Assembly: GCF_056746865.1 (NCBI RefSeq) | Contig: NZ_CM163382.1 | Direction: 5' to 3' (one strand) | Length of the DNA: 64,000 bases | Shown here: piece by piece, positions 1 through 64,000 of the stretch | How the letters are laid out: the number at the start of each line of letters is the position of its first letter | Numbering within the stretch: the first letter of the stretch is position 1 | The notes under the pieces: generated by a model | Database searches by the model: none | Told to the model about the DNA's origin: nothing | Seen by the model: only the letters and a program-made list of their open reading frames with translations | Position numbers and translations under genes: made by a program

Positions 1-1581
1 ATTCAGGAAATCACGCAATATATCCTGAATAATTTCCGCCAGAAAACCCACCGTACTTTCCCTGGTTCCAAAGGTTTTAATGCCATGCTGGCAGTAAGCA
101 GCGTGGATGCTGCAAAAGCCTATTATGCGACGTTTAAACGGTTACAAGAGGAAGCCGCTAATAAATCTGTAACTTATAAACCGCTGCGTGTTGCGACAAT
201 CTTCTCCTTTGCCGCTAATGAAGAACAAAATGCCATTGGTGAAATTTCCGATGAAACTTTTGATACCAGCGCAATGGACAGCAGTGCTAAAGAGTTTCTT
301 GACGCTGCAATTCGTGAGTATAACAGCTATTTTAAAACTAACTTCAGCACCGACGGTAACGGTTTTCAGAACTACTATCGTGATTTAGCCCAACGGGTTA
401 AAAATCAGGATATCGATCTGTTAATTGTCGTGGGAATGTTTTTAACCGGCTTCGATGCTCCAACATTAAACACGCTATTCGTCGATAAAAACTTGCGTTT
501 TCACGGCCTGATGCAGGCATTCTCCCGCACCAACCGCATTTATGACGCGACTAAAACCTTCGGTAATATTGTCACGTTCCGGGATCTGGAACGCTCAACC
601 ATTGATGCCATAACGCTGTTTGGTGATAAAAATACCAAAAATGTGGTTTTAGAAAAGAGTTATGCAGAGTATATGGAAGGCTTTACTGATGCTGCCACTG
701 GTGAAGCTAAACGCGGCTTCATGACAGTAGTTTCAGAACTGGAACAACGGTTCCCTGACCCTACCAGTATTGAAAGTGAAAAAGAGAAGAAAGACTTCGT
801 TAAACTGTTTGGCGAATACCTGCGTGCCGAGAATATCCTGCAAAACTATGATGAATTTGCCACGCTAAAAGCCCTGCAACAAATCGATCTTAGCGATCCT
901 GTTGCGGTAGAAAAATTCAAAGCAGAACATTATGTGGATGATGAAAAGTTCGCTGAATTGCAAACAATTCGTCTCCCTGCTGATCGCAAGATTCAGGATT
1001 ATCGTTCTGCCTATAACGATATTCGCGACTGGCAGCGCCGTGAGAAAGAAGCTGAGAAAAAAGAGAAATCAACCACTGACTGGGATGACGTAGTTTTTGA
1101 GGTCGATTTGCTGAAGTCTCAGGAAATAAACCTGGATTATATCCTTGGACTGATTTTCGAACACAACAGACAAAATAAAGGCAAGGGCGAAATGATCGAA
1201 GAGGTCAAACGCTTAATTCGTTCAAGCCTGGGGAACCGTGCTAAAGAGGGCCTGGTGGTCGATTTTATTCAGCAAACGAACCTGGATGATTTACCGGACA
1301 AAGCCAGCATCATTGACGCATTCTTTACGTTTGCTCAACGCGAACAGCAACGTGAAGCAGAAGCCTTGATCAAAGAAGAAAATCTCAATGAAGAGGCGGC
1401 GAAACGCTATATTCGCACATCTTTAAAACGCGAATACGCCACCGAAAATGGCACGGAATTAAACGAGACACTGCCCAGACTCAGTCCTTTAAATCCGCAA
1501 TATAAAACGAAAAAACAGACTGTTTTTCAAAAAATTAGCGCATTTATTGAAAAATTTAAGGGGGTGGGTGGAAAGATTTAG
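1..1581 (+). CDS. hsdR: Type I restriction enzyme R subunit (HsdR), C-terminal ~526 codons; 5' end lies upstream of the window
   Basis: Reading frame is open from nt 1; helicase motif VI region [31 protein letters not shown]; stop TAG (1579-1581) forms part of the TTAG flank of the adjacent IS5. Confidence 0.8.
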
Positions 1582-1728
1582 GGAAGGTGCGAATAAGCAG
1601 GTCATTTCTTCCCAAGCTGACTCGCTGATTAAAATTTCGCGGATCTGGGCCGATTTTTTTCCCGCAAACACATCGAATCGGCCTGTTTAGGCTATTTTTT
1701 CCACCATTTCTGGCGTTATTTCCGGTTT

Positions 1729-4015
<2,287 letters not shown>

Positions 4016-4184
4016 TCAGGAACTTGTTCGCACCTTCCCTAAAAAAAGCAGATGATTTTCATTATTATCGCAGGATAATTGTGCGCATATTTTCCATGCG
4101 GATAAGAATACTTATTCATGGAAATAATAATTTCCAGGTCATCAAGTGAAATCTGTTAACGCAAAGAGTGTTCCACCCTGCCCC

Positions 4185-4682
4185 TCACACCATCTCAAGT
4201 TTTACCGCGTCATAACCACACTGAACCAAACATTCACCGCAACCATTACATATTGCAGCATCGATTACAGGCATTCCGCTTTCGTTGATTGAGCATGCCT
4301 GAAGTGGGCATAGATCGACACACTGTTTGCAACTGCGCACCGGATTAACACAATTTGCTTTAAAAACGGGACGCAATCCGGTGTCGAAACGAGCCTGCGG
4401 ACGTAATGCCTCAGTGGAACATGCAGCTATACATAAGCCGCAGCCGTCACAACTGGCAAATTCAATCACCAATTGCGGATAGCCATCTTCATGCCGGTTG
4501 AGAATGCCCATGGGACAGGCATTAATACACAAATCACACTGCGTGCACTGCACACGAAACTGCGCATCAGGTAACGCGCCGGGAGGTAAGGAGTGCACAG
4601 GTAATATCGGTGTTGTTACCGGGCGTGCCGCGCTGACAAAGGCCCGAAATAGCCCACGTCGGCTAACATACCGATGAGACAT
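4185..4682 (-). CDS. 4Fe-4S ferredoxin-type protein (NapF/YdhY-like, four Cys clusters); start uncertain (alternative ATG at 4715)
   Basis: Four CxxCxxCxxxCP motifs; N-terminal SRRGLFRAF; last gene of the DMSO-reductase-type operon. Confidence 0.6.
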   Translation of the reverse strand: MSHRYVSRRGLFRAFVSAARPVTTPILPVHSLPPGALPDAQFRVQCTQCDLCINACPMGILNRHEDGYPQLVIEFASCDGCGLCIAACSTEALRPQARFDTGLRPVFKANCVNPVRSCKQCVDLCPLQACSINESGMPVIDAAICNGCGECLVQCGYDAVKLEMV

Positions 4683-4711
4683 TAACTCCTGATAATAATT
4701 TTCTGACTTAC

Positions 4712-5308
4712 TCATCCAAGAAAGAGCCGTTTGGTTGGAGGATTTAGTGCCTGTTGCTGCTGATAATCCTGCAGAAACAGTGTCGCAATCTGCGCCAACT
4801 TCGCGTAAAACGCACTGACAGGGTTGCGCTGTAATAACTCCAGATAACGATATCCCCACGGCAGCAAATGCGTTTCCAGCAATTGATTCGCTGCGCGTTC
4901 TTTCCCCTCTGCCAGCAAGGCGCTACAGGCAAGCAGCATCAGGCCAAACTGATCTTCCGGTTCATTTATACAGGAATCAAACGTCATTCCCTGATCACGA
5001 AGGAACTTCCGGTACTCGGCAGTGCTGTCCCCCATCAACAGATTATCTTTTTCGAGATATACCGAACCCCAGGGTGGTGCTGGCATTTCACCCTGTCCTT
5101 CAAAAAGAACAGAAAATTGCCAGAGATGCTGCTCCTCATCCGGGATTGACCAGTCAGAGCATAATTCAGCCACCTGGCGGGGATCGCGCCAGGGGTATAT
5201 CTCATCCAATGTCGGCAGACAGTCAAACAGTGCCCGAACTTCAGGACGCGTGGGAGAATAGTAAAACAGGGCACCAAGAATACGCACCAGTACGGCTGGG
5301 GAAGGCAT
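4712..5308 (-). CDS. DmsD/TorD-family Tat-proofreading chaperone
   Basis: VRILGALFYY...PWGSVYL...EPEDQFGLMLL similar to E. coli DmsD; SD AGGAG upstream of the ATG at 5308. Confidence 0.65.
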   Translation of the reverse strand: MPSPAVLVRILGALFYYSPTRPEVRALFDCLPTLDEIYPWRDPRQVAELCSDWSIPDEEQHLWQFSVLFEGQGEMPAPPWGSVYLEKDNLLMGDSTAEYRKFLRDQGMTFDSCINEPEDQFGLMLLACSALLAEGKERAANQLLETHLLPWGYRYLELLQRNPVSAFYAKLAQIATLFLQDYQQQQALNPPTKRLFLG

Positions 5309-5362
5309 GATTAAACACTCCTGAAAGCAGAGGTGGCCGGGCAAACACCGGCCACTCACAGG

Positions 5363-6139
5363 TTACATAGGGATGGTCCAGAGGTTGTAGAAACCGATCC
5401 GACCAACCAGTTCAGCAGCAATAACCACCAGTGCAGTCATCGCCAGCACAGCTTGCCCACTTTTCATGCGTGCATAGAGCAGTGCCCCAATAACACCCAG
5501 CGCCAACAGAATGGCCTGAGCGGTAAACCAGGTGGACTGCGCAGCGGTAATAACGCCATCAGCACTCATTAGCGTGGAAATATAACCCGGACGCAAACAG
5601 AAACTCGCCAGAATCGCCAGTACACTTACCAGCAGCCCCAGACGACGAACGCCAAACAACGCCGCCAACATGCCGCCACCGATAAGTGCAGTTAGCACCA
5701 TCATCATGGTGGTGTAAGAGGTACTCCAGGTCGCTACCGTTGCCAACTGGTAAATACGCGGGATGGCAAAGATAAACACGACTCCAATCGCAGCGGCCAG
5801 CCATACCAGTACTTTACAAAGCATTGCACCACCGCGATTTAACAGCAAACCGAGAGATCCCAGTCCTCCGGCTGCGGCAAAACATGCCGAAAGCACGATT
5901 TCGTTACTCATAGGAGAACTGCCGACACGGAATAGCATATTCAGCGCTCGCAGCGGCTGCCCGACATGAATGGTGCCAAGCACAACACCCACACCAAACA
6001 AGCACATCACCGAAAAGAGACCAATCGCCATACGACGTGGCTCAATTAATCCCATGGCACCGCCAATCAGCAGCAGAATAAACGCCCCCACTGCGCTCTG
6101 GGTAAATACGGTGAAAAAGACCAGTGGTAACTCATGCAT
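5363..6139 (-). CDS. DMSO reductase-type membrane anchor subunit (DmsC/YnfH-like)
   Basis: Polytopic hydrophobic 258-aa protein immediately downstream of the Fe-S subunit; SD GGGAGG. Confidence 0.7.
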   Translation of the reverse strand: MHELPLVFFTVFTQSAVGAFILLLIGGAMGLIEPRRMAIGLFSVMCLFGVGVVLGTIHVGQPLRALNMLFRVGSSPMSNEIVLSACFAAAGGLGSLGLLLNRGGAMLCKVLVWLAAAIGVVFIFAIPRIYQLATVATWSTSYTTMMMVLTALIGGGMLAALFGVRRLGLLVSVLAILASFCLRPGYISTLMSADGVITAAQSTWFTAQAILLALGVIGALLYARMKSGQAVLAMTALVVIAAELVGRIGFYNLWTIPM

Positions 6140-6758
6140 GGCGCACCTCCCGAATGTTCATGATCGCCCCTTCTTTGTCGCCCGTAGGTCGCGCCAGCGG
6201 ATGCGGTTTAATTATCAGGTTAGGATGCGTAAACGAAGCGGCAGGTAACGGTGCGATTTCATTTTCACTGCCATATTTCGCCCGCAATTCGTCGATAGGA
6301 CCAAAATCCAAAGCTCGCTGTGGACAGGACTCAACACAAATAGGCGGGAGATTTTTCTCCAGTCGGTCAAGGCAACCATCACACTTACGCATCACTTTAG
6401 CTTGTGTATCAAACTGCGGTGCACCATAAGGGCAGCGCATTTCGCAGTAACGACAGCCCACACAAACACTGTCATCCACCAGCACCAGGCCATCTTCTTC
6501 GCGTTTGTGCATCGCGCCGGTTGGGCAACCTGCCACACAGGTCGGTTCATCGCAGTGATTGCAGGCAATCGACAAATAGTAAGTGAAGGTATTGTTGTGC
6601 CAGCTTTCACCTTCTTTCACCCAGCTACCGCCACCATATTCATACACGCGGCGCAGCTTCGGTCCGACATCCAAATCTTTATTATCCTTGCAGCTTACCT
6701 GGCAGGTTTTGCAGCCAGAGCAACGCGAGGAGTCAACGTAAAAACCATACTGTTTCAT
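6132..6758 (-). CDS. DMSO reductase-type iron-sulfur subunit (DmsB/YnfG-like)
   Basis: MKQYGFYVDSSRCSGCKTCQVSCKDNKDL... with four ferredoxin Cys motifs. Confidence 0.8.
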   Translation of the reverse strand: MKQYGFYVDSSRCSGCKTCQVSCKDNKDLDVGPKLRRVYEYGGGSWVKEGESWHNNTFTYYLSIACNHCDEPTCVAGCPTGAMHKREEDGLVLVDDSVCVGCRYCEMRCPYGAPQFDTQAKVMRKCDGCLDRLEKNLPPICVESCPQRALDFGPIDELRAKYGSENEIAPLPAASFTHPNLIIKPHPLARPTGDKEGAIMNIREVRHA

Positions 6759-6771
6759 TGCGGATCACTCC

Positions 6772-9207
6772 CTAAGCGCGTTTGATTTCAACCAGGTTGG
6801 TATGTTGCGGGTTCCCTTTCGCCAGCGGCGACGGCAGGTGGCTGGTCAATGTGTTAATACATCCACCCACGTCCACACCGTTGCTGTCCAGTCGGGTCCA
6901 CGCGCCTTGCGGCATTGCCACCACGCCCGGCAGGATGCGCTGTGTCACCTTGCAGGGGATCTCCACCACACCGCGATCGTTGAATACATGGACCATATCG
7001 CCTGATTTCAACTGACGCACGCTGGCGTCTATCGGGTTGATCCAGACTTCATCCGGTACCGCTTCATGCAGCATCAGCACACTGGCATATGTTGAGTGCG
7101 TGTGACCTTTGGTGTGAAAACCGCTCATCTGTAGCGGATACTTTGCTGTCAGACTCTTGTTCAGATGGGACTCTGTCACTATACAAAATTCAGGAACAGC
7201 CGGAATGCGATCTCCTTCCGGTAGTGTCCAGGCTTTAGCCAGTTCCGCCAGAGTGTGCGAGTAAATCTCAATCTTCCCGGAAGGTGTCGTCAGTGGACTG
7301 GCAACCGGATCATGGCGGAAATCAGCAAGGATAATACTGTCCTCATCACGAGTACCTTGCTGATCGATAACCCCCATATTCATTGCAACTTCCCATTCAG
7401 GCAGATATGATCGCTTCTCTTTAACTTGTCCGTAATGCTTCGCCATCCACTCTGCCTGAGTACGCCCCTCAGTAAAACGCTCTCTTACCCCAAGATGCCC
7501 CGCAATATCTGCACAGATATCATAGGTACTGCGTACTTCCCACATCGGTGTGATCGTTTTTTGCATTGCAATCATGTAATGGTGAGAACCGGCTGCATAG
7601 GAACTGTCCACCAGATCCTCGGCTTCTAAGTAGCTAGTTTCTGGAAGAAGGATATCGGCAAAGCGGGCACTGGCAGTCATATGATTATCAATAACCACGA
7701 TAGTTTCGCACAGGCTGTCATCTTCAAGTATTTTGCGTGTACGATTGATATTTCCATGTTGATTCAGAAGTGCATTCCCGGCCTGGTTGAAGAACAGTTT
7801 AATACCGGTTTTCAGTTTATCCGCGCCTTTAACCCCCATAGTGGTGGCTGTCATTTTTTCCGGACTTTGAATCGCATCTGTCCACAGATAGCAGGGGATT
7901 GACACCTTAACGGGATTTTCACCAATCGGCAGAGCAGGAACACCATAAGGTGTTCCGTATGTCCAGTTCCCATTGTTGGTTCCTGGCAATCCAAAATGAC
8001 CCGTCAGGGCAGGAAGTATCTGAACCGCTCTGGAAGTCTGTTCACCATTTGCATGACGCTGTGGCCCCCATCCCTGGGCAATGAAACAGGCCCGAGCTTC
8101 GGCCATTTCACGTGCCAACTGGCGAATACGAATAGCCGGGATGCCACAGATATCTGCCGCCCATTCAGGTGTTTTTTCGACGCCGTCATCACCGTTACCC
8201 AGAACATAGTCTTTATAACTGGCATTTGGTTTCGCCGTTTCCGGAAGGGTGCTACGATCATAACCGACACAATAAGTATTGACTCGTTCTTCGTCGATCA
8301 GATTTTCTTTTATCAACGTGTGTGCAATAGCTGCTACCAGTGCAGCATCGGTTGTAGGGCGAATTGGTAACCATTCAGCATGTTCTGTAACAACAGAGTC
8401 TGTATAGCGCGGATCGATGATAATCACCCGGGCGCCTGATATTTCCAGCGCACGGCGCAGTTCTTCAACTTGCCCACCACCGGACATCCGAGTCTCAGAT
8501 AAATTCAGACCAAAAAAAACCACAAGATCAGAATGCGCAATCTGGCTAAAATGACTGGCAAACTGTACTCCTGTAGCACCATACGTGTAAGATGTGGCGG
8601 TAAAGTTTTGAGCGTTTGAGTAATTATTGTAATACTGCAGAAAACCGCCATTCAGGTTCAATAACCTTTTCCATGCGGGTGTTCCTTGGTTATGATAATA
8701 CGCGCCAGATTGATAATTAAAATAGATTGCTTCATTTCCATATTTTTCAGAAACGCGCTTTAATTCAGCGGCAATAAAGGCTGTGGCCTCATCCCATGAA
8801 ATACGTTTAAATTTCCCTTCTCCGCGTTTACCAACACGTTTCATCGGATATTTAATCCGGTCAGGGCTATAAACACGCCAGCGGCTGGAACGACCACGTA
8901 GGCAAGGTCGAATCTGATGTTCACCAAAAACAGAGTCGTCCTTCGCGTCCTCGGCTTCAATACGAACAATGCGTCCGTCTTTTACGATAACTTTTAATGG
9001 ACAACGACTTCCGCAATTCACCAGGCAAGCACTATGCCTGACGGTTTCAGCATTTTCGTTGGTTTTACCGGTATCCGATGTTTCGGCCCTGACGGTTGTG
9101 GAAAAAGGCAAAGTGATGGCGTTGCTTAGTGCAACGGCAGCTCCCAATTTTGCAGTTGTAGTCACCGCATCACGTCGGGAGATTGTTGTATTTAACAACT
9201 CTTTCAT
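6772..9207 (-). CDS. Molybdopterin oxidoreductase catalytic subunit, DMSO reductase family (DmsA/YnfE-like), with Tat signal
   Basis: N-terminal SRRDAV twin-arginine motif; CLVNCGSRCPL Fe-S motif; TRMSGGG and GWGPQRHANGE segments as in DmsA. Confidence 0.8.
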   Translation of the reverse strand: MKELLNTTISRRDAVTTTAKLGAAVALSNAITLPFSTTVRAETSDTGKTNENAETVRHSACLVNCGSRCPLKVIVKDGRIVRIEAEDAKDDSVFGEHQIRPCLRGRSSRWRVYSPDRIKYPMKRVGKRGEGKFKRISWDEATAFIAAELKRVSEKYGNEAIYFNYQSGAYYHNQGTPAWKRLLNLNGGFLQYYNNYSNAQNFTATSYTYGATGVQFASHFSQIAHSDLVVFFGLNLSETRMSGGGQVEELRRALEISGARVIIIDPRYTDSVVTEHAEWLPIRPTTDAALVAAIAHTLIKENLIDEERVNTYCVGYDRSTLPETAKPNASYKDYVLGNGDDGVEKTPEWAADICGIPAIRIRQLAREMAEARACFIAQGWGPQRHANGEQTSRAVQILPALTGHFGLPGTNNGNWTYGTPYGVPALPIGENPVKVSIPCYLWTDAIQSPEKMTATTMGVKGADKLKTGIKLFFNQAGNALLNQHGNINRTRKILEDDSLCETIVVIDNHMTASARFADILLPETSYLEAEDLVDSSYAAGSHHYMIAMQKTITPMWEVRSTYDICADIAGHLGVRERFTEGRTQAEWMAKHYGQVKEKRSYLPEWEVAMNMGVIDQQGTRDEDSIILADFRHDPVASPLTTPSGKIEIYSHTLAELAKAWTLPEGDRIPAVPEFCIVTESHLNKSLTAKYPLQMSGFHTKGHTHSTYASVLMLHEAVPDEVWINPIDASVRQLKSGDMVHVFNDRGVVEIPCKVTQRILPGVVAMPQGAWTRLDSNGVDVGGCINTLTSHLPSPLAKGNPQHTNLVEIKRA

Positions 9208-9287
9208 TTTATTTTCTCACATTGTTTTCATAATTATTATTAATACGACATATGAGGTAATCATAAAGAATTAGTAATTCATCATGA

Positions 9288-9301
9288 TTGATTATGATCA
9301 A
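9288..9301. promoter_or_regulatory. Consensus FNR box (TTGAT-tatg-ATCAA) about 87 bp upstream of the dmsA-like start
   Basis: Perfect TTGATnnnnATCAA palindrome; a TATGAT -10-like hexamer lies ~32 bp downstream on the coding strand; a second near-consensus site GTGATcattATCAA at 9337-9350. Confidence 0.5.
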
Positions 9302-9560
9302 GTGAGATTTGGTGCTTAGCACAAATATAAATATTTGTGATCATTATCAAAATGTAAATGATAACGCATCTTTATTATCATTTGAGATTAAATATCACGC
9401 AGCGTTAATCTAAGGAAGGTGCGAATAAGCAGGTCATTTCTTCCCAAGTTGACTCGCTGATTAAAATTTCGCGGAGCTGGGCCGATTTTTTTCCCGCAAA
9501 CACATCGAATCAGCCTGTTTAGGCTATTTTTTCCACCATTTCTGGCGTTATTTCCGGTTT

Positions 9561-11847
<2,287 letters not shown>

Positions 11848-11870
11848 TCAGGAACTTGTTCGCACCTTCC

Positions 11871-12465
11871 CAAGAGAACGCAACAGCGCACTTGCTTTGC
11901 CACAGTTGAATTTTGTGCCGTAACGATGTGCAAGCATGTAAGCATAAGGAGTCAAGGTATAGCGTGTTACTTAGTTACTCGGATTAACAATCCCAACGTA
12001 CAGAGCGGCGGATTTAGAGAGTCAGCGCAGTCCCTGCTCCGGCAGTCAGTGGCAGGCGGCGTACTGAAGCAAACCATTATCGATACCGGCATCGGCGATA
12101 CCATCGGCATGCTGATGTCACACGGCAATATTTCTCCCTACATCATGGCGTGGTTGATAACCGTGCTGATCCGTCTGGCAACGGGTCAGGGCGTGGTCTC
12201 AGCCATGACGGCGGCGGGGATTATTAGCGCAGCAATCCTCGACCCGGCAACCGGTCAACTGGTGGGCGTCGACCCGGCGTTGCTGGTGCTGGCAACAGCG
12301 GCTGGCTCCAACACGCTGACCCATATCAACGATGCTTCGTTCTGGCTGTTCAAAGGCTACTTTGATCTGTCGGTGAAGGATACGCTGAAAACCTGGGGTC
12401 TGCTGGAGCTGGTAAACTCCGTGGTTGGCCTGATAATCGTGTTGATCATCAGCATGATTGCATAA
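11871..12465 (+). pseudogene. GntP-family permease, 3' fragment truncated by IS5 copy B
   Basis: C-terminal transmembrane sequence ...[34 protein letters not shown]...[27 protein letters not shown]...; the track ORF 11554-12465 reads through from the IS5 end. Confidence 0.6.
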
Positions 12466-12514
12466 CGTTGATACCGCTCTGGCGCACAGCGCCAGAGCGG
12501 TTTTCCATCCTGCC

Positions 12515-13210
12515 TCAACAATCCTCAATAATCAGATATACCGCCTTCACCGGACCATGCACCCCAACCACCTTGATAAGCTCAATATCCGCCGTCGAGC
12601 TGGGTCCACTGATGATATTAATGCACGATGGCATACGCTCACCGGCCTGTGCTTTCTGATGCAGTTTTTCTGCCAGCTGCGCCACGCGCGGCAGGATGGT
12701 GCTTTTACGCAGCACGAAAATAGAGGACTCCGGCAACAGGCTCAGGGAGCGCCCGCGCTCCGGTGCGGAAAACAGCACCACGCCGCCGGACTCGGTCAGG
12801 CCATATTCGGCATACACCACGCCGACTTTCGCCTGCTCGGCCTGGGTAATATTTTCGCTACCACGCGCCGGATCCCAGACCACGGCGTTGCATTCCTGCT
12901 GCAAGCGTTCGGTGATGCCCAGCTCCACCAGCCGGCTGTCGCCGCTCAGCACCACCGGCTGCTGACCCAATTCTTCGCACAGGCGCAGTGCCGCGTCTGC
13001 GGCCTGGTCCTCGCTGGTCAGTTCGCAGCGGGCCAGCATCACTTCGCTGGCAAACTGGATAAACGCAGAGCAGCGCTGCTCGGGGCTAAGCTCGGTCAGG
13101 CGCTCGTTGGCATAGTTGTTAACCGGTGCGGCATCCGCTTGCGGTTCGAAGCGCAGCGGGCGACCCAGCGCCTGGGCGATGGTGTTTAAAAACGCGGTAC
13201 GGTTATCCAT
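12515..13210 (-). CDS. lutC: Lactate utilization protein C (LutC/YkgG family)
   Basis: MDNRTAFLNTIAQALGRPLRFEPQ... matches remembered E. coli YkgG; SD AGGAG; start overlaps lutB stop. Confidence 0.8.
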   Translation of the reverse strand: MDNRTAFLNTIAQALGRPLRFEPQADAAPVNNYANERLTELSPEQRCSAFIQFASEVMLARCELTSEDQAADAALRLCEELGQQPVVLSGDSRLVELGITERLQQECNAVVWDPARGSENITQAEQAKVGVVYAEYGLTESGGVVLFSAPERGRSLSLLPESSIFVLRKSTILPRVAQLAEKLHQKAQAGERMPSCINIISGPSSTADIELIKVVGVHGPVKAVYLIIEDC

Positions 13211-14630
13211 TCTTTTTCTCCTGCGCCTGATGTTTCTTAAACCAGCTGCGGAAGCTCTCGCCGTCAGCATCAGGCAGATCGCGCGCCTCCATCCAGTCAC
13301 CAATCGCGCCAACCTTGAGCGGGGTTTTGCCGCCATTGATAAACCAGCTCGCCGCATGCGCGCCCGCCATCATCCCGACTTTCCACAGCCCCGGATGGCT
13401 ATTGGCATAGGCGAACATCTTGATCGCCCGTCGCTCGGCTTTCGGCGTAATGCCCTCCTCGGCCATCACCCGGCGATGACGCAGGATCAGTTTTGACAAC
13501 GGAATACGCACCGGGCAGACGCTGTCACAAGCCGTGCACAAAGAACAGGCGTACGGCAGGTCTTTAAAATCTTTATAGCCGCCGAGCAGCGGAGAAATCA
13601 CCGCGCCGATAGGGCCGGGATAGATAGAGCCATAGCCGTGCCCGCCGATGTGGCGGTACGCCGGACAGGTGTTCATACAGGCTCCGCAGCGGATGCAGCG
13701 CAGCACATCGCGAAACTCTGAGCCCAGCACCTGCGAGCGACCGTTATCGACAATCACCAGATGGAACTCTTCCGGTCCGTCAACGTTGTCCGCATCACGC
13801 GGGCCGGTCAGCCAGGTGTTGTAGCCCGTCAGACGTGCGCCCACGGCGCTGCGCGCCAGCATGGTAATCAGCACATCCACCTCGGCAAAGGTCGGCGCGA
13901 TACGCTCCATGCCCATCACCGCAATGTGCGTTTTCGGTAGCGTGGTGCACATGCGCGCGTTGCCTTCGTTGGTCACCAGACACACCGAGCCGGTTTCCGC
14001 CACGGCAAAGTTACAGCCAGTAATACCGATTTCGGCACTGAGGAAATCCTCGCGGATCTTCTGACGAATGAACAAGGTCATAGCTTCCGGGGTTTCCGGG
14101 CCGTCGTACCCCAGACGTTCGTTCAGCACGCGGCGGATCTGGTAGCGATCTTTATGAATCGCCGGAACCACGACGTGCGAAGGCGGATCCTGATCCAACT
14201 GCAGGATATATTCCCCGAGATCGGTTTCGATCACCTGGATTCCGGCATCCTGCAACACATGGTTGACGCCGATTTCTTCGGTCACCATCGACTTGGACTT
14301 CACCACCTTCTGCGCATTTTTACTCTGCGCGACCTGCAAAATGTAGCGAGTGGCATCTTCTTTGGTTTTGGCGAAATAGACGTGTCCGCCGTTTTCCGTC
14401 ACTTTCTCGGAGAGTTGGTACAGGTAAGCGTCGAGGTTGCTCAGAACGTGATCGCGGATCTGGCTGGCACGATCGCGCCATTCTTCCCAGTGGCCTAACT
14501 CATCGACCATTTTTTGCCGATTCGCGCCGATACGCTCCTGCGCATTAGCCACGGCTTTGCGCATAATCGGATCTTCTATCTGCTGACGAATACGCAGTTT
14601 AAATTCTACATCGCTGGTTTTTATCGACAT
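13203..14630 (-). CDS. lutB: Lactate utilization iron-sulfur protein B (LutB/YkgF family)
   Basis: MSIKTSDVEFKLRIRQQIEDPIMRKAVANAQERIGANRQ... and CxxCxxC motifs. Confidence 0.85.
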   Translation of the reverse strand: MSIKTSDVEFKLRIRQQIEDPIMRKAVANAQERIGANRQKMVDELGHWEEWRDRASQIRDHVLSNLDAYLYQLSEKVTENGGHVYFAKTKEDATRYILQVAQSKNAQKVVKSKSMVTEEIGVNHVLQDAGIQVIETDLGEYILQLDQDPPSHVVVPAIHKDRYQIRRVLNERLGYDGPETPEAMTLFIRQKIREDFLSAEIGITGCNFAVAETGSVCLVTNEGNARMCTTLPKTHIAVMGMERIAPTFAEVDVLITMLARSAVGARLTGYNTWLTGPRDADNVDGPEEFHLVIVDNGRSQVLGSEFRDVLRCIRCGACMNTCPAYRHIGGHGYGSIYPGPIGAVISPLLGGYKDFKDLPYACSLCTACDSVCPVRIPLSKLILRHRRVMAEEGITPKAERRAIKMFAYANSHPGLWKVGMMAGAHAASWFINGGKTPLKVGAIGDWMEARDLPDADGESFRSWFKKHQAQEKKNG

Positions 14631-14640
14631 CTCTTTCCCC

Positions 14641-15360
14641 TCAGCGGCTCATCAGCACTTCAGCAATATGCATCACTTTGACCGGCTGGCCTTCCCGTTG
14701 CAGTCGACCGCCAATGTTCAGCAGGCAGCTAACGTCTGCGCCAATCAAAAATTCCGGCTTTGCGTCCATCAGATGTAATACTTTCTCTTTCACCATCTCA
14801 CCGGATATCTCGGCCATCTTGACCGAGAACGTCCCGCCAAAGCCGCAACAGGTATCCTGATCGGCAAACGTCAACAGCTCCAGTCCGCGCACGTTTTTCA
14901 GCAGCGTAAGCGGCTCTTCCTTCACTCCCAGTTTGCGGGTCAGGCTACAGGAAGGATGATACACAGCGCGGCCCTGCAGGCTGGCACCAACGTCCACCAC
15001 ACCCAGTTTGTTGACGATAAAGGAGGTGAGATCCTGCATACGCGCGGAAACTTTCTCAGCACGCAGCGCCCATTCCGGTTCATCGGCCAGATACGTCGGG
15101 TAGCTTTTAACCGCGTAGGTGCAGGAGCCCGCCGGGGAGATAATCGGATCGTCGTTGTCTTCCAGCGCGGCGATCAGGTTTTTCATCCCGGGGATCGCCT
15201 CTTTGATGTAACCGCTGTTGATGGCTGGCTGACCGCAACACCCTTGCTTCTCGGGGAAATTAACGCGACAACCCAGTTTTTCCAGCAGCAATACGGAGTC
15301 TCGTGCCATCCGTGATTTCAGTGCGTCACCAATACAGGTGACAAAGAAATTTACATTCAC
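14641..15360 (-). CDS. lutA: Lactate utilization protein A (LutA/YkgE family, Cys-rich)
   Basis: MNVNFFVTCIGDALKSRMARDSV... with CCG motifs. Confidence 0.85.
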   Translation of the reverse strand: MNVNFFVTCIGDALKSRMARDSVLLLEKLGCRVNFPEKQGCCGQPAINSGYIKEAIPGMKNLIAALEDNDDPIISPAGSCTYAVKSYPTYLADEPEWALRAEKVSARMQDLTSFIVNKLGVVDVGASLQGRAVYHPSCSLTRKLGVKEEPLTLLKNVRGLELLTFADQDTCCGFGGTFSVKMAEISGEMVKEKVLHLMDAKPEFLIGADVSCLLNIGGRLQREGQPVKVMHIAEVLMSR

Positions 15361-15434
15361 AATAACTACTCCATTGCTTCATTTCTGTTTATTGCGCTTG
15401 ATATCGCGATATCAAACAAATGTTCATTCGTATT

Positions 15435-17132
15435 TCATGCCCAGTTTTTATGTTTGCTGGTTTTACCAATACCTGGATTCATAGTGTTGGTCGGATCATT
15501 TTCCTGATAAAAACGTGCCAAATTTTCCGGCGCTTTATACAGATGGCCGACATTGTGTTCCGCCGGATATTGCGCTCCGCGTTGGCGCAGTAATTCCAGC
15601 ATCTGTTCTTTTAACGCGTGGGCATCTACGCCTTTTTTAACGATATAATCCTGATGGAATACATGGCACATAAAATGGCCGTAATAGAGTTTATGCACCA
15701 ACTGACTGTCAATTTCCGCAGGTAAATACTCATACCATTCGGTATCATTGCGGCGTAATGCAATATCCAGCGCGAGAATATCCTCAACCTCGTCAGAATG
15801 AACGGCCTGATAACGAATGGCAGCACCCGCGGCGGCAAAACGATGCAGAAACGCCTTACTGCCCTCTTCCGCGGTACAGGTAAAGAACGCGCCCTCGGCC
15901 GATTTAAAATAGTCCGTTAACCATGCCTGGGCTTCGGCCACACCCTCGCCGGACATTTTCAACATCAGATGGTGTTCATAGTTATCGCGCCAGGTCTTCA
16001 TCCGCGCCGGGAGATGGCTCGGGAACAGATGGCTAAAAGCCTGCATCGCGCGGTCAGTAAAGTGCGGGCGAAAGATCTTCACCTTCTCAAGTATGGCCTC
16101 GGTACGCCCCTTCAGGTTGAAGAAGAACGGCATTTTGTCCGTGCCAAGTTTGTCGATCATCAGGAAGGTATCTTTGCTGTATTTCTCTGCAATATCATAG
16201 ATATCGCGGTGCATATACTCCCCAGCAACCGGCAGGTTTGTAAAATTCGCCAGGATGTGGCGGCGAATCTCAGTCAGGACATCAGTCTGATTGGTACCGA
16301 TATAAAAGACCTGCTGGTTCTTCTCGGCTTCAAAGGTATCCAGACGTACGGCAAACACCGCTAACTTGCCCGCGCAGCCAGAGGATTCAAACAGGCGATC
16401 CGGGTCAGCGTTGTAACGTGCTGGCGTGTCGGCATTGATGTCCCGCACGCGGCTAACATAGTCGTGATCGTGCGCGTGACGTCCGTCATGGTTGACGAGC
16501 GCGGCTTCAATCACATTGTTATCCAGCCGGGCAAGGATTTGCTCTGGCGTCTGACCTAGCTCAATGCCAAGGTGATTGACCAGCTGCAAGCGTCCCTGTT
16601 CATCAATGCGGGCAAACAGCGACATCTCGGTGTAAGCCGGGCCTCGCTGGACCAGAGAACCGCCCGAGTTATTACAGATACCGCCGATAACCGACGCGCC
16701 GATGCACGAAGAGCCGATCACCGAATGCGGCTCACGGCCAAACGGCTTCAGCGCCCTTTCCAGCGAGTACAGCGTGGTGCCCGGATAAGCCAGCACCTGC
16801 TTGCCCTCATCCAGCACATGCAGACTGTCCAGCCGCAGCGTGCTGATAATGACGATCTCGCGGTCGTAGTCATTACCATTTGGCGTCGAACCCTCGGCCA
16901 GGCCTGTGTTCGACGCCTGCATCAGGATTATTTTATCAGCCTCAACGCAGGCGCTGAGGACTTTCCAGAGTTCAAGCAAAGAGCCGGGGATAACCACCGC
17001 CAGAGCATCACCCTGACCCGAGCGGAATCCCTTACGGTAACGCGCAGTTTTTGACGGTTCGGTGAGGATATGAGCAGGGCCAACCAATTGGGTAAGAGTC
17101 GTCAAAAAGGTCTTATTATCAGTATGTTTCAT
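15435..17132 (-). CDS. dld: FAD-dependent D-lactate dehydrogenase (Dld paralog)
   Basis: High similarity along the whole length to remembered E. coli Dld (ARYRKGFRSGQGDALAVV...NPGIGKTSK). Confidence 0.8.
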   Translation of the reverse strand: MKHTDNKTFLTTLTQLVGPAHILTEPSKTARYRKGFRSGQGDALAVVIPGSLLELWKVLSACVEADKIILMQASNTGLAEGSTPNGNDYDREIVIISTLRLDSLHVLDEGKQVLAYPGTTLYSLERALKPFGREPHSVIGSSCIGASVIGGICNNSGGSLVQRGPAYTEMSLFARIDEQGRLQLVNHLGIELGQTPEQILARLDNNVIEAALVNHDGRHAHDHDYVSRVRDINADTPARYNADPDRLFESSGCAGKLAVFAVRLDTFEAEKNQQVFYIGTNQTDVLTEIRRHILANFTNLPVAGEYMHRDIYDIAEKYSKDTFLMIDKLGTDKMPFFFNLKGRTEAILEKVKIFRPHFTDRAMQAFSHLFPSHLPARMKTWRDNYEHHLMLKMSGEGVAEAQAWLTDYFKSAEGAFFTCTAEEGSKAFLHRFAAAGAAIRYQAVHSDEVEDILALDIALRRNDTEWYEYLPAEIDSQLVHKLYYGHFMCHVFHQDYIVKKGVDAHALKEQMLELLRQRGAQYPAEHNVGHLYKAPENLARFYQENDPTNTMNPGIGKTSKHKNWA

Positions 17133-17563
17133 GGAGGGCGGCTCTCCGCTCCTTATATCAGGGCCAGTGAAAATGGCTATAAGTTCATTTGTATGACAAA
17201 GCAGAATATTCCCTCAATCAATATCCACATGCAATACCCCATTTTATTTCTTTCGGTACCGCTCACATTTTTTAATGAAATTACCACCGCCATATAATTC
17301 ATACCTCGCCCTTTGAGGGGATGCCAAAACACTTATTTATTGCAAAGATCATCCCATACCTATTAATGATTAACTCTAATGGGTGTTGTAATATTTAGTG
17401 GTTATTCATATTTAATAAAAAAAATAACATTATTTATACAATTATTAACCTTTATAACTTTATTTCACTGAAGCGATTCAGTTAGCATTTTTTATTTTAT
17501 TATTCAGGTAGCTTCCTTCCCCATAAATATAGCTCAGTCTAAAAAAGTAAATCGGGAATTGTA

Positions 17564-19117
17564 ATGCACGAATATTTAATGTTTGCTCTGGCACTCTCTC
17601 CTTTGCTGCTGATGGTATTTTTAATACTGAAATTAAAAATGCCCATCCATTATTCCGTACTGATCTCTTTGGTATTCACCGCTGCACTATCGGCAATATT
17701 CTGGGAAATGCCCGTACAAAATTTGAAAGCCGCGATAGGCTATGGTGCACTGAAGGGACTATGGCCGATCGTAATTGTTATCCTCGGCGCTATCTTCAGT
17801 TATAACGTCATGCAGGCGACCAAAGCGCTGGATATTCTGCGCGATATTCTCGCCAGCATTAGCGAAGATAAGCGTATTCAGGTGCTGCTGATTTCATGGT
17901 GTTTTGGTGGATTTCTTGAAGCCGCTGCGGGCTATGGCACGGCGGTCGCTATTCCGATCGGTATTCTCATTGCGCTGGGATTCAACCCGTTGAAGGCGGC
18001 GATTGCTTCCCTCGTAGCAAATACCGTTCCGACCGCATTTGGCGCGGTTGGGATCCCGGTTTCTATTCTGGCAGAGCAGGTTAATCTGCCGGTTTATACC
18101 TTAGGCGGAACCATTATTTTGCAGCTCGCGCTGTTTAATATCCTGCTGCCGTTTGTGATTGTCTGCATTATTGGCGGTGGCCTGAAAGCCATTCGCGGCG
18201 TATTTCTGATCACGTTGATTTGCGGCATTTCCACGCTGATTCCGCAATATTTTGTCGCCATCCATCTTGGCGCGGAATTACCCGCTTTTGCCGGTAGCCT
18301 GGTCAGCCTGTTTGCCGTGGCGATGGTCAGTCGCCTGCGCAAAGGGAAAACCGATCCAGAGTGGCGCATTGAGGTCAGCCATACCCGCGAAACCACGCCG
18401 CGCTCGGCAAAAGTGTTGTTCCGCGTGGGCTCTATCTATCTGTTTATTTTTGTGTTTATCCTGCTGTGTTCGCCGCTGTTTCCGACAATAAAAGGCGCGG
18501 CATCCCAACTGGCTTCGGTGCTGCATTTCACGTTGGCTGACGGCAAAACGATGGCACTGAAAGTTGAATGGGTGACCACACCAGGGATGCTGATTATCTT
18601 TGCGACCATTATCGGCGGTTTTATTCAGGGAGCGTCCGCACGCGGGATGCTGGAAGTATTTATCAAAACGATTTTCCAGCTTAAAAACTCTATCGTGGCA
18701 ATTATGGCGATCGTCGCGCTGGCCACGGTGATGGATCTCAGCGGGATTATCTCCACACTGGCGCAGTCGATTGTCGATCTGACCGGCAGCTCGTACGTCT
18801 TCCTCGCCCCGGTGATTGGCGCGCTGGGCACGTTCGTTACCGGCAGCGATACCAACTCGAACATTCTGTTTGGCAAGCTGCAAACCATAGCTGCCAGCAA
18901 GTTACATATCGATCCCAACTGGCTGGCGGCGGCCAATACCTCTGGCGCTACGGGGGGCAAAATGATTTCGCCGCAAAGCATCGCCATCGCGGTTTCTGCC
19001 ACCAAAATGGACGGTCAGGCCAATCAGATCATGTCTGGCACCATGAAATACTGCTGTGCCTACATTGTGATCCTTGGCCTGAAAGTCGGTCTCTTTTATT
19101 ACTGGTTTATGGCGTAA
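17564..19117 (+). CDS. Lactate permease (LctP/LldP/GlcA family)
   Basis: 517-aa polytopic protein; conserved GSDTNSNILFGKLQ and GKMISPQSIAIA segments of LctP-family transporters. Confidence 0.8.
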   Translation: MHEYLMFALALSPLLLMVFLILKLKMPIHYSVLISLVFTAALSAIFWEMPVQNLKAAIGYGALKGLWPIVIVILGAIFSYNVMQATKALDILRDILASISEDKRIQVLLISWCFGGFLEAAAGYGTAVAIPIGILIALGFNPLKAAIASLVANTVPTAFGAVGIPVSILAEQVNLPVYTLGGTIILQLALFNILLPFVIVCIIGGGLKAIRGVFLITLICGISTLIPQYFVAIHLGAELPAFAGSLVSLFAVAMVSRLRKGKTDPEWRIEVSHTRETTPRSAKVLFRVGSIYLFIFVFILLCSPLFPTIKGAASQLASVLHFTLADGKTMALKVEWVTTPGMLIIFATIIGGFIQGASARGMLEVFIKTIFQLKNSIVAIMAIVALATVMDLSGIISTLAQSIVDLTGSSYVFLAPVIGALGTFVTGSDTNSNILFGKLQTIAASKLHIDPNWLAAANTSGATGGKMISPQSIAIAVSATKMDGQANQIMSGTMKYCCAYIVILGLKVGLFYYWFMA

Positions 19118-19364
19118 GCCATTGTCAACCCCGTCAAATTCGCGGCAATCGTATTTGACGACACAGTGACCAAAAAGGTTTATACCACCCCAGAAACGGA
19201 ACAAGGCGACAGGCTTTACGATTTGTCGGCGCTGACTAAAATAGCGCCGATGTTTCAAATCGAGGATTGTTGTTATGTTGTTCTGGAAAAAGATGGTGAA
19301 GAAGTTCGACGCCTTTTCCGCGTTGATTCCACCACGCTACTTCCGCGTGTAATACCTGGCACTT

Positions 19365-19470
19365 ATTCCTGATGGCGCTTCGCTTATCAGGCCTACATTT
19401 CACACTCATTTGTAGGCCTGCGTTTCACGCTCATTTATAGGCCGGATAAGGCGCGAGCCGCATCCGGCAG
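19365..19470. repeat. REP/BIME-type repetitive extragenic palindromes
   Basis: GCCGGATAAGGCG...CGCATCCGGCAG and CTGATGGCGCTTCGCTTATCAGGCCTACA units. Confidence 0.7.
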
Positions 19471-19538
19471 CAACAGCAGCGTAAAATGCTCACCCCTTTC
19501 TCTTACGCAGACCGCATGCTCTTAACACCACCACCCAC

Positions 19539-20053
<515 letters not shown>

Positions 20054-20075
20054 CTATTTCCCTGCCTCTCCTCCC

Positions 20076-20109
20076 CGAACCGGACGTGCACCTTTCAGCG
20101 CATCCGGCT
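20076..20109 (-). ncRNA. Group II intron domain V (catalytic hairpin)
   Basis: 34-nt GAGCCGG...GAAA...CCGGTTC hairpin matching the domain V consensus, just 3' of the reverse transcriptase stop. Confidence 0.75.
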
Positions 20110-20115
20110 CTCCAT

Positions 20116-21639
20116 TTAAATGCTGGCGAACGCCATTGCCACTTCTGTAAAGCGCGATGTATACGTGTTTCTGGTCTCCGTCCTCAGATAGGGATTACCT
20201 TCGGGTAGCCGCCAGCGGAACAGCTTCTTGCCTTGCCCCACCAACCGGTACAGTATTTCGCCGCTGAGCTTGCCGTGATTGGTTTTACCAAATAAAACCC
20301 ACGTTTTGCTCTGACCCGGTTTCGGTGATTTACACCACCACCTCATCAGGGAAGCGATACCTGTACGGTATTTGCGGGCCAGCCAGTGAGCCAGCTTCCA
20401 GAACACGACACGGTCGATATAACTGAAGACTTTGGCCTTAAAATCAACGAACTGATAGAACATGGCCCAGCCTTTCAGTTTTCGGTTGAGTTGTTCAGCC
20501 ATATCGACTTTGCTTTCACTGTAGTTGCCTGATAACAGTGCTGTCAGCGATGCGGCGAAGTTTCTGGCTTTCTCCTGCGGGATCGTTGAGACCACTCGCA
20601 TCTCGCCATAACGACTGCGTTTGCGAATGATCCTGTGCCCCAGAAAGATAAAGCCGTCATTAACATGGGTGATTTTAGTCTTATCCATGTTCAGCCTGAG
20701 TTTCAGACTGCCTTCGAGCACACCCCGACACTCCTCCCTGATGGCTTCCGCCTGTGCTTTGGTGCCTTTGACGATGAGGACAAAATCATCGGCATAGCGG
20801 CAGTACGCCACCGCGGGTTTCCACTGCCAGTTTTCTCTGACCGCCGTACTTCGGCCCCGTTGGATACTGTTATTCCAGTACCACCGATCTTTTCTGGCTT
20901 TCCCGCTCAGGTAGCGCTCATGCAGGTATTGATCGAACTCATTCAGCATGATGTTCGATAATAGCGGCGATATAACACCGCCCTGTGGCACACCTTCACT
21001 GGCCGCCCGAAAGAGACCGACATCGATATGTCCCGCCTTGATGGTTTTCCACAGCAGAGTCATGAAACGTGCGTCACTGATCCTGCGGCGTACAGCCTTC
21101 ATCAGCAGTCGATGATGTACGGTGTCGAAGTAACTGGACAGGTCGCCTTCAATCACCCAGCGTCCCCGGGTTTCACCACAGTCTGTGAGCTGTAATTTCA
21201 CCGTGCGGATCGCGTGGTGGACACTGCTCTCAGGCCGGAAGCCATATGAGAGCGTATGAAAATCACTCTCCCATATCGGCTCCATCGCCATCAGCATGGC
21301 CCGCTGAACAATACGATCCCGCAACGCGGGGATACCCAGTGGTCGCAGTTTGCCGTTGCTTTTAGGGATGTAAACCCGTCTGGCGGGCAAGGGCTGGTAG
21401 TGGCCTGAGAGTAATTCATCCCTGAGGATTTGCAGCTCAACAGCCAGTCTGGCCTGTAGCATTGTTTTGTTCACGCCATCAACGCCGGGGGTATGGGCCC
21501 CCTTTGATGAAAGCGTGATCCGCGCCGCTTCAGCCAGCCATTCTGGTTGTGTTATCAGACGCAGCAGCCGTTGAATCCGTAGGGACGGATCGGTGGCTGC
21601 CCATGTGGCAAGCTTGCGTTGCATTTCGCTGATTATCAA
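20116..21639 (-). CDS. Group II intron-encoded protein (reverse transcriptase with maturase domain); TTG start
   Basis: RT motifs including the YADD box (AVAYCRYADDFVLIV) and GKLRPLGIPALRDRIVQ; located in intron domain IV. Confidence 0.85.
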   Translation of the reverse strand: MIISEMQRKLATWAATDPSLRIQRLLRLITQPEWLAEAARITLSSKGAHTPGVDGVNKTMLQARLAVELQILRDELLSGHYQPLPARRVYIPKSNGKLRPLGIPALRDRIVQRAMLMAMEPIWESDFHTLSYGFRPESSVHHAIRTVKLQLTDCGETRGRWVIEGDLSSYFDTVHHRLLMKAVRRRISDARFMTLLWKTIKAGHIDVGLFRAASEGVPQGGVISPLLSNIMLNEFDQYLHERYLSGKARKDRWYWNNSIQRGRSTAVRENWQWKPAVAYCRYADDFVLIVKGTKAQAEAIREECRGVLEGSLKLRLNMDKTKITHVNDGFIFLGHRIIRKRSRYGEMRVVSTIPQEKARNFAASLTALLSGNYSESKVDMAEQLNRKLKGWAMFYQFVDFKAKVFSYIDRVVFWKLAHWLARKYRTGIASLMRWWCKSPKPGQSKTWVLFGKTNHGKLSGEILYRLVGQGKKLFRWRLPEGNPYLRTETRNTYTSRFTEVAMAFASI

Positions 21640-22295
21640 AGGTCTTCACCTCGTTAGGTCAGTTAATTCACGTCGCAAACACATTCAAACTGCTTCCCTT
21701 CGCCATGTAATGGGCTTTCCCCATCGCGGACTACTACGGAAGCTCCGCCAGCCAGCGCGTCATCGGAGCCATGCCCCCTTAACATCCGTCGCTGACCTTC
21801 CCCGGTTTACCGGCCTGGACTCAGGCATACTGAGGAGGCTGCCCGTCGCACTCTTTATCCTTGCTTGCCGCAAGTTGGCAGAAGTCAGCAATGCAAGCGT
21901 GATAGACGCTGCTGCCCCGGTGTTTCGCATACATGTCAAAACACCTTCGACCGGCAGTGCTTACGTATCACTGCCAGTTCCTCCTGCACGGCCTGTCAGA
22001 TCACGTAGGCCGTGGTGACGTTTTCAACCCACAGAGGCGGATTAACGGGTTCATGTTCTTCAGCCTTTCAGTACTTAACCTTGAGGATCATCTCGGCTTA
22101 GTGATCTCGCCTCAATCCCCGTTGTCAGCGGGTTACATCACCCTGCGGGCATGCCGCAGGTCACTGCCGCTCAGGTTCTCCACCGTCACACCCGGTGGGA
22201 TTGTTGGGTTTCTCATCGTGAGTTACCGGTTCAATATTCCAGACAGACTCGCGGTTCATTTAAGCATCCATGCCCGCCCTGAACTCCGGGCACAC

Positions 22296-22713
22296 CGTAA
22301 GTAAAATCAGCCACCCACAACTGGTCAGGACGTTCTGCCACAAACTGACGGTTTACGCGGTCGCCTGCGGCAACGGCTTTCCGGCTGACGGTAGTGCGGA
22401 CCTTTTTACCCCGGAGAACACCGGCAAGTCCCATAACCGCCATGAGGCGCGCCACTGTACATCTGGCTACCCTGATTCCTTCCCGTAACAACTGACGCCA
22501 GACTTTACGCACACCGTATACCTGATGATTCCCATCGTATACGCGCAGTATCTCTTTCTTCAGCCAGTCATCGCGCTGCGCACGGGCACTGCGTTTATCA
22601 GGATGATGTCGCTGTTGCTGACAGTGGTAATACGTTGACGGGGCAATATGTAGTTCACTGCATACCGGTCCGACCCCGTACAGCTTACGCAGCTTATCCA
22701 GCAGTGGCATCAC
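22296..22713 (-). pseudogene. IS629-like transposase OrfB, N-terminal ~139 codons, interrupted by the intron after ...QLWVADFTY
   Basis: [33 protein letters not shown]...; the track ORF continues 22 codons into intron sequence. Confidence 0.75.
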
Positions 22714-23036
22714 TTTTTCCAGAGGCGGTCGAACTCCACCTTCGCAAAATAAGCGGAAGCCTGGCGAAGGATATCGTTACTGCGGCGCAGTTCACGATTT
22801 TCACGTTCCAGCTCTTTCAGACGCTGACGTTCAGCGGTGGTGAGCCCGCCATCACCGCCTCCGGTATCCCGCTCATGCTGGCGCACCCAGACACGCAGAG
22901 TCTCCGGTGTACAGCCAATCTTTGGGGCAATGGAACAAATTGCCGCCCACTGTGAGTCATATTCGCCCTGACTTTCCAGAACCATACGAATCGCCCTCTG
23001 ACGGACTTCGGGGGAAAAACGAGTATTTTTAGTCAT
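22710..23036 (-). CDS. IS629-like OrfA (HTH)
   Basis: [50 protein letters not shown]... matches remembered IS629/IS1203-type OrfA. Confidence 0.8.
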
Positions 23037-23090
23037 TCTGTTTACCTCTTTCTCAGGGAGTTTAGTCTCCAGGATTCCCGGGGCGGCTCA

Positions 23091-23883
23091 GGTCACCGAT
23101 GCCGTGATGGAGCAGGTTGTAGAATGGCAAAACAGACCACTGGATGCTGTTTACCCCATTGTTTATCTTGACTGTATCGTCCTGAAAGTTCGGCAGGACA
23201 GTCGCGTCATCAACAAATCGGTGTTCCTGGCACTGGGCATCAATATCGAAGGTCAGAAGGAACTGCTGGGTATGTGGCTGGCCGAAAATGAAGGGGCGAA
23301 GTTCTGGCTCAATGTGCTGACTGAACTGAAAAACCGCGGTCTGAACGATATCCTCATCGCCTGTGTGGATGGCCTGAAAGGCTTCCCGGATGCCATCAAC
23401 ACAGTATATCCGAAGGCCCGCATCCAGTTATGCATCGTGCATATGGTGCGCAACAGCCTGCGCTTCGTGTCATGGAAGGACTACAAGGCCGTCACTCGCG
23501 ACCTGAAAGCGATTTATCAAGCTCCCACGGAAGAGGCAGGTCAGCAGGCACTGGAAGCGTTCGCTGCGGCCTGGGACAGTCGCTATCCTCAGATAAGCCG
23601 AAGCTGGCAGGCTAACTGGCCGAATCTTGCCACGTTCTTCGCTTATCCAACGGACATCCGCAAAGTGATCTATACGACGAATGCCATCGAGTCGCTAAAC
23701 AGCGTGATCCGCCATGCGATCAAAAAGCGTAAAGTGTTCCCGACAGACGACTCGGTGAAAAAAGTGGTGTGGCTGGCAATCCAGTCTGCGTCCCAGAAAT
23801 GGACGATGCCGTTGAAGGACTGGCGAATGGCAATGAGCCGCTTTATTATCGAGTTCGGTGACCGCCTGGACGGTCACTTCTGA
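23091..23883 (+). pseudogene. IS256-family (mutator-type) transposase, C-terminal ~264 codons; 5' part removed at the IS629-like insertion
   Basis: Coding ...VTDAVMEQVVEWQNRPLDAVYPIVYLDCIVLKVRQDSRV... begins immediately at the IS629-like end with no start codon or N-terminal domain. Confidence 0.7.
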
Positions 23884-24119
23884 GAAAAGGCATTTACACA
23901 GAATCCTAAACAGGCTCCCGTCACGATACCCGGTATCAATCAATGAAGTCCATTTAATTGATGACGTCGAAGTTATGGCATGTGTGACGATGCTGAGAAA
24001 GCGCCCTTTTTCAGGTGTTTTTTTAATCTTTTTGGGGTTTAAATTCCTATTGATGAACAACGCTTTCATTTACGGGACAATGACCGGCAACGCTCCCGGT
24101 ACACCGGGAGCGTTAGTGT

Positions 24120-25667
<1,548 letters not shown>

Positions 25668-25715
25668 TCACCCGCAACAAAAATGACGTGCACAACGGTT
25701 ACGGGCAGGAAACGG

Positions 25716-26642
25716 TCAGGGGTGTTTCAGTAAATCCTGGCGACGGGGTAACGCTGTCATGGCACCTTTTGCTGTCGTGGCAAGCGCACCACAGCGCTGG
25801 GCCTGTTCGATGACGGATGCGAGTGCCTGCTCACCGGAGGGCATCCCCTCTGCCGCCAGCGCCGCCAGCAGACCTGCCACGAAGGCGTCACCGGCACCGG
25901 TCGTGTCCACACTCACCACCGGTGTTGCCGGGAAGTACAGGTTTTTTCCCTGCCAGCGAGCCATCACGCCATCCTTTCCTTGGGTTACCAGCAGCAGTGC
26001 CAGGGGATAATGTGATGCCAGAACATCGGTTCCCTTCCGGACATCCTGTTCACCGCTGATAAAGAACAGTTCCTCTTCCGATACCTTTGCCACATCCGCC
26101 AGCATGAGCGCCCGGTGCAGACACTCACGCAGTTGCGATGTGCTCTGCCACAGGTCAGTCCGGATGTTGGGGTCAAAGCTGACCCTGCCGCCAGCCTGCC
26201 GGATGTTCTCCATGGCCTGAAACGTGGCGCTGCGGCAGGGCTCTGCACTCAGGGCATTGGAGCAGGTATGCAGCCATTCACCGGCACGAAAGGGCGGTAA
26301 ATCATCAGGGGTAAGGAAAAGGTCTGCCGAAGGGCGCACCATAAATGTGAAGGTTCGTTCACCACCCGGCACCAGCGACACCACCACTGTGGAAGTCCGG
26401 TACAGAGGGTCGGTATGCATATACGCCGTGTCCACACCCTCATCAGCCAGGGTTTTGCGCATAAAACGCCCGAAAGGGTCATCCCCCACACACCCGACAA
26501 ACCCGCTCAGGCCCCCCAGTCGGGCCACGCCCACGGCAACATTGGCAGGCGCACCACCAGGGCACTGCAACAGCGTGCCCGGCTTCTCCGGTAATAAATC
26601 CACCACGGCATCACCGAGACCCCATACTTTTACTGTACTCAT
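25716..26642 (-). CDS. PfkB-family fructokinase (ScrK/CscK-like)
   Basis: GDAVVDLLP...CPGGAPANVAVGVARLGG...DTTGAGDAFVAGLLA ribokinase-family motifs. Confidence 0.75.
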   Translation of the reverse strand: MSTVKVWGLGDAVVDLLPEKPGTLLQCPGGAPANVAVGVARLGGLSGFVGCVGDDPFGRFMRKTLADEGVDTAYMHTDPLYRTSTVVVSLVPGGERTFTFMVRPSADLFLTPDDLPPFRAGEWLHTCSNALSAEPCRSATFQAMENIRQAGGRVSFDPNIRTDLWQSTSQLRECLHRALMLADVAKVSEEELFFISGEQDVRKGTDVLASHYPLALLLVTQGKDGVMARWQGKNLYFPATPVVSVDTTGAGDAFVAGLLAALAAEGMPSGEQALASVIEQAQRCGALATTAKGAMTALPRRQDLLKHP

Positions 26643-26671
26643 TCATACTCCATGATTTTCATCAGTCATAT

Positions 26672-26983
26672 TCAGCGGATGACAGACAGCTCAAACATCG
26701 CCATATCCGTGGTTCCGGCTGGAATTGGATACCAACCCGCATTCCGGAGCAGGGCAGCGAGGGCAGACACATCGCCGGTCAGGGGATGCAGCAACCTCCC
26801 CTGATAATCAAATGCCGCCTCAAGACGTGAGCGGGAAAGATAAAAGCTGCCGGCATCCCCGTTCGGAACCACGACATTACGCCCCTCCCATTTCCGGTCG
26901 CTCAGTATCCGCCAGCACCAGCCCTGCTCCCTGATGGTTTCCAGGGCGAATGTCAGGCGGAACAGGTCAGTCTGTACCGACAC
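26672..26983 (-). CDS. Hypothetical protein (103 aa) within the sugar cluster
   Basis: ORF co-oriented and tightly spaced with neighbours; no family recognised. Confidence 0.4.
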   Translation of the reverse strand: MSVQTDLFRLTFALETIREQGWCWRILSDRKWEGRNVVVPNGDAGSFYLSRSRLEAAFDYQGRLLHPLTGDVSALAALLRNAGWYPIPAGTTDMAMFELSVIR

Positions 26984-27253
26984 ATCACCAGAGCAGGCCT
27001 GCCACAGATACTCCAGCCTGCTGCGGATATCTTTCGCCCCGCTTTCACTCTGCAGGGCTCTGATATGTGCGGGGAAAACGGTGCTGTTTCAGTGCTGTGC
27101 TCCGCCAGCGGTTTAGAAACAGGTTTTCCTGGATTTTTGACGCAATCCGGCCATCCCGGCGGGCCAGATGCAGGGCTACCAGCCCGCACCAGGCCAGATG
27201 TGCGGCTTTCCCTGATACCAGCTGCCCGCTGGCGATATTGTCACTCATGGCGC

Positions 27254-27769
27254 TTACTGGCTGCTGATATCAAAAACCGGTGTTTCTCCGGCGATGACCG
27301 GGCCGGAGAACAGGGTTATCTCCTGGACACGGTCAGAGTCCGCCACAATCACCGGTGTCAGCGTGGACTGTGCTTTCTGCTGAAGTAACGCAAGGTCAAA
27401 CCCGATGACGGGGTCACCGGTGCTGATCAGCTGGCCTTCCTGGGCAATACGCCGGAAACCCTCTCCCCTGAGGTCAACTGTGTTAATACCGAAGTGCACG
27501 AACAGTTCAGTGCCACTGTCGGTGCGGATGGAAAACGCGTGGTTTGTCTCCAGTATTTTACCGATAGTGCCGCTGACAGGAGCCATCAAGGTATCGCCGC
27601 CGGAAGGACGGATAGCAATACCATCCCCCACTATTTTCCCGGCAAACACAGCATCCGGAACCGTGTCCAGAGGGACAATTTCACCGGACAGCGGTGCCAT
27701 CACGCGGGTGACTTCCGCCGGTTTCTCATTTTCACTTATCAGTTGTTTAATCCTGCCCAGTAATCCCAT
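27254..27769 (-). CDS. PTS EIIA component, glucose family (Crr-like)
   Basis: MGLLGRIKQ...VFAGKIVGDGIAIRP...GKILETNHAFSI...ELFVHFGINTV resembles E. coli Crr. Confidence 0.8.
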   Translation of the reverse strand: MGLLGRIKQLISENEKPAEVTRVMAPLSGEIVPLDTVPDAVFAGKIVGDGIAIRPSGGDTLMAPVSGTIGKILETNHAFSIRTDSGTELFVHFGINTVDLRGEGFRRIAQEGQLISTGDPVIGFDLALLQQKAQSTLTPVIVADSDRVQEITLFSGPVIAGETPVFDISSQ

Positions 27770-27832
27770 TGTGCTTTCCTTCATTACGGGTGAACCGAAA
27801 GTACTGCCGTCACCGACGGCAGTGGAATTATT

Positions 27833-29263
27833 TCAGGCCAGCGTCCACAGTGAGCCGTCCGTCAGCACAGCCTCGCCGTGAGCTGCATATAGCGACAACC
27901 GGCGGGTTCCGGGCTGCGGGTAAATACGGCTGGACAGGGTGGCATCGCCATCGTTAACGAACACTTCCACCGATGAACGGTCCAGGAAAACCCGTAGCGT
28001 CAGATATTCTGCGCCAGGCAGCGCGATACTGCGGTAACCGTCCAGCCCCTCATCCGGGTAGTGACGCCAAAGCACCAGCCGTCCTGCCTGGTTATCCACA
28101 TACAGCCGGAGCCCGTCTCCCAGGTGGATGCCGTAATGCTCTGCCTGACTGTCGAGGGTATGCCACGTCAGCACCAGTTCCACGGCCTGTGCGTCCTCAG
28201 CCAGCAACTGCGTGCCACTGAGCCTTACAGGGTGTAACGGCTGGCACGTCCCGCGAAGGGATTCGGCTTCGCGAACCGGACGCTGACACAGACGACCATG
28301 GCGTTCAAAAAGTTCCCTCGGCAGGGTCAGACATCCGGCCCAGGCCTCACGCTTTGTAGGCATCGGGGAGTCCCACATATTCATCCAGGCCATGATGATG
28401 CGCCGTCCGTCCTCCGCGACCAGGGACTGCGGGGCATAAAAATCATGACCGTGATCCAGTTCTTCAAATGCCCCGCTCAGGGCAAAGGCGGCCCCCGGCT
28501 GCCAGTGACCCGGTAAAACTCCGCTCTGAAAGCGGTTGCGGAACCGGTATCCGCCGGGCGTCATCCCCTGCGGGGAGAACATCAGCCAGTGATGGTCGCC
28601 ACAGCGGAAAAAGTCCGGACATTCCCACATATAGCTTTCTCCGGCTGCCGACTGCGCTAGAACCCGTTCCTGGCGCCAGTCCCGCAGGGATGTGCCGCGA
28701 TACAGCAGCACCTGACCGGTGTCAGAGGTATCCCGCGCGCCGATAACCATCCACCAGTATCCCCCTTCCCGCCAGACCTTCGGGTCACGGAAATGCATGA
28801 TGCCTTCCGGTGGCGTCAGCACGCAGCCCTGTTTCTCAAAGTGAATGCCGTCACGGCTGGTTGCCAGACACTGGACTTCGCGGATGATGCTGTCATCCCC
28901 CCGATCCTCCAGACAGAGATGACCGGTGTAGATAAGCGACAGCACGCCGTTGTCGTCCACTGCGCTGCCGGAAAAACAGCCATCCCGGTCATATTCATCA
29001 CCGGGTGCCAGCGCAACCGGCTCATGCTGCCAGTGCAGCATGTCCGGACTGGTGGCATGTCCCCAGTGCATCGGCCCCTGATGTTCACTTGCCGGATGGT
29101 GCTGAAAGAATGCGTGATAGCGACCGCTGAAATAAATAAGCCCGTTCGGATCATTCATCCATCCGGCAGGTGGAGCCAGATGAAAAACCGGGTACCAGGT
29201 ATCACCACGACGGGCGCGGAGTGTATCAAGTGCAACCTGTGCAGAGGCAAGACGCTGTTTCAT
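27833..29263 (-). CDS. rafD: GH32 sucrose/raffinose hydrolase (invertase; RafD/ScrB/CscA family)
   Basis: WMNDPNGL, FRDPKVW and ECPD GH32 catalytic motifs. Confidence 0.8.
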   Translation of the reverse strand: MKQRLASAQVALDTLRARRGDTWYPVFHLAPPAGWMNDPNGLIYFSGRYHAFFQHHPASEHQGPMHWGHATSPDMLHWQHEPVALAPGDEYDRDGCFSGSAVDDNGVLSLIYTGHLCLEDRGDDSIIREVQCLATSRDGIHFEKQGCVLTPPEGIMHFRDPKVWREGGYWWMVIGARDTSDTGQVLLYRGTSLRDWRQERVLAQSAAGESYMWECPDFFRCGDHHWLMFSPQGMTPGGYRFRNRFQSGVLPGHWQPGAAFALSGAFEELDHGHDFYAPQSLVAEDGRRIIMAWMNMWDSPMPTKREAWAGCLTLPRELFERHGRLCQRPVREAESLRGTCQPLHPVRLSGTQLLAEDAQAVELVLTWHTLDSQAEHYGIHLGDGLRLYVDNQAGRLVLWRHYPDEGLDGYRSIALPGAEYLTLRVFLDRSSVEVFVNDGDATLSSRIYPQPGTRRLSLYAAHGEAVLTDGSLWTLA

Positions 29264-30552
29264 AAGCGAACCTCCGTCTGTGCTGTAGCGGTTTCTGCTG
29301 ACGGGGCAGCCGTTTTACGGGTACTGCTCAGGGTGAAAGCCGATAACACGGTGACCGCAAGGACAATACCGCCCAGAACCAGATAGGTGTTCTGGAACCC
29401 CATGCGGTCATACAGGTGACCTGCAAAGGTTGAGAGGAATATCGCCGCCAGTTGTTTGGAGAACTGAAAGCCAATCAGATAAATGGTGGCCGACAGCCGG
29501 GTATCAAACACGCCGGTGATATACTTGAACGCACCAACCAGCAGGAATGGGACTTCAAGGGCATGCAGCATTTTCAGGATCACCACTTCAGTAGCCGTGG
29601 TGGCAAAGGCCGACCCTGTGATGCGGATGGTCATAATCAGACCCGCGACAAGCAGTGTGTTTTTGGCACCAATGCGGTTGATTATCCAGGGGGAGCAGAA
29701 CATGATGATGGCATTGCAAATCTCGCCAGCCGTGGTGGCAAAACCAAATGCCCGGATCCCCGCCTGCGGCGTGTCAAAAAATGCACGGAAGAACGTGGCA
29801 AACTGCTGGTCAAACACGTCATAGACGCAGGCCACCCCAATCATGTAAAGCACGAACATCCACATCTGACGCATACGAAACAGACTGAACACCATTCCGG
29901 CGGAAATCACGGGCGAGTTGGCACCCAGCGCATTCATGACCATCGCTGTCTGACTGGTTCCGGGACGCGCCAGCGCCACCAGAAGGACCAGCAGCAATGC
30001 GCAGCCGGACCCCATCCAGAATACCAGGGACGGATCCACGTTGAAAAGCAGCCCTGCCGTGGTGGCACACAGCGCCCAGCCCAGACAGCCGAACATCCGG
30101 GCCTTACCGTATTCAAATCCGCTGCTGCGGCTGACACGTTCAATATAGGCTTCGATGGCACCGGCTCCCGCAGAAAAAACGAAGCCGATAAAAATCCCGC
30201 CGCTCAGTGCTCCGGCCCAGATGTTGAACCGCAGCAGCGGCGCAAAAACGTACAGAAAGAACGGTGCAAACAGGACCAGCAGCAGGCTGATGATCCACAT
30301 CAGGTGTTTTTTCAGGCCAAGACGGTCTGAGATGACCCCCAGCAGCGGCTGGAAGCTGATGGCAAACAGGGAGAGGCATGAAAAAACAATCCCGGTATCC
30401 GTTTTACTCAGCCCCACAATGTCTGACAGCCAGACGGGCAGAAACGGGAAACAGGTTGCCATGATGAAAAAGTAGAGAAAAAAGAACAGACCAAATATCC
30501 AGAAATCGGGGTTTTTATGAGTACTGACAGTATTCATTATTGTTATCCTCAC
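29260..30552 (-). CDS. rafB: LacY-family oligosaccharide:H+ symporter (raffinose permease RafB-like); start may be the ATG at 30537
   Basis: 12-TM MFS protein with strong similarity to LacY (NPDFWIFGLFFFLYFFI...). Confidence 0.8.
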   Translation of the reverse strand: MRITIMNTVSTHKNPDFWIFGLFFFLYFFIMATCFPFLPVWLSDIVGLSKTDTGIVFSCLSLFAISFQPLLGVISDRLGLKKHLMWIISLLLVLFAPFFLYVFAPLLRFNIWAGALSGGIFIGFVFSAGAGAIEAYIERVSRSSGFEYGKARMFGCLGWALCATTAGLLFNVDPSLVFWMGSGCALLLVLLVALARPGTSQTAMVMNALGANSPVISAGMVFSLFRMRQMWMFVLYMIGVACVYDVFDQQFATFFRAFFDTPQAGIRAFGFATTAGEICNAIIMFCSPWIINRIGAKNTLLVAGLIMTIRITGSAFATTATEVVILKMLHALEVPFLLVGAFKYITGVFDTRLSATIYLIGFQFSKQLAAIFLSTFAGHLYDRMGFQNTYLVLGGIVLAVTVLSAFTLSSTRKTAAPSAETATAQTEVRL

Positions 30553-30591
30553 GGGACTGAGTGCAGGGAGCCGTGACCGGCTCCGGTCCTT

Positions 30592-32718
30592 TTATGCCAA
30601 ACGTTCAAGGGCAATCAGCATGGCGCTTTCCGGATCCAGTACGGGAAGCTGAATACCGGCCTGCGCCAGCCATTCCCCACTGATGTCGGAGGTCTGGTTC
30701 ATCCAGCCGGGCAGCCTGCGCATGGTATGCCCGCCTTCACCGACCAGCTGAATATCCGGATGGTCAACAACACGAAGCCGGTAACGGGCCTGTGGTGCCA
30801 GCCCCGGAAAACGTAGAGCACCCGGCAGGGTGTGATCCGGCATGGCAAGCTGGCTCACCAGGAAGAGCGCCTGCGACTGATCCGGGCTGACCACCCCCTG
30901 CACCTGTGTCGCCGCATCCGGCATATCCACCCGCCATAGGGTGCCCGTGTGGATAAGCTGCCGCCATTCTTTGTAGAGCGAGGCATAGCGGCGGTAACCG
31001 GCGGATTCCTCTTCTCCGGCCGTTACCGGATCCAGCTCCAGTCCCATATGACCGAACAGGGCCGTCAGACCGCGAAAGGCAATGCTGTGCTGCCGGAAGG
31101 TGGCATGGCAGCGATGATGACCGATGTGTGCCCCCATAACCTCCGGCGGGAAAAAGTAACTCATGCCACGCTGTATGGTGCAGCGCTCCAGGGCGTCATT
31201 GTTGTCAGAAGCCCAGAAGCGGTGCGTGCGGGTCAGAACCTCAAAGTCGATACGTCCACCGCCGGAAGCGCAGGACTCAAACTCAACACGGGGAAAACGT
31301 TCGCGCAGGAGATCCAGCAGCCGGTAAAACTGACGGGTCTGCGCGTCCGCCGCCGCCCGACCTTCATGCCCGGCCTGGACCAGCTCGCGGTTCATGTCCC
31401 ATTTCACATAGTCAACTGGGTGTTCGCCCAGCAGCCATAAACAGCGTTCATAAATGTAAGCAAAGGCCTCAGGAATGTTCAGGTTGAGAACATACTGATG
31501 TCTCCCGGTTGGTTGTGTGTACCCCGGCATTGACAGTACCCAGTCAGGATGGCGGCGAAAGAGGTCAGAGTCCGGGTTAATCATTTCCGGTTCCACCCAG
31601 ATACCGAACTCCATGCCGAGTGATTTCACATGGTTAATCACCGGCATCAGTCCGTCCGGATACTTCTGTTCATCCAGATACCAGTCGCCCAGAGCCGCAT
31701 GGTCATCATTGCGTCCCTTAAACCAGCCGTCGTCGATAATGAAACGTTCAACGCCAAGCGCTGCCGCACGTCCGGCCATCTGCATGATGTAGTTCGGGTC
31801 GTGGTCAAAATAAATACCTTCCCAGGTATTGAGGTGCACCGGACGGGGTTTCTGCTCAGGAAAACGGATGATTTCATCGCGCAGAAAACGGTGGTACTGC
31901 TGACTCATACCATTGAGCCCCTCCGGGGAATAGCTGGCGTACAGCCACGGCGTGTACACGGTCTCATCCTTCTTCAGGGCTTTTTCTCCGGGCATCCACA
32001 GTGCTTCCGCCTGGAGGTAACGCCGTCCGTCAGTTTTGACCTCACATTTCATGCGATGGTTGCCACTCCAGCCCAGATGTACGGCCCACACCTCGCCCTG
32101 CTGTTCTGAGAAACCGGGGGCACCGGCAATCAGTGCCGGAAAATGCTCATGGGACGTGCGGCCCCGGCGGTTCTCCAGCACAAAACCGTCATGTGTGAGA
32201 CGGACCCTGTGCGGCTGAAACTCACGAGTCCAGCGTCCGTGGAAGGCCATGACTTCCTCTGCCCTTTCAGCCACAGGGAGCGTGATGGCGAAGCGGTTCA
32301 CCTGCCAGTCCCCTTCACGGAGGTTCGTCAGGGCATGACGCATCTTCAGCACACCGGACGATGTCAGCACCAGTTCACTGACCATGCGCAGACCCGCCAC
32401 TGCATCCTCACTGGTCAGGGTGAGTGATTCTCCGGCCTGTACCACGCTGATGGTACGGAACACAGGGGACGCATCCAGCCCGTTGCGGTGTCCCTCCAGC
32501 CCCGGCGAGCCAAAAAGTCCCGCGCCGTTTTCGGCCATCAGCGTCAGTGGGGTGTCGGTATCCAGACGACCATTCGCAACCGGCCTTTCCAGGCTGATAC
32601 AGTCATCCGGTGAAAAGTGTTTCAGGGTGGATCCCCACCAGACAATCTCTGCATACGGGTGGGTTTTAATAATCAGGTCTGAGTGGGGACTGGTCAGCCT
32701 GCGGTACATCGGTTCCAT
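30592..32718 (-). CDS. rafA: GH36 alpha-galactosidase (RafA-like)
   Basis: 708-aa protein; KWDMNR and CASGGGR segments of family 36 alpha-galactosidases. Confidence 0.8.
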   Translation of the reverse strand: MEPMYRRLTSPHSDLIIKTHPYAEIVWWGSTLKHFSPDDCISLERPVANGRLDTDTPLTLMAENGAGLFGSPGLEGHRNGLDASPVFRTISVVQAGESLTLTSEDAVAGLRMVSELVLTSSGVLKMRHALTNLREGDWQVNRFAITLPVAERAEEVMAFHGRWTREFQPHRVRLTHDGFVLENRRGRTSHEHFPALIAGAPGFSEQQGEVWAVHLGWSGNHRMKCEVKTDGRRYLQAEALWMPGEKALKKDETVYTPWLYASYSPEGLNGMSQQYHRFLRDEIIRFPEQKPRPVHLNTWEGIYFDHDPNYIMQMAGRAAALGVERFIIDDGWFKGRNDDHAALGDWYLDEQKYPDGLMPVINHVKSLGMEFGIWVEPEMINPDSDLFRRHPDWVLSMPGYTQPTGRHQYVLNLNIPEAFAYIYERCLWLLGEHPVDYVKWDMNRELVQAGHEGRAAADAQTRQFYRLLDLLRERFPRVEFESCASGGGRIDFEVLTRTHRFWASDNNDALERCTIQRGMSYFFPPEVMGAHIGHHRCHATFRQHSIAFRGLTALFGHMGLELDPVTAGEEESAGYRRYASLYKEWRQLIHTGTLWRVDMPDAATQVQGVVSPDQSQALFLVSQLAMPDHTLPGALRFPGLAPQARYRLRVVDHPDIQLVGEGGHTMRRLPGWMNQTSDISGEWLAQAGIQLPVLDPESAMLIALERLA

Positions 32719-32811
32719 AAGACATCTCCGTTTTCGGGTATGCCTTACTGTTGATCCGAATCGTTTCGGATAGCAACCGAAACGATTCGAATTTGTGAGC
32801 GGGATTAAAAA

Positions 32812-33822
32812 TCAGGCGGAGGGAGCAAGCGTTGTCTTGCCAGGATGAAATTCCGGCTGCCAGAGTACTTGTAGCATTTCAGGTGAAACATTCGTGACCA
32901 GCTGGCGTATCATGTCGTCAATCTGACGACCGACGCGATGTCGTGTTGACTGAAGAACTGCAGCCACATCCTGTTCAATAATACTGTCCTGCGGCAGACC
33001 ATCATAAACCACAAGAGAGACGGCATCCTCTCCGGACAGATGACCGGATAACTGCAGCGACATGGCCGCGCCATCACCGATCAGGTCACTGTCGGTAATA
33101 ATGGCCGTCGGGGGAAGCGGAAGTGACATTAACTCAGTCACTGCCTGGAAACCTGAGCGTCGGGTGGGAGAGACCCGGCGTAGCCAGGTCTCAGGCAGAC
33201 CATGTTCACTCAGGGCATCGCGCCATCCCTGACGTCGTGCAGTGACATAGGCACGGGAGTTGTCCTCACTCAGCAGGGCAATTCGCTGATGGCCCAGGGC
33301 AATCAGGTGCTGTGTGGCCTGCCAGGTTCCTGCATGGTTATCAAAGTCAAACCAGGCACAGGGAAGACCGGACGGCACCTGACCGAGTGCCAGAAACGGA
33401 ATACCGGCCTCCTGCAGGTGTGTAAGACGCGGGTCATTATCCATCGTGTGCGCCACGATAAGGGCATCAACCCGGCGGCTTTCGACCAGACGCATATAGC
33501 TGTGGCTGTCAGCCCGTTCATCATCGGCTATCAGCAGTAAGTCAATATCATGGCGGGCCAGTTCCCGGCTGATACAACTGACCATATCCACAAACACACT
33601 ACTGCTGAACAGTACAGCATGTTCAGGGAAGACCAGGCCGACCGCATCGGTTTTACCGGTTTTGAGACGTCTTGCCAGGGTATTCGGGCGATAACCACGA
33701 CGCCGAGCTTCCGCTTCTACACGTGCACGGGTCGAAGCGGAAACGTCCGAAAATCCGCCAAGCGCCCGGCTGACTGTGGTGACAGAGATCCCGAGTTCGG
33801 CGGCGATAGCCTTGAGTGACAT
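32812..33822 (-). CDS. rafR: LacI-family transcriptional repressor (RafR-like)
   Basis: N-terminal HTH LKAIAAELGISVTTVSRAL plus periplasmic-binding-fold effector domain. Confidence 0.8.
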   Translation of the reverse strand: MSLKAIAAELGISVTTVSRALGGFSDVSASTRARVEAEARRRGYRPNTLARRLKTGKTDAVGLVFPEHAVLFSSSVFVDMVSCISRELARHDIDLLLIADDERADSHSYMRLVESRRVDALIVAHTMDNDPRLTHLQEAGIPFLALGQVPSGLPCAWFDFDNHAGTWQATQHLIALGHQRIALLSEDNSRAYVTARRQGWRDALSEHGLPETWLRRVSPTRRSGFQAVTELMSLPLPPTAIITDSDLIGDGAAMSLQLSGHLSGEDAVSLVVYDGLPQDSIIEQDVAAVLQSTRHRVGRQIDDMIRQLVTNVSPEMLQVLWQPEFHPGKTTLAPSA

Positions 33823-34156
33823 ATTTTCTCCTGCGGATAACTGAACAGCCCTGTCCCTGATGCGGGTGATCCGGGCAACAAACCTGACAGAGACGCCTGC
33901 ATAAGTGGTCGCGCTGTACCAGTATGAGCCTCCATCATCCTGATTTGTGTATTAACTTTCAATACCGGAGGACGATTTGATTACCGGTTGTTAGCAGGAG
34001 TGCGAATATTAGACCGACGGTGGAGATCTAAGACTCAGTGAGCATAGCGATACACTATATTACTGTAATTAAGCCAGTAAACTTCCTGTTCACTGGCTTA
34101 AACGCTAATGATGTATGCAGTTGAACAAGCTTTTAAACTAATGATTAATTGATATA

Positions 34157-35245
34157 TAGACTGGCCCCCTGAATCTCCAGACAATCAATATCACTTAAAT
34201 AAGTGATAGTCTTAATACTAGTTTCTAGACTAGTCATTGGAGAATAGATGATTGATGTCTTAGGGCCGGAGAAACGCAGACGGCGTACTACACAGGAAAA
34301 GATCGCTATTGTTCAGCAGAGCTTTGAACCGGGAATGACGGTCTCCCTTGTTGCCCGGGGATGGGGAGTAAGCTTAGTCAGCCGTTGTCTCCGGGTGTCG
34401 CGTGCGCAGTTGCACGTCATTCTCAGACGAACCGATGACTGGAAAGATGGTCGCCGCAGCCGTCACTCAGATGATACGGATGTGCTTCTCCGTATACACC
34501 ATGTTATCGGAGAGCTGCCCACGTATGGTTATCGTCGGGTATGGGCGCTGCTTCGCAGACAGGCCGAACTTGATGGTATGCCTGCTATCAATGCCAAACG
34601 TGTTTACCGGATCATGCGCCAGAATGCGCTGTTGCTTGAGCGAAAAACCGCTGTACCGCCATCGAAACGGGCACATACTGGCAAAGTGGCCGTGAAAGAA
34701 AGCAATCAACGATGGTGCTCTGACGGGTTCGAGTTCCGCTGTGATAACGGAGAAAAACTGGGGGTCACGTTCGCGCTGGACTGCTGTGACCGTGAGGCAC
34801 TGCACTGGGCGGTCACTACGGGCGGCTTCGACAGTGAAACAGTACAGGACGTCATGCTGGGAGCGGTGGAACGCCGCTTCGGCAGCGAGCTTCCGACATC
34901 TCCAGTGGAGTGGCTGACGGATAATGGTTCATGCTACCGGGCTAATGAAACACGCCAGTTCGCCCGGATGCTGGGACTTGAACCGAAGAACACGGCGGTG
35001 CGGAGTCCGGAGAGTAACGGCATAGCAGAGAGCTTCGTGAAAACGATAAAGCGTGATTACATCAGTATCATGCCCAAACCAGACGGGTTAACGGCAGCAA
35101 AGAACCTTGCAGAGGCGTTCGAGCATTATAACGAATGGCATCCGCATAGTGCACTGGGTTATCGCTCGCCACGGGAATATCTACGGCAGCGGGCCAGTAA
35201 TGGGTTAAGTGATAACAGGTGTCTGGAAATATAGGGGCAAATCCA
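34157..35245 (+). mobile_element. IS2 deletion derivative (1,089 bp instead of ~1,331 bp)
   Basis: IS2 ends TAGACTGGCCCCCTGAATCTCCAGACAA... and ...CTGGAAATATAGGGGCAAATCCA; internal deletion between two TTGCCCGG repeats. Confidence 0.85.
34248..35234 (+). CDS. IS2 InsC(1-37)::InsD in-frame fusion transposase created by the internal deletion
   Basis: [37 protein letters not shown] joined directly to [21 protein letters not shown]... (InsD). Confidence 0.8.
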
Positions 35246-35440
35246 ATGGCGCAGATACGCTTGCGGATCGATACCATTCAGACAGCAGGTCCGTTCACTA
35301 CCGTAATCGCTGCCGAAGAACACATTGATTGCCCCTCAATAATCCTGCCGTCAACGTCAAAATTGCTGGTCGGGCTCGACTTATTTAATTGTGTAAACAG
35401 GGCCTCTCAGCGAAAGGCCCTTATGCATCACCTGACGTCG

Positions 35441-36007
35441 TTAAAAGTCACTACACCCAAGATGACGTTCAATGGCACCATGCGATTCAATGTAAGCCTG
35501 GGCCGTCTGTTCCAGTACACCAGGCTCAGCGTTGTATGTGTTAGCTGCATCAAATACCAACGACAGCACTTCAGGATACACAACCAGATGTGTAATGGAG
35601 TTATCTTCACCCAATACTTTTCCCCACGCCTGCTCAATCAGATTTCTGAGAGCCACCACCTCACGACTCTTACACCAGACATCGTTATTAAGTAGCAGTA
35701 CCATAAGATAAGGAGTGGTATCGTTAGCCACAGCTTCCCTACTCCAGAGATAATATAAAGGGGCGGGCTCAACAGATTTATCTTTACGTCGCTTGCACTG
35801 CAAATATTCAGAAATTAGTCTATGCAGTTCACCAGTAAAATCAGCCATCAGAGAGGGAATTGCCTTGTTCATACCTGGGCAAGGTATTAATTTAAATTGT
35901 AATAATTTAATTTTAGGATGTGTAGCTGCAGCCCGATACAGAGTTGCAAGGACATACTTTTGCCAGAGGGCGTTACAGGAAAGCTTAACGTTTGATTCTG
36001 TATACAT
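35441..36007 (-). CDS. Hypothetical protein (188 aa), AT-rich island gene
   Basis: ORF followed by a hairpin (35398-35422); no family recognised. Confidence 0.45.
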   Translation of the reverse strand: MYTESNVKLSCNALWQKYVLATLYRAAATHPKIKLLQFKLIPCPGMNKAIPSLMADFTGELHRLISEYLQCKRRKDKSVEPAPLYYLWSREAVANDTTPYLMVLLLNNDVWCKSREVVALRNLIEQAWGKVLGEDNSITHLVVYPEVLSLVFDAANTYNAEPGVLEQTAQAYIESHGAIERHLGCSDF

Positions 36008-36034
36008 AATAAATCACCTTACAGTTACAATAGG

Positions 36035-36649
36035 TCAAAAACCGCTGTAGCCAAAGTTACGCTGGCCTGATGCTTTAGTGTCGAGCTTCGTCAGATAATC
36101 CAGACGTGCCAATAAGCGCTGATATTGCTCAGGGAAATCAGGATCGTTAATATCCAGGATGTAACGTCCATTAGCAGGGAAATGAACTAGTCCCTGGTGA
36201 TCTTCCAGTTCTAACCCTAAGGCACTGTACCAGGCTCCGGTAATTAACCCTCTCAGGGTGTCAGAGCGCTCATAGTCTCCCAGGTGGTAATAGGCGTCTT
36301 TGTTAAAAAAAAGGCAGACGTGATAATGACATTTAAAGGACTGCGTATATTCTTTCGCCCAGATAATACAAACCGACGTTGCGTAGGTGCGTTTGCCTTG
36401 TTGTTTTTTACGGTGTTGATCTGCATTAATTTTCGCATTCAGCGAGTTACGGAAACGAGATATCTCTCCGGGACTCAGGTTAGGAAAACAGGTAATGGTA
36501 TCCCCGTTGTCAATCACGGGAGGATAATGGAGATCCACCCGTATTGCCGTTATTCTGGGATGTTTCTGGAAGAGGTTATTCACCTGGTTTCTTATTTTTA
36601 ACCCGTGAGCCTCATGACATTCACCGTAAAGAGTTTCAATCGTAATCAT
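36035..36649 (-). CDS. YagK/YfjJ-like (inovirus Gp2-type) prophage protein, tentative
   Basis: Size (~204 aa) and position match the yagK/yfjJ genes of CP4-type elements; family call from memory only. Confidence 0.45.
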   Translation of the reverse strand: MITIETLYGECHEAHGLKIRNQVNNLFQKHPRITAIRVDLHYPPVIDNGDTITCFPNLSPGEISRFRNSLNAKINADQHRKKQQGKRTYATSVCIIWAKEYTQSFKCHYHVCLFFNKDAYYHLGDYERSDTLRGLITGAWYSALGLELEDHQGLVHFPANGRYILDINDPDFPEQYQRLLARLDYLTKLDTKASGQRNFGYSGF

Positions 36650-36739
36650 GTTAATATTCCTTTTGCTTTCAGAGATAAGCTAATAGTTAACCTACCCAAT
36701 ACACAACAGAAGCAGATATTAATATTCGTATCAGTAGTT

Positions 36740-36845
36740 CCCAGAGGGATATATAACCCTCTGGGCGTCAATTAAGAAAAACGCTACTGCCTATTGTTAC
36801 ATTAGAGAACAGGATGATGTTACACAGTTACATTAGAACGTTCTA
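36740..36845. promoter_or_regulatory. Iteron/operator-like repeat cluster in a 380-bp AT-rich intergenic region
   Basis: Palindrome CCCAGAGGG-atatataa-CCCTCTGGG (36740-36765); direct repeats GTTACATTAGA(G)AAC at 36796 and 36827; 12-bp palindrome TAGAACGTTCTA (36834-36845). Confidence 0.45.
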
Positions 36846-37030
36846 AAACATTAAACAGAGTTATGATCTACACACAACTAATTATTTGGTATCAGAATAC
36901 CATTAGCTCTATTAGTACATCATATCCATCATTACACATATACTATACATCACAGATATAATATATATTACCTATCCAACGCACATGTATTTATAACTCC
37001 ATTGCCAATAGCTACAAGGACTATAAAATG

Positions 37031-37591
37031 TTACTCTGCAGTTAGATCAACAATACCTTTATCCCAGTGTCTTTTTACAGTGGATAAACTGATGCTTAAT
37101 TTTCTGGCTGTTTGTGACTGACTGAACCCCTGCAATTTCAACTGTCTGATATTTTTACTATGAATACTCCCTTCTTTCCTTCCTGGTTTTCTTTTAATTT
37201 TCCGGATACTGATGTCGGGAATTTTTCCTCTAATATCTGTAGGTAAAATCATCCCGGTGAGTACCACAGGAATATCATCACCATCCGGCAACTCTGATGA
37301 CGTAAAAAAGCAAATATTAATACCTTGTCTGATACTTAAAGATAAAACCTCCTGTATTTTTTCCGGCGTATTACCAAAACAAGTTAACGATTTAGTAATC
37401 AGAATATCACCCCTTTGCATATCCTGCGTCAGGAGTCGAACTAACCGTTTTCTGTCTGCCAGAGTATAATCCGGGCGACCCAATTCGCCTGTTAACTGCA
37501 ATAGTGGTTCTTTAAAATATCTCTGAATCATGGATTTTAAGCGATTAAGTTTTGACCATTTTTCAGAGTCTATGTATGCAAAACTCGCCAT
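37031..37591 (-). CDS. Serine-recombinase (resolvase/invertase) homolog with C-terminal HTH, lacking the catalytic residues
   Basis: Aligns to gamma-delta resolvase (GDILITKSLTCFGN vs GDVILVKKLDRLGR; C-terminal HTH ...QTARKLSISLSTVKRHW) but YARVST is replaced by YIDSEK and DR..R by TC..N. Confidence 0.6.
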   Translation of the reverse strand: MASFAYIDSEKWSKLNRLKSMIQRYFKEPLLQLTGELGRPDYTLADRKRLVRLLTQDMQRGDILITKSLTCFGNTPEKIQEVLSLSIRQGINICFFTSSELPDGDDIPVVLTGMILPTDIRGKIPDISIRKIKRKPGRKEGSIHSKNIRQLKLQGFSQSQTARKLSISLSTVKRHWDKGIVDLTAE

Positions 37592-37812
37592 AATGCCTCA
37601 AACTGGTGTCATGAATTAATTATTGAACCTGTTTTTTCCTGAGTCGCATTACTCTTTTCTAAGGGAGGCTCTCCAGATACATCGGAAAAGTACTCGATAA
37701 AAGAGTTGGCCACTCCCGGGTAATGATTGCTCTCTTTAACCTCAGAAAGCGGTTTCTGTTCATCATTTACACCACGATTTCTGGGTTATGAATAAATCTA
37801 CGCGGGCCATAA

Positions 37813-38559
37813 TCATTCATCTTCAAATGGGTTAATAATAATAACATCTCCACCTGTTCTGGAACTTTGTGAAACTTCCTCTGTTCTCAGAACAGGCACT
37901 ATTACAGCCTTATTATTGATATAAAAAATCGGAATATGAAAAGTACAAAATCCTGTACTACGAATCTGATGTCGCCTCACTGTTTCTTTCGTACCATACT
38001 CAATCAACTCATCTATCGGCAGGCAAACTGAATTGCAAAAGTCAAAAAAATAATCCCCAAAAACACTGGTTTTAATCAGAATGGTTTTATAAAACCCTCC
38101 TGCACGATTCAGGGTATGGGAAACTTTTCTGTTCGTGTAAATACAAATTGCCTTCTCAACTTTATAATATTCCAGCATTAAGGTCGCATTCTCTTTAATT
38201 CCCTTTTTCTCTGCAACTCCCATAGCATTTCTGGTGCTTTCATGAGGAAATATCTTTCTATCGAGAACATCATATTCATATTTGATATGCGATTTATAAA
38301 TGCTATGAAAAAACTCTCCTTTTGTTATTTCAGGCTTTGTCCGTTGCACAAATGGTTCCTCATTAAAAAACTGACGTAGCTTATCCTCTATATCAGTTAT
38401 AGCAGCAATATTTTCATTTATCCTGTTTAAAACAGGAGCCCCTAGCTTTAAACACTCTTTAATCGCTGCTGAAAATGAGCATTTTTTTAAATGCTGATAC
38501 TTTTTAATTACATCAGCTTCATATGTTTCTGCAAGAGAGAAAGAGACACGTTTCATCAT
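37813..38559 (-). CDS. Hypothetical protein with N-terminal ribbon-helix-helix-like domain (248 aa)
   Basis: N-terminus MMKRVSFSLAETYEADVIKKYQHLKKCSFSAAIKECLKLG has the beta-strand/helix pattern of RHH (CopG/Arc) domains; the remainder is unassigned. Confidence 0.45.
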   Translation of the reverse strand: MMKRVSFSLAETYEADVIKKYQHLKKCSFSAAIKECLKLGAPVLNRINENIAAITDIEDKLRQFFNEEPFVQRTKPEITKGEFFHSIYKSHIKYEYDVLDRKIFPHESTRNAMGVAEKKGIKENATLMLEYYKVEKAICIYTNRKVSHTLNRAGGFYKTILIKTSVFGDYFFDFCNSVCLPIDELIEYGTKETVRRHQIRSTGFCTFHIPIFYINNKAVIVPVLRTEEVSQSSRTGGDVIIINPFEDE

Positions 38560-38621
38560 GAAACTCCTTTTTAATTATAAAATTAAAATATAGAAATATA
38601 TATTATTCTGATACTATAAGG

Positions 38622-38849
38622 TTAATACTGACTAATCCACCACAATAGATCACTTAATAACCACCCACAGGATTTCTTTCCAATAGTTTTACGTGGCGGG
38701 AATTTTCCTTCACGTTCCAGTTTCCAGGCTTGTGAACGAGAAATAGACGTAATTTTCTGGCGTTCCTTTTCTCGTACCAGTCTGTCACAGGTGTATCCAT
38801 AGATCTTCAAAATTGATAAACGGTTCTCATCTCTTAACGGCTTCCACAT
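38622..38849 (-). CDS. AlpA-family prophage transcriptional regulator
   Basis: ...ITSISRSQAWKLEREGKFPPRKTIGKKSCGWLLSDLLWWI matches the AlpA pattern (SRSTIYRL..GKFP.P.KLG.RSV.W...V..WI). Confidence 0.65.
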   Translation of the reverse strand: MWKPLRDENRLSILKIYGYTCDRLVREKERQKITSISRSQAWKLEREGKFPPRKTIGKKSCGWLLSDLLWWISQY

Positions 38850-39628
38850 ATTGCTCTCCTTATATATTCATGATTTTCAGATTGTATATGCATGTGAGCT
38901 GCTCAAATCACTACATCTATCTGTAGTGGTATGCTGTTGAACAGCACCAGCAACTCACGAGCAAAACAATACATTTGCACAACCAAGAAATCAAATTGCG
39001 AGAAATGATTTAATTAACTGACTTCTAATAACACAATAACAACAAAGAAAGTCACAATATAAAAATAACTTAAACAATGCTTTTTGGTATACAAAATAAA
39101 AATCAAAATCACAATATTCGTAGGTTATTTTATGCAGACAAAAACAAAAAAAATCTTGTTATAATCTATGATATCAAGAGGAGGGGTAGTGACCAAAAAT
39201 TCTCCCCAGAAAAGCCCCCACAACATTAGTTTGAAAACGTGACGAAGTTCACAAAATTATCTTCTGGCGATAATAGAACTTGTAAGAGGGAGTTGATTTT
39301 TGCCAACTTTCTAAAGCTAAAGTGCAGACAAAAGATAATAATTGAATGAAAACGATACATATTTTCAGATGAAAGTGACGTGACTGTAGAGGGCTATAAC
39401 CGTAAAATCATTTGCGTCCTGAGCAATATGCAACAAAAGGGAATGCTCGTAAAAAAATCAGGAATAAACGCTAAGGATATCGTATTAGATTCAGCATCGT
39501 ATAATGCCACTGCATAACTGATTCCCATTTCGTAGAGGCTGTTAACTCTGTATCAATGTCCTGACAAAGGACTGTATCAAGTTTCTCTACTGGAAACAGC
39601 TATGCAATAGACGGAAGAATTTAACATT

Positions 39629-41233
39629 ATGGTAACTAAAAAGGTAAAAACAAACCACCCGTACTATCGTGTTTTATCCGGCACCTCCATGCCGTTTCCC
39701 CACATACATGAAGCTGTTTCCGAACAGTTGCTTCTACTCATTTTCAAAGCACGCAGATTGTATCTGGATCCAGAATATCGTCCTTGGTTTGATGAACAAC
39801 ATCGGATTCTCTCGGCATTACGCGCTAACACAAAACTCCAAAGTATTTTAGAGAAAAACAGAGAGAACTACTCCATAAGTGAGACCGATAATCCACTATC
39901 TAAAGATCTGTATGCTGCTTTTCAGGTTATGTGCCATTTATACAATGGTTTTGATAACAGACTCGTCAGCCTGAAAACCTGGGGAGATATGAACAGGGAA
40001 CCAACAGCAAAATTTGTCGGCCAAAATAGTGGTGGCTGGAAAACACCTGAGATGGAAGAATTCGTCAGAAACGATTTGTTCAATATTCTGACAGATTGTA
40101 AAGCTCATTGCTCACCACTTCCCGCTCTGGTTCGACAAGGATATTGCCATCAGGATCTTTCTGTTGCGCACTCATGTACTAAAGAATTACTGGAACAACT
40201 GAACCGATACCATCAAATTGATGAATCAGCGATACTTGCCAGAACCCTTGGTTTGGCTATTAACAACTGCTATCACTCAGAAACAGAGATTCCTGAATGG
40301 CTTTCTCCTTTTGAAAATGAATACAAAAGTCCCTGGAATTGTGAGAAACCAGATACTAACGATGTGAGTAAACTTAGAAAACAATTGCTAACAATCGGGC
40401 GTACAGAATTCGTGGACAAAATGTTTTCGCTAGCCAACAAAAATGCAACAAAGATAATATATGATGGATACGTTAAACTTTATGCTCTGGAAATATATGA
40501 ATGGTTAAATAAATTAGTGCAATATTTTAAAGGAAATGATTTTATTCGTTACACCTGGAAGTTCACAACAATTATTTCCGATGAAAGTGACACGATTGAA
40601 AACACCACCGCATGGGAAAAAGACTATTGTCAAATCACTATACAGCGTGATGAACTTCTGAAACTGATTTATACCAATACCCTGCAGGATGCAGCAATGA
40701 ATCTTGCTGATTGCCTGCAACAGGCATACACAGAACCGTTAAAAATGGAAATAAATTATCCAGGAATAAACATTGATGCAAAAGAGCGTAAAATTAGAAA
40801 ATCTATTGAATTCAGGAGCGAACTGAATAACTTCACAAACATCATGAAACAACTGGAAATATTTGAAAAATGGTATAACGCCAATAAAATTCTGTTGGTA
40901 AGTAACAAAAAGATACGTACAGAAAAGATTGACGTGAATATTCGTCTTGCAGGACTAAAAGGCTATGATCTGAATGAAGGTATACCTGATGGTCAGGGAC
41001 GCAGAATTAAAGATGGTGTAAATGAACTTGTCAAGGCAGATGGCAGTCTACAACTTCCACAAGATATCAGTGACACTTCGCTTAACCGTTACCGTCAAGC
41101 AGTTCAACACATTATTAAGGATGAGATCGACACGTTGCTGATAGCACAGAGGGAAAAAAATAAAATAAATCCATATAGCGAAGATAGATACTCGATACGA
41201 CCTTTATGGGGAAAATGTCTGGTCGAACAGTAA
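39629..41233 (+). CDS. Hypothetical protein (534 aa), AT-rich, in the integrase-proximal cargo slot; function unknown
   Basis: Long ORF with SD GGAAG upstream; no recognisable catalytic motifs apart from a possible R-x4-H (RQAVQH) near the C-terminus. Confidence 0.6.
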   Translation: MVTKKVKTNHPYYRVLSGTSMPFPHIHEAVSEQLLLLIFKARRLYLDPEYRPWFDEQHRILSALRANTKLQSILEKNRENYSISETDNPLSKDLYAAFQVMCHLYNGFDNRLVSLKTWGDMNREPTAKFVGQNSGGWKTPEMEEFVRNDLFNILTDCKAHCSPLPALVRQGYCHQDLSVAHSCTKELLEQLNRYHQIDESAILARTLGLAINNCYHSETEIPEWLSPFENEYKSPWNCEKPDTNDVSKLRKQLLTIGRTEFVDKMFSLANKNATKIIYDGYVKLYALEIYEWLNKLVQYFKGNDFIRYTWKFTTIISDESDTIENTTAWEKDYCQITIQRDELLKLIYTNTLQDAAMNLADCLQQAYTEPLKMEINYPGINIDAKERKIRKSIEFRSELNNFTNIMKQLEIFEKWYNANKILLVSNKKIRTEKIDVNIRLAGLKGYDLNEGIPDGQGRRIKDGVNELVKADGSLQLPQDISDTSLNRYRQAVQHIIKDEIDTLLIAQREKNKINPYSEDRYSIRPLWGKCLVEQ

Positions 41234-41315
41234 CTCACTGAGAAAGGGGATAGCAGTTCGCTATCCCCAAAGGAGACTTTCCAGCAAGATCTCAAAAAAT
41301 GAGACACTCAGCAAA

Positions 41316-41942
41316 TTATGCGGCTTTACCATTAACAGATTCAGCCACAAGAACGACAGCGTGTCTGTTTCGCTCAGGATGTTCACTCCAGATTTCTGAT
41401 TCCGGGATGCTTTTCCCGTCATAACTGATCCGTTCGCCATCAAACGGGTAATACCGTGCGGAATCAGTATCTAAAATAAACACCTTCAGATTCGTTGAAC
41501 GACGCGCAATATGCTGCCAGAGAGCTTTACCTCCTTCATATTGCTCGTTATCACTTAATAGTACAACGCCCGCTTTTGTGACTATCGTTTCATAAACAAA
41601 CGTTGCAAGACCAACATCACGTACAGCGCCATCGACAACAATCCCTTCAATCTGAGCAACATCCTGTTCTTCCCAGAATTTCTGGACAAACACGCCTTCA
41701 AGCCGGGGACGACGCTGAAGCTCCAGAGTGGCAACAACCTTATGGCGAACATCACCATCAATAACAGAAGGTGCAGCTTCGATTACCGCAGCAAACGGAG
41801 TCTTTGGATCCCAGATGATCTGGTAAAGCACGCCCTGAATAGTTACTCCATCCAGTATCGAAAAACGACGAGCTACAGTAGCAGGGGAGTAAGACATTGG
41901 AATTACAGCCATTTTTGAATCCCCTCTGAGTAATACCGGCAC
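41316..41942 (-). CDS. Hypothetical protein (198-208 aa); GTG start at 41942 or ATG at 41912
   Basis: ORF convergent with the 534-aa gene; both candidate starts have an SD; no family recognised. Confidence 0.5.
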   Translation of the reverse strand: MPVLLRGDSKMAVIPMSYSPATVARRFSILDGVTIQGVLYQIIWDPKTPFAAVIEAAPSVIDGDVRHKVVATLELQRRPRLEGVFVQKFWEEQDVAQIEGIVVDGAVRDVGLATFVYETIVTKAGVVLLSDNEQYEGGKALWQHIARRSTNLKVFILDTDSARYYPFDGERISYDGKSIPESEIWSEHPERNRHAVVLVAESVNGKAA

Positions 41943-42041
41943 GAAAATTTACCTCAATAATTATAGTAAACAATACAAGAACCAAGTGCATCAACAATAC
42001 CCATCAATTGTACACAATTCGTACAGCAACCAGGAACTCCC

Positions 42042-43358
42042 TCACCTTCTGCCAAACAGATTGACAACATTATTGCCTGTTTGCTGTTGATAGTTATTAA
42101 CCCGGTCCTCCCAGATCTCAAGTGCTCTGCGTTTTTCTGGCAAATAATCGTATCGATCATAATGTTTTGAACTGACATCGTTCAACGCATGATTTTGAAT
42201 ACGATCGCGGATTTCCTTACTGATCCCAGCTTCTCCCATTAACGTTTTACAGGTCCGACGTAAGTCACGTGCTGTAAAAATTTTAAAGTCAGGATTAAAA
42301 GCCCGGAAATACATGATAGCGCGAGCCAGACTGTCCGTACGAACCGGACGCTTACCATTAGTCGAAAGTGGAAAAATGTAAGGGCTGGATTTTTCTTTTG
42401 TTAACTCCTGCACACAGGATAATTCCTGTAATGCTGATTCAGTCAACGGTATCAAATGCTCTCGTTTATTTTTAGAGACATCAGCAGTCACCAGCAGCGT
42501 TTTTTGTTGAAAATCAACATCACACCACTGACTGGCGATCATTTCGAAAGGACGTTGCCCTCCGGTATAGATACAGAATCGGATCAAATGTTGCATCAAT
42601 AATCCAACGTTGGTTGCTTCAGCAAAATGTTCCATTAGAAAACGCAACTCTTCAAGTGTCAGCCAGGTATCACCGACTTTTTCAGCAGATGACTGTTTCG
42701 GTATCACTGACACCGGATTTGCCTCCAGCCCAAAAGTAATCCCTACACTTGTGTTCATCGGATCGTTATCTGCTTTCAGTCCATAGTTAAATGCAGCCAT
42801 CAGGTAAGAACGGATCCGGTTAGAGTGAACCACAGCACCGCGCTGAATGATCCCGGCCAGGATATGTTTAATCTGTCCGGAAGTCACATCTTTAGCTTTA
42901 GTTTCACGGGGGATCACTGTATAGCATTCATTTTCAAGGCGTTTCAGAACATCCTGCCATGTCCTCTTATTATCAATTTTCATTTTGTTAACATAACCAT
43001 GAATCAATGCTTCAAATGAGCCCTGTGATTGATGGAGTTGTATCCGCTGCTGTTCTGCAAACTGTTGTCGTTCCAGTTCTGCCTGGGGATCCTTTCCTTC
43101 AATGAGCCAGGCACCATACTTTTTTGTCAGTTCATTCGCTGTGGCCAGTTTCATCTCAGGCCATATACCCAATTGAATGAATCTTTCTTTTTTCCCTTTT
43201 TCCACGTAATAGCGGAAATAGAAAATCTTGCTGCCAGAAGGCTGAACTTTGACACCAAGTCGTCCAGTGCCACGTTGAGAGCTGTTGCTCCAGACATAGA
43301 ACGATGTCTTTTTTGCTTTCAATGCTCGGATGGCTGTTTCAGTAAGATTGACGGCCAT
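42042..43358 (-). CDS. int: P4-type tyrosine integrase
   Basis: 438-aa protein with N-terminal arm-binding domain (KIFYFRYY...) and C-terminal tyrosine-recombinase domain; adjacent to the tRNA-derived attachment core. Confidence 0.85.
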   Translation of the reverse strand: MAVNLTETAIRALKAKKTSFYVWSNSSQRGTGRLGVKVQPSGSKIFYFRYYVEKGKKERFIQLGIWPEMKLATANELTKKYGAWLIEGKDPQAELERQQFAEQQRIQLHQSQGSFEALIHGYVNKMKIDNKRTWQDVLKRLENECYTVIPRETKAKDVTSGQIKHILAGIIQRGAVVHSNRIRSYLMAAFNYGLKADNDPMNTSVGITFGLEANPVSVIPKQSSAEKVGDTWLTLEELRFLMEHFAEATNVGLLMQHLIRFCIYTGGQRPFEMIASQWCDVDFQQKTLLVTADVSKNKREHLIPLTESALQELSCVQELTKEKSSPYIFPLSTNGKRPVRTDSLARAIMYFRAFNPDFKIFTARDLRRTCKTLMGEAGISKEIRDRIQNHALNDVSSKHYDRYDYLPEKRRALEIWEDRVNNYQQQTGNNVVNLFGRR

Positions 43359-43405
43359 AGAACCTCTTTTCTAAACCAGTAACAATCAGAATAACTCGTG
43401 ATTTT

Positions 43406-43428
43406 GGGTCAGGTAATGGGTCAGGTAA
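43406..43428. repeat. Tandem direct repeats GGGTCAGGTAA x2 between integrase and the att core (candidate integrase arm sites)
   Basis: Two 11-bp copies separated by 1 bp, located 48 bp upstream of the integrase start. Confidence 0.5.
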
Positions 43429-43554
43429 CGATCGTACAATGAAGAAAAAACGGAACCAAGCGGAGACAGGGAAAATCACATAATTTATTGATTACAAACA
43501 ACTAATAAAGCAATCACGAACAAACAAAAACAATATAGAACGAACTTGCCTCAT

Positions 43555-43601
43555 GACTCATAATCGCTTGGTCGCTGGTTCAAGTCCAGCAGGGGCCACC
43601 A
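43555..43601 (+). other. ileX: 3' 47 nt of tRNA-Ile(CAU) (ileX-type): island/backbone junction (att core); the 5' part of the tRNA is absent here
   Basis: GACTCATAATCGCTTGGTCGCTGGTTCAAGTCCAGCAGGGGCCACCA matches the remembered 3' portion of E. coli tRNA-Ile2 from the anticodon loop to CCA; sequence upstream does not match the tRNA. Confidence 0.7.
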
Positions 43602-43610
43602 GATATAGCA

Positions 43611-43645
43611 AAGGCTGACGAGAAATCGTCAGCCTTTTTCTTTTT
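43611..43645 (+). terminator. Rho-independent terminator (native ileX terminator)
   Basis: Hairpin AAGGCTGACG-agaaat-CGTCAGCCTT followed by TTTTTCTTTTT. Confidence 0.75.
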
Positions 43646-43654
43646 ATATATCAG

Positions 43655-44419
43655 TTACTTTGCGTGCCAGTAAGCCGCTGCACGTACCCGCTGTGGATCA
43701 TACTGTTCCGCTTCAAAGCGGCGGCTTAAATTCTTAACGACTTTGCCTTCGCCGGTTATCCAGATGAAGTAATCATCGGCAGGGATTTGCATCTGCGCCA
43801 GACGCGCATCTACCGCCTGCTCATCATGTGCCAGCCATTCGATATTAAAACCATCAAGGTGCGCGAGATAATCCTGACAGGCGTGATCCCGCACGCTAAC
43901 CAGCGCGCTAACTTGCGGTTTAACAGCAAGTTTGCTCAACGTTTCCAGGCGGCGGCGCAGTGCGGGCATTCCGGATTCATCGCAGACATACAGCTGATAC
44001 GCGTAATCCTCTGGCATCACCAGCGAACCGCGCGGACCTGCCACCGTGAGTTTATCGCCCGGTTGCGCCTGCATTGCCCAGCTGCTGGCGACGCCACCTT
44101 CGTGAATAAAGAAATCAATCGCCAGTTCATGGCGTAGTTCGTCATACAGCGGCGTATAGTCACGCGACGGTGGGCGTGGTCCTTCCGGCCAGACGATGCC
44201 CTCTTCCGTTACCGTTGGCGGCACAAAGTGAGCATCAGATTGAGGAAAGAAGAGTTTGCTGTGATCGTCAAAGCCGCGCGATGTAAAACCGTCCAGCGCC
44301 TCGCCGCCAAGGACAATGCGCTGAAAACCGGCGCTAATACGCTCAGCGCGTAGCACAGTCAGTTCACGGAAGCGCAGATCATTGCGAACGCGCTGCGGGT
44401 AGCGGGGGGAGTTATTCAT
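43655..44419 (-). CDS. yqjH: Siderophore-interacting protein / NADPH-dependent ferric chelate reductase
   Basis: 254-aa protein matching remembered E. coli K-12 YqjH; conserved position after ileX. Confidence 0.9.
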   Translation of the reverse strand: MNNSPRYPQRVRNDLRFRELTVLRAERISAGFQRIVLGGEALDGFTSRGFDDHSKLFFPQSDAHFVPPTVTEEGIVWPEGPRPPSRDYTPLYDELRHELAIDFFIHEGGVASSWAMQAQPGDKLTVAGPRGSLVMPEDYAYQLYVCDESGMPALRRRLETLSKLAVKPQVSALVSVRDHACQDYLAHLDGFNIEWLAHDEQAVDARLAQMQIPADDYFIWITGEGKVVKNLSRRFEAEQYDPQRVRAAAYWHAK

Positions 44420-44564
44420 TGTTATCGCCTTCGTGATAGTAATCAGATATATCTAAATAAATTTCGCAAATGATAATGATTGTTAATCATGATAAATGCA
44501 AGCGATTTGTAGAACTGATATATCTGAAGTATGAGAAGACATTCAGCGTCGTAGCAAGGCTGTT

Positions 44565-44595
44565 GGATGCGGCGTGAACGAATTATCCGGCCTGG
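44565..44595. repeat. REP element
   Basis: GGATGCGGCGTGAACGAATTATCCGGCCTGG. Confidence 0.6.
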
Positions 44596-44695
44596 ATGTG
44601 AGGTGTATTCACGTTTAAAAATCATTTTTATACTTGCAAAAGCGCTCATATCAGATATAAATTAGATATATCTAATTAAGCAAAAGGAGGCTGAT

Positions 44696-45319
44696 ATGAG
44701 CCATCATCACGAAGGGTGTTGTAAACATGAAGGCCAGCCACGCCATGAAGGCTGCTGCAAAGGTGAGAAGTCAGAACATGAGCACTGCGGACACGGTCAC
44801 CAGCATGAACACGGTCAATGCTGCGGTGGTCGCCACGGTCGCGGCGGCGGTCGTCGGCAGCGTTTCTTTGGTCACGGTGAATTGCGTCTGGTGATTCTGG
44901 ATATTCTCTCGCGCGATGACAGCCACGGTTACGAATTGATTAAAGCGATTGAGAATCTAACCCAGGGGAATTACACCCCAAGCCCGGGTGTCATCTACCC
45001 GACGCTGGATTTTCTGCAGGAGCAGTCGCTGATTACCATCCGCGAAGAGGAAGGTGGTAAGAAGCAGATTGCGTTGACCGAACAGGGCGCGCAGTGGCTG
45101 GAAGAAAACCGCGAACAGGTGGAGATGATCGAAGAACGCATCAAAGCGCGTTGCGTTGGTGCTGCACTCCGCCAGAACCCGCAAATGAAGCGGGCGCTGG
45201 ATAATTTTAAAGCGGTGCTGGATTTACGCGTCAACCAGAGCGATATCACTGATGCACAAATAAAAAAGATCATTGCGGTGATCGACCGCGCCGCTTTTGA
45301 TATTACGCAACTGGATTAA
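44696..45319 (+). CDS. yqjI: PadR-family transcriptional regulator with His/Cys-rich N-terminus
   Basis: MSHHHEGCCKHEGQPRHEGCCKGEK... matches remembered K-12 YqjI. Confidence 0.9.
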   Translation: MSHHHEGCCKHEGQPRHEGCCKGEKSEHEHCGHGHQHEHGQCCGGRHGRGGGRRQRFFGHGELRLVILDILSRDDSHGYELIKAIENLTQGNYTPSPGVIYPTLDFLQEQSLITIREEEGGKKQIALTEQGAQWLEENREQVEMIEERIKARCVGAALRQNPQMKRALDNFKAVLDLRVNQSDITDAQIKKIIAVIDRAAFDITQLD

Positions 45320-45325
45320 TCACCG

Positions 45326-45412
45326 ATTGCCGGATGTGGCGTGCCCTACCCCCCCGTAGGCCTGATAAGATGCGCCGCATCGCATCAGGCATTGTGCGCC
45401 AACCGCCGGATG
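45326..45412. repeat. REP/BIME cluster
   Basis: Repeated GCCGGATG.GGCG / CGCATCAGGC palindromic units. Confidence 0.6.
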
Positions 45413-45423
45413 CGGCATATCGA

Positions 45424-64000: not shown

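Follow-up and report, generated by a model that had tools for sequence, protein, structure and literature searches.

The native 3' end of an EcoR124-family hsdR gene as the probable end point of an ISKpn26-associated deletion in a chromosomal island

An hsdR gene at the start of the window, by which we mean the whole 64,000-nucleotide stretch of DNA that was analyzed, ends exactly where a copy of the insertion sequence ISKpn26 begins. The C-terminal half of this hsdR, a chromosomal gene of the EcoR124 family (type IC), is undamaged, its coding sequence is unaltered by the IS, and it ends at a native stop codon (TAG, 1579-1581). From a comparison with related genomes, we infer that an IS-associated deletion of 3.8 kb ended at this junction, and we propose below how, and in what order, the rearrangements may have taken place. 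We assign a probability of about 0.9 to the overall explanation, which combines an intact hsdR and its native stop with an IS-associated deletion and the later capture of a module.

Direct reading of the junction shows at 1578-1581 the tetranucleotide TTAG, which fits the YTAR target of the IS5 family and consists of the last base of an Ile codon plus the hsdR stop TAG (1579-1581); the inverted repeat of the element begins at 1582. The first-pass annotation had described the hsdR TAG as part of a TTAG flanking IS5; the positions of the TTAG and of the repeat stand, but the element is not IS5. The 16-bp terminal inverted repeat GGAAGGTGCGAATAAG, which starts at 1582, occurs as a pattern at four sites in the window versus 0 expected from shuffled sequence. 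These terminal inverted repeats (GGAAGGTGCGAAYAAG) lie at 1582-1597, 4023-4038, 9414-9429, and 11855-11870, the second of each pair on the minus strand. The first pair bounds copy 1 (1582-4038, minus strand), with IRR at 1582-1597 and IRL at 4023-4038. Copy 1 has a total length of 2457 bp, which becomes 1196 bp when a second element, ISEc31, and its duplication are subtracted. ISKpn26 is an IS5-family element of 1196 bp that makes 4-bp direct duplications (PMC8023600).

The identity of copy 1 was established from its inverted repeats, its similarity to annotated elements, Pfam matches, and PGAP naming in relatives. It is identical to the annotated intact ISKpn26 of strain W2-5 at 1190 of 1196 positions (99.5%), and to the mostly IS5-type hybrid element of strain NT1N25 at 1108 of 1194. 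Its transposase gene is present as two fragments on the minus strand (1729-2514 and 3758-3970), and Pfam detected DDE_Tnp_1 (E=5.5e-36) and DUF772 in the 261-aa fragment. Inside this gene lies ISEc31, an IS3-family element of 1258 bp (2516-3773, minus strand), which was recognized by comparison with intact ISKpn26, by Pfam (HTH_Tnp_1 on the 115-aa orfA and rve on the 348-aa orfB), and by PGAP naming in strains W2-5 and PK-F-10132. It is bordered by a 3-bp duplication, ATG, at 2513-2515 and 3774-3776. Because ISEc31 splits the ISKpn26 transposase gene, copy 1 is unable to make an intact transposase. The transposase genes of the IS point toward hsdR and are convergent with it. A second copy of ISKpn26::ISEc31 (9414-11870, minus strand, 2457 bp) has the same orientation and length as copy 1 and differs from it by 7 mismatches.

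By these comparisons, the element is ISKpn26 interrupted by ISEc31 and not IS5 proper, to which ISKpn26 is only ∼93% identical and from which it is clearly distinct in the 80 bp proximal to IRR. The window copies resemble ISKpn26 in their 16-bp inverted repeats, 1196-bp length, DDE_Tnp_1 transposase, and YTAR-type flanks (TTAG and CTAA); they differ from it in that ISEc31 has inactivated both of them and in that a 4-bp direct duplication is found at neither. On comparison with annotated records, the names IS5 and IS600 gave way to ISKpn26 and ISEc31 for the two elements.

ISEc31 occupies the identical site in each of the two ISKpn26 copies, with an identical ATG duplication. The tract corresponding to 2081-3929 is the same in both, and the flanking single-nucleotide positions 1617, 1644, 1680, 1795, 1950, 2080, and 3930 differ between them. 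In W2-5, ISEc31 is found in the second ISKpn26 copy only. The twin ISEc31 suggests either gene conversion, by which one ISKpn26 copy would have received ISEc31 from the other, or an assembly artefact. The latter could be the case because no complete genome in the collection has the exact structure of the window, with ISEc31 in both copies together with the module between them. A 63-codon open reading frame (1556-1747, minus strand) runs from the ISKpn26 end over the junction into the final 26 bases of hsdR; PGAP labels it "hypothetical protein" in many genomes (e.g. WP_306417990.1), and it is probably an annotation artefact made by the junction.

An IS end that abuts a stop codon is in itself unremarkable, since YTAR, the target of the IS5 family, amounts to TAA or TAG with a pyrimidine before it, and ISKpn26 adjoins the hsdR stop because the preferred target of the family is here T plus TAG. 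The window has 448 YTAR sites overall, and Y+TAR forms the end of 11 of its 51 long reading frames. A YTAR-type target is thus present at the junction, and the expected 4-bp duplication is absent. The flanks are TTAG and CTAA for copy 1 and CTAA and CAAG for copy 2, with no 4-bp direct duplication at either. Since the flanks of copy 1, TTAG and CTAA, do not repeat each other directly, the junction did not arise as a simple insertion, and the missing duplication is attributable to later rearrangement. An earlier reading of this junction, a native stop next to an IS inserted at a YTAR site, is correct as to the stop and the site, but the simple insertion that it implies is not borne out. An inversion between the IS copies within the window was considered and rejected, since the native downstream flank of hsdR (TAGTAACAAAAGG...) has no match elsewhere in the window at up to 3 mismatches. 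A scan of the native 160 bp after hsdR found no intrinsic terminator, and terminator-like matches close to the window junction are at the level expected by chance, so the loss of a regulatory element has no evidence in its favor.

Related genomes provide a comparative series for this junction. In strain 2452, hsdR is followed by a 160-bp native tail, IS1, IS remnants, a porin, and then TTAG-ISKpn26-CAAG, the truncated gntP', lutCBA, and dld. In strain 165, the order is hsdR-TTAG-ISKpn26-CAAG-gntP'-lutCBA-dld. In the window, it is hsdR, ISKpn26::ISEc31, module, ISKpn26::ISEc31, and gntP'. Relative to strain 2452, exactly 3813 bp are missing from strain 165, a segment that begins with the first base past the hsdR stop and reaches to the IRR end of the element, and the new left flank after this loss is a YTAR site. 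Strain 2452, strain 165, and the window have the same sequence over the 600 bp right of the IS. In the window, this side holds the 3' remnant of a GntP-family permease gene (11871-12465, plus strand; match to positions 309-440 of 440 in GntP_permease only), which is cut by the IRL end of ISKpn26 with the flank CAAG. This conservation marks 11871-12465 as the right-hand flank that the resident ISKpn26 originally had. The ISKpn26 of strain 2452 is itself without a duplication (TTAG versus CAAG), so its "ancestral" state was already rearranged.

Based on this series, we propose the following route to the junction. The ancestral state would have been like that of strain 2452, with ISKpn26 located 3.8 kb downstream of hsdR and its other end in a truncated gntP. 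The IRR end of ISKpn26 would then have been fused with the TTAG that contains the hsdR stop, with loss of the intervening 3813 bp, giving the arrangement of strain 165. This could have happened in one step, by intramolecular transposition ("adjacent deletion"), or in two, by a new insertion at the TTAG and subsequent recombination between two direct copies; these deletion routes give an identical product and are indistinguishable. On grounds of parsimony, we infer that the direction of the change was a 3.8-kb deletion and not an insertion. Adjacent deletions and composite transposons have been described for IS1, IS5, IS26, and similar elements. The present junction is like an IS adjacent deletion in that the IS retains one of its flanks and has a new target sequence in place of the other, with no duplication; it differs in that its mechanism is drawn entirely from comparative genomics.

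A tenable, if tentative, alternative is that ISKpn26 transposed simply into the TTAG with a 4-bp duplication and that its right flank was swapped later by recombination, with no adjacent deletion. ISKpn26 normally makes 4-bp duplications (PMC8023600), as in the case of a CTAT duplication on a plasmid described below, its copies clearly recombine in this island, and the end product would be indistinguishable from that of an adjacent deletion. The right junction that such an insertion would have created, represented by a synthetic query of IRL, TTAG, and the native flank TAGTAAC..., was found in 0 of 5426 complete Escherichia coli genomes, though the occupied left junction is present in 212 of them (∼4%) and the empty site in 177. 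The two-step route to the deletion would likewise have passed through an intermediate with this right junction.

The sequence of hsdR next to the junction bears on how many times the junction arose. Positions 1187-1581 (plus strand), the last 395 bp of hsdR, form a junction-linked haplotype that is defined by difference positions: they are identical to the occupied-junction genomes W2-5 and 165 and differ from empty-site alleles at 1239, 1242, 1296, 1308, and 1317. When the window hsdR is compared with the W2-5 and 165 alleles, 47-49 differences are found, all at or before 1186 (∼3-4% diverged). This switch of alleles at ∼1186 indicates that the window hsdR is a mosaic produced by homologous exchange upstream. 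In NT1N25, the element at the junction (L001 9582-10779) is annotated as IS5, and its sequence is of the ISKpn26 type for the first ∼80 bp and of the K-12 IS5A type afterwards. Together, the junction-linked haplotype and the NT1N25 chimera argue for a single ancestral event, after which recombination took place, and against a hot spot that was hit repeatedly.

The converse proposal, that the TTAG at the hsdR stop is a hot spot which was hit independently by ISKpn26 in some lineages and by IS5 in NT1N25, is in our assessment very unlikely. Occupied junctions do occur with two hsdR alleles that are ∼3% apart, and an element annotated as IS5 does lie at the same base in NT1N25. However, the differences between the allele groups all lie more than 395 bp from the junction, the proximal 395-bp haplotype is shared and distinct from the empty-site alleles, and the NT1N25 element is a recombinant rather than an independent insertion of IS5.

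The stop codon itself is native. In genomes with an empty site (2017.04.03CC and 2452), the 3' end of hsdR reads ...AAG ATT TAG TAG TAA CAAAAGG, with the identical TAG in use. Seven E. coli hsdR alleles that were compared, whether IS-bearing or IS-free, encode the same final 11 residues, and in IS-free genomes the final 181 bp of hsdR and the TAG are identical to those of the window. The native 3' end of hsdR has three successive in-frame stops, TAG TAG TAA (in the empty-site genomes, L002 9579-9587 and L007 9541-9549), and the IS junction eliminates the second and third of these.

The coding sequence in the window is also complete to its native end. In frame 1 of the plus strand, hsdR is open from base 1 to the TAG at 1579-1581, with 526 codons and 0 internal stops. 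PDB and Pfam matches identify 1-1581 as the 3' half of hsdR, comprising codons 513-1038 and the native TAG. In a phmmer search of PDB, the entire fragment (residues 1-526) aligned with 2w00_A at residues 513-1038 of 1038 (1127 bits). Compared with the 1038-aa HsdR of EcoR124I, there are 11 substitutions in 526 residues (97.9% identity, 515/526), and the C terminus, ...KGVGGKI, is identical. Pfam placed T1R_D3-like at residues 24-195 of the fragment and EcoR124_C at residues 216-519, the latter spanning profile positions 1-260 of 260 (E=1e-72), which indicates a complete C-terminal helical domain. The NCBIfam hsdR subfamily model also matches the visible part, with a score below the cut-off solely because half of the protein lies outside the window.

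In the domain map of EcoR124I HsdR, residues 1-249 form the nuclease, 250-464 and 473-728 the RecA-like domains, and 729-1038 the C-terminal domain (PMC2878639). The window therefore holds most of RecA-like (helicase) domain 2 and the entire C-terminal helical domain; residues 1-512, with the PD-(D/E)xK nuclease domain and RecA-like domain 1, are encoded upstream of the window. The C-terminal domain of HsdR functions in translocation, cleavage, and ATPase activity and probably also mediates assembly with the methylase (PMC5248579), and the EcoR124-type C-terminal helical domain has been implicated in methylase assembly (PMC5248579, PMC2878639). Truncation of the HsdR C terminus would have been consequential, and none is present. 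That the IS truncated or rewrote the C terminus, with the TAG supplied or exposed by the insertion, is effectively ruled out: the one point in its favor is that the stop coincides with the 4-bp IS flank, and against it stand the alignment to the final residue of EcoR124I HsdR, the full coverage of the EcoR124_C profile, and the IS-free genomes with the same last 181 bp and the same TAG. The first-pass annotation had raised such a truncation and had proposed an alignment with intact homologs as the check; the match to the last residue refutes it.

Close matches to the 1581-bp part of hsdR are present in 1301 of the 5426 complete E. coli genomes. The nearest relative, NT1N25, has 2 differences in 1581 bp, and its hsdR is annotated as intact, with 3117 bp or 1038 codons. 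Close relatives in general carry an annotated hsdR of 3117 bp (1038 aa) with intact hsdM and hsdS before it. The restriction enzyme of the window may still be functional.

Type IC systems are organized in the gene order hsdM-hsdS-hsdR. This order, with all genes annotated as intact, is found in every related locus inspected. Type IC has EcoR124 as its prototype, and families of restriction-modification systems are defined by subunit complementation and antibody cross-reactivity among their members (PMC3874165). The visible part of the window copy shares 515 of 526 residues with the HsdR of EcoR124I/EcoR124II (PDB 2W00, 4BE7, 5J3N), and relatives of the window locus share the hsdM-hsdS-hsdR order with these systems. 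On this evidence, the assignment to type IC (EcoR124 family) is correct, and the type IC-like arrangement suggested earlier from the sequence is upheld by the 97.9% identity and by the gene order in close relatives. The window copy differs from EcoR124 in that it is chromosomal, in an integrase-bearing island, whereas that of EcoR124 is on plasmid R124, and in that its specificity subunit lies outside the window, with HsdS lengths that vary among its relatives. As had already been pointed out, hsdM and hsdS are both absent from the window; they lie outside it, together with the N-terminal half of hsdR.

Between the two ISKpn26 copies is a 5.4-kb passenger module (4039-9413, minus strand) with CTAA at both ends. 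Pfam matches identify it as an operon of the DMSO/selenate-reductase family that encodes, all on the minus strand, an A subunit (6772-9207), a B subunit (6132-6758), an anchor subunit (5363-6139), a DmsD-like chaperone (4712-5308), and a 4Fe-4S protein (4185-4682). Matches to this module were found in 75 E. coli genomes, with at least 99% identity in 36 of them (100% in the 12 listed), and plasmids account for 49 of the 75 places. It is also present in 72 PLSDB plasmids, from Escherichia (64), Salmonella (4), and Citrobacter (4). Nearly identical copies thus reside on plasmids of both E. coli and Salmonella as well as on chromosomes, and a variant of the module that is ∼90% identical is plasmid-borne as well. 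A literature search found no paper that mentions both ISKpn26 and "DMSO reductase."

Plasmid pEF7-18-51_1 carries an ISKpn26-module-ISKpn26 unit with a perfect duplication of CTAT on its two sides, which indicates that this unit is a composite transposon that can transpose as a whole. In the window, the outer flanks of the unit (TTAG and CAAG) do not match, so the composite did not arrive there by transposition. Instead, the ISKpn26 fused to hsdR may have served as a homology patch, with which an ISKpn26-bounded reductase composite, or a circle derived from such a composite, would have recombined to give the structure of the window. The module and the second ISKpn26 copy were thus probably acquired by homologous recombination with the resident ISKpn26. 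The window unit is like known IS-bounded composites in having a passenger between two direct IS copies and, on the plasmid, a proper CTAT duplication; it differs from a composite transposon in that it apparently entered by homologous recombination with the resident copy and not by transposition.

Other relatives carry different sequence to the right of the IS. In W2-5, the left part is as in the window, and the right junction consists of IRL followed by CTAA-GACTCAG, which corresponds to the window from 34028 onwards. The sequence CTAA-GACTCAGTGAGC... (window 34028-34057) forms the right ISKpn26 junction in both W2-5 and PK-F-10132. Compared with the window, these two strains lack ∼22 kb (11871-34027), which appears to be another ISKpn26-associated deletion that ends at a YTAR site (CTAA), and in PK-F-10132 the module has been lost. 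In NT1N25, the right flank differs again and contains a frameshifted second hsdM. Across these genomes, the left junction is stable and the right side has been exchanged repeatedly.

The segment to the right of copy 2 belongs to an island. Positions 11871-19117 contain the truncated GntP-family permease, a second lutABC/ykgEFG-like lactate-utilization cluster, dld, and a lactate permease, and this segment is an accessory lactate-utilization block inside the island. Copies of the block that are at least 99% identical occur in only 68 records, and copies that are 80-90% identical occur in almost all E. coli. Farther along, an open reading frame for a group II intron reverse transcriptase/maturase (20116-21639, minus strand, 507 aa; TIGR04416, E=1.7e-100) appears intact; the annotation of strain 165 gives its counterpart an internal stop. 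The island ends with a 438-aa tyrosine integrase (42042-43358, minus strand), after which come the core genes aer, patA, ebgR, and ebgA (to 53593). The window has no tRNA genes, which means that the island is not integrated at a tRNA visible here.

All of the components of this locus are of well-known kinds, and the junction is a common scar in sequenced E. coli. An effect of the junction on hsdR expression, for example through convergent IS transcription, is speculative. Extremely doubtful is the broader proposition that the scar is not neutral, in that convergent IS transcription or the lost 3' flank would lower HsdR and weaken restriction, the fused IS would act as a landing pad for recombination, and the two together would have favored plasmid-borne cargo such as the DMSO-reductase module. 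If true, it would explain the persistence of the junction in ∼4% of complete E. coli genomes.

For annotation, these results mean that this hsdR should be treated as intact at its 3' end and not as a pseudogene, and that the adjoining element should be named ISKpn26::ISEc31 and not IS5. For the locus, they depict a single IS copy that repeatedly reshuffles its island neighborhood, by what appear to be a deletion of 3.8 kb, the uptake of a 5.4-kb module for a respiratory reductase that plasmids also carry, a deletion of ∼22 kb in related strains, and the formation of IS5/ISKpn26 chimeras, while the adjacent defense gene is left untouched.

Follow-up and report, generated by a model that had tools for sequence, protein, structure and literature searches.

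A probable dmsABCDE-type S-/N-oxide reductase operon carried as the passenger of an ISKpn26 composite transposon

The window analyzed here, a stretch of 64,000 nucleotides (64 kb) of contig NZ_CM163382.1, contains five dms-type genes at positions 4185-9301, all intact and all encoded on the minus strand, which together with their promoter lie between two insertion sequence (IS) copies. The features at this locus are as follows.

1582..4038, no strand assigned: left ISKpn26 (IS5 family), interrupted by ISEc31 (IS3 family) at ~2516-3773
4039..9413, no strand assigned: 5.4-kb passenger segment, with CTAA at both inner junctions
4185..4715, minus strand: gene E, NapF-like Fe-S protein of the DmsE type, 176 aa; best match NapF (TIGR00402)
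4712..5308, minus strand: gene D, DmsD-type Tat-proofreading chaperone, 198 aa; NF008632 (DmsD) 163.8, cut-off 162; PF02613
5333..5355, minus strand: hairpin rich in GC, within the 54 bp that separate the anchor gene from the chaperone gene; 8 pairs, 7 of them GC, with a weak T tail
5363..6139, minus strand: gene C, DmsC-like, quinol-oxidising membrane anchor, 258 aa; PF04976 (3.4e-35); ~8 hydrophobic stretches
6132..6758, minus strand: gene B, DmsB-like Fe-S electron-transfer subunit, 208 aa, 16 Cys; TIGR02951 (DmsB) 277.8, cut-off 214.1
6761..8863, minus strand: mosaic block, DmsA residues ~115 to the C-terminus; 63-77% nucleotide identity to the other allele described below
6772..9207, minus strand: gene A, DmsA-like catalytic subunit, 811 aa, with Tat leader, FS0 Cys motif and Mo-ligand Ser
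9260..9265, minus strand: predicted -10 hexamer TATGAT, read from the sequence; 32 bp from the FNR box, centre to centre
9288..9301, minus strand: perfect FNR box TTGATcataATCAA, centred 87.5 bp upstream of the dmsA-like ATG
9337..9350, minus strand: second, imperfect FNR-like site TTGATaatgATCAC (9/10), 49 bp upstream of the first box
9414..11870, no strand assigned: right ISKpn26::ISEc31, direct repeat of the left copy

The intact reading frames and their family scores bear out the earlier note, which had described a DMSO-reductase-family operon with a complete catalytic, Fe-S, anchor and chaperone set. The bounds that it had given coincide exactly with the stop codon of gene E (4185) and with base 1 of the FNR box (9301). 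Translational coupling is kept at two junctions, where gene C overlaps gene B by 8 nt and the ATG of gene E overlaps the dmsD stop codon (ATGA). The start of gene D used here is the one annotated in RefSeq and in phage RCS47; for gene E, RefSeq has an alternative start at 4682, while the RCS47 annotation has the 531-bp form. The hairpin at 5333..5355 is a possible attenuator that would split ABC from DE, and in Haemophilus influenzae dmsABC and dmsDE are the two main transcription units (PMC8340005). An Rfam scan of the operon and its leader found no riboswitch or other RNA family.

Subunit A scores 1131.7 bits against TIGR02166 (dmsA_ynfE), well above the cut-off of 777.7, and also matches PF04879, PF00384 and PF01568. 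Its Tat leader (TISRRDAV...TLPFSTTVRA|E), a signal that the earlier note had already recognized, aligns with that of E. coli DmsA. Subunit A also has CLVNCGSRC...C, the Cys motif for FS0, the [4Fe-4S] cluster at the N-terminus, and Ser197 in YSNAQ is the Mo ligand, aligned with S205 of DmsA and equivalent to S147 of DorA. Tat leader, FS0 motif and serine ligand together place subunit A in the DmsA/YnfE subfamily. It falls far below the cut-offs of the three models within that subfamily, scoring 897.7 against NF011566 (DmsA; cut-off 1600), 929.8 against NF041885 (YnfE; 1675) and 867 against NF041884 (YnfF; 1650).

Directly downstream of A are the DmsB-type four-cluster subunit and the DmsC-type anchor that are expected of a DmsABC-type heterotrimer, while dmsD and a NapF-homologous gene downstream of dmsABC give the operon the dmsABCDE architecture. 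The protein of gene E, for which the earlier note had proposed a four-cluster ferredoxin, does possess four Cys motifs, preceded by an N-terminal SRRGLF motif, but it is of the NapF type, although its score of 94.5 against TIGR00402 is under the cut-off of 102.2. For H. influenzae, the homologous DmsE has been presented as a chaperone that serves maturation and not as a carrier of electrons (PMC8340005); for DmsE-type proteins, that role is itself deduced from NapF.

The same subunit types and a dmsD gene are also found in the core genome of E. coli, and the operon might be taken for a relocated copy of ynfEFGH-dmsD or dmsABC that encodes no new enzyme. Near-identity to the core locus, which the earlier note had named as evidence against its reading, is absent: K-12 DmsA, YnfE and YnfF are 65-71% identical among themselves and only 49-50% identical to subunit A, so the operon is not a relocated core operon and that explanation, to which we give next to no probability, is rejected. 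The proteins of genes B and C are also diverged (60% identity to DmsB/YnfG and 37-40% to DmsC/YnfH, respectively). The operon has one catalytic gene instead of the tandem ynfE-ynfF pair, and its NapF-like gene is missing from both core loci. The K-12-type core dmsA is present anyway in 5422 of 5426 complete E. coli genomes, while the operon is found in 75, which agrees with the earlier view of an additional copy. In a neighbor-joining tree (without bootstrap), a comparison that the earlier note had proposed, subunit A is apart from E. coli DmsA, YnfE and YnfF and groups with proteins of Salmonella (STM4305), Intestinirhabdus, Pectobacterium, Citrobacter and Providencia. Membership in this STM4305 clade is seen in the tree, the gene order and the promoter box. 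The order A-B-C-D-NapF-like also occurs in Pectobacterium and Citrobacter (gene calls) and in Intestinirhabdus alba (tblastn, five genes).

The FNR box TTGATcataATCAA is the sole perfect match in the 64 kb, where 0.09 are expected by chance and at least one match was found in 9 of 100 shuffles. The 32-bp spacing between the box and TATGAT is that of class II promoters, and a transcription start near 9253 would put the centre of the box at -41.5. Thus, the perfect FNR site with a correctly spaced -10 hexamer of the earlier note was recovered. Of four orthologous promoters examined, three keep the box, at 65-88 bp from the start codon, without mismatch in Salmonella (STM4305) and Pectobacterium and with a single mismatch in Citrobacter; in the promoter of I. 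alba, none was found within 400 bp at ≤1 mismatch. In the -10 region, TTATGATTA is conserved in Salmonella. The putative FNR-dependent promoter went uncalled in a sigma-70 scan, as expected of a class II promoter without a -35 element, and this result is evidence neither way. The second FNR-like site, TTGATaatgATCAC, is probably not significant because it is not conserved in Salmonella; the yfiD promoter has a tandem arrangement of FNR sites, and a similar arrangement with this site was dropped for the same reason. A candidate NarL heptamer near the predicted start, TACCTCA, matches at six of seven positions, is not conserved and was set aside.

The mobile DNA that the earlier note had suspected can be delimited precisely. 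The IS copies flanking the operon are 2457-bp direct repeats, with 9 mismatches over a 2464-bp alignment (1576-4039 vs. 9408-11871), two of which (1578 and 1581) are just outside the IS. The same inner junctions are found in W2-5 and in phage RCS47, and in RCS47 the unit is bordered by the 4-bp target duplication of an IS5-family composite transposon (CTAT/CTAT). The operon is the passenger of this ISKpn26 composite transposon, and its native promoter with the FNR box is inside the passenger. In the window, the outer flanks differ (TTAG and CAAG) and show no target duplication; in E. coli strain 165, identical outer flanks border a lone ISKpn26 with no dms operon. The window copy therefore fits homologous recombination between IS copies at a resident ISKpn26 rather than transposition. 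Its spread has taken the unit to P1-like phage-plasmids, to other plasmids and into a chromosomal island located between tRNA-Ile and nfeF.

The 75 E. coli genomes that carry the passenger have it on the chromosome (26) or on a plasmid (49), and it is also found in 72 PLSDB plasmids. At least 80% of the passenger is covered in 72 E. coli genomes, and the carriers listed among these have each of the five reading frames annotated at full length. The operon is not a new sequence: ~1.4% of complete E. coli genomes and phage RCS47 already have annotations of it, which makes it a genuine but unremarkable feature, an accessory DMSO-reductase paralogue that is routinely annotated. Searches of the literature for a DMSO reductase associated with ISKpn26, phage-plasmids or poultry plasmids found nothing relevant, and surveys of P1-like phage-plasmids do not mention the operon.

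The new detail reported here is that one mobile unit holds two alleles of the catalytic core. Half of the carriers have the other allele, which differs from that of the window in the 2.1-kb dmsA block, while the remaining unit is 98.8-100% identical. Because the divergence is confined to this block, the catalytic core in the window is recombinant. It is closest to that of I. alba (87%, vs. 81% for Salmonella), while the core of the other allele is Salmonella-like (subunit A of that allele is 86% identical to STM4305). For the donor species, a one-genome-per-species scan gave only I. alba (85%) as a close relative, and a protein search gave no match above 96%, the 96% match being the cluster representative.

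It could be argued that the operon is inert, hitch-hiking cargo, captured by IS elements, unexpressed or unassembled in E. coli and now decaying. Several copies are indeed truncated, including in dmsA (H114-H117 and EC2641), neither ISKpn26 copy in the window is uninterrupted, and the spread is recent, with copies 99.9-100% identical, such that selection within E. coli is not measurable. We nevertheless consider this improbable, given the full-length frames in the carriers listed, the native FNR-box promoter, the preserved B/C and D/E coupling, a dN/dS of 0.03-0.15 across lineages of the STM4305 clade and the maintenance of two divergent catalytic cores in one unit. Judged from its sequence, the operon is likely to be functional, a horizontally mobile operon of the dmsABCDE type that would encode a menaquinol-fed, membrane-bound S-oxide/N-oxide reductase.

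The electron acceptor, which the earlier note had left open, is now less so, given the DMSO-dependent growth conferred by STM4305 and the nearest solved structures, those of Rhodobacter DorA and TorA-type enzymes, which are all S-/N-oxide reductases. Provided in trans, STM4305 restored DMSO-dependent anaerobic growth of a triple dmsA mutant (bioRxiv 10.1101/2022.11.29.517730), the sole experimental result for the clade on this point. Most likely, the substrate is an S- or N-oxide, DMSO included, and DMSO appears to be the best-supported candidate.

The same architecture and regulation might nonetheless serve another physiological acceptor, such as methionine or biotin sulfoxide, an amine or heteroaromatic N-oxide or an oxyanion (selenate, tellurate or chlorate, proposed for YnfEF), an alternative that we hold to be unlikely but worth keeping in mind. 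The evidence from STM4305 is indirect: in Salmonella this enzyme has only a secondary role in DMSO reduction, it was unable to substitute for STM0964, and its deletion alone gave no phenotype (bioRxiv 10.1101/2022.11.29.517730). The NCBIfam scores given above fail to split DmsA from YnfE. In the alignment, the loop that holds Thr177 of DmsA (T148 in the old numbering), a specificity determinant, is replaced by YYHNQ in the STM4305 clade. Opposite Tyr114 of DorA, the window allele has Phe, both the other allele and Salmonella have Tyr, and E. coli DmsA has Leu, but the posterior confidence of the alignment is low there. Against an oxyanion, the similarity of subunit A to type II oxyanion reductases (PcrA, for example) is confined to the N-terminal part of the subunit.

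Based on these results, we propose that under anoxia FNR would bind the consensus box at ~-41.5 and activate a class II promoter. The DmsA-like precursor would receive Mo-bisMGD and the [4Fe-4S] cluster FS0 in the cytoplasm, where the DmsD of the operon may guard the Tat leader during cofactor loading and the NapF-like DmsE probably assists Fe-S loading, as judged from homologous families. The Tat system would then export the A-B dimer, which would dock on the DmsC-like anchor, and menaquinol would supply electrons that travel by way of the four subunit-B clusters and FS0 to the serine-ligated Mo centre and on to the S-/N-oxide.

With a promoter and maturation factors of its own, the operon should be able to function as soon as it enters a new host. 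It shows that the traffic between E. coli and Salmonella in ISKpn26 units and P1-like phage-plasmids extends beyond resistance genes to an anaerobic respiratory module. The core swap might be a natural change of substrate specificity by which an operon transducible by phage P1 gives gut E. coli, above all that of poultry, a respiratory advantage on a non-DMSO oxide derived from host or diet, which we find rather doubtful. If the core alleles do differ in substrate range, they offer a ready-made natural experiment on DmsA-type specificity.

Among known systems, P1-like phage RCS47 (FO818745/NC_042128) contains the same unit. The 5368-bp stretch 4040-9407 is 100% identical, the CTAA inner junctions are shared, ISKpn26/IS5 is found on both sides, and the genes are annotated as dmsA, dmsB, dmsC, a TorD-family chaperone and a ferredoxin. 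The RCS47 unit is inserted in imcA with the CTAT target duplication and an extra IS1, whereas the window unit is in a chromosomal island and both of its IS copies contain ISEc31. E. coli DmsABC and YnfEFGH-DmsD resemble the window operon in subunit types, Tat leader, FS0 motif, Ser Mo ligand and TIGR02166 membership; they differ in that the window anchor is shorter (258 vs. 284-287 aa), that the active-site loop of the window enzyme reads YYHNQ instead of the GGTMTRSWPP of DmsA and YnfE/F and that the window operon carries its own chaperone genes. H. influenzae dmsABCDE, compared by gene layout alone, shares the series of ABC, a gap, dmsD and the NapF-homologous dmsE, but is a chromosomal core locus; it is anaerobically induced and described as FNR-controlled (PMC8340005).

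The closest characterized relative is STM4305-STM4308 of Salmonella Typhimurium, which has been termed an 'alternate' DMSO reductase. The 81% match to subunit A is located in a melB-fumB-dcuB-dcuRS ... rtsBA context, which is that of the STM4305 island. The Salmonella operon differs in that no NapF-like fifth gene was found at its locus by tblastn and in that it lies in a tRNA-Phe (pheU) island, with no IS elements on either side. The two operons share the A-B-C-D order and sequence identities of 81% for A (86% for the other allele), 92% for B, 80% for C and 73% for D, and each has a perfect FNR box, 88.5 bp from the start codon in Salmonella and 87.5 bp in the window. The STM4305 protein was detected in the proteome of anaerobically grown Salmonella.

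Five reading frames, all in the same orientation, fill the minus strand of the window between 4185 and 9207:

6772-9207, minus strand: gene A, 811 aa, with three Pfam domains of molybdopterin oxidoreductase
6132-6758, minus strand: gene B, DmsB equivalog with 16 cysteines
5363-6139, minus strand: gene C, DmsC-family anchor with ~8 hydrophobic stretches
4712-5308, minus strand: gene D, narrowly passing the DmsD model (163.8 vs 162)
4185-4715, minus strand: gene E, best match NapF (94.5 vs a cut-off of 102.2)

All five genes are intact, and gene A scores 1131.7 bits against TIGR02166 (dmsA_ynfE; cut-off 777.7), which agrees with the earlier note's proposal of an accessory operon of the DMSO-reductase family. 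Gene A falls far under the models of E. coli DmsA (897.7 vs 1600), YnfE (929.8 vs 1675) and YnfF (867 vs 1650). Its product, subunit A, carries the Tat signal ascribed to it earlier, a twin-arginine leader (SRRDAV ... TLPFSTTVRA/E) that aligns with those of E. coli DmsA, YnfE and YnfF, as does the Cys motif of FS0, the N-terminal [4Fe-4S] cluster. The Mo-ligand serine (YS197NAQ) is aligned to S147 of Rhodobacter DorA and to S205 of DmsA, which is Ser176 in the old DmsA numbering. The ATG of gene E overlaps the stop codon of gene D as ATGA. Gene E had been described as a four-cluster ferredoxin; its four Cys motifs are present, together with an SRRGLF motif at the N-terminus, but rather than a simple electron carrier its product is, by analogy, a NapF/DmsE-type maturation factor.

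Subunit A shares 49-50% identity with K-12 DmsA, YnfE and YnfF, which are 65-71% identical among themselves, while subunits B and C are 60% and 37-40% identical, respectively, to their K-12 counterparts. A relocated core operon (K-12 dms/ynf), which near-identity to the ynfEFGH-dmsD locus would have indicated, is ruled out by this low identity of subunit A. Because 5422 of 5426 complete E. coli genomes have a K-12-type dmsA and 75 have the mobile operon, the operon encodes an additional enzyme.

Two direct repeats of 2457 bp (1582-4038 and 9414-11870) enclose the operon and show 9 mismatches in the 2464-bp aligned repeat that contains both copies, consistent with the earlier view that the operon is an extra copy on mobile DNA. 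Both repeats consist of an ISKpn26 (1196 bp, IS5 family) into which an ISEc31 (IS3 family) has inserted at the identical point, which indicates that ISKpn26 was duplicated after its disruption. Between the repeats lies the passenger:

4039-9413: operon with promoter; both inner junctions read CTAA

On the outside, the repeats are flanked by TTAG, which includes the hsdR stop codon, and CAAG, and a target duplication is thus absent. The island is shared by E. coli strain 165, where precisely these TTAG/CAAG flanks enclose one intact ISKpn26 and the dms operon is missing, suggesting that the dms segment and one IS entered, or in strain 165 left, via IS-IS recombination. In E. coli strain W2-5, ISEc31 is found in just one flanking ISKpn26 copy. 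Inside each ISEc31, Rfam places the Hfq-binding sRNA isrC (150 bits; 3583-3705 and 11415-11537, minus strand), and these matches cover the orfA/orfB overlap region of this IS3-family element.

An identical passenger (100%) with equal inner junctions is carried by the P1-like phage RCS47, where it lies within imcA, with an IS5 copy on either side and a perfect CTAT/CTAT duplication around the insertion; this copy moved as a composite transposon. It is annotated there as dmsA, dmsB, dmsC, a TorD-family chaperone and a ferredoxin. The operon is intact and of an enzyme kind already known; public records, this published phage genome among them, already annotate it. The literature searched contained no functional work on the mobile unit. 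The 75 E. coli copies are chromosomal (26) or plasmid-borne (49), and several of the chromosomal ones map near 0.7 Mb, a position that in W2-5 and strain 165 is occupied by an island between tRNA-Ile and nfeF. The 72 PLSDB plasmids with the passenger or a relative come from Escherichia (64), Salmonella (4) and Citrobacter (4). Three of the four Salmonella plasmids carry the ISKpn26-borne passenger, two of them (244-254 kb) at 99.9% identity, and the fourth a 76% relative; the Citrobacter matches are relatives rather than the ISKpn26 unit, since they are partial and 73-78% identical. Among the carriers listed, sources are often poultry, with humans and water as well. The chromosome of E. coli EC2641 (NZ_JALDNN010000001, 628599-633361) contains a third, IS903B-flanked relative (85.8% nucleotide identity) with dmsA truncated at its 5' end, which represents a separate capture of this operon type by IS elements.

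The island holds other modules too. Directly after the right IS is a lactate-utilisation module (lutC, lutB, lutA, dld and L-lactate permease; 12515-19117), which also adjoins ISKpn26 on plasmids of Klebsiella and E. coli, so in this island ISKpn26 appears to link metabolic modules to one another. Further features are as follows:

20026-22755: group II intron within a broken IS3-family element
20026-20112: RNA domain of the intron
about 20116-21624: ltrA of the intron, with an internal stop
22639-22755: ALIL pseudoknot
24120-33822: raffinose/sucrose-type sugar cluster (porin, sugar kinase, IIA-Glc-like protein, GH32 hydrolase, MFS transporter, alpha-galactosidase, LacI-type regulator), as annotated in the corresponding island of strain 165
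35000-43400: AT-rich region (GC 36-43%) of hypothetical genes
42042-43358: tyrosine integrase at the end of that region, adjoining nfeF
43655-44419: nfeF

In the W2-5 and 165 islands the integrase lies at the tRNA-distal end.

The perfect FNR site noted earlier is TTGATcataATCAA at 9301-9288, within the 206 bp separating the start codon from the IS end. No other perfect match to the FNR consensus exists in the 64 kb, where 0.09 are expected by chance and at least one occurred in 9 of 100 shuffles. The well-spaced -10 is likewise present, as the predicted hexamer TATGAT at 9265-9260, 32 bp centre to centre from the box; with a predicted start near 9253, the box centre would be at -41.5, a class II geometry. 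Among orthologous promoters, that of Salmonella has a perfect box at 88.5 bp from the ATG, versus 87.5 bp in the window, that of Pectobacterium a perfect box at 65.5 bp and that of Citrobacter a box with one mismatch at 80.5 bp; in Intestinirhabdus alba, the 400 bp searched contain no box. The boxes in Salmonella, Pectobacterium and Citrobacter argue that the window box is no chance feature of one copy.

The sole unexpected feature of the operon is its mosaic dmsA. In half of the carriers, identity to the window is just 89.8% because of a diverged block at about 6761-8863, which covers DmsA from around residue 115 to its C-terminal end. Outside this block, the unit of the window and that of plasmid pL37-2 (NZ_CP034590, 29819-35177) are 98.8-100% identical, and inside it their nucleotide identity profile is 63-77%, which indicates that the catalytic domain was exchanged by recombination. 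The two forms are about equally common (36 and 36 E. coli genomes), and on P1-like backbones both are found at one and the same imcA junction. Their DmsA proteins (811 and 808 aa) are 84% identical overall, with a dS of 1.4.

Identity of operon parts to I. alba and to Salmonella STM4305, respectively
Window core: 87%, 81%
Other allele's core: 80%, 87%
Leader/FS0 part common to both alleles: 72%, 78%
Subunit C: 76%, 80%
Subunit D: 66%, 73%

As the parts common to both alleles are nearer Salmonella, the window core is most simply read as the imported piece. After the Mo ligand, the window allele has a three-residue insertion (YGATGVQFAS vs HGVYVGS in the other allele). Tyr114 of DorA influences S-oxide versus N-oxide preference, and the position aligned to it, where the alignment is of low confidence, is Phe163 in the window and Tyr in the other allele, which is only a lead to substrate preference.

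Identity of subunit A to matches in a protein search, by source
Cluster representative: 96%
Intestinirhabdus alba: 85%
Salmonella enterica (large cluster): 81%
Trabulsiella: 80%
Pectobacterium: 79%
Brenneria: 77%
Citrobacter freundii: 76%
Providencia: 69-74%
Vibrio: about 62%

The Salmonella relative lies between dcuS and the rtsAB region, following melB-fumB-dcuB-dcuR, a locus that is the STM4305 island at pheU (PMC1360685). STM4305 is the catalytic subunit of the alternate DMSO reductase of Salmonella Typhimurium, and subunit A falls inside its clade, apart from E. coli DmsA/YnfE/YnfF, in a neighbour-joining tree without bootstrap; dN/dS across the clade is 0.03-0.15. Supplied in trans, STM4305 restored DMSO-dependent anaerobic growth to a triple dmsA-homologue mutant, although it did not substitute for STM0964, the main enzyme, and loss of STM4305 by itself had no phenotypic effect (Cruz et al., bioRxiv 10.1101/2022.11.29.517730). 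The protein is also present in the proteome of anaerobically grown Salmonella. Among solved structures, Rhodobacter DMSO reductases (296 bits) come closest to subunit A, along with TorA-type enzymes, while type II enzymes, e.g., perchlorate reductase, match its N-terminal part only. The electron acceptor is accordingly less open than had been stated, given the DMSO growth in the STM4305 clade and these nearest structures, and DMSO is slightly more likely than not to be a physiological substrate. Overall, it is quite probable that the ISKpn26 unit carries a functional, FNR-controlled S-/N-oxide reductase operon.

The gene order A-B-C-D-NapF-like, called in Pectobacterium and Citrobacter and recovered by tblastn in I. 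alba, is that of the Haemophilus influenzae dmsABCDE operon. The fifth gene is kept in these three relatives, whereas tblastn gave no NapF-like match 3' of the DmsD-like gene at the Salmonella STM4305 locus, where it appears to have been lost. In H. influenzae, dmsE is described as a NapF homologue and chaperone, and the two main transcripts are dmsABC and dmsDE (PMC8340005). A hairpin in the 54-bp gap between genes C and D may, by analogy, act like this H. influenzae transcript split.

Follow-up and report, generated by a model that had tools for sequence, protein, structure and literature searches.

The window, that is the whole stretch of 64,000 nucleotides analysed here, carries a captured block of 7.49 kb (positions 12052–19541) made up of the 3' fragment of a gntP gene, the genes lutC, lutB, lutA and dld, a divergent permease gene and REP elements. 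The gntP pseudogene fragment (12052–12465, plus strand) retains the last 138 of 447 codons. Next to it, four genes lie on the minus strand: lutC (ykgG-like, 12515–13210), encoding a LUD domain; lutB (ykgF-like, 13203–14630), encoding LUD, 4Fe-4S dicluster and LutB_C domains; lutA (ykgE-like, 14641–15360), encoding two CCG cysteine-rich domains; and dld (15435–17132), located 74 bp upstream of lutA. The divergent control region (17133–17563) is AT-rich, with 37% GC, and leads on the plus strand to lctP (17564–19117), which encodes a lactate permease of the LctP family (TIGR00795). Further right, a conserved block (19204–19352, plus strand) contains a 25-codon ORF, a promoter-like site, a hairpin and a Shine-Dalgarno sequence, and palindromic units of the REP/BIME type were read from the sequence at approximately 19365–19475. 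The initial annotation had described a lactate permease divergent from dld and lutABC-like genes, and every one of these features was recovered. The domain architectures are complete in all five module proteins, no internal stop was present in the five genes or in the gntP fragment, and the five ORFs were full length in every copy examined. The lactate module is real and intact.

Dld, LutB and LctP all exceed the curated family cutoffs. Dld scored 1040.6 bits against NF008387 (cutoff 391), covering profile positions 4–567 of 570, and possesses at full length both FAD_binding_4 and the Dld-specific membrane-binding domain (PF09330, matched over 1–290 of 290). LutB scored 759 bits against TIGR00273 (cutoff 445). 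As expected of a LutABC system, the A, B and C genes are adjacent in this order, the CCG domain occurs twice in LutA, and LUD is found in LutB and LutC; the lengths of the three proteins equal those of the K-12 YkgEFG proteins. LctP scored 406 bits against TIGR00795 (cutoff 341.15) and matched PF02652 over positions 3–519 of 522, and it remained below the equivalog cutoffs of both LldP (260.5 versus 918 bits) and GlcA (254.3 versus 1121 bits). It is neither an LldP nor a GlcA equivalog, and its amino acid identity to LldP is 32.5%. From family membership, LctP is predicted to import lactate, Dld to convert D-lactate to pyruvate with transfer of electrons to quinone, and LutABC to convert L-lactate to pyruvate. 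For LutABC, L-lactate oxidation is suggested by the 86–95% amino acid identity to the E. coli YkgEFG proteins, which form a respiratory L-lactate dehydrogenase with a nitrate-dependent L-lactate phenotype, Dld being D-lactate specific (PMC9701030).

The block was colinear over 7,496 bp, with 97.4% nucleotide identity, with the chromosome of Citrobacter portucalensis CP145154.1, and the homology ended exactly at 12052, the gntP breakpoint, and at 19541, the junction with an ISEc52 remnant. The colinear 7.49 kb include the small ORF and the REP units, and the proteins are 98–100% identical. The Citrobacter locus differs in having an intact gntP (447 aa) with uxuAB-uxuR after it, and it is free of IS elements. 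Over the five genes and the gntP fragment, the two sequences show 172 nucleotide but only 15 amino acid differences; the gntP fragment itself has 16 nucleotide and 0 amino acid differences. For LctP and for Dld, the protein cluster at the 90% level was dominated by Citrobacter species, on multi-Mb contigs. We propose that the donor was a chromosome of the Citrobacter freundii complex with the native order uxuR-uxuBA-gntP-lutCBA-dld<>lctP-sORF-REP, that a piece of it was captured beside ISEc52, that the 5' two-thirds of gntP were subsequently lost, and that the captured piece now circulates among genomic islands of E. coli and plasmids of Klebsiella and E. coli. We give a probability of about 0.88 to this reading, a mobile, gntP-truncated piece of a Citrobacter freundii-complex chromosome which, judging from the protein families, would provide lactate import and D- and L-lactate oxidation.

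In K-12, dld, ykgEFG and lldP lie at three separate loci. The module shares with the K-12 dld, ykgEFG and lldPRD loci the same enzyme families (Dld and LutABC/YkgEFG) and the same predicted chemistry, whereas its permease belongs to a different LctP subfamily from LldP. The amino acid identity to K-12 is 86% for Dld and 95, 95 and 86% for YkgE, YkgF and YkgG, respectively. This comparison had been proposed earlier as the way to classify the genes, and at 77–84% nucleotide identity to K-12 dld and ykgEFG, with LctP as distant as given above, the module genes are xenologues on sequence grounds and not relocated E. coli genes. It is extremely improbable that a rearrangement assembled the strain's own dld, ykgEFG and permease genes here and that the genome has no other copies: the nucleotide identity to Citrobacter (97.4%) far exceeds that to K-12, and LctP is not LldP, its scores falling a long way short of both equivalog cutoffs given above. 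When lutCBA and dld were used as a query, the 60 best-matching carrier genomes showed three matching places in 39 cases and four in one, compared with a median of two in non-carriers. We read three places as the module plus both canonical loci. The window does not contain these loci, so that the counts stand in for them and the evidence comes from the closest complete genomes. The remaining 20 of the 60 carriers had only two places, and there the PGAP symbols ykgE and ykgF are given to the module genes; the module may be the only lutABC set in this minority, which is what speaks for a relocation. All genomes with a 100%-identical module had three or four matching places. The view of the initial annotation that this is an acquired second set, unlike the K-12 arrangement, is borne out by the separate K-12 loci, the divergent proteins and the three places found in most best-matching carriers.

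In this strain, the module is chromosomal, within an integrase-bearing island beside nfeF (yqjH), with a DMSO-reductase-like cluster on one side and a raffinose cluster on the other. A tRNA scan of the window found none. On the right, the Citrobacter-derived DNA is bounded by a 484-bp remnant of ISEc52 (IS3 family, 19542–20025, minus strand), which is followed directly, at 20026, by the 3' end of a group II intron. The remainder of ISEc52 was not found beyond the intron; an IS3-family fragment at approximately 22300–23040, which holds an ALIL pseudoknot, was considered and proved to be a different element. On the left, where ISKpn26 (IS5 family) marks the edge of the block in E. coli, the boundary is the second copy of this element (9414–11870, minus strand), interrupted by ISEc31 (IS3 family, 1258 bp, 10348–11605, minus strand) with a 3-bp duplication, ATG. 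The other ISKpn26 copy (1582–4038) carries the same ISEc31 insertion. The K-12 IS3 had been another candidate for the inserted element and gave no match. The module does not have the structure of a composite transposon, as ISKpn26 lies on the left and the ISEc52 remnant on the right, with no matching duplications. What lies between the two ISKpn26 copies is the adjacent DMSO-reductase-like cluster, and not the lactate module.

The gntP fragment does not encode a functional full-length GntP (~447 aa): it matched only positions 310–446 of the 447-position GntP profile, with 274.8 bits against a cutoff of 647, and in RefSeq relatives the equivalent of 12052–12465 carries a pseudogene annotation. 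The intact gntP of the donor Citrobacter locus agrees with the earlier proposal that the captured segment was longer at first. The same proposal attributed the truncation to IS5, and this part is not borne out in that form. Position 11871 is the first base beyond the ISKpn26 inverted repeat, and a 181-bp spacer (11871–12051), which is not Citrobacter DNA, separates the IS from the gntP breakpoint. To the left of ISKpn26 stands TTAG or CTAA, and to its right CAAG, without a target-site duplication; the CAAG next to the element is neither an IS5 target nor a duplication. The spacer was always linked to ISKpn26 and the module in E. coli genomes. Among plasmids, it was seen in one module-bearing E. 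coli record, along with a weak match in an island of K. aerogenes. Resemblance to a gene elsewhere was confined to the last 66 bp of the spacer, its 3' third, which share ~90% identity with an inovirus Gp2-family gene present in other genomic islands; the first 114 bp showed no such resemblance.

An adjacent deletion by ISKpn26 would be an alternative cause of the gntP truncation. The absence of a target-site duplication means that the junctions of the element were remodelled, and in the sister strain W2-5, which lost 11871–34027 by an ISKpn26-adjacent deletion, this end of the element has been fused to a CTAA site 22 kb distant, as is typical of IS5-type adjacent deletions. The gntP breakpoint, however, lies 181 bp from the IS end, the intervening DNA is neither IS nor Citrobacter, and Klebsiella plasmids have a different gntP breakpoint, at 12084, with no IS5 nearby. 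This makes a truncation by ISKpn26 very unlikely. The remodelling of the left edge by IS elements is nevertheless real. At the other end, the module copies of the G3/10 type are cut by IS1, and taken together, these cases show that IS elements at both edges still reshape or delete the module.

The block was present in ~105 of 5,426 complete E. coli genomes and on ~130 plasmids, mostly IncF plasmids of Klebsiella pneumoniae. Comparative genomics, recommended earlier as a check, uncovered the Citrobacter donor locus, the E. coli carriers and the Klebsiella plasmid copies alike. On K. pneumoniae IncFIB/IncFII plasmids (e.g., p69-1, NZ_CP025457.1) the module is located between the ars and pco/sil clusters and is 98.2% identical to that of the island over 7.5 kb. 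These plasmids differ from the island in their intact ISEc52, their gntP breakpoint and a ~3% divergent allele of the lut half, and mosaic alleles were observed among the module carriers. The identical ISEc52 junction (19541/19542) in the island and the Klebsiella IncF copies, together with a nearly identical dld-lctP half, could suggest that the E. coli island copy descends from a Klebsiella pneumoniae IncF plasmid copy. We consider this quite unlikely: the plasmid breakpoint is 32 bp further into gntP, so that the island copy, which has 32 bp more of the gene, cannot have arisen from the plasmid form on this side, and the divergence of the lut half also argues against such a descent. The island and plasmid copies are better explained by a common ancestor in which gntP was longer, and by later recombination. 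The single "plasmid" record with the 12052-type end is 13 kb long and non-mobilisable, and its flanking genes look chromosomal.

Published accounts of the same lactate cluster exist for pFec10 (PMC7984374) and for an island of ST127 (PMC9769692). The IncY, P1-derived plasmid pFec10 of E. coli Fec10 (PMC7984374) and related IncY plasmids such as pF16EC0456-1 carry gntP', lutCBA, dld and the divergent lctP in the same order, 98% identical in nucleotide sequence to the module. In the pFec10-type copy, the gntP breakpoint is at 12084 beside higBA, whereas the island copy has the 181-bp spacer and ISKpn26. The pFec10 genes were compared with K-12 in the published work: Dld is >85% and YkgE 94% identical, and LctP is without a chromosomal counterpart (PMC7984374). 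The module is already known, being annotated, described in two papers and fairly widespread, and for these reasons it is an ordinary one. The gains here are the exact captured extent (12052–19541), the identification of a Citrobacter freundii-complex chromosome as the donor and the corrected account of the gntP end. A permease linked to three-subunit L-lactate oxidation is also found in the lctP-lutABC loci of Kosakonia, Edwardsiella, Pectobacterium, Proteus and other Enterobacterales, and in LutABC/LldEFG of Bacillus and Shewanella. The lctP-lutABC operons of other Enterobacterales are co-directional and without dld, and the divergent layout with an inserted dld is specific to Citrobacter. 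In Citrobacter itself, dld was deleted in many species representatives, leaving a 70-bp 3' scar which is common to representatives of several species.

The genes dld and lutABC would probably be transcribed as one operon, starting in the AT-rich region which also lies upstream of the divergent lctP. Two observations point to this: no terminator-like site was found in the 74-bp gap between dld and lutA, and in the Citrobacter dld-deletion variants the upstream region of dld leads straight into lutABC. An invariant TTCATTTGTATGACAAA box (the TTTGTATGACAAA box) was observed at approximately 17186–17202 in the divergent region, and a regulatory role is suggested for it. The promoter and terminator scan returned fewer consensus sites than in shuffled sequence, and says little on regulation for that reason. 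Between the convergent gntP' and lutC, a GC-rich hairpin with T-runs (12474–12505) is probably a bidirectional terminator. Unlike the K-12 lactate loci, the module has neither LldR nor LldD, and no regulator gene lies within it, which makes its expression in E. coli uncertain.

The 25-codon ORF (19275–19352) is unannotated and lies within the highly conserved block mentioned above. Of 12 Citrobacter loci examined, 9 encode an identical protein, among them two in which the flanking DNA is only ~80–85% identical, and the 25-aa product had no NCBIfam family. The enterobacterial REP consensus reads ...CTTATCAGGCCTAC / GTAGGCCGGATAAGGCG...GCATCCGGC. The units at 19365–19475 are imperfect palindromes in alternating orientation, read directly, which upholds the REP elements that the initial annotation had placed at the right edge of the module. 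REP units occupy the same place in Citrobacter chromosomes, and those of the module are inherited from there. An Rfam search of 11800–23200 gave, inside the module, nothing except a weak match to the REP-derived naRNA4 (E = 0.76).

With the module, the host would gain a third type of lactate permease, and in most carriers the two respiratory lactate dehydrogenases would each be present in duplicate; none of these predicted functions would depend on the lldPRD regulon. In the inflamed gut, lactate from the host has been documented to support the fitness of Enterobacteriaceae (PMC9701030), and a mobile unit combining a permease with both respiratory lactate dehydrogenases could therefore aid colonisation to a small extent. 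An additional enzyme copy may confer little, as dld and ykgEFG mutants of E. coli MP1 had no gut fitness defect (PMC9701030). Another possibility is that E. coli carries the module as a passenger which is not expressed and is decaying: it has no regulator, its functions are redundant with host genes, and IS elements flank it and trim it repeatedly, up to its loss in W2-5 and the IS1 cut of the G3/10-type copies. This seems unlikely, considering that all five ORFs are full length in every examined copy and that the module persists on ~130 plasmids and, across many sources, in ~2% of the complete E. coli genomes. We regard as equally doubtful a more ambitious proposal, in which the module would keep a dld-lutABC<>lctP layout that is being lost in Citrobacter, would spread in E. 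coli and Klebsiella for LldR-independent lactate respiration in lactate-rich niches (inflamed gut, urine), and would carry an unrecognised fifth gene, the 25-codon ORF with its own promoter-like site. The vehicles of the module are metal-resistance plasmids in Klebsiella, and metabolic islands in E. coli.

The lactate module contained five full-length lactate genes (5/5), called from the ORF listing and from profile searches. The permease gene lctP (17564-19117, plus strand; TIGR00795, 406 bits against a cutoff of 341) was divergent from four minus-strand genes: dld (15435-17132; Dld equivalog NF008387, 1040 bits against 391), lutA (14641-15360; two CCG domains), lutB (13203-14630; TIGR00273, 759 bits against 445) and lutC (12515-13210; LUD domain). 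Beyond lutC, a gntP remnant (12052-12465) matched the GntP profile only at positions 310-446 of 447, and the equivalent position is annotated as a pseudogene in RefSeq relatives. REP-type palindromes were present at approximately 19365-19475, at the right edge where the initial annotation had placed REP elements, and its gene calls were likewise borne out. Every one of the module genes is annotated in RefSeq. The cluster on pFec10 was already reported, with the same identity figures (PMC7984374), and the cluster was also described in the ST127 uropathogenic lineage (PMC9769692). This accessory module, which comes from Citrobacter, is already known and widely annotated.

In K-12, dld, ykgEFG and lldPRD each occupy a locus of their own. 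The identity comparison with K-12 dld, ykgEFG and lldP suggested in the initial annotation gave 86% amino acid and 77% nucleotide identity for Dld, and 95, 95 and 86% amino acid identity (80-84% nucleotide) for LutA, LutB and LutC. LctP shared only 32.5% identity with LldP, and its score was far under both the LldP and GlcA equivalog cutoffs. The canonical loci lie outside the window, and the evidence for a second set comes from other complete E. coli genomes. Of 5,426 such genomes, 105 carried the module in a sensitive DNA search with lutCBA and part of dld as the query. E. coli genomes in general showed a median of two matching places for this query, which we take to be the canonical ykgEFG and dld loci. 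Of the 60 carriers that matched best, 39 had three places, one had four and 20 had two; the three-or-four-place group took in all genomes whose module was 100% identical. As PGAP assigned the symbols ykgE and ykgF to module genes in the 20 two-place carriers, the module may, from these symbols and the place counts, be their sole lutABC set. The three K-12 loci, the divergence of the genes and the three places seen in most of these 60 carriers bear out the earlier view of an acquired second set, distinct from the K-12 arrangement.

A scan with LctP, using one genome per species, retrieved Citrobacter species with 93-99% amino acid identity, on large chromosomal contigs. In these representatives gntP was intact (447 aa), in line with the earlier proposal that the module was once larger, and lutCBA was divergent from lctP, without dld. 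Alignments showed an identical dld deletion scar in several of them (L009, L010 and L033), equivalent to positions 15435-17137 of the window, in which approximately 70 bp of the dld 3' end was kept and fused to the dld upstream region. The gene was retained in C. gillenii (85% nucleotide identity), and proteins of C. portucalensis and C. cronae with 99% identity to the module Dld belonged to its 90% protein cluster. The scar in some strains and the intact gene in others imply that dld is polymorphic within the C. freundii complex. One such Dld was encoded on a 4.9-Mb chromosome (CP145154.1, C. portucalensis) in the order uxuR-uxuB-uxuA-gntP-lutCBA-dld<>lctP, followed by a pdxK-like gene. Positions 12052-19541 matched this chromosome in one colinear alignment (7,496 bp, 97.4% identity, 3 gaps), and the homology ended exactly at these two positions. 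Over the gntP fragment and the five genes together there were 172 nucleotide differences and only 15 amino acid differences, so purifying selection was acting while the sequences diverged; with 16 nucleotide and 0 amino acid differences in the gntP fragment, the pseudogene has barely decayed. Judged from these alignments, the donor belonged to the C. freundii complex.

Approximately 130 plasmid records contained at least 80% of the query, and K. pneumoniae IncFIB/IncFII plasmids were the majority among those listed. In the one plasmid examined in detail, the module was located between the ars and pco clusters. The plasmids and strain C21 differed from the window by approximately 3% in the lut half and were almost identical in the dld-lctP half; G3/10 showed the reverse. 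Since the two halves diverge differently by strain, these mosaic alleles point to recombination among module variants.

At the left edge, the 5' part of gntP had been thought lost to IS5. The IS5-family element ISKpn26 ended at 11870, and 181 bp of non-Citrobacter DNA separated this end from the gntP breakpoint. In E. coli the 181-bp stretch was found only alongside the module (93 matching genomes, 86 of them covering at least 80% of the stretch), and its last 66 bp shared approximately 90% identity with an inovirus Gp2-family gene of other E. coli strains. Comparison of the flanks revealed no target duplication of ISKpn26: the outer flank varied by context (TTAG or CTCC), and the inner one was constant (CAAG and the 181 bp). 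In Klebsiella and IncY plasmids, gntP was cut at position 12084, 32 bp further in, and joined to higBA-adjacent DNA, with no IS5 at this breakpoint; the island form is therefore not derived from the plasmid form at its left end. With 181 bp intervening, and plasmid copies cut elsewhere without IS5, the truncation could not be assigned to IS5. IS-mediated deletion at the left edge is demonstrable in the sister strain W2-5, where the ISKpn26::ISEc31 end was joined to a CTAA site at position 34028. Positions 11871-34027 (22 kb), with the lactate module, the IS/intron remnants and the raffinose cluster, were absent there, and such a junction of IS end and CTAA tetranucleotide is the mark of an adjacent deletion of the IS5 type. 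A 303-codon ORF (11554-12465, plus strand) began inside the ISEc31/ISKpn26 end, crossed the 181-bp spacer and continued in frame into the gntP fragment. In principle, the C-terminal 138 GntP residues could be expressed by read-out from the IS; the ORF is probably due to chance.

Two ISKpn26 copies (1582-4038 and 9414-11870) flanked a DMSO/selenate-reductase-like cluster at 4039-9413, encoding the A, B and anchor subunits, DmsD and a 4Fe-4S protein. The same structure was seen in C21 and W2-5. The flanks read TTAG-IS-CTAA...CTAA-IS-CAAG, the pattern expected if a circle (one IS and the 5.4-kb cluster) had recombined into a resident ISKpn26. Both copies were interrupted by ISEc31 (2516-3773 and 10348-11605); they shared the insertion site and the 3-bp duplication, ATG, and the ISKpn26::ISEc31 repeat was 99.6% identical over 2,464 bp. 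As neither copy is interrupted in C21 and only the second in W2-5, the shared insertion suggests gene conversion between the two ISKpn26 copies.

At the right edge, the Citrobacter homology stopped at 19541 and the ISEc52 end started at 19542. The same junction existed in Klebsiella IncF plasmids, where ISEc52 was intact; in the window 484 bp were left, abutting the 3' end of a group II intron (20026-21639, minus strand; domain V/VI at 20026-20112, Rfam Intron_gpII; ltrA at 20116-21639). In G3/10-type islands the right end was replaced by IS1 from approximately 19320. A separate IS3-family fragment with an ALIL frameshifting pseudoknot (22639-22755) was followed by an IS1414 fragment. Positions 24120-44419 held a raffinose/sucrose-type cluster (porin, kinase, GH32 hydrolase, MFS transporter, alpha-galactosidase and LacI-type regulator), and a tyrosine integrase gene (42042-43358) adjoining nfeF (yqjH) marked the island terminus. 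No tRNA gene was present in the 64-kb window.

We infer a mechanism in which LctP would import lactate, Dld, a peripheral-membrane FAD enzyme, would oxidize D-lactate, and LutABC, an Fe-S enzyme, L-lactate; both would produce pyruvate and pass electrons to the respiratory chain. The E. coli Dld enzyme is specific for the D form, and YkgEFG allows L-lactate to be used when nitrate is present (PMC9701030). Chromosomal dld and ykgEFG mutants had no fitness defect in a mouse colitis model (PMC9701030), so an extra set may bring little benefit. The dld-lutABC genes likely form one operon, because no terminator-like site was found in the 74-bp dld-lutA gap and because the natural Citrobacter deletion places lutABC straight behind the dld upstream region. 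The gap contained a perfect 18-bp palindrome, TTGATATCGCGATATCAA (15372-15389), kept in C. portucalensis and C. braakii and absent in C. gillenii; with no T-run after it, it is not an obvious terminator. No regulator gene was found within the module. Upstream of dld was an invariant box, TTCATTTGTATGACAAA, whose GT-N3-AC core we take to be typical of GntR/FadR-type operators, making it a putative operator.

In all Citrobacter loci, a block downstream of lctP (19204-19352) was conserved well above its surroundings. The block comprised a promoter-like site (TTTACG-16-TAAAAT), a hairpin, a GAGGA Shine-Dalgarno sequence and a 25-codon ORF, MLFWKKMVKKFDAFSALIPPRYFRV, unannotated in the RefSeq records seen; searches of NCBIfam and Rfam gave no match. 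Of the 12 Citrobacter loci examined, 9 encoded the identical protein, and in two of these 9 the flanks were just 80-85% identical (approximate nucleotide values). Substitutions in the ORF were mostly synonymous. In G3/10-type copies, IS1 cuts this ORF after codon 15.

Follow-up and report, generated by a model that had tools for sequence, protein, structure and literature searches.

A BIME beside an IS911 end in an Escherichia coli island traces, by sequence comparison, to a Citrobacter lactate locus

By comparison with an identical E. coli chromosome, the window analysed here (that is, the whole stretch of 64,000 nucleotides) contains an IS-rich island that extends to position ~35,300 and abuts phoH and pgaDCBA. 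The phoH copy next to the island is shortened, with 789 bp vs 1065 bp in K-12. Positions 1-12000 and 23000-35300 of the island are a patchwork of IS fragments (IS1, IS3 family, ISKpn26 and IS1414) in which a type I restriction-modification system, a porin and a raffinose/sucrose-type sugar cluster are also found. Between these two parts lie a block of lactate genes, a pair of palindromes and an interrupted IS element, as follows.

12052-12465, + strand: 3' fragment of gntP (gluconate permease), left edge of the Citrobacter-derived segment, defined by the onset of homology at 12052
12515-15360, - strand: lutC, lutB and lutA (ykgG, ykgF and ykgE), lactate oxidation (RefSeq annotation of the identical E. 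coli locus; Pfam CCG domain)
15435-17132, - strand: dld, D-lactate dehydrogenase (Pfam Lact-deh-memb, E = 5e-148)
17564-19117, + strand: lctP, L-lactate permease (Pfam Lactate_perm, E = 1e-125)
19275-19352, + strand: 25-codon ORF MLFWKKMVKKFDAFSALIPPRYFRV, with GAGGA 7 nt upstream and a promoter-like site at 19215-19242
19367-19396, + strand: REP 1, short and z2-like, CCTGATGGCGCTTCGCTTATCAGGCCTAC; an inverted copy with its CTAC tail at 19393-19396
19389-19413 and 19414-19438, no strand: a tandem pair of 25-bp units, 84% identical (repeat search), both made of a REP foot and a linker
19436-19468, listed on the + strand: REP 2, y-type, ATAGGCCGGATAAGGCGCGAGCCGCATCCGGCA, in the orientation opposite to REP 1
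19471-19538, - strand: remnant of a 36-codon ORF (last 15 codons and 3' flank), cut by IS911; right edge of the Citrobacter-derived segment
19539-20025, - strand: right-hand 487 bp of an IS911/ISEc52-type element of the IS3 family (Pfam rve domains; inverted repeat at 19539-19562)
20026-22295, - strand: group II intron of 2270 bp, inserted in IS911 between positions 487/488, with an RT/maturase ORF at 20116-21639

Read from the sequence, the interval 19367-19468 is a BIME made of two inverted REPs whose feet face each other (tail to tail). The tetranucleotide GTAG, or CTAC when inverted, is conserved at the palindrome foot of REPs (PMC3333891). The CTAC foot is intact in REP 1 and REP 2 is one base off, with ATAG at 19436-19439 where most Citrobacter orthologues have GTAG. 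A repeat search also found a perfect 10-bp inverted repeat (CAGGCCTACA / TGTAGGCCTG) within the BIME. This inverted repeat and the same layout in the K-12 and Citrobacter alignments identify the pair as a BIME, and its site is extragenic, between the stop codon of the 25-codon ORF (19352) and the convergent remnant of the 36-codon ORF. The second of the two 25-bp units begins with a partial REP, in effect a third foot (GTAGGCCTG), which is there because the 25-bp duplication created it; the first-pass annotation of this DNA had made no mention of a tandem duplication between the REPs. To name the subtype, we took BIME-1 as z1 plus y with a long L linker and BIME-2 as z2 plus y with a short S linker. 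The basic BIME linker has 17 nt in C. gillenii and the REP types resemble z2 and y, which tentatively suggests that the Citrobacter/island BIME is BIME-2-like.

The palindromes had initially been taken for REP/BIME elements by eye, with formal consensus scanning proposed as the check. Consensus scans, folds and alignments with K-12 BIMEs all bear this out, both palindromes matching the tail consensus as well as REP2-I. First, the REP tail consensus CTTATCMGGCCTAC, allowing at most one mismatch, has three matches in the 64-kb window vs 0.03 expected, and two of the three are REP 1 and REP 2. Second, REP2-I (ICGICTTATCIGGCCTAC), a published REP-PCR primer consensus (PMC9962274), has five matches in the window vs 0.07 expected when up to two mismatches are allowed; both REPs are among them, with 1 and 2 mismatches over the 15 specified bases. 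Third, REP 1 folds into an imperfect hairpin with a bulge (-11.2 kcal/mol, z = -3.3), and REP 2 into a hairpin with stems of 7 and 3 bp separated by a 2x2 internal loop (-19.7 kcal/mol, z = -3.8). Fourth, a BLAST comparison with E. coli chromosomes aligned 96% of the length of the 106-bp element at ~77% identity with unannotated intergenic sites. The K-12 counterparts lie in the artJ-rlmC and mtlA-mtlD intergenic regions and have the same order of REP, linker and inverted REP, the part common to both sides of the alignment being a short CCTGAT-type REP, a linker and then the REP GTAGGCCGGATAAGGCG...GCCGCATCCGGCA.

In 3,847 E. coli genomes, we counted 11,369 matching places, and no annotated feature lay under any of the matches listed. 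The RefSeq annotation of a 45-kb K-12 stretch contains no repeat features. The Rfam search of the element returned only a sub-threshold naRNA4 match at 19440-19509 (24 bits, below the gathering score), which spans the y-type REP. The naRNA4 family is a derivative of REP325. Where the window consists of core chromosome there is another REP/BIME at 45329-45414, in which a CCCCCC linker joins a y-type inverted REP to a long CCTGAT-type REP, and a second REP pair at 62250-62338; a simple palindrome (GCCGGATGCGACGCATCCGGC) is found at 61312-61332.

The element shares with the E. coli REP/BIME family, whose y, z1 and z2 palindromic units follow the nomenclature of Bachellier and Gilson (summarised in PMC3333891), imperfect palindromes of 30-35 nt that have a mismatch within the stem and GTAG/CTAC at the foot (one base off in REP 2), inverse copies around a linker, an extragenic position at the 3' ends of convergent genes, and a number of repeat units that varies among related genomes at one locus. 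It differs from the K-12 BIMEs by a pair of indels in the stem of REP 1 and by the ATAG of REP 2, and from the family at large by sitting in horizontally moving DNA, which is rare for REPs. The long linker of the artJ-rlmC and mtlA-mtlD BIMEs also does not match the window linker ATTTCACACTCATTT. These two K-12 linkers presumably carry an IHF site. The idea that these are hairpins arisen by chance, or a common terminator outside the REP family, to which the departures of REP 1 from the K-12 z2-type (a G lost, a G gained and a single substitution) and the ATAG of REP 2 might lend some colour, is ruled out by the full-length K-12 alignment and by the excess of matches in both consensus scans, and it also runs against the canonical GTAG and CTAC of the Citrobacter orthologues and the absence of a T-run terminator at the site. 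Together, these data confirm that the palindromes are real REPs forming a BIME, and ordinary members of a well-known family.

On either side of the BIME lies a small ORF. The promoter-like site upstream of the 25-codon ORF reads TTTACG-16-TAAAAT, and the encoded peptide is 100% conserved in 12 of the 15 Citrobacter, plasmid and island loci compared and 96% conserved in the other three, the nucleotide changes being mostly synonymous. Its stop codon lies 14 nt from REP 1, a distance of 0-2 nt in three Citrobacter species. This ORF is unannotated, and the databases searched gave neither a family nor a name for it. The 36-codon ORF (MFLTLLRLQHPLVYRFAWLRLWV...) is cut by IS911 after codon 21 in the window and is intact in all ten Citrobacter chromosomes (at 11952-12062, - strand, in the reference Citrobacter locus L006), where it is the last ORF of the tpl-permease-(pdxY) unit and is annotated as hypothetical only; family searches returned no name for it.

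An IS911-like end had been placed less than 70 bp from the palindromes, and it starts 69 bp from 19470, exactly where the Citrobacter homology ends. The terminus TGAAGTGGTCAACAAAAACTGGCC begins at 19539, that is after 68 bases (19471-19538) when counted from 19470, or 70 bases when counted from 19468. The element was assigned to IS911 by its terminal repeat starting TGAAGTGG, its near-identity to reference copies and its rve domain. Its 19539-20025 part matches positions 1-487 of an intact IS copy of 1249 bp on a Klebsiella plasmid at 96.9-100% identity. The other (left) 764 bp of this intact copy match K-12 IS911A at 99.2%, and RefSeq names it ISEc52 family. At the junction, the window reads ...CCACCCAC/TGAAGTGG vs ...CCCAC/AGACGAAG in Citrobacter, the homology stopping exactly at the IS911 repeat. 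No target-site duplication was found around the intact plasmid IS911 (flanks CAC vs AAC), so the junction looks like the end of a rearrangement rather than a simple insertion.

The intron that interrupts IS911 was recognised by the Rfam Intron_gpII model (domain V/VI) at 20026-20112 and by the Pfam domains RVT_1 and GIIM, and in RefSeq the ltrA gene of the identical E. coli locus is a pseudogene with an internal stop. The same insertion in IS911 is found on a K. pneumoniae plasmid (L098), which indicates that the intron entered IS911 before the island and plasmid copies split. After the intron, 28 bp of IS911 resume and are followed by a different IS3-family fragment; the left end of IS911 is missing in the window because this fragment and an IS1414 fragment begin after these 28 bp. 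The IS3-family fragment region (22296-23036, - strand) contains a full ALIL frameshift pseudoknot (Rfam RF01497, 111.7 bits, 22639-22755), and the IS1414 fragment comes after it.

As the origin of the lactate module had been predicted to be an enterobacterial chromosome, with a search for the donor context in other genomes named as the way to check it, we searched for that context and found it in Citrobacter chromosomes. In a protein scan of the permease covering one genome per bacterial species, Citrobacter was the only genus with LctP at 93-99% amino-acid identity, on contigs of up to 4.2 Mb. The matches include C. portucalensis, C. braakii, C. youngae, C. werkmanii and C. gillenii, and identity reaches 99% for the first three. 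At the DNA level, 12052-15505 and 17138-19541 align collinearly with Citrobacter chromosomes, the homology starting at 12052 inside a full-length gntP of 447 aa (locus L006). In ten Citrobacter species the locus has the order uxuA-gntP-lutCBA-lctP ... (pdxY)-aromatic amino-acid permease-tpl (tyrosine phenol-lyase) and is free of IS elements. An apparently longer gntP ORF in another locus (L095) turned out to be an artefact, as it reads into IS-side sequence.

Among species representatives, C. portucalensis is the closest member of the C. freundii complex, with 95-98.5% identity per segment, distributed as follows.

gntP fragment: 98.1%
lutC, lutB and lutA: 96.1%, 98.5% and 97.4%
lctP, first and second halves: 95.9% and 97.7%
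spacer and small ORF: 98.0%
BIME: about 95%
post-BIME stretch: 97.0%

The gene dld together with the dld-lctP spacer (~15435-17563) is missing from this site in nine of the ten Citrobacter species. Among the species representatives, C. gillenii alone has dld between lutA and lctP, at 84.7% identity, and an exact look-up of the Dld protein for a donor with dld at this position yielded, among the matches listed, only the IS-flanked mobile form. As C. portucalensis, the species representative closest to the window, lacks dld and its spacer here, the block may combine DNA of two Citrobacter lineages as a mosaic, or may come from a Citrobacter lineage that has yet to be sampled. At the level of sequence comparison, these data confirm that the BIME is chromosomal in origin and that the donor genus is Citrobacter.

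The case resembles that of C. freundii ampC (blaCMY-2), which together with blc-sugE is a chromosomal block that IS elements brought onto plasmids: both come from the same donor genus, the locus cut out is a chromosomal one of housekeeping type, the genes at the edges are truncated, an IS lies at the boundary and the block has spread on conjugative plasmids. It differs in that the cargo is lactate catabolism and that the boundary IS is IS911/ISEc52 or IS1, each of which is only a candidate mover.

In Citrobacter chromosomes two units converge, both with a conserved small ORF as their last ORF, and the BIME occupies the spacer that separates them; it is present at the same position in seven of the ten species. 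The number of 25-bp units varies between these loci. C. braakii, C. werkmanii, C. youngae, C. gillenii and Cu233 have no extra unit (REP, 17-nt linker and inverted REP only), C. sp. wls619 has one extra unit, as do the window and the plasmids, and C. portucalensis has two. In the three other species, a GC hairpin with a 10-bp stem (-18.9 kcal/mol) replaces the BIME. BIMEs have been described to vary in this way, both in whether they are present and in their number of copies. Judged by its orthology, the BIME is native to the Citrobacter lut-lctP locus.

If instead the REPs had been added after the block reached E. coli, for example by a host TnpA(REP), they would tell nothing about the donor, and the y and z2 types of REP do occur in E. 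coli as well, which reportedly encodes TnpA(REP) (PMC3333891); this is ruled out by the 100% identity of the 106 bp in 135 plasmids of Klebsiella, Raoultella, Citrobacter and E. coli and by the orthologous BIME of Citrobacter chromosomes, which has conserved sequence on either side.

We then considered the copies of the block on plasmids. From 12084 to the IS911 junction, 142 plasmids carry the block at 98.2% identity, and most of them are conjugative IncFIB/IncFII plasmids from K. pneumoniae. More broadly, the module is carried by plasmids of Klebsiella, E. coli, Raoultella and Citrobacter, and some of these records have the identical intron in IS911. The Klebsiella plasmid block starts at 12084 (in L005 and others) and hence contains 32 bp less of gntP than the island. 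This, together with the 1.8% difference between the island and Klebsiella plasmid copies, indicates that the plasmid forms examined are not the direct parent of the island copy; given the extra 32 bp of gntP in the island, the two would rather have a common ancestor, neither being simply derived from the other. The prediction made for the origin is supported, with one caveat. An enterobacterial chromosome stands as the ultimate source, since a locus conserved in ten Citrobacter species aligns collinearly with 12052-19538 and has the orthologous BIME at the same place. That the cargo did not come from a plasmid holds for this ultimate origin only, since the identical module and IS911 junction are found on many plasmids. 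The block probably reached E. coli via the plasmid pool and not directly from a chromosome.

The same gene set is known from the LctP-Dld-YkgEFG cluster of the E. coli plasmid pFec10, which is an IncY plasmid (PMC7984374). In the excerpted passages of that paper, neither REPs nor a Citrobacter origin of the lactate genes is brought up, and such an origin is proposed only for the tetrathionate operon of pFec10 (PMC7984374).

That REPs are characteristic of chromosomes, as the first-pass annotation held, agrees with how the BIME matches are distributed: in the E. coli set, 11,347 are chromosomal and 22 are on plasmids, and 19 of these 22 are the lactate module itself. Only 178 of 72,556 plasmids (7.3 Gb) have any BIME match, a number that includes a few records of 4.8-4.9 Mb that are mis-filed chromosomes, and in 135 of the 178 the match is the lactate module with a BIME 100% identical to that of the window. 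These counts indicate that REPs of this family are strongly depleted from plasmids.

Two further mobile forms have other breakpoints. In the first, an IS1 end lies inside the BIME linker, at the place corresponding to 19401/19402 and 5 nt past the REP foot (3037/3038 in both L099 and L100); it is found in E. coli on an IncY plasmid (L100) and in K. quasipneumoniae on an IncF plasmid. The second is on an IncHI1B E. coli plasmid from poultry (L087, 2292-9781) and is a separate capture, 96-99% identical to C. gillenii, with the basic BIME, a deletion of ~456 bp in dld and ~0.7 kb more of Citrobacter DNA before an IS1. By these comparisons, the lactate block has been mobilised from Citrobacter chromosomes at least two times.

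The opposite direction, in which the block is native to plasmids and was passed to Citrobacter chromosomes, could be argued from its frequency on conjugative IncF plasmids and from one copy on a C. portucalensis plasmid. However, the Citrobacter locus has no IS flanks and keeps its synteny in ten species, among which its divergence ranges from 80% to 98%, and both gntP and the 36-codon ORF are intact in Citrobacter and truncated in every mobile copy examined. A plasmid-native origin is thus strongly disfavoured, and we consider it very improbable.

It could also be that the BIME structure itself drew the IS elements, the REPs acting as IS targets and so fixing the end of the mobilised block. 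Three IS junctions do cluster in this region, namely IS911 at 69 bp, IS1 in the linker and, in the C. gillenii-type capture, IS1 ~0.7 kb downstream, and a published survey reports REPs as IS targets (PMC1525189). However, IS911 lies outside the REPs and its flanks show no target duplication. As for IS1, it prefers AT-rich DNA, and the BIME linker is AT-rich, as IS1 would favour. Moreover, any block that keeps lctP must break within the short 3' region, so that clustering is expected from selection alone. We regard targeting by the REPs as unlikely, though it deserves some weight.

Our preferred reading, to which we give a probability of about 90%, joins three elements: a genuine BIME of the C. 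freundii complex, its transfer as the passenger of a block cut by IS elements, and a putative role at the 3' end of a transcript. The steps that concern the origin follow from comparing sequences. The BIME arose in a chromosome of the C. freundii complex, in a short spacer between convergent transcription units, one being lctP with the 25-codon ORF and the other tpl, an aromatic permease, sometimes pdxY, and the 36-codon ORF. There it replaces a simple GC-rich hairpin. IS elements would then have cut the block from a C. portucalensis-like chromosome, from the gntP fragment through lutCBA, dld and lctP to the BIME, which was carried along as a passenger, with IS911 making the right edge 69 bp beyond it (19470 to 19539). 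The block subsequently spread on large conjugative plasmids and into the E. coli island beside phoH.

With regard to function, no intrinsic terminator was found in 18900-19700, and the relatives devoid of the BIME have a plain hairpin at the same place. For these two reasons, the most likely role of the REP hairpins is to structure the 3' end of the mRNA of lctP and the small ORF, where they would protect this mRNA against 3' exonucleases and help to end transcription.

TnpA(REP) cleaves and recombines in vitro at GGCC/T-type sites in REP feet and linkers (PMC3333891), and the variation in unit number fits, as we infer, TnpA(REP) recombination between REP feet and linkers. Binding and cleavage need GTAG and a stem mismatch, and mutation of GTAG abolished TnpA(REP) binding in vitro (PMC3333891). 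By inspection, these sequence prerequisites are intact on the REP 1 strand and impaired in REP 2 by its ATAG. Because mutating GTAG abolished binding, an ATAG foot would be expected to impair recognition, and REP 2 may be inert as a substrate of TnpA(REP).

A bolder proposal is that the BIME and the 25-codon ORF work as one regulatory unit and that plasmid BIMEs seed REPs and IS breakpoints in new hosts. We hold this to be rather doubtful. If it were true, a REP hairpin near the stop codon might stall terminating ribosomes and thereby tune a small protein that is co-transferred with the permease.

The finding adds nothing new to REP biology, and it does help to read the history of the island. 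As REPs are almost confined to chromosomes, a REP pair in mobile DNA is an inexpensive and dependable sign that chromosomal DNA was captured. In the present case, the pair pointed directly to Citrobacter as the donor genus and to the exact breakpoints, the left one within gntP and the right one at the IS911 repeat, of a capture that now circulates widely on Klebsiella and E. coli plasmids.

Follow-up and report, generated by a model that had tools for sequence, protein, structure and literature searches.

The lactate module and the raffinose-type sugar module of an E. coli genomic island meet at a junction that very probably originated when two copies of the group II intron E.c.I4, residing in two different insertion sequences of the IS3 family, underwent homologous recombination. 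The analyzed window, a stretch of 64,000 nucleotides (NCBI RefSeq assembly GCF_056746865.1, contig NZ_CM163382.1), carries a full-length intron between exons of two different elements, and each of the two intron-bearing parental configurations exists in other sequenced genomes beside one of the two modules. The junction accounts for how the lactate and sugar modules became neighbours, and the parental arrangements of the relatives support the claim of the first-pass annotation that a recombination junction separates them.

The left side of the region is formed by the lactate module (lutABC-dld-lactate permease) with the L-lactate permease gene at 17564-19117. The spacer after the permease contains two 25-nt direct repeats with palindromes (19389-19438), which precede a REP (repetitive extragenic palindrome) unit on the minus strand (19436-19470; its reverse complement reads CTGCCGGATGCGGCTCGCGCCTTATCCGGCCTATA), a sequence that matches the E. 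coli REP consensus. The REP stretch beside the permease is also kept on Raoultella/Klebsiella plasmids. Between the permease and the REP unit we also noted a 68-codon open reading frame (19166-19372, plus strand), which Klebsiella/Raoultella plasmids have kept alongside the permease and which the records examined leave unannotated. The next three features lie on the minus strand: the 3' 487 bp of ISEc52, an IS911-like element of the IS3 family (19539-20025), the full-length E.c.I4 of 2270 nt (20026-22295) with its intact ltrA gene for a reverse transcriptase (RT)/maturase of 502 aa (20116-21624), and the 5' 795 bp of an IS629/IS1203-like element, likewise of the IS3 family (22296-23090). The ISEc52 part represents the 3' exon and the IS629-like part the 5' exon of the intron. 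On the plus strand follow the 3' 827 bp of IS1414 (IS256 family; 23091-23917, nt 489-1315 of the element) with the open reading frame of astA (EAST1 heat-stable enterotoxin, 23390-23506), which is out of frame in the IS1414 remnant. After a gap of 202 bp the gene of a LamB-family carbohydrate porin (24120-25616, minus strand) opens the sugar module. Four mobile elements had been described within 4.4 kb and all of them are found at their places; chance is ruled out for the matches that identify them.

In the identical stretch of strain 2452, PGAP annotates a partial IS3, ltrA, another partial IS3 and an 'IS256-like element IS1414 family transposase, missing N-terminus', and the sugar module of this strain consists of porin, kinase, GH32 hydrolase, MFS transporter and alpha-galactosidase. 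Our analysis corrects the logic behind this kind of annotation, as the IS3 pseudogenes flanking ltrA come from different ISs.

The intron starts with 5' GUGUG (22295-22291, minus strand) and ends with …CUCUAC at position 20026. Rfam identified domain V/VI (Intron_gpII, RF00029) at 20026-20112 with 64.9 bits; apart from this and the ALIL pseudoknot of the IS629-like part there was no match at the gathering threshold, in particular none to a domain I-IV family. The intron-encoded RT matched the Pfam domains RVT_1 (E=5e-34) and GIIM and no others, and differs in 2 aa from WP_032145081. Over its length the intron is 99.69% identical to E.c.I4-2b of E24377A, with identical splice boundaries (coordinates of this copy taken from the supplementary tables of PMC3522654). 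The assignment to E.c.I4, a class A intron without endonuclease (En) domain (PMC3552965) that is reported to home into set positions in the transposase genes of IS629, IS911, ISEc16 and ISEc31 (PMC3522654), is based on the 5' GUGYG, the domains V and VI, an RT with maturase (X) and without En, the sequence identity and the position at the homing site. Otherwise identical copies in strain 2452 and in the Salmonella contig CP101360 carry a W29* mutation of the RT (21538 C>T). Judged from these sequences, the open reading frame of the window is the ancestral version and possibly still mobile.

A comparison of the two exon boundaries revealed the mismatch. Exon 1 ends with …GATTTTACTTACG (…GTG GCT GAT TTT ACT TAC G), which is the IS629-type WVADFTY, and exon 2 starts with TCTGGACGGG (TC TGG ACG GGT AAG), which is of the IS911/ISEc52 type. 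Both boundaries correspond to the homing positions of E.c.I4 in IS629-like and IS911/ISEc52 elements, as defined by copies with cognate exons: on plasmid pPA45B the intron is followed by the IS629-type TCAGCACATGG…, and the copy of E24377A follows the ISEc52/IS911-type …GATGTGACCTATA. ISEc52 carrying E.c.I4 together with its own 5' exon is present in 1,144 genomes. When exon 1 and exon 2 of the window are joined, they are in frame and yield an open hybrid orfB of 298 codons. The intron has natural exon sequence on both sides and an intact RT. It has probably kept its ability to splice, with the in-frame hybrid orfB as the expected product. The hybrid IS as a whole lacks a target duplication, its left flank being CAC and its right flank GGT.

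The IS629-like part ends at 23090 with its terminal inverted repeat (minus strand TGAGCCGCCCCGGGAATCC), which reads TGAGCCGCCCCGGG and starts with TG. The part contains orfA (22710-23036; Pfam HTH_Tnp_1, E=1.8e-12, with an additional match to HTH_21), an ALIL frameshift pseudoknot (22639-22755, Rfam 111.7 bits) and the 139 codons with which orfB begins. Plasmid pLH10-b-1-A carries an intact element of 1309 bp to which the part is 99.4% identical; the identity to a copy annotated by PGAP as 'IS1203 family' in the E. coli E8 record is 95.6%. The window therefore holds 795 of 1309 bp, and the 3' 514 bp are absent; this 3' part is present in pLH10-b-1-A, pF1022-2 and STEC346. With regard to the IS629/IS1203 group, the HTH of orfA, the -1 frameshift signal and the inverted repeat are in place, and a complete orfB with its own rve domain and the right inverted repeat are lacking. 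The element had been read as being interrupted by the intron; the intron does occupy the homing site, but the element is more than interrupted, because its 3' part is gone.

On the other side of the intron, the right inverted repeat of ISEc52 (TGAAGTGGTCAAC... from 19539, reading TGAAGTGGTCAACAAAAACTGGCCACC) is of the IS911 type, and the part encodes the C-terminal 159 codons of orfB with the rve core (Pfam, E=5e-22), which places it in the ISEc52/IS911 group. It is 97.1% identical to nt 1-487 (in the orientation of the window) of an intact ISEc52 of 1249 bp in a Raoultella/Klebsiella record (L005) and 99.7% identical to the copy of E. coli E8, and the 5' 762 bp are absent from the window. A perfect target-site duplication around the intact ISEc52 in the Raoultella/Klebsiella record was looked for and not found. 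That an IS911-like remnant abuts the intron is correct as an observation. The adjacency is, though, no accident, as the remnant is the 3' exon of the intron, beginning at the homing-site position of ISEc52.

Evidence for recombination comes from relatives that bracket the event on both sides. On the lactate side, Raoultella/Klebsiella IncFIB plasmids (L005) carry the intact, intron-free ISEc52 in the corresponding position, next to the same lactate permease and REP, and their homology to the window (17480-20025) stops at the splice site. The chromosome of E. coli E8 (L015) represents the same side with the intron: lutABC-dld-permease, the ISEc52 3' part, E.c.I4 and an IS911-family 5' part are arranged in this order, the homology covers 12100-22323 and the sugar module is absent. 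The IS911-family 5' part of E8 shows only 91-93% identity to ISEc52, and the strain has extra IS1203 and IS30 insertions, with a later IS1203 in the intron. On the sugar side, plasmid pLH10-b-1-A (L007) carries the intact, intron-free IS629-like element with the same IS1414 junction beside the sugar module. The intron-bearing form of this side is found in the chromosome of STEC346 (L017; homology 20024-32399) and on plasmid pF1022-2 (L016; homology 20024-30442, broken by IS100 at 23435-23445). Both have the two IS629 exons, abutting IS1414 at nt 489, and to the left of 20024 they continue with the IS629 3' part, the lactate module being absent. The homologies of the left and the right parent to the window have the intron as their sole overlap, and the crossover would therefore have taken place inside E.c.I4. 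The extant 'parents' are relatives and not the actual ancestors. Within the intron, the SNPs at 21211 and 21596 are of the left-parent type and those at 21953 and 21976 of the right-parent type. They weakly suggest that the crossover fell into the interval from 21596 to 21953, with only four informative sites and two of them possibly private to E8.

The following order of events would be in line with these arrangements. The IS629-like element would have inserted into an astA-bearing IS1414 at nt 488/489, as indicated by the junction itself, with IS1414 located 202 bp from the porin gene of the raffinose-type sugar module. Subsequently, either an adjacent deletion mediated by IS629 or an exchange between IS629 copies would have separated the 5' part of IS1414 from the right IS629 end. 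E.c.I4 would then have entered the homing site in the orfB of IS629 by retrohoming, a state seen in the relatives STEC346 and pF1022-2. Separately, the ISEc52 beside the lactate module would have gained E.c.I4 at the homologous site, as in E8. Finally, a crossover in the identical 2.27-kb intron, deduced from the homology pattern, would have fused the two sides. Its product would be the lactate module with the ISEc52 3' part, joined through the intron to the IS629 5' part, the IS1414 remnant and the sugar module; the 5' part of ISEc52 and the 3' part of IS629 would have been lost. The reciprocal product of the event was not identified, and the 64-kb window contains elsewhere no IS1414 5' part, no second intron copy and no reciprocal junction. 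Tandems of introns and IS elements in Enterobacteriales have been proposed to be especially prone to recombination (Leclercq and Cordaux, PMC3522654).

The first-pass annotation had explained the region by layered insertions. Spelled out, this reading has IS629 in IS1414, the intron in IS629 and an unrelated IS911 remnant that became adjacent by an unspecified deletion. The insertion events themselves are real, as the IS629/IS1414 junction and the intron at the IS629 homing site demonstrate, but simple nesting is an unlikely account of the whole. The start of the IS911-like piece coincides exactly with the 3' splice site and with the homologous homing position and keeps the frame, as a random deletion endpoint would not; in addition, both intron-bearing parental configurations exist. 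The comparison with related islands found the junction at its place, but the relatives point to an exon swap inside the intron and not to pure layering.

Even less probable is a natural hybrid IS, with an IS629 left and an ISEc52 right part recombined in the conserved DDE region, which was invaded by E.c.I4 afterwards. The homing site does lie within a segment that is conserved among IS3-family transposases, and about 28 nt of exon 1 are partly similar between the IS629-like element and ISEc52. Nevertheless, the homology between the two ISs falls far short of that offered by the 2.27-kb intron, and the hybrid lacks a target-site duplication. Moreover, a contiguous intron-less IS629/ISEc52 hybrid junction was not found in 5,426 complete genomes; the 6 places that covered at least 80% of the test junction all had 560-680 bp of intervening DNA.

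Group II introns without an En domain use replication intermediates, and the chimera could in principle be a product of retromobility itself, by a template switch or by repair from a second intron allele during cDNA integration at a replication fork. This would fit E.c.I4 as an En-less class A intron (PMC3552965), in agreement with the Pfam matches to RVT_1 and GIIM only. However, no specific signature favours this route, two copies of the intron or of the homing site would still be needed, and it would end in recombinational repair with an outcome that equals homologous recombination in sequence data; we regard it as slightly less probable again than an earlier hybrid IS. An assembly misjoin across the intron can practically be dismissed: E.c.I4 and the ISs are multi-copy repeats, but the same 4.7-kb structure is present with 99.9-100% identity in 194 independently assembled complete E. 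coli genomes and also on some plasmids.

IS1414 is truncated at the left end of the IS629-like element. The junction reads …GGGGCGGCTCA/GGTCACC (23090/23091), and the break lies exactly where the left inverted repeat of the IS629-like element has its outer end. The full IS1414 on plasmid pTB-nb2 has 1315 bp and a transposase gene of 1209 nt (402 aa). Positions 23090-23917 of the window align to nt 488-1315 of this copy with 99.76% identity (828 nt), and in plasmid-borne full IS1414 copies the match breaks off at query position 827/828. The first 488 nt, including the left inverted repeat and 139 of the 402 codons, are missing. The remaining reading frame (23092-23883) has 263 codons, and Pfam Transposase_mut (PF00872) matches 23092-23880 with profile positions 140-377 of 379 only (E=3.6e-82). 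These alignments bear out the earlier claim that the IS256-family reading frame is cut at the IS629-like repeat without its N-terminal third, and show it to be shorter than a complete transposase gene of the family. The copy shares with IS1414 the mutator-type DDE transposase, the near-identity, the embedded astA and the right inverted repeat, which ends at 23917; full length and a second inverted repeat are lacking. What is left is the remnant of an IS1414 and no functional element; having lost 139 codons together with the left inverted repeat, it is incapable of autonomous transposition.

The astA open reading frame inside this remnant is intact. Its 38 codons translate to MPSTQYIRRPASSYASCIWCATACASCHGRTTRPSLAT, the K33R variant that is also present in an intact plasmid copy of IS1414; the comparison covered the AMRFinder-annotated astA in record L004 and on plasmid pLH10-b-1-A. 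The association of astA with IS1414 has been described, and IS1414 copies that have decayed but kept astA are reportedly common (PMC12585946). An intact astA open reading frame within a non-mobile IS1414 remnant bears on astA typing.

According to the sequence comparison, the truncation of IS1414 predates the crossover in the intron, because it is already present beside the intron-free IS629 of pLH10-b-1-A. We considered that the intron-intron crossover also deleted the IS1414 5' part and rejected this, as pLH10-b-1-A, pF1022-2 and STEC346 have the same truncated junction. Insertion of IS629 alone, which had been held responsible for the truncation, does not explain it either, since even without the intron the 5' part is missing beyond IS629 in pLH10-b-1-A. 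At the right end of IS629 the three relatives show the flanks GAG, GTT and AAC instead of the expected GGT; these flanks are mutually unrelated and none of them is IS1414. The lack of the IS1414 5' part beyond IS629 in every relative examined calls for an additional event that preceded the crossover and rearranged the right IS629 end, most likely an IS629 insertion followed by an adjacent deletion or by an exchange between two IS629 copies. An arrangement of IS1414 5' half, IS629 and IS1414 3' half at the same junction was not found among the relatives searched.

Independent insertions of IS629 into IS1414 were observed close to this site. Plasmid pE500002_123 has one at about nt 494, roughly 6 bp away, with a TAC duplication and both IS1414 halves, and pEGY2 has another at nt 531, about 43 bp away. 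Together with the window (23090/23091; the other positions are L010 6153-6157 and 7466-7468 and L011 6193/6194), three independent IS629-like insertions in the same orientation fall within 45 bp of IS1414 (nt 488, ~494 and 531), and this clustering suggests a local target preference.

A second repeat structure was observed at the left end of the window. A direct repeat of 2,464 bp (99.6%; 1576-4039 and 9408-11871), consisting of an IS5-like and an IS3-family open reading frame, flanks an operon of the DMSO-reductase family (open reading frames 4185-9207) with molybdopterin subunit, 4Fe-4S subunit, DmsC anchor, chaperone and ferredoxin. In strain 2452 the repeat is present in a single copy and the operon is missing. 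The arrangement resembles a composite transposon or an insertion flanked by ISs.

The exchange of exons around E.c.I4 is not restricted to this junction. The opposite chimera, with an IS629 3' exon, E.c.I4 and an IS911/ISEc52-type 5' exon, is contiguous in many chromosomes at another locus, with a truncated P4-type integrase on one side and shf-capU-virK-lpxM on the other (e.g., E. coli M217, L019, 8001-11534), whereas E24377A (L014, 905-4395) has cognate IS911-type exons at the shf-capU-virK locus; exon swapping of E.c.I4 is therefore recurrent. Furthermore, Salmonella CP101360 (L008, 2555-6167) and the 353-kb E. coli 'plasmid' NZ_MG591698 (L018) carry the chimera of the window together with the sugar module and without the lactate module. 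Their left flank is hsdM of a type I restriction-modification system, their ISEc52 allele is 95.9% identical to that of the window, and their introns carry the window-specific SNPs. This combination indicates a putative second exchange near the 3' end of the intron, at the intron/ISEc52 boundary. As E.c.I4 homes into several different IS3-family elements, we tentatively consider the possibility that it has a general role in E. coli as a 'portable crossover site'. Recombination between its copies would then repeatedly fuse unrelated island or plasmid modules, such as lactate utilisation with the raf-type sugar operon and astA in this case, and produce hybrid ISs with a chimeric transposase encoded by the spliced mRNA. 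Should exon-swapped copies turn out to be frequent and to lie at many island junctions, recombination through the intron would contribute measurably to the way islands are assembled.

Each of the elements, and the process too, has been described before, our understanding of these families is unchanged and the region is an ordinary mosaic in an E. coli genomic island. It provides, however, a clean natural case of group II intron copies as substrates of ectopic recombination, with parents and product sequenced. Compared with other E.c.I4 copies in transposase genes of IS3-family elements, the intron of the window has the same splice-site positions and an intact RT/maturase, but its exons come from two different ISs and not from one. 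Its 5' part resembles the IS629/IS1203 group in the IS629-type inverted repeat, orfA and ALIL pseudoknot, and its 3' part resembles the ISEc52/IS911 group in the IS911-type rve C-terminus and inverted repeat; unlike the members of both groups, the two elements are incomplete and together form one hybrid with non-cognate ends. The IS1414 copy retains Transposase_mut, its right inverted repeat and an intact embedded astA and differs from full IS1414 by the loss of nt 1-488. The inferred event itself is similar to ectopic recombination between repeated mobile elements, in which two long identical repeats serve as portable homology and flanks are swapped. Here, both parental configurations and the recombinant are visible in sequenced genomes, and the recombination would have joined two metabolic modules.

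Follow-up and report, generated by a model that had tools for sequence, protein, structure and literature searches.

The closest described system for the element analyzed here is IS2 of the IS3 family (IS2 group), in which transposition requires the binding of OrfAB to both the right inverted repeat (IRR) and the left inverted repeat (IRL), while OrfA represses the weak promoter PIRL (PMC3299598). The two ends of IS2 are not equivalent: the 42-bp IRL serves as a recipient-only end and the 41-bp IRR as the donor end, and PIRL has been located by its TGAT at IS2 bp 48-51 (PMC3299598). Regarding the transposase, the DNA-binding domain has been assigned to residues 13-58, with an HTH at residues 30-51, followed by a leucine-zipper-like coiled coil at residues 73-100 (Lewis et al., 2011, PMC3219604). 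Binding and transposition are reduced or lost when single residues are substituted in helix 3 of the HTH or within the coiled coil (PMC3219604), and dimerization was mapped to residues 58-105 in work by Lei and Hu, as it is cited in that paper (PMC3219604). The HTH and leucine-zipper segments are likewise required in the related element IS911 (PMC2909936).

In the window, by which we mean the whole stretch of 64,000 nucleotides under analysis, an IS2 of 1089 bp occupies positions 34157 to 35245 on the plus strand, with IS2 1-194 joined directly to IS2 437-1331. Alignments were made with IS2A of K-12 (1331 bp) and with the IS2 of pSTEC174, the closest intact relative found, and against both references the only gap was one of exactly 242 bp, all remaining differences being point changes. 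The missing segment may be written as IS2 195-436 or, alternatively, as 203-444, with copies of the repeat TTGCCCGG at 195-202 and 437-444. Over the retained 1089 bp, the element is approximately 96% identical to the K-12 IS2 and approximately 99.3% identical to the pSTEC174 type, and it is 95-99% identical to most E. coli copies of IS2, a level of identity expected of an iso-form. The features of the element and its immediate flanks are as follows.

34152 to 34156, unstranded: left flank ATATA, on the raf side
34157 to 34198, plus strand: IRL, 42 bp, starting TAGACTGG, an exact match to an IS2 IRL
34204 to 34212, plus strand: weak native extended -10 promoter PIRL (TGATAGTCT), with the same sequence as in intact IS2
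IS2 bp 39-48, just upstream of PIRL: OrfA operator
34345 to 34358, plus strand: deletion junction, the extended repeat CCCTTGTTGCCCGG running from 34345 and encoding L-V-A-R at the hybrid HTH
35205 to 35245, plus strand: IRR, 41 bp, ending in CAAATCCA, an exact match to the IS2 IRR
35246 to 35250, unstranded: right flank ATGGC, on the side of the YagK island, not a duplicate of the left flank

The exact ends at 34157 and 35245 are the only IS2 ends in the window. The IRL differs from that of K-12 solely by a T at position 29, which is common to intact copies of the pSTEC174 type. A promoter scan based on consensus did not call PIRL, which is uninformative because this outcome is expected with a weak promoter.

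The surviving TTGCCCGG 8-mer lies at 34351-34358. In IS2 of the pSTEC174 subtype the repeat is longer, with CCCTTGTTGCCCGG at one end and CCCTTATTGCCCGG at the other matching at 13 of 14 positions. Exact direct repeats of 8 bp or longer number 21 in an intact IS2 of the same subtype, compared with 11 +/- 3.4 in shuffled sequences, and among these 21 the TTGCCCGG pair has the best flanking extension; the pair is therefore a favored substrate for slippage, but not a unique one. If the deletion had been placed at random, an 8-bp match at its end-points would be far beyond chance. An assembly artefact does not account for the junction, because the same junction is present in 249 complete E. coli genomes, and single ungapped matches of 99.9% identity to the deleted element are found in many E. 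coli chromosomes. The earlier note, which had been made from the letters of this DNA alone, described an IS2 derivative lacking about 242 bp with intact terminal repeats and non-matching 5-bp flanks, all of which the alignment bears out; its placement of the junction at a repeated TTGCCCGG also holds, although the position that it gave (34355-34362) is 4 bp off.

The deletion leaves a single open reading frame, the product of which was compared with a K-12 OrfAB that we reconstructed (409 aa) and the numbering of which reproduces the published W237, D240, and E342 (PMC3219604). The positions in the window that are relevant to this protein are listed below.

34248 to 35234, plus strand: open reading frame of 328 aa with an ATG start, taken from the list of open reading frames
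34722 to 34724, plus strand: codon of the first catalytic Asp, D159 of the fusion and D240 of OrfAB, by OrfAB alignment and the numbering of PMC3219604
34761 to 34763, plus strand: GGG codon of the lineage-specific change R172G (R253G in OrfAB) in the catalytic core, from the SNP table
34920 to 34922, plus strand: codon of the second catalytic Asp, D225 of the fusion and D306 of OrfAB, by OrfAB alignment
35028 to 35030, plus strand: codon of the catalytic Glu, E261 of the fusion and E342 of OrfAB, by OrfAB alignment and the numbering of PMC3219604

The 328-aa protein consists of OrfAB residues 1-37 followed directly by residues 119-409 and corresponds to RefSeq WP_001354443.1, which is annotated as an 'IS3 family transposase' in SCEC020022. 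The fusion is in frame and the deletion mimics the natural -1 frameshift because 242 equals 3 x 81 - 1. The A6G frameshift window (IS2 409-415) lies inside the deleted 195-436, as do InsC residues 38-121 and the start of InsD, so that the two-frame organization with frameshifting is gone and OrfA cannot be made from this element. The 81 missing residues, Q38-R118, comprise the turn of the HTH (H39-A42 in OrfAB numbering) together with its helix 3 (A43-L58), the coiled coil at 73-100, the site of frameshifting, and the residues with which the OrfB frame begins; all that remains of the three-helix HTH and the leucine-zipper-like coiled coil at the N terminus is helices 1 and 2 (residues 1-37). 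The Pfam profile HTH_Tnp_1 accordingly falls from 70.2 bits over residues 8-87 of InsC to 26.3 bits over residues 8-42 of the fusion, where the match spans profile positions 2-36 of 75 and runs through the junction. The matches to HTH_21 (residues 82-130), rve (151-254, 68.8 bits), and rve_3 (243-308, 66.3 bits) are the same as in the undeleted protein, and the complete DDE triad is retained (D159, D225, and E261). Only approximately three coding changes in the fusion are specific to the lineage, and any signal of selection in them is confounded by conversion from functional copies; at IS2 nt 847 and 849 the window copy has G/G, the pSTEC174 type C/A, and K-12 C/T. A model of the fusion generated with AlphaFold2 without an alignment was unusable (mean pLDDT 37, pTM 0.22).

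Since the segments that were lost are experimentally required in IS2, we infer that the fusion is unable to recognize IS2 ends or to dimerize through the coiled coil and hence does not drive transposition, and the element would thus be a non-autonomous derivative in which the ends are intact while the transposase is probably defective. The in-frame protein of 328 aa joining InsC to InsD, and the removal of the frameshift window together with most of InsC, had been proposed previously and hold on exact alignment; the proposal that the N-terminal HTH of InsC was joined to InsD stands for helices 1 and 2, but not for the turn and recognition helix (39-58) or the coiled coil (73-100), which were lost.

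Taken together, the most probable reading, which we hold with good though incomplete confidence, is that this element is a defective IS2 that has been inherited and recombined with its island rather than spread by transposition. A single recA-independent deletion, presumably by slipped mispairing, would have occurred between two short direct repeats which, by coincidence, code for V/I-A-R in two HTH-like motifs, one in the orfA frame and the other in the orfB frame, and the loss of 242 bp would have joined the frames as the natural -1 frameshift does. What is left in place includes both inverted repeats, the weak promoter PIRL, the ribosome-binding site with the start codon, and the DDE core; the product, without OrfAB 38-118 and with no OrfA beside it, would show neither specific end binding nor coiled-coil dimerization. 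The element would then pass down with the genomic island, mainly as a block of IS2 homology or a recombination anchor, and recombination with other copies of IS2 at this block would swap flanks, integrate large segments, and sometimes restore the full length. The anatomy, distribution, copy number, and mosaic SNP patterns on which this reading draws were observed directly.

To count the deleted allele, we used a 46-bp junction probe designed so that intact IS2 cannot seed a match. It detected 258 places in 249 of 5426 complete E. coli genomes (approximately 4.6%), all of which were chromosomal; carrier genomes have a median of one and at most three deleted copies, and two records labelled as 'plasmid' also match the probe and have the same raf context. 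In total, IS2 is present at 23,202 places, distributed over 4838 genomes. The weakest match to the junction has one mismatch (the L019 SNP type described below), and the deletion was found in none of the K-12-type copies, which form the majority of IS2. No match to the junction was obtained in any GTDB species-representative genome, and only four metagenome contigs contained it. The assembly index contains the protein WP_001354443.1 in 3526 blocks. Of the 30 deletion-bearing chromosomes listed, ten have the deleted copy as their sole IS2 place, where it is still single, and the others carry up to 22 IS2 places, again with a single deleted form in each. Context and flanks were inspected for approximately 30 of the 258 places, and all of these lie in the raf/YagK island neighborhood, with a constant junction between raf and IRL or the variant of the L019 type. 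The open reading frame is intact in almost all deleted copies, which is uninformative because copies that are approximately 99.9% identical have had no time for decay. A literature search yielded no description of the deleted variant; although undescribed so far, it is an unremarkable deletion allele of an element that is well known.

The island around the element is a mosaic. From the left, the window contains the remnant of a type I restriction system, a cassette resembling dmsABC that is enclosed by nested IS copies, lutABC-dld-lldP, fragments of IS elements together with a group II intron, and the raffinose operon; the deleted IS2 follows, to the right of which are a YagK/Gp2/AlpA/integrase module and then nfeF-nfeR-aer-ebg. 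A 69.2-kb chromosomal insertion carrying the raf operon has been described in strain Sanji (PMC6392093). The raffinose utilization cluster of the window (approximately 23900-33822, minus strand) encodes a LacI-type regulator (32812 to 33822), alpha-galactosidase, a LacY-like permease, a GH32 invertase, a crr-like EIIA, a kinase, and a carbohydrate porin, and the IRL of the IS2 lies 334 bp upstream of the regulator gene. Further to the left, a 2464-bp direct repeat with 99.6% identity is present at 1576-4039 and 9408-11871, each unit being an IS5-family element (ISKpn26-like) that is split by an IS3-family element (ISEc31-like). Between the two units, at 4185-9207, is a DMSO-reductase-type cassette with an 811-aa molybdopterin oxidoreductase, 4Fe-4S proteins, and a DmsC anchor, and the arrangement resembles a composite transposon; in QL57EC, only one nested-IS copy is present and the cassette is absent.

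Position 19539 is a mosaic breakpoint, to the left of which lut-dld-lldP is found in the window and in QL57EC, while a type I restriction-modification system is found at the equivalent place in SCEC020022 and in the Salmonella contig CP101360. From there to approximately 23900, an IS3-family element is split by a group II intron (ltrA reverse transcriptase/maturase) and adjoins an IS1414 fragment; an AL1L pseudoknot is annotated for this intron-split element in homologous genomes. The site at approximately 38196-38204 is occupied by an IS1 in SCEC020022 (L017 24049-24816), which is absent from the window. A tyrosine recombinase/integrase gene at approximately 42000-43400 marks the right end of the island beside nfeF (yqjH); the integrase gene is split by an IS3-family element in AP022173, and nfeF is annotated as frameshifted in SCEC020022. 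Homologous islands vary by insertions of IS903B, IS26, and IS5 beside or into the deleted IS2, and in three of them (L009, L012, and L016) the IRL has been removed.

The junction on the raf side, AATTGATATA followed by TAGACTGG, is shared by nearly all deleted copies and also by 19 chromosomes that carry an intact 1331-bp IS2 there; these 19 intact copies may be ancestors or revertants. The other side is variable. Among the copies inspected, the intact tip of the IRR adjoins at least seven different sequences, including ATGGCGCAG in the window, TAAAGAATG, CCAACCCTC (phoH), TTCATCAAT, GTGGATATC, AATAGACAT, and ACGATCACA. The ATGGC flank of the window lies 96 bp inside the sequence that abuts the IRR in genomes of the L013 type; the TAAAG and ATGGCG junctions are offset by 96 bp in the same sequence. 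A second SNP type of the deleted element, L019 (WP_001300102.1, 136 blocks), has the identical deletion and the ATGGCG junction, with a different left flank; it differs from the window type at 12 sites, 8 of which are within the first 212 bp. Two of the intact copies (L022 and L024) also have the ATGGCG junction and possess the private markers of the deleted lineage, 69C, 847G, and 849G, together with a private 286G inside the segment that the deleted form lacks and with K-12-like conversion patches.

Copies with altered flanks generally contain foreign blocks of IS2 SNPs (L005, L023, L025, L027, L041, and L044), and homologous recombination between IS2 copies is the favored explanation for the flank changes where such blocks are visible, while some of the IRR junctions show no foreign SNPs that would prove recombination. 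Adjacent deletions mediated by transposase were considered for the varied IRR flanks and are disfavored by the foreign blocks in L005, L023, L025, L027, and L041; either an adjacent deletion or recombination may lie behind the phoH junction and the 96-bp offset. An arrangement in AP021946 illustrates the recombinational route, with island, deleted IS2, approximately 37 kb, intact IS2, and raf in this order and the two IS2 copies in direct orientation, as would be expected if a circle with one IS2 had integrated through homologous recombination and the crossover had fallen to the left of position 195. Integration of this type explains the left flank of the L019 type and also provides a route back to the full length.

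Several arrangements at this junction are recorded as separate observations. In the genome with the phoH junction (L018, QL57EC NZ_CP172108.1, 20915-35600), the IRR abuts a second, divergent phoH-pgaDCBA-dgcT block, which is inverted relative to the native phoH-efeBOU, and the strain has two different phoH genes; an inversion with duplication or foreign DNA may be the origin. Decay is visible in some copies at the raf junction: a deleted copy in AP022173 (L027 23770-24761) has a 1-bp deletion and a 6-bp insertion and is annotated as frameshifted, and a copy of intact length in strain 673 (L025 4152-5380) has an internal stop.

Among the alternatives, occasional movement in trans of a non-autonomous element by the OrfAB of intact IS2, similar to a MITE-like passenger, is unlikely, but deserves attention first. 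Both ends are the same as those of intact pSTEC174-type IS2, intact IS2 is also present in most deletion-bearing genomes, and a copy in another genome (L028) has new flanks on both sides. In AP022173, moreover, two deleted copies lie approximately 33 kb apart in direct orientation, TAAAG is duplicated in the flanks outside the pair, and 59 genomes have the empty site, as reconstructed, without a break, from which it follows that a genuine IS2 insertion occurred there. However, both of these copies share the same foreign right-hand SNP block, and the arrangement is equally explained by recombination and conversion; either gene conversion passed the deletion from one copy to the other, or the deleted element itself truly moved once. 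The only perfect 5-bp duplication seen around a deleted copy, ACGAT, is that of a metagenome contig (L044), and we rejected it as proof of transposition because the copy is chimeric, with the deleted lineage on the left and K-12-like sequence from approximately IS2 847, because the contig has a coverage of 1.4x, and because an ordinary IS2 sits at the exact site in 172 complete genomes, one of which is a strain with its only deleted copy elsewhere. We take this duplication to be a conversion product or an assembly chimera. None of the approximately 30 inspected deleted copies has a trustworthy target duplication of its own, and there are just 9 extra places in the 249 genomes. IS3-family transposases act preferentially in cis, which also counts against mobilization by a helper. 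Rare helper-driven movement of the deleted element is possible, and inheritance with recombination remains the reading that we prefer.

A recurrent origin, in which the deletion is a hotspot event with several independent origins and the 1089-bp form a repeatedly made isoform, appears slightly less plausible again. The quality of the repeat (13/14 matches and the best extension of the 21) and the presence of the deletion in two SNP types with 12 differing sites would suit such an origin, as would the private markers of the window type in intact copies at the same site. On the other hand, both SNP types have the identical junction of IRR with ATGGCG, the differences of the L019 type cluster left of the deletion junction as expected from a recombination crossover, and the deletion is absent from the K-12-type copies that make up most of the 23,202 IS2 places.

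It is considerably more doubtful that the truncated protein is a regulator or a dominant-negative inhibitor of IS2, acting through mixed inactive complexes that its remaining middle and catalytic parts would form. Transposases with internal deletions are inhibitors in other systems, residues 119-409 are retained, and the protein may be expressed from PIRL, free of repression by OrfA from the deleted copy itself. The coiled coil, which is the mapped determinant of IS2 dimerization, is nevertheless lost, and the listed deletion-bearing chromosomes have 1 to 22 IS2 places with a median of approximately 4.5, versus an overall median of 3, a crude comparison without phylogenetic correction. These similar medians give no sign that the IS2 load is suppressed in deletion-bearing chromosomes.

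The junction itself invites a more speculative thought. The two repeats encode V-A-R in the HTH of OrfA and I-A-R in a second HTH-like motif of the OrfB frame, and the junction re-creates an HTH-like sequence with a pattern of the A-R-x-x-G-V-S type, so that residual or altered DNA binding by the hybrid HTH may exist. By linking the second helix of the HTH of OrfA to the turn and helix 3 of the OrfB-frame motif, the deletion could conceivably have created a DNA-binding hybrid domain and, with it, a functional transposase independent of both frameshifting and OrfA or a domesticated regulator kept with the raf island; we regard this as highly improbable. Were such a protein to act as a transposase or a regulator, it would be of modest interest for the IS3 family, as a natural bypass of frameshift control, and no finding here suggests that it does.

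The least credible alternative is an active, frameshift-independent transposase that recognizes the ends through the hybrid HTH as a natural analogue of the engineered fused-frame OrfAB: the in-frame fusion, DDE triad, both ends, and PIRL are all intact, the hybrid keeps its HTH pattern, and the deleted copy yields no OrfA repressor (the role of OrfA being that in PMC3299598), but the recognition helix and the entire coiled coil, in either of which point mutations impair or abolish function (PMC3219604), are gone, there is approximately one copy per genome in 249 genomes even where it occupies the only IS2 place of the chromosome, the window copy has no target duplication, and the inspected copies have not dispersed beyond one island neighborhood. 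Of the three fates that the earlier note had offered, a constitutive transposase is not supported, being in conflict with the published structure-function data and with the copy-number census, an inactive variant is the reading favored here, and a regulatory variant has found no support.

These results have a practical consequence for annotation. WP_001354443.1 and its close variants are annotated as an 'IS3 family transposase' in hundreds of E. coli genomes, and most likely represent a defective allele; the 328-aa product is not to be counted as active IS2. The locus is also a clear natural example of a presumably dead IS shaping a genome as portable homology, in which recombination at the deleted copy accounts for the flank swaps, the integration of a segment of approximately 37 kb, and the apparent reversion to full length beside the raffinose operon.

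In comparison with known systems, the deleted element shares its IRL, IRR, PIRL region, start codon, and DDE core with IS2 (IS2A and the pSTEC174 type), from which it differs by lacking IS2 195-436, separate orfA and orfB, and the A6G window and by having R253G, with the window copy also lacking a 5-bp duplication. The engineered A7G fused-frame OrfAB of Lewis and co-workers likewise has one frame and dispenses with ribosomal frameshifting (PMC3219604, PMC3299598); however, it keeps all 409 residues and is an active transposase, whereas the natural fusion is without the recognition helix and coiled coil. The HTH and leucine-zipper mutants of IS2 and IS911 and the OrfA deletion derivatives are affected in the same segments, namely, helix 3 of the HTH and the leucine-zipper-like coiled coil (PMC3219604, PMC2909936), but are laboratory constructs, while the deleted IS2 is a natural allele in approximately 4.6% of complete E. 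coli genomes in which the frames have been reconnected. The role as an inhibitor considered above would have its counterparts in Tn5 Inh and in the KP repressors of P elements. MITE-like elements and P elements of the KP type also combine intact ends with an internally deleted transposase gene, and, in contrast to these, the deleted IS2 has not been amplified and stands at approximately one copy per genome.

Follow-up and report, generated by a model that had tools for sequence, protein, structure and literature searches.

The AT-rich 8.4-kb block at the ileX attR site is very probably the integrase-proximal arm of a CP4-6-type genomic island

The 8.4-kb AT-rich block at positions 35246–43601 of the window (the whole 64-kb stretch of DNA that was analysed) is real and conserved, and it belongs to a 42–44 kb genomic island of an already known kind. 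Very probably, it forms the integrase-bearing arm of the backbone in a CP4-6-type integrative island that has inserted into ileX, a tRNA-Ile(CAU) gene. This island spans at least 43.6 kb in the present genome and 41.8–44.1 kb in close relatives. From the far end it is composed of an intact hybrid tRNA gene (attL, beyond the window) and a CbtA/CbeA–RadC–antirestriction–DUF932–Ag43–GTPase block, then IS-bounded cargo and an IS2, and finally the present module with the integrase gene and a 47-nt tRNA 3′ fragment (attR). The coordinates are summarized in Table 1.

The initial annotation had described the block as a coherent AT-rich module that ends where an IS2 derivative begins, and this description is borne out. 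All eight open reading frames were found at the positions and in the order given there. Of 5,426 complete E. coli genomes, 255 contain the block at a coverage of at least 80%, and the eight genes and their order are unchanged in these as well as in all 10 distinct neighbourhoods sampled. The G+C content is 39.7% (35246–43553), compared with 57.0% for the sugar cargo (24000–33900) and with 52.4% for the chromosomal sequence on the right, and the IS2 boundary lies exactly at 35245.

Table 1. Features of the integrase-proximal arm and its borders (positions within the window)
Feature	Position	Strand	Evidence or remark
IS2 with internal deletion, 1089 bp	34157–35245	+	insC-insD fusion ORF of 328 aa; IS2 TnpB 1e-207 and TnpA N-terminus
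Scrambled left module edge	35246–35440	.	Truncated gene and IS66-transposase remnant
Degenerate YagK/YfjJ paralogue, 188 aa	35441–36007	-	PF11726, phrog_32179, phrog_25019
YagK/YfjJ ('inovirus Gp2') family protein, 204 aa	36035–36649	-	57% to YagK, 39% to YfjJ; PF11726
YagL homologue, 186 aa	37031–37591	-	36% identity to K-12 YagL, 1e-22
YagM homologue, 248 aa	37813–38559	-	31% full-length identity to K-12 YagM, 4e-29
AlpA-family small DNA-binding protein, 75 aa	38622–38849	-	phrog_2790 'excisionase and transcriptional regulator' 3e-22
All-alpha protein, 534 aa, in variable int-alpA slot	39629–41233	+	
GNAT-fold protein, 208 aa from GTG start	41316–41942	-	
Tyrosine integrase, P4 type, 438 aa	42042–43358	-	Arm-DNA-bind_3 8e-14, Phage_int_M, Phage_integrase 8e-10; phrog_1 7e-46
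P-arm tandem repeat TTGGGTCAGGTAATGGGTCAGGTAA	43404–43428	+	Presumed arm-type integrase binding site; only exact copies in window
attR core	43555–43601	+	Identical to 3′ 47 nt of K-12 ileX; single copy in window
Presumed crossover region GACTCATAATCGCTTGGTCG	43555–43574		20 bp, same in attL and attR; anticodon stem-loop to variable loop
Displaced native ileX 3′ end	43575–43601		
Native ileX terminator hairpin	43610–43637	+	Terminator scan; chromosomal flank just beyond island

Attachment sites and the extent of the island

The block had been called tRNA-proximal, but ARAGORN and Rfam identify no tRNA gene in the 64-kb window. Only the 3′ 47 nt of tRNA-Ile(CAU) are present there, and the intact gene lies more than 40 kb from this fragment, at the opposite end of the island and beyond the window. 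The island sits in the 3′ part of the tRNA gene, whose 3′ end recurs as a direct repeat at the opposite boundary; K-12 and the majority of genomes have an empty site. Just outside attR, the terminator hairpin region has the same sequence as that 3′ of K-12 ileX.

The attL site of the present genome lies beyond the window and is deduced from near-identical islands, among them those of JSWP006 (at ileX, about 44.1 kb) and RCAD0514 (at ileY, 41.8 kb). Both carry the far-end block of CbtA-type toxin–antitoxin (TA), RadC, antirestriction, DUF932 and GTPase genes, and in both an arm repeat of 25 nt, identical to that of the present genome, is found about 60 bp past the intact tRNA at the far island end. 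The tRNA at attL is a hybrid, with an island-derived 3′ part in which a compensatory T-stem change is seen and for which the tRNA call is retained; attR retains the native tRNA 3′ end.

The P-arm repeat is separated by 46 bp from the integrase start codon and by 126 bp from the core. The partner att site, which lies across the cargo beside the intact tRNA, has the same tandem GGGTCAGGTAA repeat, so that arm-type repeats flank the core on either side (P arm, core, P′ arm). Exact copies of the arm motif are found in 22 loci from 17 species, with fixed spacing to the integrase gene and the core, and in Siccibacter the two arms lie about 42.4 kb apart. Through its arm-binding domain, the P4-type integrase would recognise the tandem repeats flanking the core at both island ends, and strand exchange would occur inside the 20-bp identity. 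As the only att partner of the module is beyond the cargo, the recombining unit is the whole island; with a single att core at 43555–43601, excision by the integrase would therefore take the entire 42–44 kb. The module would in this way provide integration and excision control to all of the island.

Module genes and their counterparts in known elements

The integrase has an arm-binding N-terminal domain (Arm-DNA-bind_3/DUF4102) followed by an R...R...H...Y catalytic domain, in which Arg-I, Arg-II, His-II and Tyr align with IntA and IntF and His-I is replaced by Arg. This domain set and these catalytic residues are consistent with an active P4-type enzyme. The 75-aa protein is assigned to PF05930 (Phage_AlpA) by precomputed annotation, is named as AlpA family in RefSeq and gives a weak match to K-12 AlpA. 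It is presumed to regulate excision and integrase expression, and would turn on or direct excision like AlpA of CP4-57, for which AlpA-driven excision is documented.

For the 248-aa protein, previously labelled as an RHH-domain protein, no significant RHH signal was found (DUF6290, E = 0.39); it is instead a homologue of YagM, with PF27701 (UCP007319) in the precomputed annotation. In the 186-aa YagL homologue, matches to HTH_7 (C-terminal, E 0.004), Resolvase (E 0.09) and, in a collinear arrangement, Tn3 resolvase (E 0.04) leave only the HTH region near significance, and the N-terminus has diverged even from YagL. LTCFGN stands where resolvases have the LDRLGR catalytic loop. Assignment as a serine recombinase, which would call for a significant Resolvase catalytic domain with its nucleophilic Ser and catalytic Arg residues, was rejected on these results, and the protein is probably a degenerate, resolvase-like relic with DNA binding only.

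The 204-aa protein matches phrog_25019 and, weakly, a replication initiation protein. Its HUH and Y-x-x-K motifs are intact, as expected of an HUH endonuclease resembling inovirus gpII (YagK_YfjJ_C), and CHYHVCLFF and LDYLTK are shared with YagK/YfjJ; on these motifs it is a candidate single-strand nickase or replication initiator. The 188-aa product, initially listed as an unknown, proves to be a second member of the same family in which both the HUH and Tyr motifs are lost, the alignment having PYLMVLLL and LEQTAQ at those positions. Copies about 95% identical to it are found in unrelated islands. The HUH-motif protein and the YagL and YagM homologues may add replication or maintenance functions.

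The closest match in organization is CP4-6 of E. coli K-12 (thrW ... yagK-yagL-yagM-ykgV-yagN-intF, then a thrW 3′ repeat), for which the proposed synteny was confirmed: the order yagK-yagL-yagM...intF corresponds, with direct protein homology (identities in Table 1). Both islands comprise an intact tRNA, a TA/RadC/antirestriction/DUF932/GTPase block, IS-ridden cargo, the YagK-YagL-YagM block and the integrase. In both, the integrase gene is distal to the intact tRNA and reads inward, its start lies 110–200 bp from the repeat (in CP4-6, the 49-nt thrW repeat is 110 bp past the intF start), and the tRNA 3′-end repeat that follows measures about 47–49 nt. They differ in target (thrW, as opposed to tRNA-Ile(CAU) ileX/ileY here), in cargo and in the integrase-proximal slot, which holds YagN/YkgV in CP4-6 and the GNAT and 534-aa proteins here. 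Furthermore, the present island has an AlpA-family gene and an extra, degenerate YagK paralogue, and its integrase is only about 24–25% identical to IntF.

The correspondence with CP4-57 (ssrA-intA-yfjH-alpA-yfjI-yfjJ) holds as well, but is looser. The int-X-alpA-Y-YfjJ/YagK backbone logic and the AlpA-family regulator are common to both, the 204-aa protein has 39% identity to YfjJ, and variants of the present island have YfjI in slot Y. By contrast, intA (product 24% identical to the present integrase) adjoins the intact ssrA, the reverse of the arrangement here, and slot Y of CP4-57 contains YfjI (DUF3987) rather than YagM and YagL homologues. As in islands of the CP4-6/CP4-57 type, AlpA-family and YagK/YfjJ-family genes are near the integrase and the TA/RadC block is opposite. 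The gene ileX is also among the insertion sites of the LAA PAI of E. coli (PMC7545054, Table 3), a further island using this integration site; the LAA PAI cargo (hes, iha, lesP, pagC and others) is absent here.

Distribution, cargo and the unit of movement

Integrase–att junctions map to ileX in 359 genomes and to ileY in a further 98. The module is 99.5–99.95% identical beside Salmonella-type flanks and beside a flank without a match in the E. coli genomes searched, and copies from E. coli, Salmonella and a third host are 98.8–100% identical in nucleotide sequence. Recent movement of the island is indicated, since it is found at ileX, at ileY and at loci in other genera. Several features count against the assignment as the arm of a CP4-6-type integrative island: no excised circle or attP junction was found in the collections named below, attL is known from near-identical islands, no transfer machinery is encoded by the island, His-I of the integrase is Arg, the P arm is missing the third arm repeat, in inverted orientation, that most other genera have, the left edge of the module is scrambled by IS elements, and two backbone genes (for the 188-aa paralogue and the resolvase-like protein) are degenerate.

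It is possible, although we consider it distinctly less likely, that the block is a fossil, namely the integration end of a recently mobile island that is now fixed (silenced or defective) in the present strain. On this reading the island would persist by hitch-hiking and with the help of the TA module at its opposite end. The predicted attP junction or excised circle was found in none of the 5,426 finished E. coli genomes, IMG/VR, the species-representative genomes or the JGI metagenome contigs, in a search of assemblies, which would miss rare excision. Also in favour of a fossil are the degenerate paralogues, the IS insertions and deletions that have occurred and the absent third arm repeat, and CP4-6 of K-12 is regarded as cryptic, excising very rarely. 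On the other hand, all eight open reading frames are intact in every context sampled, and together with the high nucleotide identity across the three hosts and precise att junctions at no fewer than four distinct loci this argues for very recent activity of the integrase. Integration at several loci and in several hosts shows past activity, and the island may still be active today.

The block had also been proposed to be a self-contained mobilisable unit distinct from the metabolic cargo, which would excise and spread independently of it. The notion of a different history is supported. The 5-mers flanking the IS2, read directly from its ends, differ (ATATA and ATGGC), and therefore no target duplication is present; the G+C content departs sharply from that of the cargo; and the same module precedes at least six cargo types, the IS2 junction being common to 191 of the 255 genomes with the module and raffinose cargo lying behind it in 112. 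Separate mobility, in contrast, is very improbable and has largely been refuted already. The window contains a single att core and a single pair of arm repeats, and the module is unable to move alone because its sole att partner is beyond the cargo. The left edge is no recombination site but a breakpoint set by IS elements, whose position varies (IS2 at either of two offsets, or IS5): the IS2 is the breakpoint between module and cargo and lies outside the module, and in some genomes (neighbourhoods L016 and L021) it is placed 93 bp further out. Here the edge includes a partial hypothetical CDS at 35246–35323 (RefSeq) and, at 35291–35472, a 93% match to an IS66-family transposase. IS-mediated replacement within a fixed island frame accounts for the variation in cargo, and since islands at ileX and ileY share the same cargo, it is the whole island that moved.

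With satellite phage P4 the island has in common the integrase family (arm-binding N-terminal domain and tyrosine recombinase), a target in the 3′ portion of a tRNA gene and arm-type repeats flanking the core; it has none of the replication, transactivation or capsid-size genes of P4, exceeds that phage about fourfold in size and carries abundant metabolic and restriction cargo. That the block is a P4-like satellite or its remnant, dependent on a helper for packaging, is the least probable of the alternatives despite the Arm-DNA-bind_3 integrase, the AlpA-type regulator and the tRNA target, as PHROGs detects no primase-helicase (alpha), no capsid-size or helper-exploitation functions of the Sid/Psu/Delta type and no cos-related functions, 50,697 phage records contain nothing resembling the module except for the stand-alone GNAT gene found in P1-like phages, no phage integrase exceeds 39% identity to that of the island, and the element measures 42–44 kb with metabolic cargo.

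The variable slots and possible functions

Two slots of the backbone vary in gene content: int-X-alpA, occupied in the present island by the GNAT and 534-aa proteins, and alpA-Y-gp2, occupied by the YagM and YagL homologues. Only one of the two products in the first slot can still be called an orphan, as the initial annotation had called both: the other has a GNAT fold with the acetyl-CoA motif A (R/Q-x-x-G-x-G/A), and is 198 aa long from the ATG at 41912, the start used by most databases. Between islands with integrases sharing 98% identity, the 534-aa protein shares 60%, and a Fic protein occupies this slot in other islands. A search of the eight proteins with the PADLOC-DB 2.0 models of anti-phage defence gave two matches near E 1e-3, both to the integrase, and none for the other seven.

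Two more speculative readings, improbable even when taken together, are that the int-alpA slot is a hotspot for conflict genes in which the GNAT and 534-aa proteins act as toxin or anti-phage system, or else that the intact HUH-motif YagK/YfjJ protein nicks and replicates the excised island. If the former is true, the GNAT protein and its fast-diverging 534-aa partner would represent an undescribed toxin or anti-phage function. If the latter is true, a helper plasmid or filamentous phage could mobilise the island as single-stranded DNA, which would account for the occurrence of a transfer-less island in three genera.

Attachment sites and ends of the island

The initial annotation described the AT-rich block at 35246–43601 as tRNA-proximal and as a possible self-contained mobilisable unit, and neither description holds. 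ARAGORN and Rfam found no tRNA gene in the whole 64-kb window; the segment beside the integrase retains only a 47-nt 3′ end, and the intact tRNA lies at the far end of the island. No second core or arm repeat was found in the window with 48-, 25- and 20-nt core queries (3 mismatches allowed) or an 11-nt arm motif (1 mismatch allowed), and therefore the integrase cannot excise the 8.4-kb block alone. The window holds one att site, with its partner at the far end of an island of 42–44 kb.

The attL of the window's own genome lies outside the window, which starts inside the hsdR fragment of the island, and the far end was read from the islands of two finished genomes. The RCAD0514 island is 99.9–100% identical across window 19543–43601, and that of JSWP006 likewise matches at the int-att-nfeF junction. 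Both islands open with an intact tRNA-Ile gene, followed in order by genes for DUF4942, DUF957, DUF5983, CbtA, a YeeU-type antitoxin, DUF987, RadC/JAB, an antirestriction protein, DUF932, Ag43, a GTPase and a type I restriction system, and then by IS elements, cargo, IS2, the module, int and the 47-nt repeat. From end to end, the RCAD0514 island spans 41.8 kb and the JSWP006 island about 44.1 kb.

The integrase gene starts 197 bp left of the core and reads away from it. The 25-nt tandem repeat that stands between them, TTGGGTCAGGTAATGGGTCAGGTAA, recurs in RCAD0514 and JSWP006 about 60 bp beyond the intact tRNA. Since the repeat is identical at both island ends, the two ends together make up a classical attP, comprising P arm, core and P′ arm. 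Identity between attL and attR is limited to 20 bp, GACTCATAATCGCTTGGTCG, extending from the anticodon stem-loop to the variable loop. The remainder of the attL tRNA is supplied by the island, with GTTGGTTCAAACCCAAC in place of GCTGGTTCAAGTCCAGC, a compensatory T-stem change (GTTGG...CCAAC), and tRNA detection still calls the hybrid. The native 3′ end of ileX is displaced to attR, as the window shows. The predicted attP junction runs ...GAACGAACTTGCCTCAT, GACTCATAATCGCTTGGTCG, TTGGTTCAAACCCAACAGGGGCCACCATACACAACAAAGGG..., and the predicted restored attB consists of native ileX followed by GATATAGCAAAGGCTGACG. The attL-type T-arm recurs at the host-derived end, attR, in islands of Enterobacter, Escherichia sp. 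ESNIH1, Brenneria and Kluyvera, a hint that the island had an earlier host.

Excised or tandem forms were sought in sequence collections. IMG/VR, species-representative genomes and JGI metagenome contigs gave no exact match to the predicted attP junction, and a 645-nt reconstructed attP had no BLAST match in 5,426 complete E. coli genomes; present-day excision is not thereby disproved. No transfer genes were seen in the island.

Exact matches to the 25-nt arm repeat occur in 22 loci of 17 species, with hosts including Enterobacter, E. albertii, Siccibacter, Kosakonia, Citrobacter, Kluyvera, Brenneria, Phytobacter, Erwinia, Vibrio and Salinivibrio. Each of the 22 loci adopts one of two fixed geometries: the repeat lies either beside an integrase 82–86% identical to that of the window, with the core approximately 150 nt off, or approximately 100 nt after a tRNA-Ile gene. 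The two arms in Siccibacter are separated by approximately 42.4 kb.

In most genera the P arm contains, immediately upstream of the tandem pair, an inverted arm repeat (TTACCTGACCC) as a third copy (loci L023, L028, L031, L034, L036, L039, L043 and L044, compared with window 43370–43400); the window and E. albertii are without it. At three loci (L027, Siccibacter; L030, Escherichia sp. ESNIH1; L032, Salinivibrio sharmensis) DNA other than a tRNA 5′ half precedes the P′ arm; in L032 this DNA encodes an integrase 50% identical to that of the window, approximately 200 nt from the core. The three loci resemble either tandem islands within a single tRNA gene or attP-like junctions.

Features of the window and of the far island end. 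Coordinates refer to the window unless a database locus (L number) is named.
Feature	Position	Remarks
hsdR C-terminal fragment	85–1581	
DMSO/selenate-reductase-type operon	4185–9207	
Lactate-utilisation cluster: LutB	13203–14630	
Lactate-utilisation cluster: D-lactate dehydrogenase	15435–17132	
Lactate-utilisation cluster: LctP	17564–19117	
Group II intron	about 20026–21639	
IS2	34157–35245	1089 bp; internal deletion fusing insC to insD; abuts left edge of module
IS66 remnant	35291–35472	
Eight module ORFs	between 35441 and 43358	all intact
Arm tandem repeat	43404–43428	between int and core; sole exact copy in window
attR tRNA fragment	43555–43601	last 47 nt of tRNA-Ile(CAU), identical to K-12 ileX; native ileX terminator next
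nfeF (yqjH), nfeR (yqjI), aer	right of module	K-12 ileX locus
Hybrid (chimeric) tRNA-Ile at attL	L009 27735–27810; L005 35188–35263	island-supplied 3′ half

Genes of the integrase end

The module is a real, well-delimited part of a known kind of island. Its eight ORFs, as read from the window, are all present in the order first proposed, and the description of the block as AT-rich and as ending at an IS2 derivative was likewise accurate: its G+C content is 39.7%, versus 57.0% for the sugar cargo on its left and 52.4% for the chromosome on its right. Scans of the module for promoters, terminators and repeats gave nothing above shuffled background, with the sole exception of the ileX terminator.

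The integrase has an Arm-DNA-bind_3 domain with central and catalytic domains and is approximately 24% identical to IntA and IntF. Alignment with these two indicates that Arg-I, Arg-II, His-II and the Tyr are kept and that His-I is replaced by Arg. The 75-aa protein belongs to the AlpA family, as had been supposed. The next three proteins are homologues of YagM (248 aa; 31% identity, 4e-29), YagL (186 aa; 36%, 1e-22) and YagK (204 aa; 57%) of K-12, in the order and orientation of CP4-6. The assignment of the 204-aa protein as YagK/YfjJ-like is thereby upheld, and it retains the HUH (CHYHVCLFF) and Y-x-x-K (LDYLTK) motifs common to YagK and YfjJ. The 188-aa protein, listed initially as an unknown, is of the same family, with both motifs lost. 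An RHH domain in the YagM homologue finds no support. For the YagL homologue, taken for a degenerate resolvase, the likeness is confined to the HTH and a weak similarity in the core. Residues 46–119 of this protein (window 37235–37456) match the PRPP loop of hypoxanthine phosphoribosyltransferase at E ~3e-4, versus E 0.04 for Tn3 resolvase; this relationship of the strand-loop segment was rejected because its PRPP motif lacks the acidic residues, and the similarity is probably convergent. PADLOC matched no known defence system among the module proteins, and no paper in the literature collection searched cites their RefSeq accessions.

In other species and variants the backbone is int-X-alpA-Y-Gp2, where Gp2 is the YagK/YfjJ gene and the genes at X and Y are variable. 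In one example X comprises a Fic protein and a 298-aa protein and Y is YfjI, which also occupies Y in E. coli variants. Between two ileX islands the 534-aa protein is 60% identical (L003 14972–16585 versus window 39629–41233), and the integrase, GNAT protein and AlpA are 98%, 93% and 82% identical, respectively; judged from these alignments, the divergence of the 534-aa protein is that of a local mosaic or a fast-evolving gene. ETEC1738 (L008 11046–14669) has a related backbone at a different tRNA: homologues of the GNAT and 534-aa proteins, an HTH protein, YfjI and Gp2 directly adjoin an intact thrW without an intervening integrase, int being either absent or located elsewhere. The P1-like phage-plasmids RCS47 (L045 5000–5596) and SJ46 carry a homologue of the GNAT-fold gene, 78% identical at the nucleotide level, which stands alone between repL/IS605 and baseplate genes.

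Distribution and exchange of cargo

Among the 5,426 complete E. coli genomes, 255 carry the module at a coverage of at least 80%. The int-att-nfeF junction at ileX is present in 359, and an int-att junction at the paralogous ileY locus, on the ypjC side, in 98. The junction between IS2 and the module occurs in 191 genomes, with the raffinose regulator behind that IS2 in 112. In RCAD0514 the same island with the same cargo sits cleanly in ileY with native flanks on both sides, and therefore it is the island as a whole, rather than the module, that has come to occupy two loci.

A Salmonella enterica contig carries the module at 99.95% nucleotide identity beside a yqjH/PadR/MCP flank that shares only about 72% identity with its E. 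coli counterpart, and the module accompanies a second Salmonella-type flank (L015) at 98.6–99.5%. In L013 it lies at 99.9% beside a fimbrial/EAL flank without a match in any E. coli genome; the attR there has a different T-arm, as expected if attR retains the host's own tRNA end. Plasmid-borne copies were rejected, as the two 'plasmid' matches are chromosomal contigs with yqjH/aer-type flanks. One, CP101363.1 (L010), is a linear 11.7-kb Salmonella enterica record that contains an MCP gene, a PadR gene, yqjH and the module and stops at the IS2 boundary; the other, NZ_MG591698.1, a 354-kb E. coli record, includes the aer-ebg-ygjK chromosomal region. Contamination of CP101363.1 by E. coli was dismissed, its flank being 72% identical to E. 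coli and 97% to another Salmonella-type locus.

The 5-mers flanking IS2 differ (ATATA, 34152–34156; ATGGC, 35246–35250), with no 5-bp target duplication; IS2 therefore marks a rearrangement and not a simple insertion, which implies that the cargo was joined to the module by IS2-mediated recombination or deletion. Behind the same module, different genomes carry raffinose/sucrose genes, Hha and zinc-ribbon proteins with BREX, IS26 with aac(3), a galactitol PTS, pgaABCD via IS5, or the GTPase/Cah block directly, and in some the IS2 lies 93 bp further out. With cargo so varied and an IS edge that shifts, the module is taken to be a stable end of the frame, and the cargo to be swapped within the island at IS breakpoints.

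The rest of the island in the window, 1–19500, is an IS-bounded patchwork. Two identical units (1729–3705 and 9561–11537), each with a truncated IS5-family transposase, an IS3-family transposase and an Rfam isrC match (150 bits), bracket the reductase operon in the fashion of a composite transposon.

Relation to known elements and proposed mechanism

The analogy drawn initially with CP4-6 and CP4-57 was apt. CP4-6 of K-12 is the closest described element, with the same architecture, direct homologues of three of its genes in the module, and the same geometry, with a 49-nt thrW repeat located 110 bp past intF. CP4-57 follows the same int-X-alpA-Y-YfjJ logic but differs in having int beside an intact tmRNA gene. 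A P4 satellite was rejected: only the integrase type is shared, and the integrase is at most 39% identical to any among 50,697 phage records.

We propose that the integrase would bind the GGGTCAGGTAA repeats of both arms through its N-terminal domain, with strand exchange inside the 20-bp identity segment; integration would rebuild a functional hybrid tRNA at attL and leave the native 3′ end at attR. In CP4-57, AlpA is reported to trigger int expression or excision, and by analogy the AlpA-family protein probably does so here. The HUH-motif protein and the YagL and YagM homologues may serve to replicate or maintain the excised circle.

ileX is already on record as a site of island insertion in E. 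coli, in the literature searched only through a table entry (PMC7545054), and none of these findings overturns the current understanding of such islands. The remaining novelty lies in the int-proximal genes and a possible role of the HUH protein; this protein, common to CP4-6 and CP4-57 of K-12, and two further conserved proteins are candidates for functions in island maintenance or conflict. The results set the true ends and recombination sites of a tRNA-Ile(CAU) island family found in approximately 5–8% of complete E. coli genomes and also in Salmonella, with sugar-utilisation, restriction, BREX and resistance cargo, and provide exact attP and attB sequences usable for excision assays. Cargo exchange in this family takes place at IS breakpoints within a fixed island frame, not via movement of a small integrase cassette.

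What the first reader, a model, noticed from the sequence alone, without database searches (positions are those of the whole stretch)
35441..36649. Pair of small island genes (YagK/YfjJ-like plus 188-aa unknown) at the inner edge of the integrative module
These two co-oriented genes terminate in a hairpin just before the IS2 derivative. YagK/YfjJ-family proteins recur in CP4-type elements but have no established function; the 188-aa neighbour is unassigned. They may be the last conserved genes of the P4-like module, with IS2 marking a secondary boundary.
Basis: partly seen in the sequence, partly recalled or inferred. Interest (0 to 1): 0.3.

Follow-up and report, generated by a model that had tools for sequence, protein, structure and literature searches.

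The report
Active and dead Rep-like gene pair
The two small genes at the inner end of this E. coli island's integrase module are both members of the YagK/YfjJ family of phage-replication-initiator-like nickases: the first has every catalytic residue and the second has lost them all, which is an ordinary, already annotated island feature with one small twist.

Summary
Two co-oriented minus-strand ORFs lie at 36035-36649 (204 aa) and 35441-36007 (188 aa). A stable hairpin (35399-35421) follows, and an internally deleted IS2 (34157-35246) lies 177 nt beyond it.

The 204-aa protein is a clear YagK/YfjJ member: PF11726 E 4e-55, 59% identical to K-12 YagK. It has the HUH motifs R37-D39-H41, H108-Y-H110 and Y185-L-T-K188. 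Its model matches HUH nuclease domains and microvirus/inovirus replication initiators.

The "unknown" 188-aa protein also passes the PF11726 cut-off (E 6.6e-10). It keeps the fold and 9 of 28 family-invariant residues but has lost every candidate catalytic residue. It is almost confined to E. coli, and sampled alleles give dN/dS of about 0.1-0.35.

In 39 loci from other species, YagK/YfjJ is consistently the last gene of int-alpA-(YfjI helicase or YagM+YagL)-YagK. This window has the CP4-6 arrangement.

Best reading: a Rep-like nickase that probably processes or replicates the excised island, plus a catalytically dead paralogue that may modulate it. Function is untested. RefSeq already gives both genes family names. 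Interest is low to moderate.

The parts
36035..36649 (-). 204-aa YagK/YfjJ-family protein (inovirus Gp2-like HUH/Rep-type nuclease) with all catalytic motifs intact
35441..36007 (-). 188-aa divergent, motif-less paralogue of the same family (probable pseudo-enzyme)
35399..35421 (-). Hairpin after the 188-aa gene; the edge of the block shared with other islands falls at 35423
   Evidence: There is no U-tract. A similar hairpin follows K-12 yagK.
36964..36990 (-). Conserved promoter box upstream of the 204-aa gene (TTGGATAGGTAATATA at 36964-36979); 5' limit approximate, the -35 region being diverged
   Evidence: GGAWAGKTAWTATW is present upstream of yagK-like genes in 33 of 37 loci and is rare elsewhere. 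It corresponds to the sigma-70 promoter TTTAGA-16-TATAAT mapped for K-12 yagK, H-NS bound (PMC3946193). The -35 region is diverged in the window copy.
36740..36765 (-). Strong hairpin with a 9-bp GC-rich stem and 8-nt AU loop in the long leader of the 204-aa gene; role unknown
   Evidence: -19.3 kcal/mol, z -5.2. It is not followed by a U-run. Comparable hairpins are not universal in other loci.
37031..37591 (-). YagL-like protein (C-terminal HTH_7; weak, sub-threshold resolvase-domain match)
   Evidence: 36% identical to YagL. HTH_7 E 3.7e-5; resolvase domain only E 0.073, below the Pfam cut-off.
37813..38559 (-). YagM-like protein with no known domain
   Evidence: 31% identical to YagM. No Pfam hit.
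38622..38849 (-). AlpA-family regulator
   Evidence: PF05930 E 2.5e-14.
42042..43358 (-). P4-type tyrosine integrase at the outer end of the module, next to nfeF
   Evidence: Arm-DNA-bind_3 plus Phage_integrase. RefSeq annotation.
34157..35246 (+). Internally deleted IS2 inserted 177 nt beyond the hairpin

Best explanation
The two genes form a tandem pair of YagK/YfjJ ('inovirus Gp2-like') proteins, small single-domain members of the HUH/Rep nuclease superfamily. They close the conserved core of a P4-integrase/AlpA-type genomic island of the CP4-6 kind (int ... alpA-yagM-yagL-yagK). Shown: family membership of both proteins; the intact motif set in the 204-aa protein; loss of that set in the 188-aa protein; the conserved position at the end of the module; and a conserved promoter box upstream. 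Inferred: the 204-aa protein is an active metal-dependent ssDNA nickase, with the HUH histidines binding the metal and Tyr185 (or Tyr163) as nucleophile. After AlpA/Int-driven excision it would nick the island at a still unidentified site, to start rolling-circle-type replication or otherwise process the circle, borrowing a host helicase. Sister islands instead carry a DUF3987 helicase (YfjI) next to yfjJ. Also inferred: the 188-aa protein cannot cleave DNA and acts as a non-catalytic partner or modulator of the active enzyme or of its site. By analogy (from my own knowledge), gene X protein modulates gene II protein in Ff phages, and inactivated HUH-fold domains serve as origin-binding domains in papilloma- and polyomaviruses. 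Expression is probably low, from an H-NS-silenced promoter.
Confidence: 0.55

Rival explanations
1. Both genes are inert leftovers of a cryptic island. The 204-aa gene is a silenced relic, and the 188-aa gene is a decaying duplicate with no function of its own.
For: An IS2 insertion lies next door. The K-12 yagK promoter is H-NS bound. Remnants, frameshifts and stop codons occur in several strains. The 188-aa lineage is almost confined to E. coli and has no close relatives among 1.8 billion cluster representatives.
Against: dN/dS is well below 1 in all 20 informative allele pairs (0.11-0.35). The 188-aa ORF was intact in 6 of the 7 alleles sampled from the 792 genomes that carry the gene at near full length. 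The canonical family keeps 27 invariant columns across Enterobacterales and Aeromonas. The position in the module is strictly conserved.
Confidence: 0.2
2. The 204-aa protein is a Rep-like relaxase. It nicks an oriT so that the excised island is mobilised by a conjugative plasmid or packaged as ssDNA, rather than replicated. The 188-aa protein is its accessory factor.
For: The predicted chemistry is the same HUH nicking. Homologues also sit on large conjugative plasmids: 67 plasmid records, 41 of them conjugative. Rep-like (MOB_T) relaxases of integrative elements are an established precedent (PMC6499999, PMC5090054; title and abstract).
Against: No oriT, coupling protein or mobilisation gene was seen in the module. 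The closest sequence and fold relatives are replication initiators of ssDNA phages, not relaxases. In sister islands the gene is paired with a replicative-type helicase.
Confidence: 0.15
3. The proteins are DNA-binding regulators or phage-interference factors (a domesticated Rep fold) that control island or helper-phage genes without cleaving DNA.
For: The gene sits at the junction with defence and cargo genes; in CP4-57, abpAB and rnlAB follow yfjJ. The promoter spacer is unusually conserved, which suggests an operator. Inactivated HUH folds acting as DNA binders are known (my own knowledge).
Against: Strict conservation of the HxH and YxxK residues in the canonical family argues for catalysis. 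There are no PADLOC hits. The 188-aa protein has lost many basic residues and has pI 6.5, which is a poor fit for a DNA binder.
Confidence: 0.1

Closest known systems
E. coli K-12 YagK (CP4-6) and YfjJ (CP4-57), Pfam PF11726 YagK_YfjJ_C
   Same: The 204-aa protein is 59% and 39% identical to them, has the same length, shares all invariant residues and occupies the same position after yagL/yagM (CP4-6 type) at the end of the int-alpA module. The 188-aa protein passes the same HMM.
   Different: K-12 has a single copy in each island. Here a second, motif-less paralogue follows the first. The 188-aa protein shares only 9 of 28 invariant residues.
Rolling-circle replication initiators of ssDNA phages (inovirus gpII/G2P, PF23343; Microviridae VP4/gpA-like)
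   Same: HUH motif and Tyr-Lys motif. hhalign aligns HYH on HYH (E 7e-5). BFVD fold hits have probability about 1. NCBI's name for the family is 'inovirus Gp2 family'.
   Different: The protein is about 200 aa, against 390-600 aa for the named BFVD initiator hits and 463 aa for the MT135359 protein. PF23343 is below its cut-off for the 204-aa protein (21.6 against 27.8 bits). The gene sits in an integrase/AlpA island with no phage structural genes. No origin was identified.
Ff phage gene X protein, and inactivated HUH-fold origin-binding domains (papillomavirus E1, SV40 large T)
   Same: These are precedents (from my own knowledge) for a non-nicking relative of a Rep protein working beside or in place of the active enzyme, which is the role proposed for the 188-aa protein.
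   Different: Gene X protein is an in-frame C-terminal fragment of gpII, not a diverged paralogue. No interaction or DNA binding has been shown here.
Satellite and island cores of int + alpA + replication gene (PICMI; intY/alpA islands of Pseudomonas)
   Same: The logic is the same: an integrase-AlpA excision module followed by replication genes. PICMI replicates as concatemers (PMC10803314). An inovirus Gp2-like protein is listed among likely core genes of the Pseudomonas islands.
   Different: PICMI depends on a primase gene (prim; the paper's single DUF3987 mention was not inspected), not on a YagK-like protein. No helper phage or packaging evidence exists for this island.

Membership tests
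YagK/YfjJ family (PF11726) | Score above the Pfam gathering cut-off (25.8 bits) | tested here: met
   204-aa protein: 186.8 bits. 188-aa protein: 39.6 bits.
YagK/YfjJ family (PF11726) | Family-invariant residues (27 invariant columns plus nearly invariant H110 in a 30-sequence alignment, 28 positions) | tested here: inconclusive
   The 204-aa protein has all of them. The 188-aa protein has 9 of 28, limited to core positions W88, E91, N107, L120, I124, A127, W128, R181, G184.
YagK/YfjJ family (PF11726) | Position as last gene of the int-alpA-(yfjI | yagM-yagL) module | tested here: met
   The window order is int, alpA, YagM-like, YagL-like, 204 aa, 188 aa. The same order holds, wholly or in the part held, in about 35 of 39 loci from other species.
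HUH endonuclease superfamily (Rep class) | HUH metal-binding motif on a beta-strand | tested here: met
   204-aa protein: H108-Y-H110 on predicted strand 107-116. 188-aa protein: P99-Y-L101, so not met for that protein.
HUH endonuclease superfamily (Rep class) | Catalytic tyrosine (YxxK) on a helix downstream of HUH | tested here: met
   204-aa protein: Y185-L-T-K188 on helix 172-187, with a second invariant Tyr at 163. 188-aa protein: Q167 and Q170 at these positions and L150 for Y163, so not met. Which tyrosine is the nucleophile is not resolved.
HUH endonuclease superfamily (Rep class) | HUH nuclease fold | tested here: met
HUH endonuclease superfamily (Rep class) | Site-specific ssDNA cleavage with a 5'-phosphotyrosine intermediate | not testable with these tools
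   Needs biochemistry.
HUH endonuclease superfamily (Rep class) | Cognate origin or nick site near the gene | tested here: inconclusive
   The conserved upstream box is a promoter. The window has a strong hairpin at 36740-36765, but such hairpins are not conserved across loci.
Inovirus gpII / G2P (PF23343) | Score above the cut-off (27.8 bits), and residence in a filamentous-phage genome | tested here: not met
   21.6 bits for the 204-aa protein and none for the 188-aa protein. Only 2 of 50,697 phage records match, neither an inovirus. The neighbours are island genes.
P4-like satellite | P4-type integrase plus AlpA | tested here: met
P4-like satellite | Alpha primase-helicase and capsid-size or regulatory genes (sid, psu, delta) | tested here: not met
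   No such domains were found in the seven ORFs between the integrase gene and the pair's hairpin (Pfam, PHROGs).
Anti-phage defence system (PADLOC) | Match to a known defence protein model | tested here: not met
   No hits for six module proteins.

The most novel reading that the evidence does not exclude
YagK/YfjJ proteins are the replication-initiating nickases of a very large class of integrase/AlpA islands usually written off as cryptic, which would make those islands replicative, satellite-like elements. Catalytically dead tandem paralogues such as this 188-aa protein, and the independently degenerated one in Citrobacter L043, would be a recurrent class of 'pseudo-Rep' partners that tune or license origin firing, a chromosomal-island counterpart of the gpII/gpX pair of filamentous phages.
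Probability: 0.15. Interest if true: 0.55.

Novelty: new member of a known kind. Interest (0 to 1): 0.27.

Why it matters
YagK/YfjJ genes are among the commonest uncharacterised genes of enterobacterial islands: the 204-aa protein's close DNA relatives are in 1581 of 5426 complete E. coli genomes. They sit at the seam between the conserved excision core and the variable cargo or defence genes. If they are active Rep-type nickases, many "cryptic" islands would have their own replication or processing step after excision. That bears on how such islands spread, including by phage transduction. The dead paralogue offers a natural control and a possible regulator. As it stands this is a tidy annotation refinement, not a discovery.

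Tried and rejected
1. The conserved box TTGGATAGGTA(A/T)TATA as a replication origin or nick site. I rejected this in favour of a promoter. It coincides with the sigma-70 promoter TTTAGA-16-TATAAT mapped by genomic SELEX for K-12 yagK. The local fold is no better than shuffles (z +1.4).

2. A universal leader hairpin between promoter and start codon. Perfect stems of 9-10 bp occur in 7 of 27 loci, 9 loci have no stem of 7 bp or more, and the distribution overlaps the shuffles.

3. The 11.7-kb Salmonella "plasmid" CP101363.1, which carries identical genes, as an excised circular form. It is a linear contig that includes chromosomal aer-nfeR-nfeF and ends at the IS2 junction.

4. The 4.5-kb "phage" record OR844780.1, which has a 42% identical homologue. 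It is an unverified, unannotated, low-coverage contig and tells us nothing.

5. A defence-system role. There are no PADLOC hits.

6. NCBIfam gave no model for either protein. A PDB sequence search gave no relative.

7. The exhaustive HMMER search with the 188-aa protein found only its own fragments and a few canonical relatives at about 31-34% identity. A profile search showed that, among its nearest relatives, only its own lineage and the L043 paralogue lack the motifs.

Full report
**Observation**

The window is E. coli chromosome. RefSeq genomes match the 1701-bp region around the finding at 100% identity. The genes to the right of the island are nfeF, nfeR, aer and patA, and the ORFs beyond them are those expected for the ebg operon.

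These are also the RefSeq CDS calls. The two genes are 27 nt apart, and each is preceded by a Shine-Dalgarno-like sequence (read).

A hairpin with a 10-bp stem follows the second gene at 35399-35421. It has no U-tract, and the terminator scan did not call it.

The IS2 copy ends with its IRR at 35246 and spans 34157-35246. It has an internal deletion of about 240 bp, and its single ORF appears to fuse InsC to InsD (the full-length IS2 size and the InsC/InsD sequences are from my own knowledge).

**Identity of the two proteins**

- The 204-aa protein hits PF11726 (YagK_YfjJ_C) at E 4e-55, with a weak hit to PF23343 (replication-associated protein ORF2/G2P).
- It is 59% identical to K-12 YagK and 39% identical to YfjJ.
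- The 188-aa protein, described as unknown, also passes PF11726 (E 6.6e-10, 39.6 bits against a cut-off of 25.8).
- It aligns with its neighbour at 23% identity, E 8e-7.
- RefSeq already names both proteins "inovirus Gp2 family", "inovirus-type Gp2" or "YagK/YfjJ domain-containing".

**Catalytic anatomy**

An alignment of 30 family members from many Enterobacterales has 27 invariant columns. They include:

- R37, D39 and H41.
- H108, with H110 nearly invariant.
- Y163.
- Y185 and K188.

This is the pattern of HUH (Rep-class) nucleases: motif I, HUH and YxxK. The AlphaFold model of the 204-aa protein (pLDDT 84) puts HUH on a strand and YxxK on a helix.

Structure and profile comparisons agree with that reading:

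- Among predicted viral structures, the named matches are Microviridae replication initiators and "Inovirus Gp2".
- A profile-profile comparison aligns KCHYHxCLFFNKD with RPHYHGVLFFSKN of a microvirus initiator that itself carries PF23343.
- Tisza et al. used PF11726 as a Microviridae/Inoviridae Rep model.

So the Rep-like nature of the family is already known at the annotation level. I found no functional study of it.

**The 188-aa paralogue**

In alignment with the family it keeps only 9 of the 28 family-conserved positions (the 27 invariant columns plus nearly invariant H110): W88, E91, N107, L120, I124, A127, W128, R181 and G184. It replaces every candidate catalytic or metal-binding residue: R37Q, D39K, H41I, H108P, H110L, Y163L, Y185Q and K188Q.

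Its distribution and variation:

- The lineage is narrow. A word-indexed search and an exhaustive HMMER search of 1.84 billion representatives found only E. coli-type sequences, plus a few canonical relatives at about 31-34% identity.
- In a profile search, essentially all near relatives keep the HxH pair. Those lacking YxxK appear to be C-terminally frameshifted or truncated sequences (inferred from P0176). Only this lineage and one other lack both motifs.
- The gene covers at least 80% of its length in 792 of 5426 complete E. coli genomes.
- Pairwise dN/dS among seven sampled alleles is 0.11-0.35. One allele carries a stop codon.
- The protein is slightly acidic (pI 6.5, against 8.2 for its neighbour).

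The other motif-less paralogue sits downstream of an intact YagK-like gene, after a 313-bp gap, in Citrobacter sp. 18056 (L043). It has KYY in place of HYH, no Tyr-Lys motif, and pI 6.4. That is a second case of the same active-plus-dead arrangement.

**Context**

I retrieved 39 loci from other species. The order there is strikingly constant: integrase, often a YfjH-like gene, alpA, then either YfjI (DUF3987) or YagM plus YagL, then YagK/YfjJ as the last recognisable gene.

The window follows the YagM-YagL-YagK (CP4-6) version. DUF3987 has been shown to be a 5'-3' helicase used in MGE replication (PMC11724360). In Pseudomonas, an inovirus Gp2-like protein is listed among the likely core genes of intY/alpA islands that a jumbo phage transduces.

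In E. coli, the block shared with variant islands runs from 35423, inside the hairpin, to 36186. That block is the 188-aa gene plus the last 152 nt of the 204-aa gene.

- In those variant islands the 204-aa gene is reduced to a 65-aa remnant, and another Gp2 paralogue lies 1.4 kb upstream.
- E. albertii has the 204-aa gene, frameshifted, without the 188-aa gene.
- Beyond the hairpin the cargo differs between strains.
- IS2 was inserted 177 nt beyond the hairpin, into DNA that is continuous in other strains.

**Cis elements**

A box GGAWAGKTAWTATW lies upstream of the yagK-like gene, on the sense strand, in 33 of 37 loci. It has only seven other matches in about 0.8 Mb counting both strands. 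It occurs once in the window, at 36964-36977.

I first considered it as a candidate origin. It instead coincides with the sigma-70 promoter TTTAGA-16-TATAAT mapped for K-12 yagK by genomic SELEX, which is marked as H-NS bound (PMC3946193). The conserved spacer suggests an overlapping operator. In the window copy the -35 region has diverged.

The implied leader of about 300 nt contains a strong hairpin at 36740-36765 (z -5.2). Comparable hairpins are not general across loci. No origin was identified.

**Mechanism**

The best-supported reading (confidence 0.55 for the package) has two parts:

- The 204-aa protein is an active Rep-type nickase that acts on the excised island to start rolling-circle-type replication or related processing.
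- The 188-aa protein is a catalytically dead paralogue kept under purifying selection, acting as a partner or modulator.

Family membership, the state of the motifs, the synteny and the promoter are shown. Catalysis, the substrate and any interaction between the two proteins are inferred.

The rivals are inert relics (0.2), a Rep-like relaxase for mobilisation (0.15) and a non-catalytic regulator or interference factor (0.1). Frequent truncation of these genes and H-NS silencing weigh towards the relic view. Residue conservation across genera, and dN/dS below 1, weigh against it.

**Verdict**

The finding is real and its family assignment is correct. The "unknown" neighbour is a degenerate member of the same family. 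Both genes are already annotated in public genomes, so the pair is a new member of a known kind. The added observation is modest: an active/dead tandem arrangement seen in two lineages. Interest 0.27.

Noticed in passing
window 36964-36990 (minus strand): A conserved box TTGGATAGGTA(A/T)TATA lies upstream of yagK/yfjJ-like genes in 33 of 37 loci from many genera. It matches the SELEX-mapped, H-NS-bound sigma-70 promoter of K-12 yagK. The spacer is far more conserved than promoters usually need, which suggests an operator. Similar boxes lie upstream of alpA in L014, L017 and L029.
   Followed up: partly
window 36740-36765: A near-perfect palindrome CCCAGAGGG-ATATATAA-CCCTCTGGG (9-bp GC-rich stem, AT loop, z about -5) lies in the roughly 300-nt leader of the 204-aa gene. 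It has no U-run, so it is not an obvious terminator. Its role is unknown.
   Followed up: partly
L043:5956-7513 (Citrobacter sp. 18056; also L044): A second case of an intact YagK-like gene (HYH, YxxK) followed by a motif-less paralogue (KYY, no Tyr/Lys, pI 6.4), with a YfjI-like helicase gene after it.
   Followed up: partly
L006:9595-11815 (also L005, L047, L049): In most E. coli genomes carrying the 188-aa gene, the 204-aa gene is replaced by a 65-aa C-terminal remnant, two 'zinc ribbon' genes, a third Gp2 paralogue (199 aa, HIH/YLAK) and an Hha/YmoA-family gene. This points to recombination inside yagK-like genes between islands.
   Followed up: partly
window 42042-43655: The P4-type integrase gene abuts nfeF, but ARAGORN finds no tRNA or tmRNA gene anywhere in the 64-kb window. 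In strain EC-107 the same module lies next to ypjCB/ypjA instead. The attachment site is unidentified.
   Followed up: no
window 39629-41233 (+) and 41316-41942 (-): A 534-aa ORF between int and alpA has no Pfam, NCBIfam, PHROGs or PADLOC hit (60% identical homologue in E. albertii, L025). A 208-aa ORF matches only PHROGs families of unknown function.
   Followed up: no
window 3583-3705, 11415-11537, 20026-20112, 22639-22755: Rfam finds two identical isrC sRNA copies, a group II intron domain and an ALIL (IS3-family frameshift) pseudoknot elsewhere in the window. This points to a composite, IS-rich island region to the left.
   Followed up: no
L050 (CP101363.1, Salmonella 'plasmid' pIndS102_4): This 11.7-kb record is labelled a plasmid, but it is a linear contig carrying chromosomal aer-nfeR-nfeF plus this island module with proteins identical to the E. 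coli ones. It ends at the IS2 junction, so it is probably a mislabelled or contaminant contig.
   Followed up: yes
window 37031-37591: The YagL-like protein has a C-terminal HTH_7 but only a weak, partial match to the resolvase catalytic domain (E 0.073). Like the 188-aa protein, it may be an inactivated enzyme fold reused for DNA binding.
   Followed up: no
L046:320-886: Strain 7_33_46A carries yet another 188-aa YagK/YfjJ-family gene (HAH, YLAK, unrelated in sequence to the window's 188-aa protein) on the far side of the IS2 copy. Several paralogue lineages therefore coexist in single E. coli island regions.
   Followed up: no
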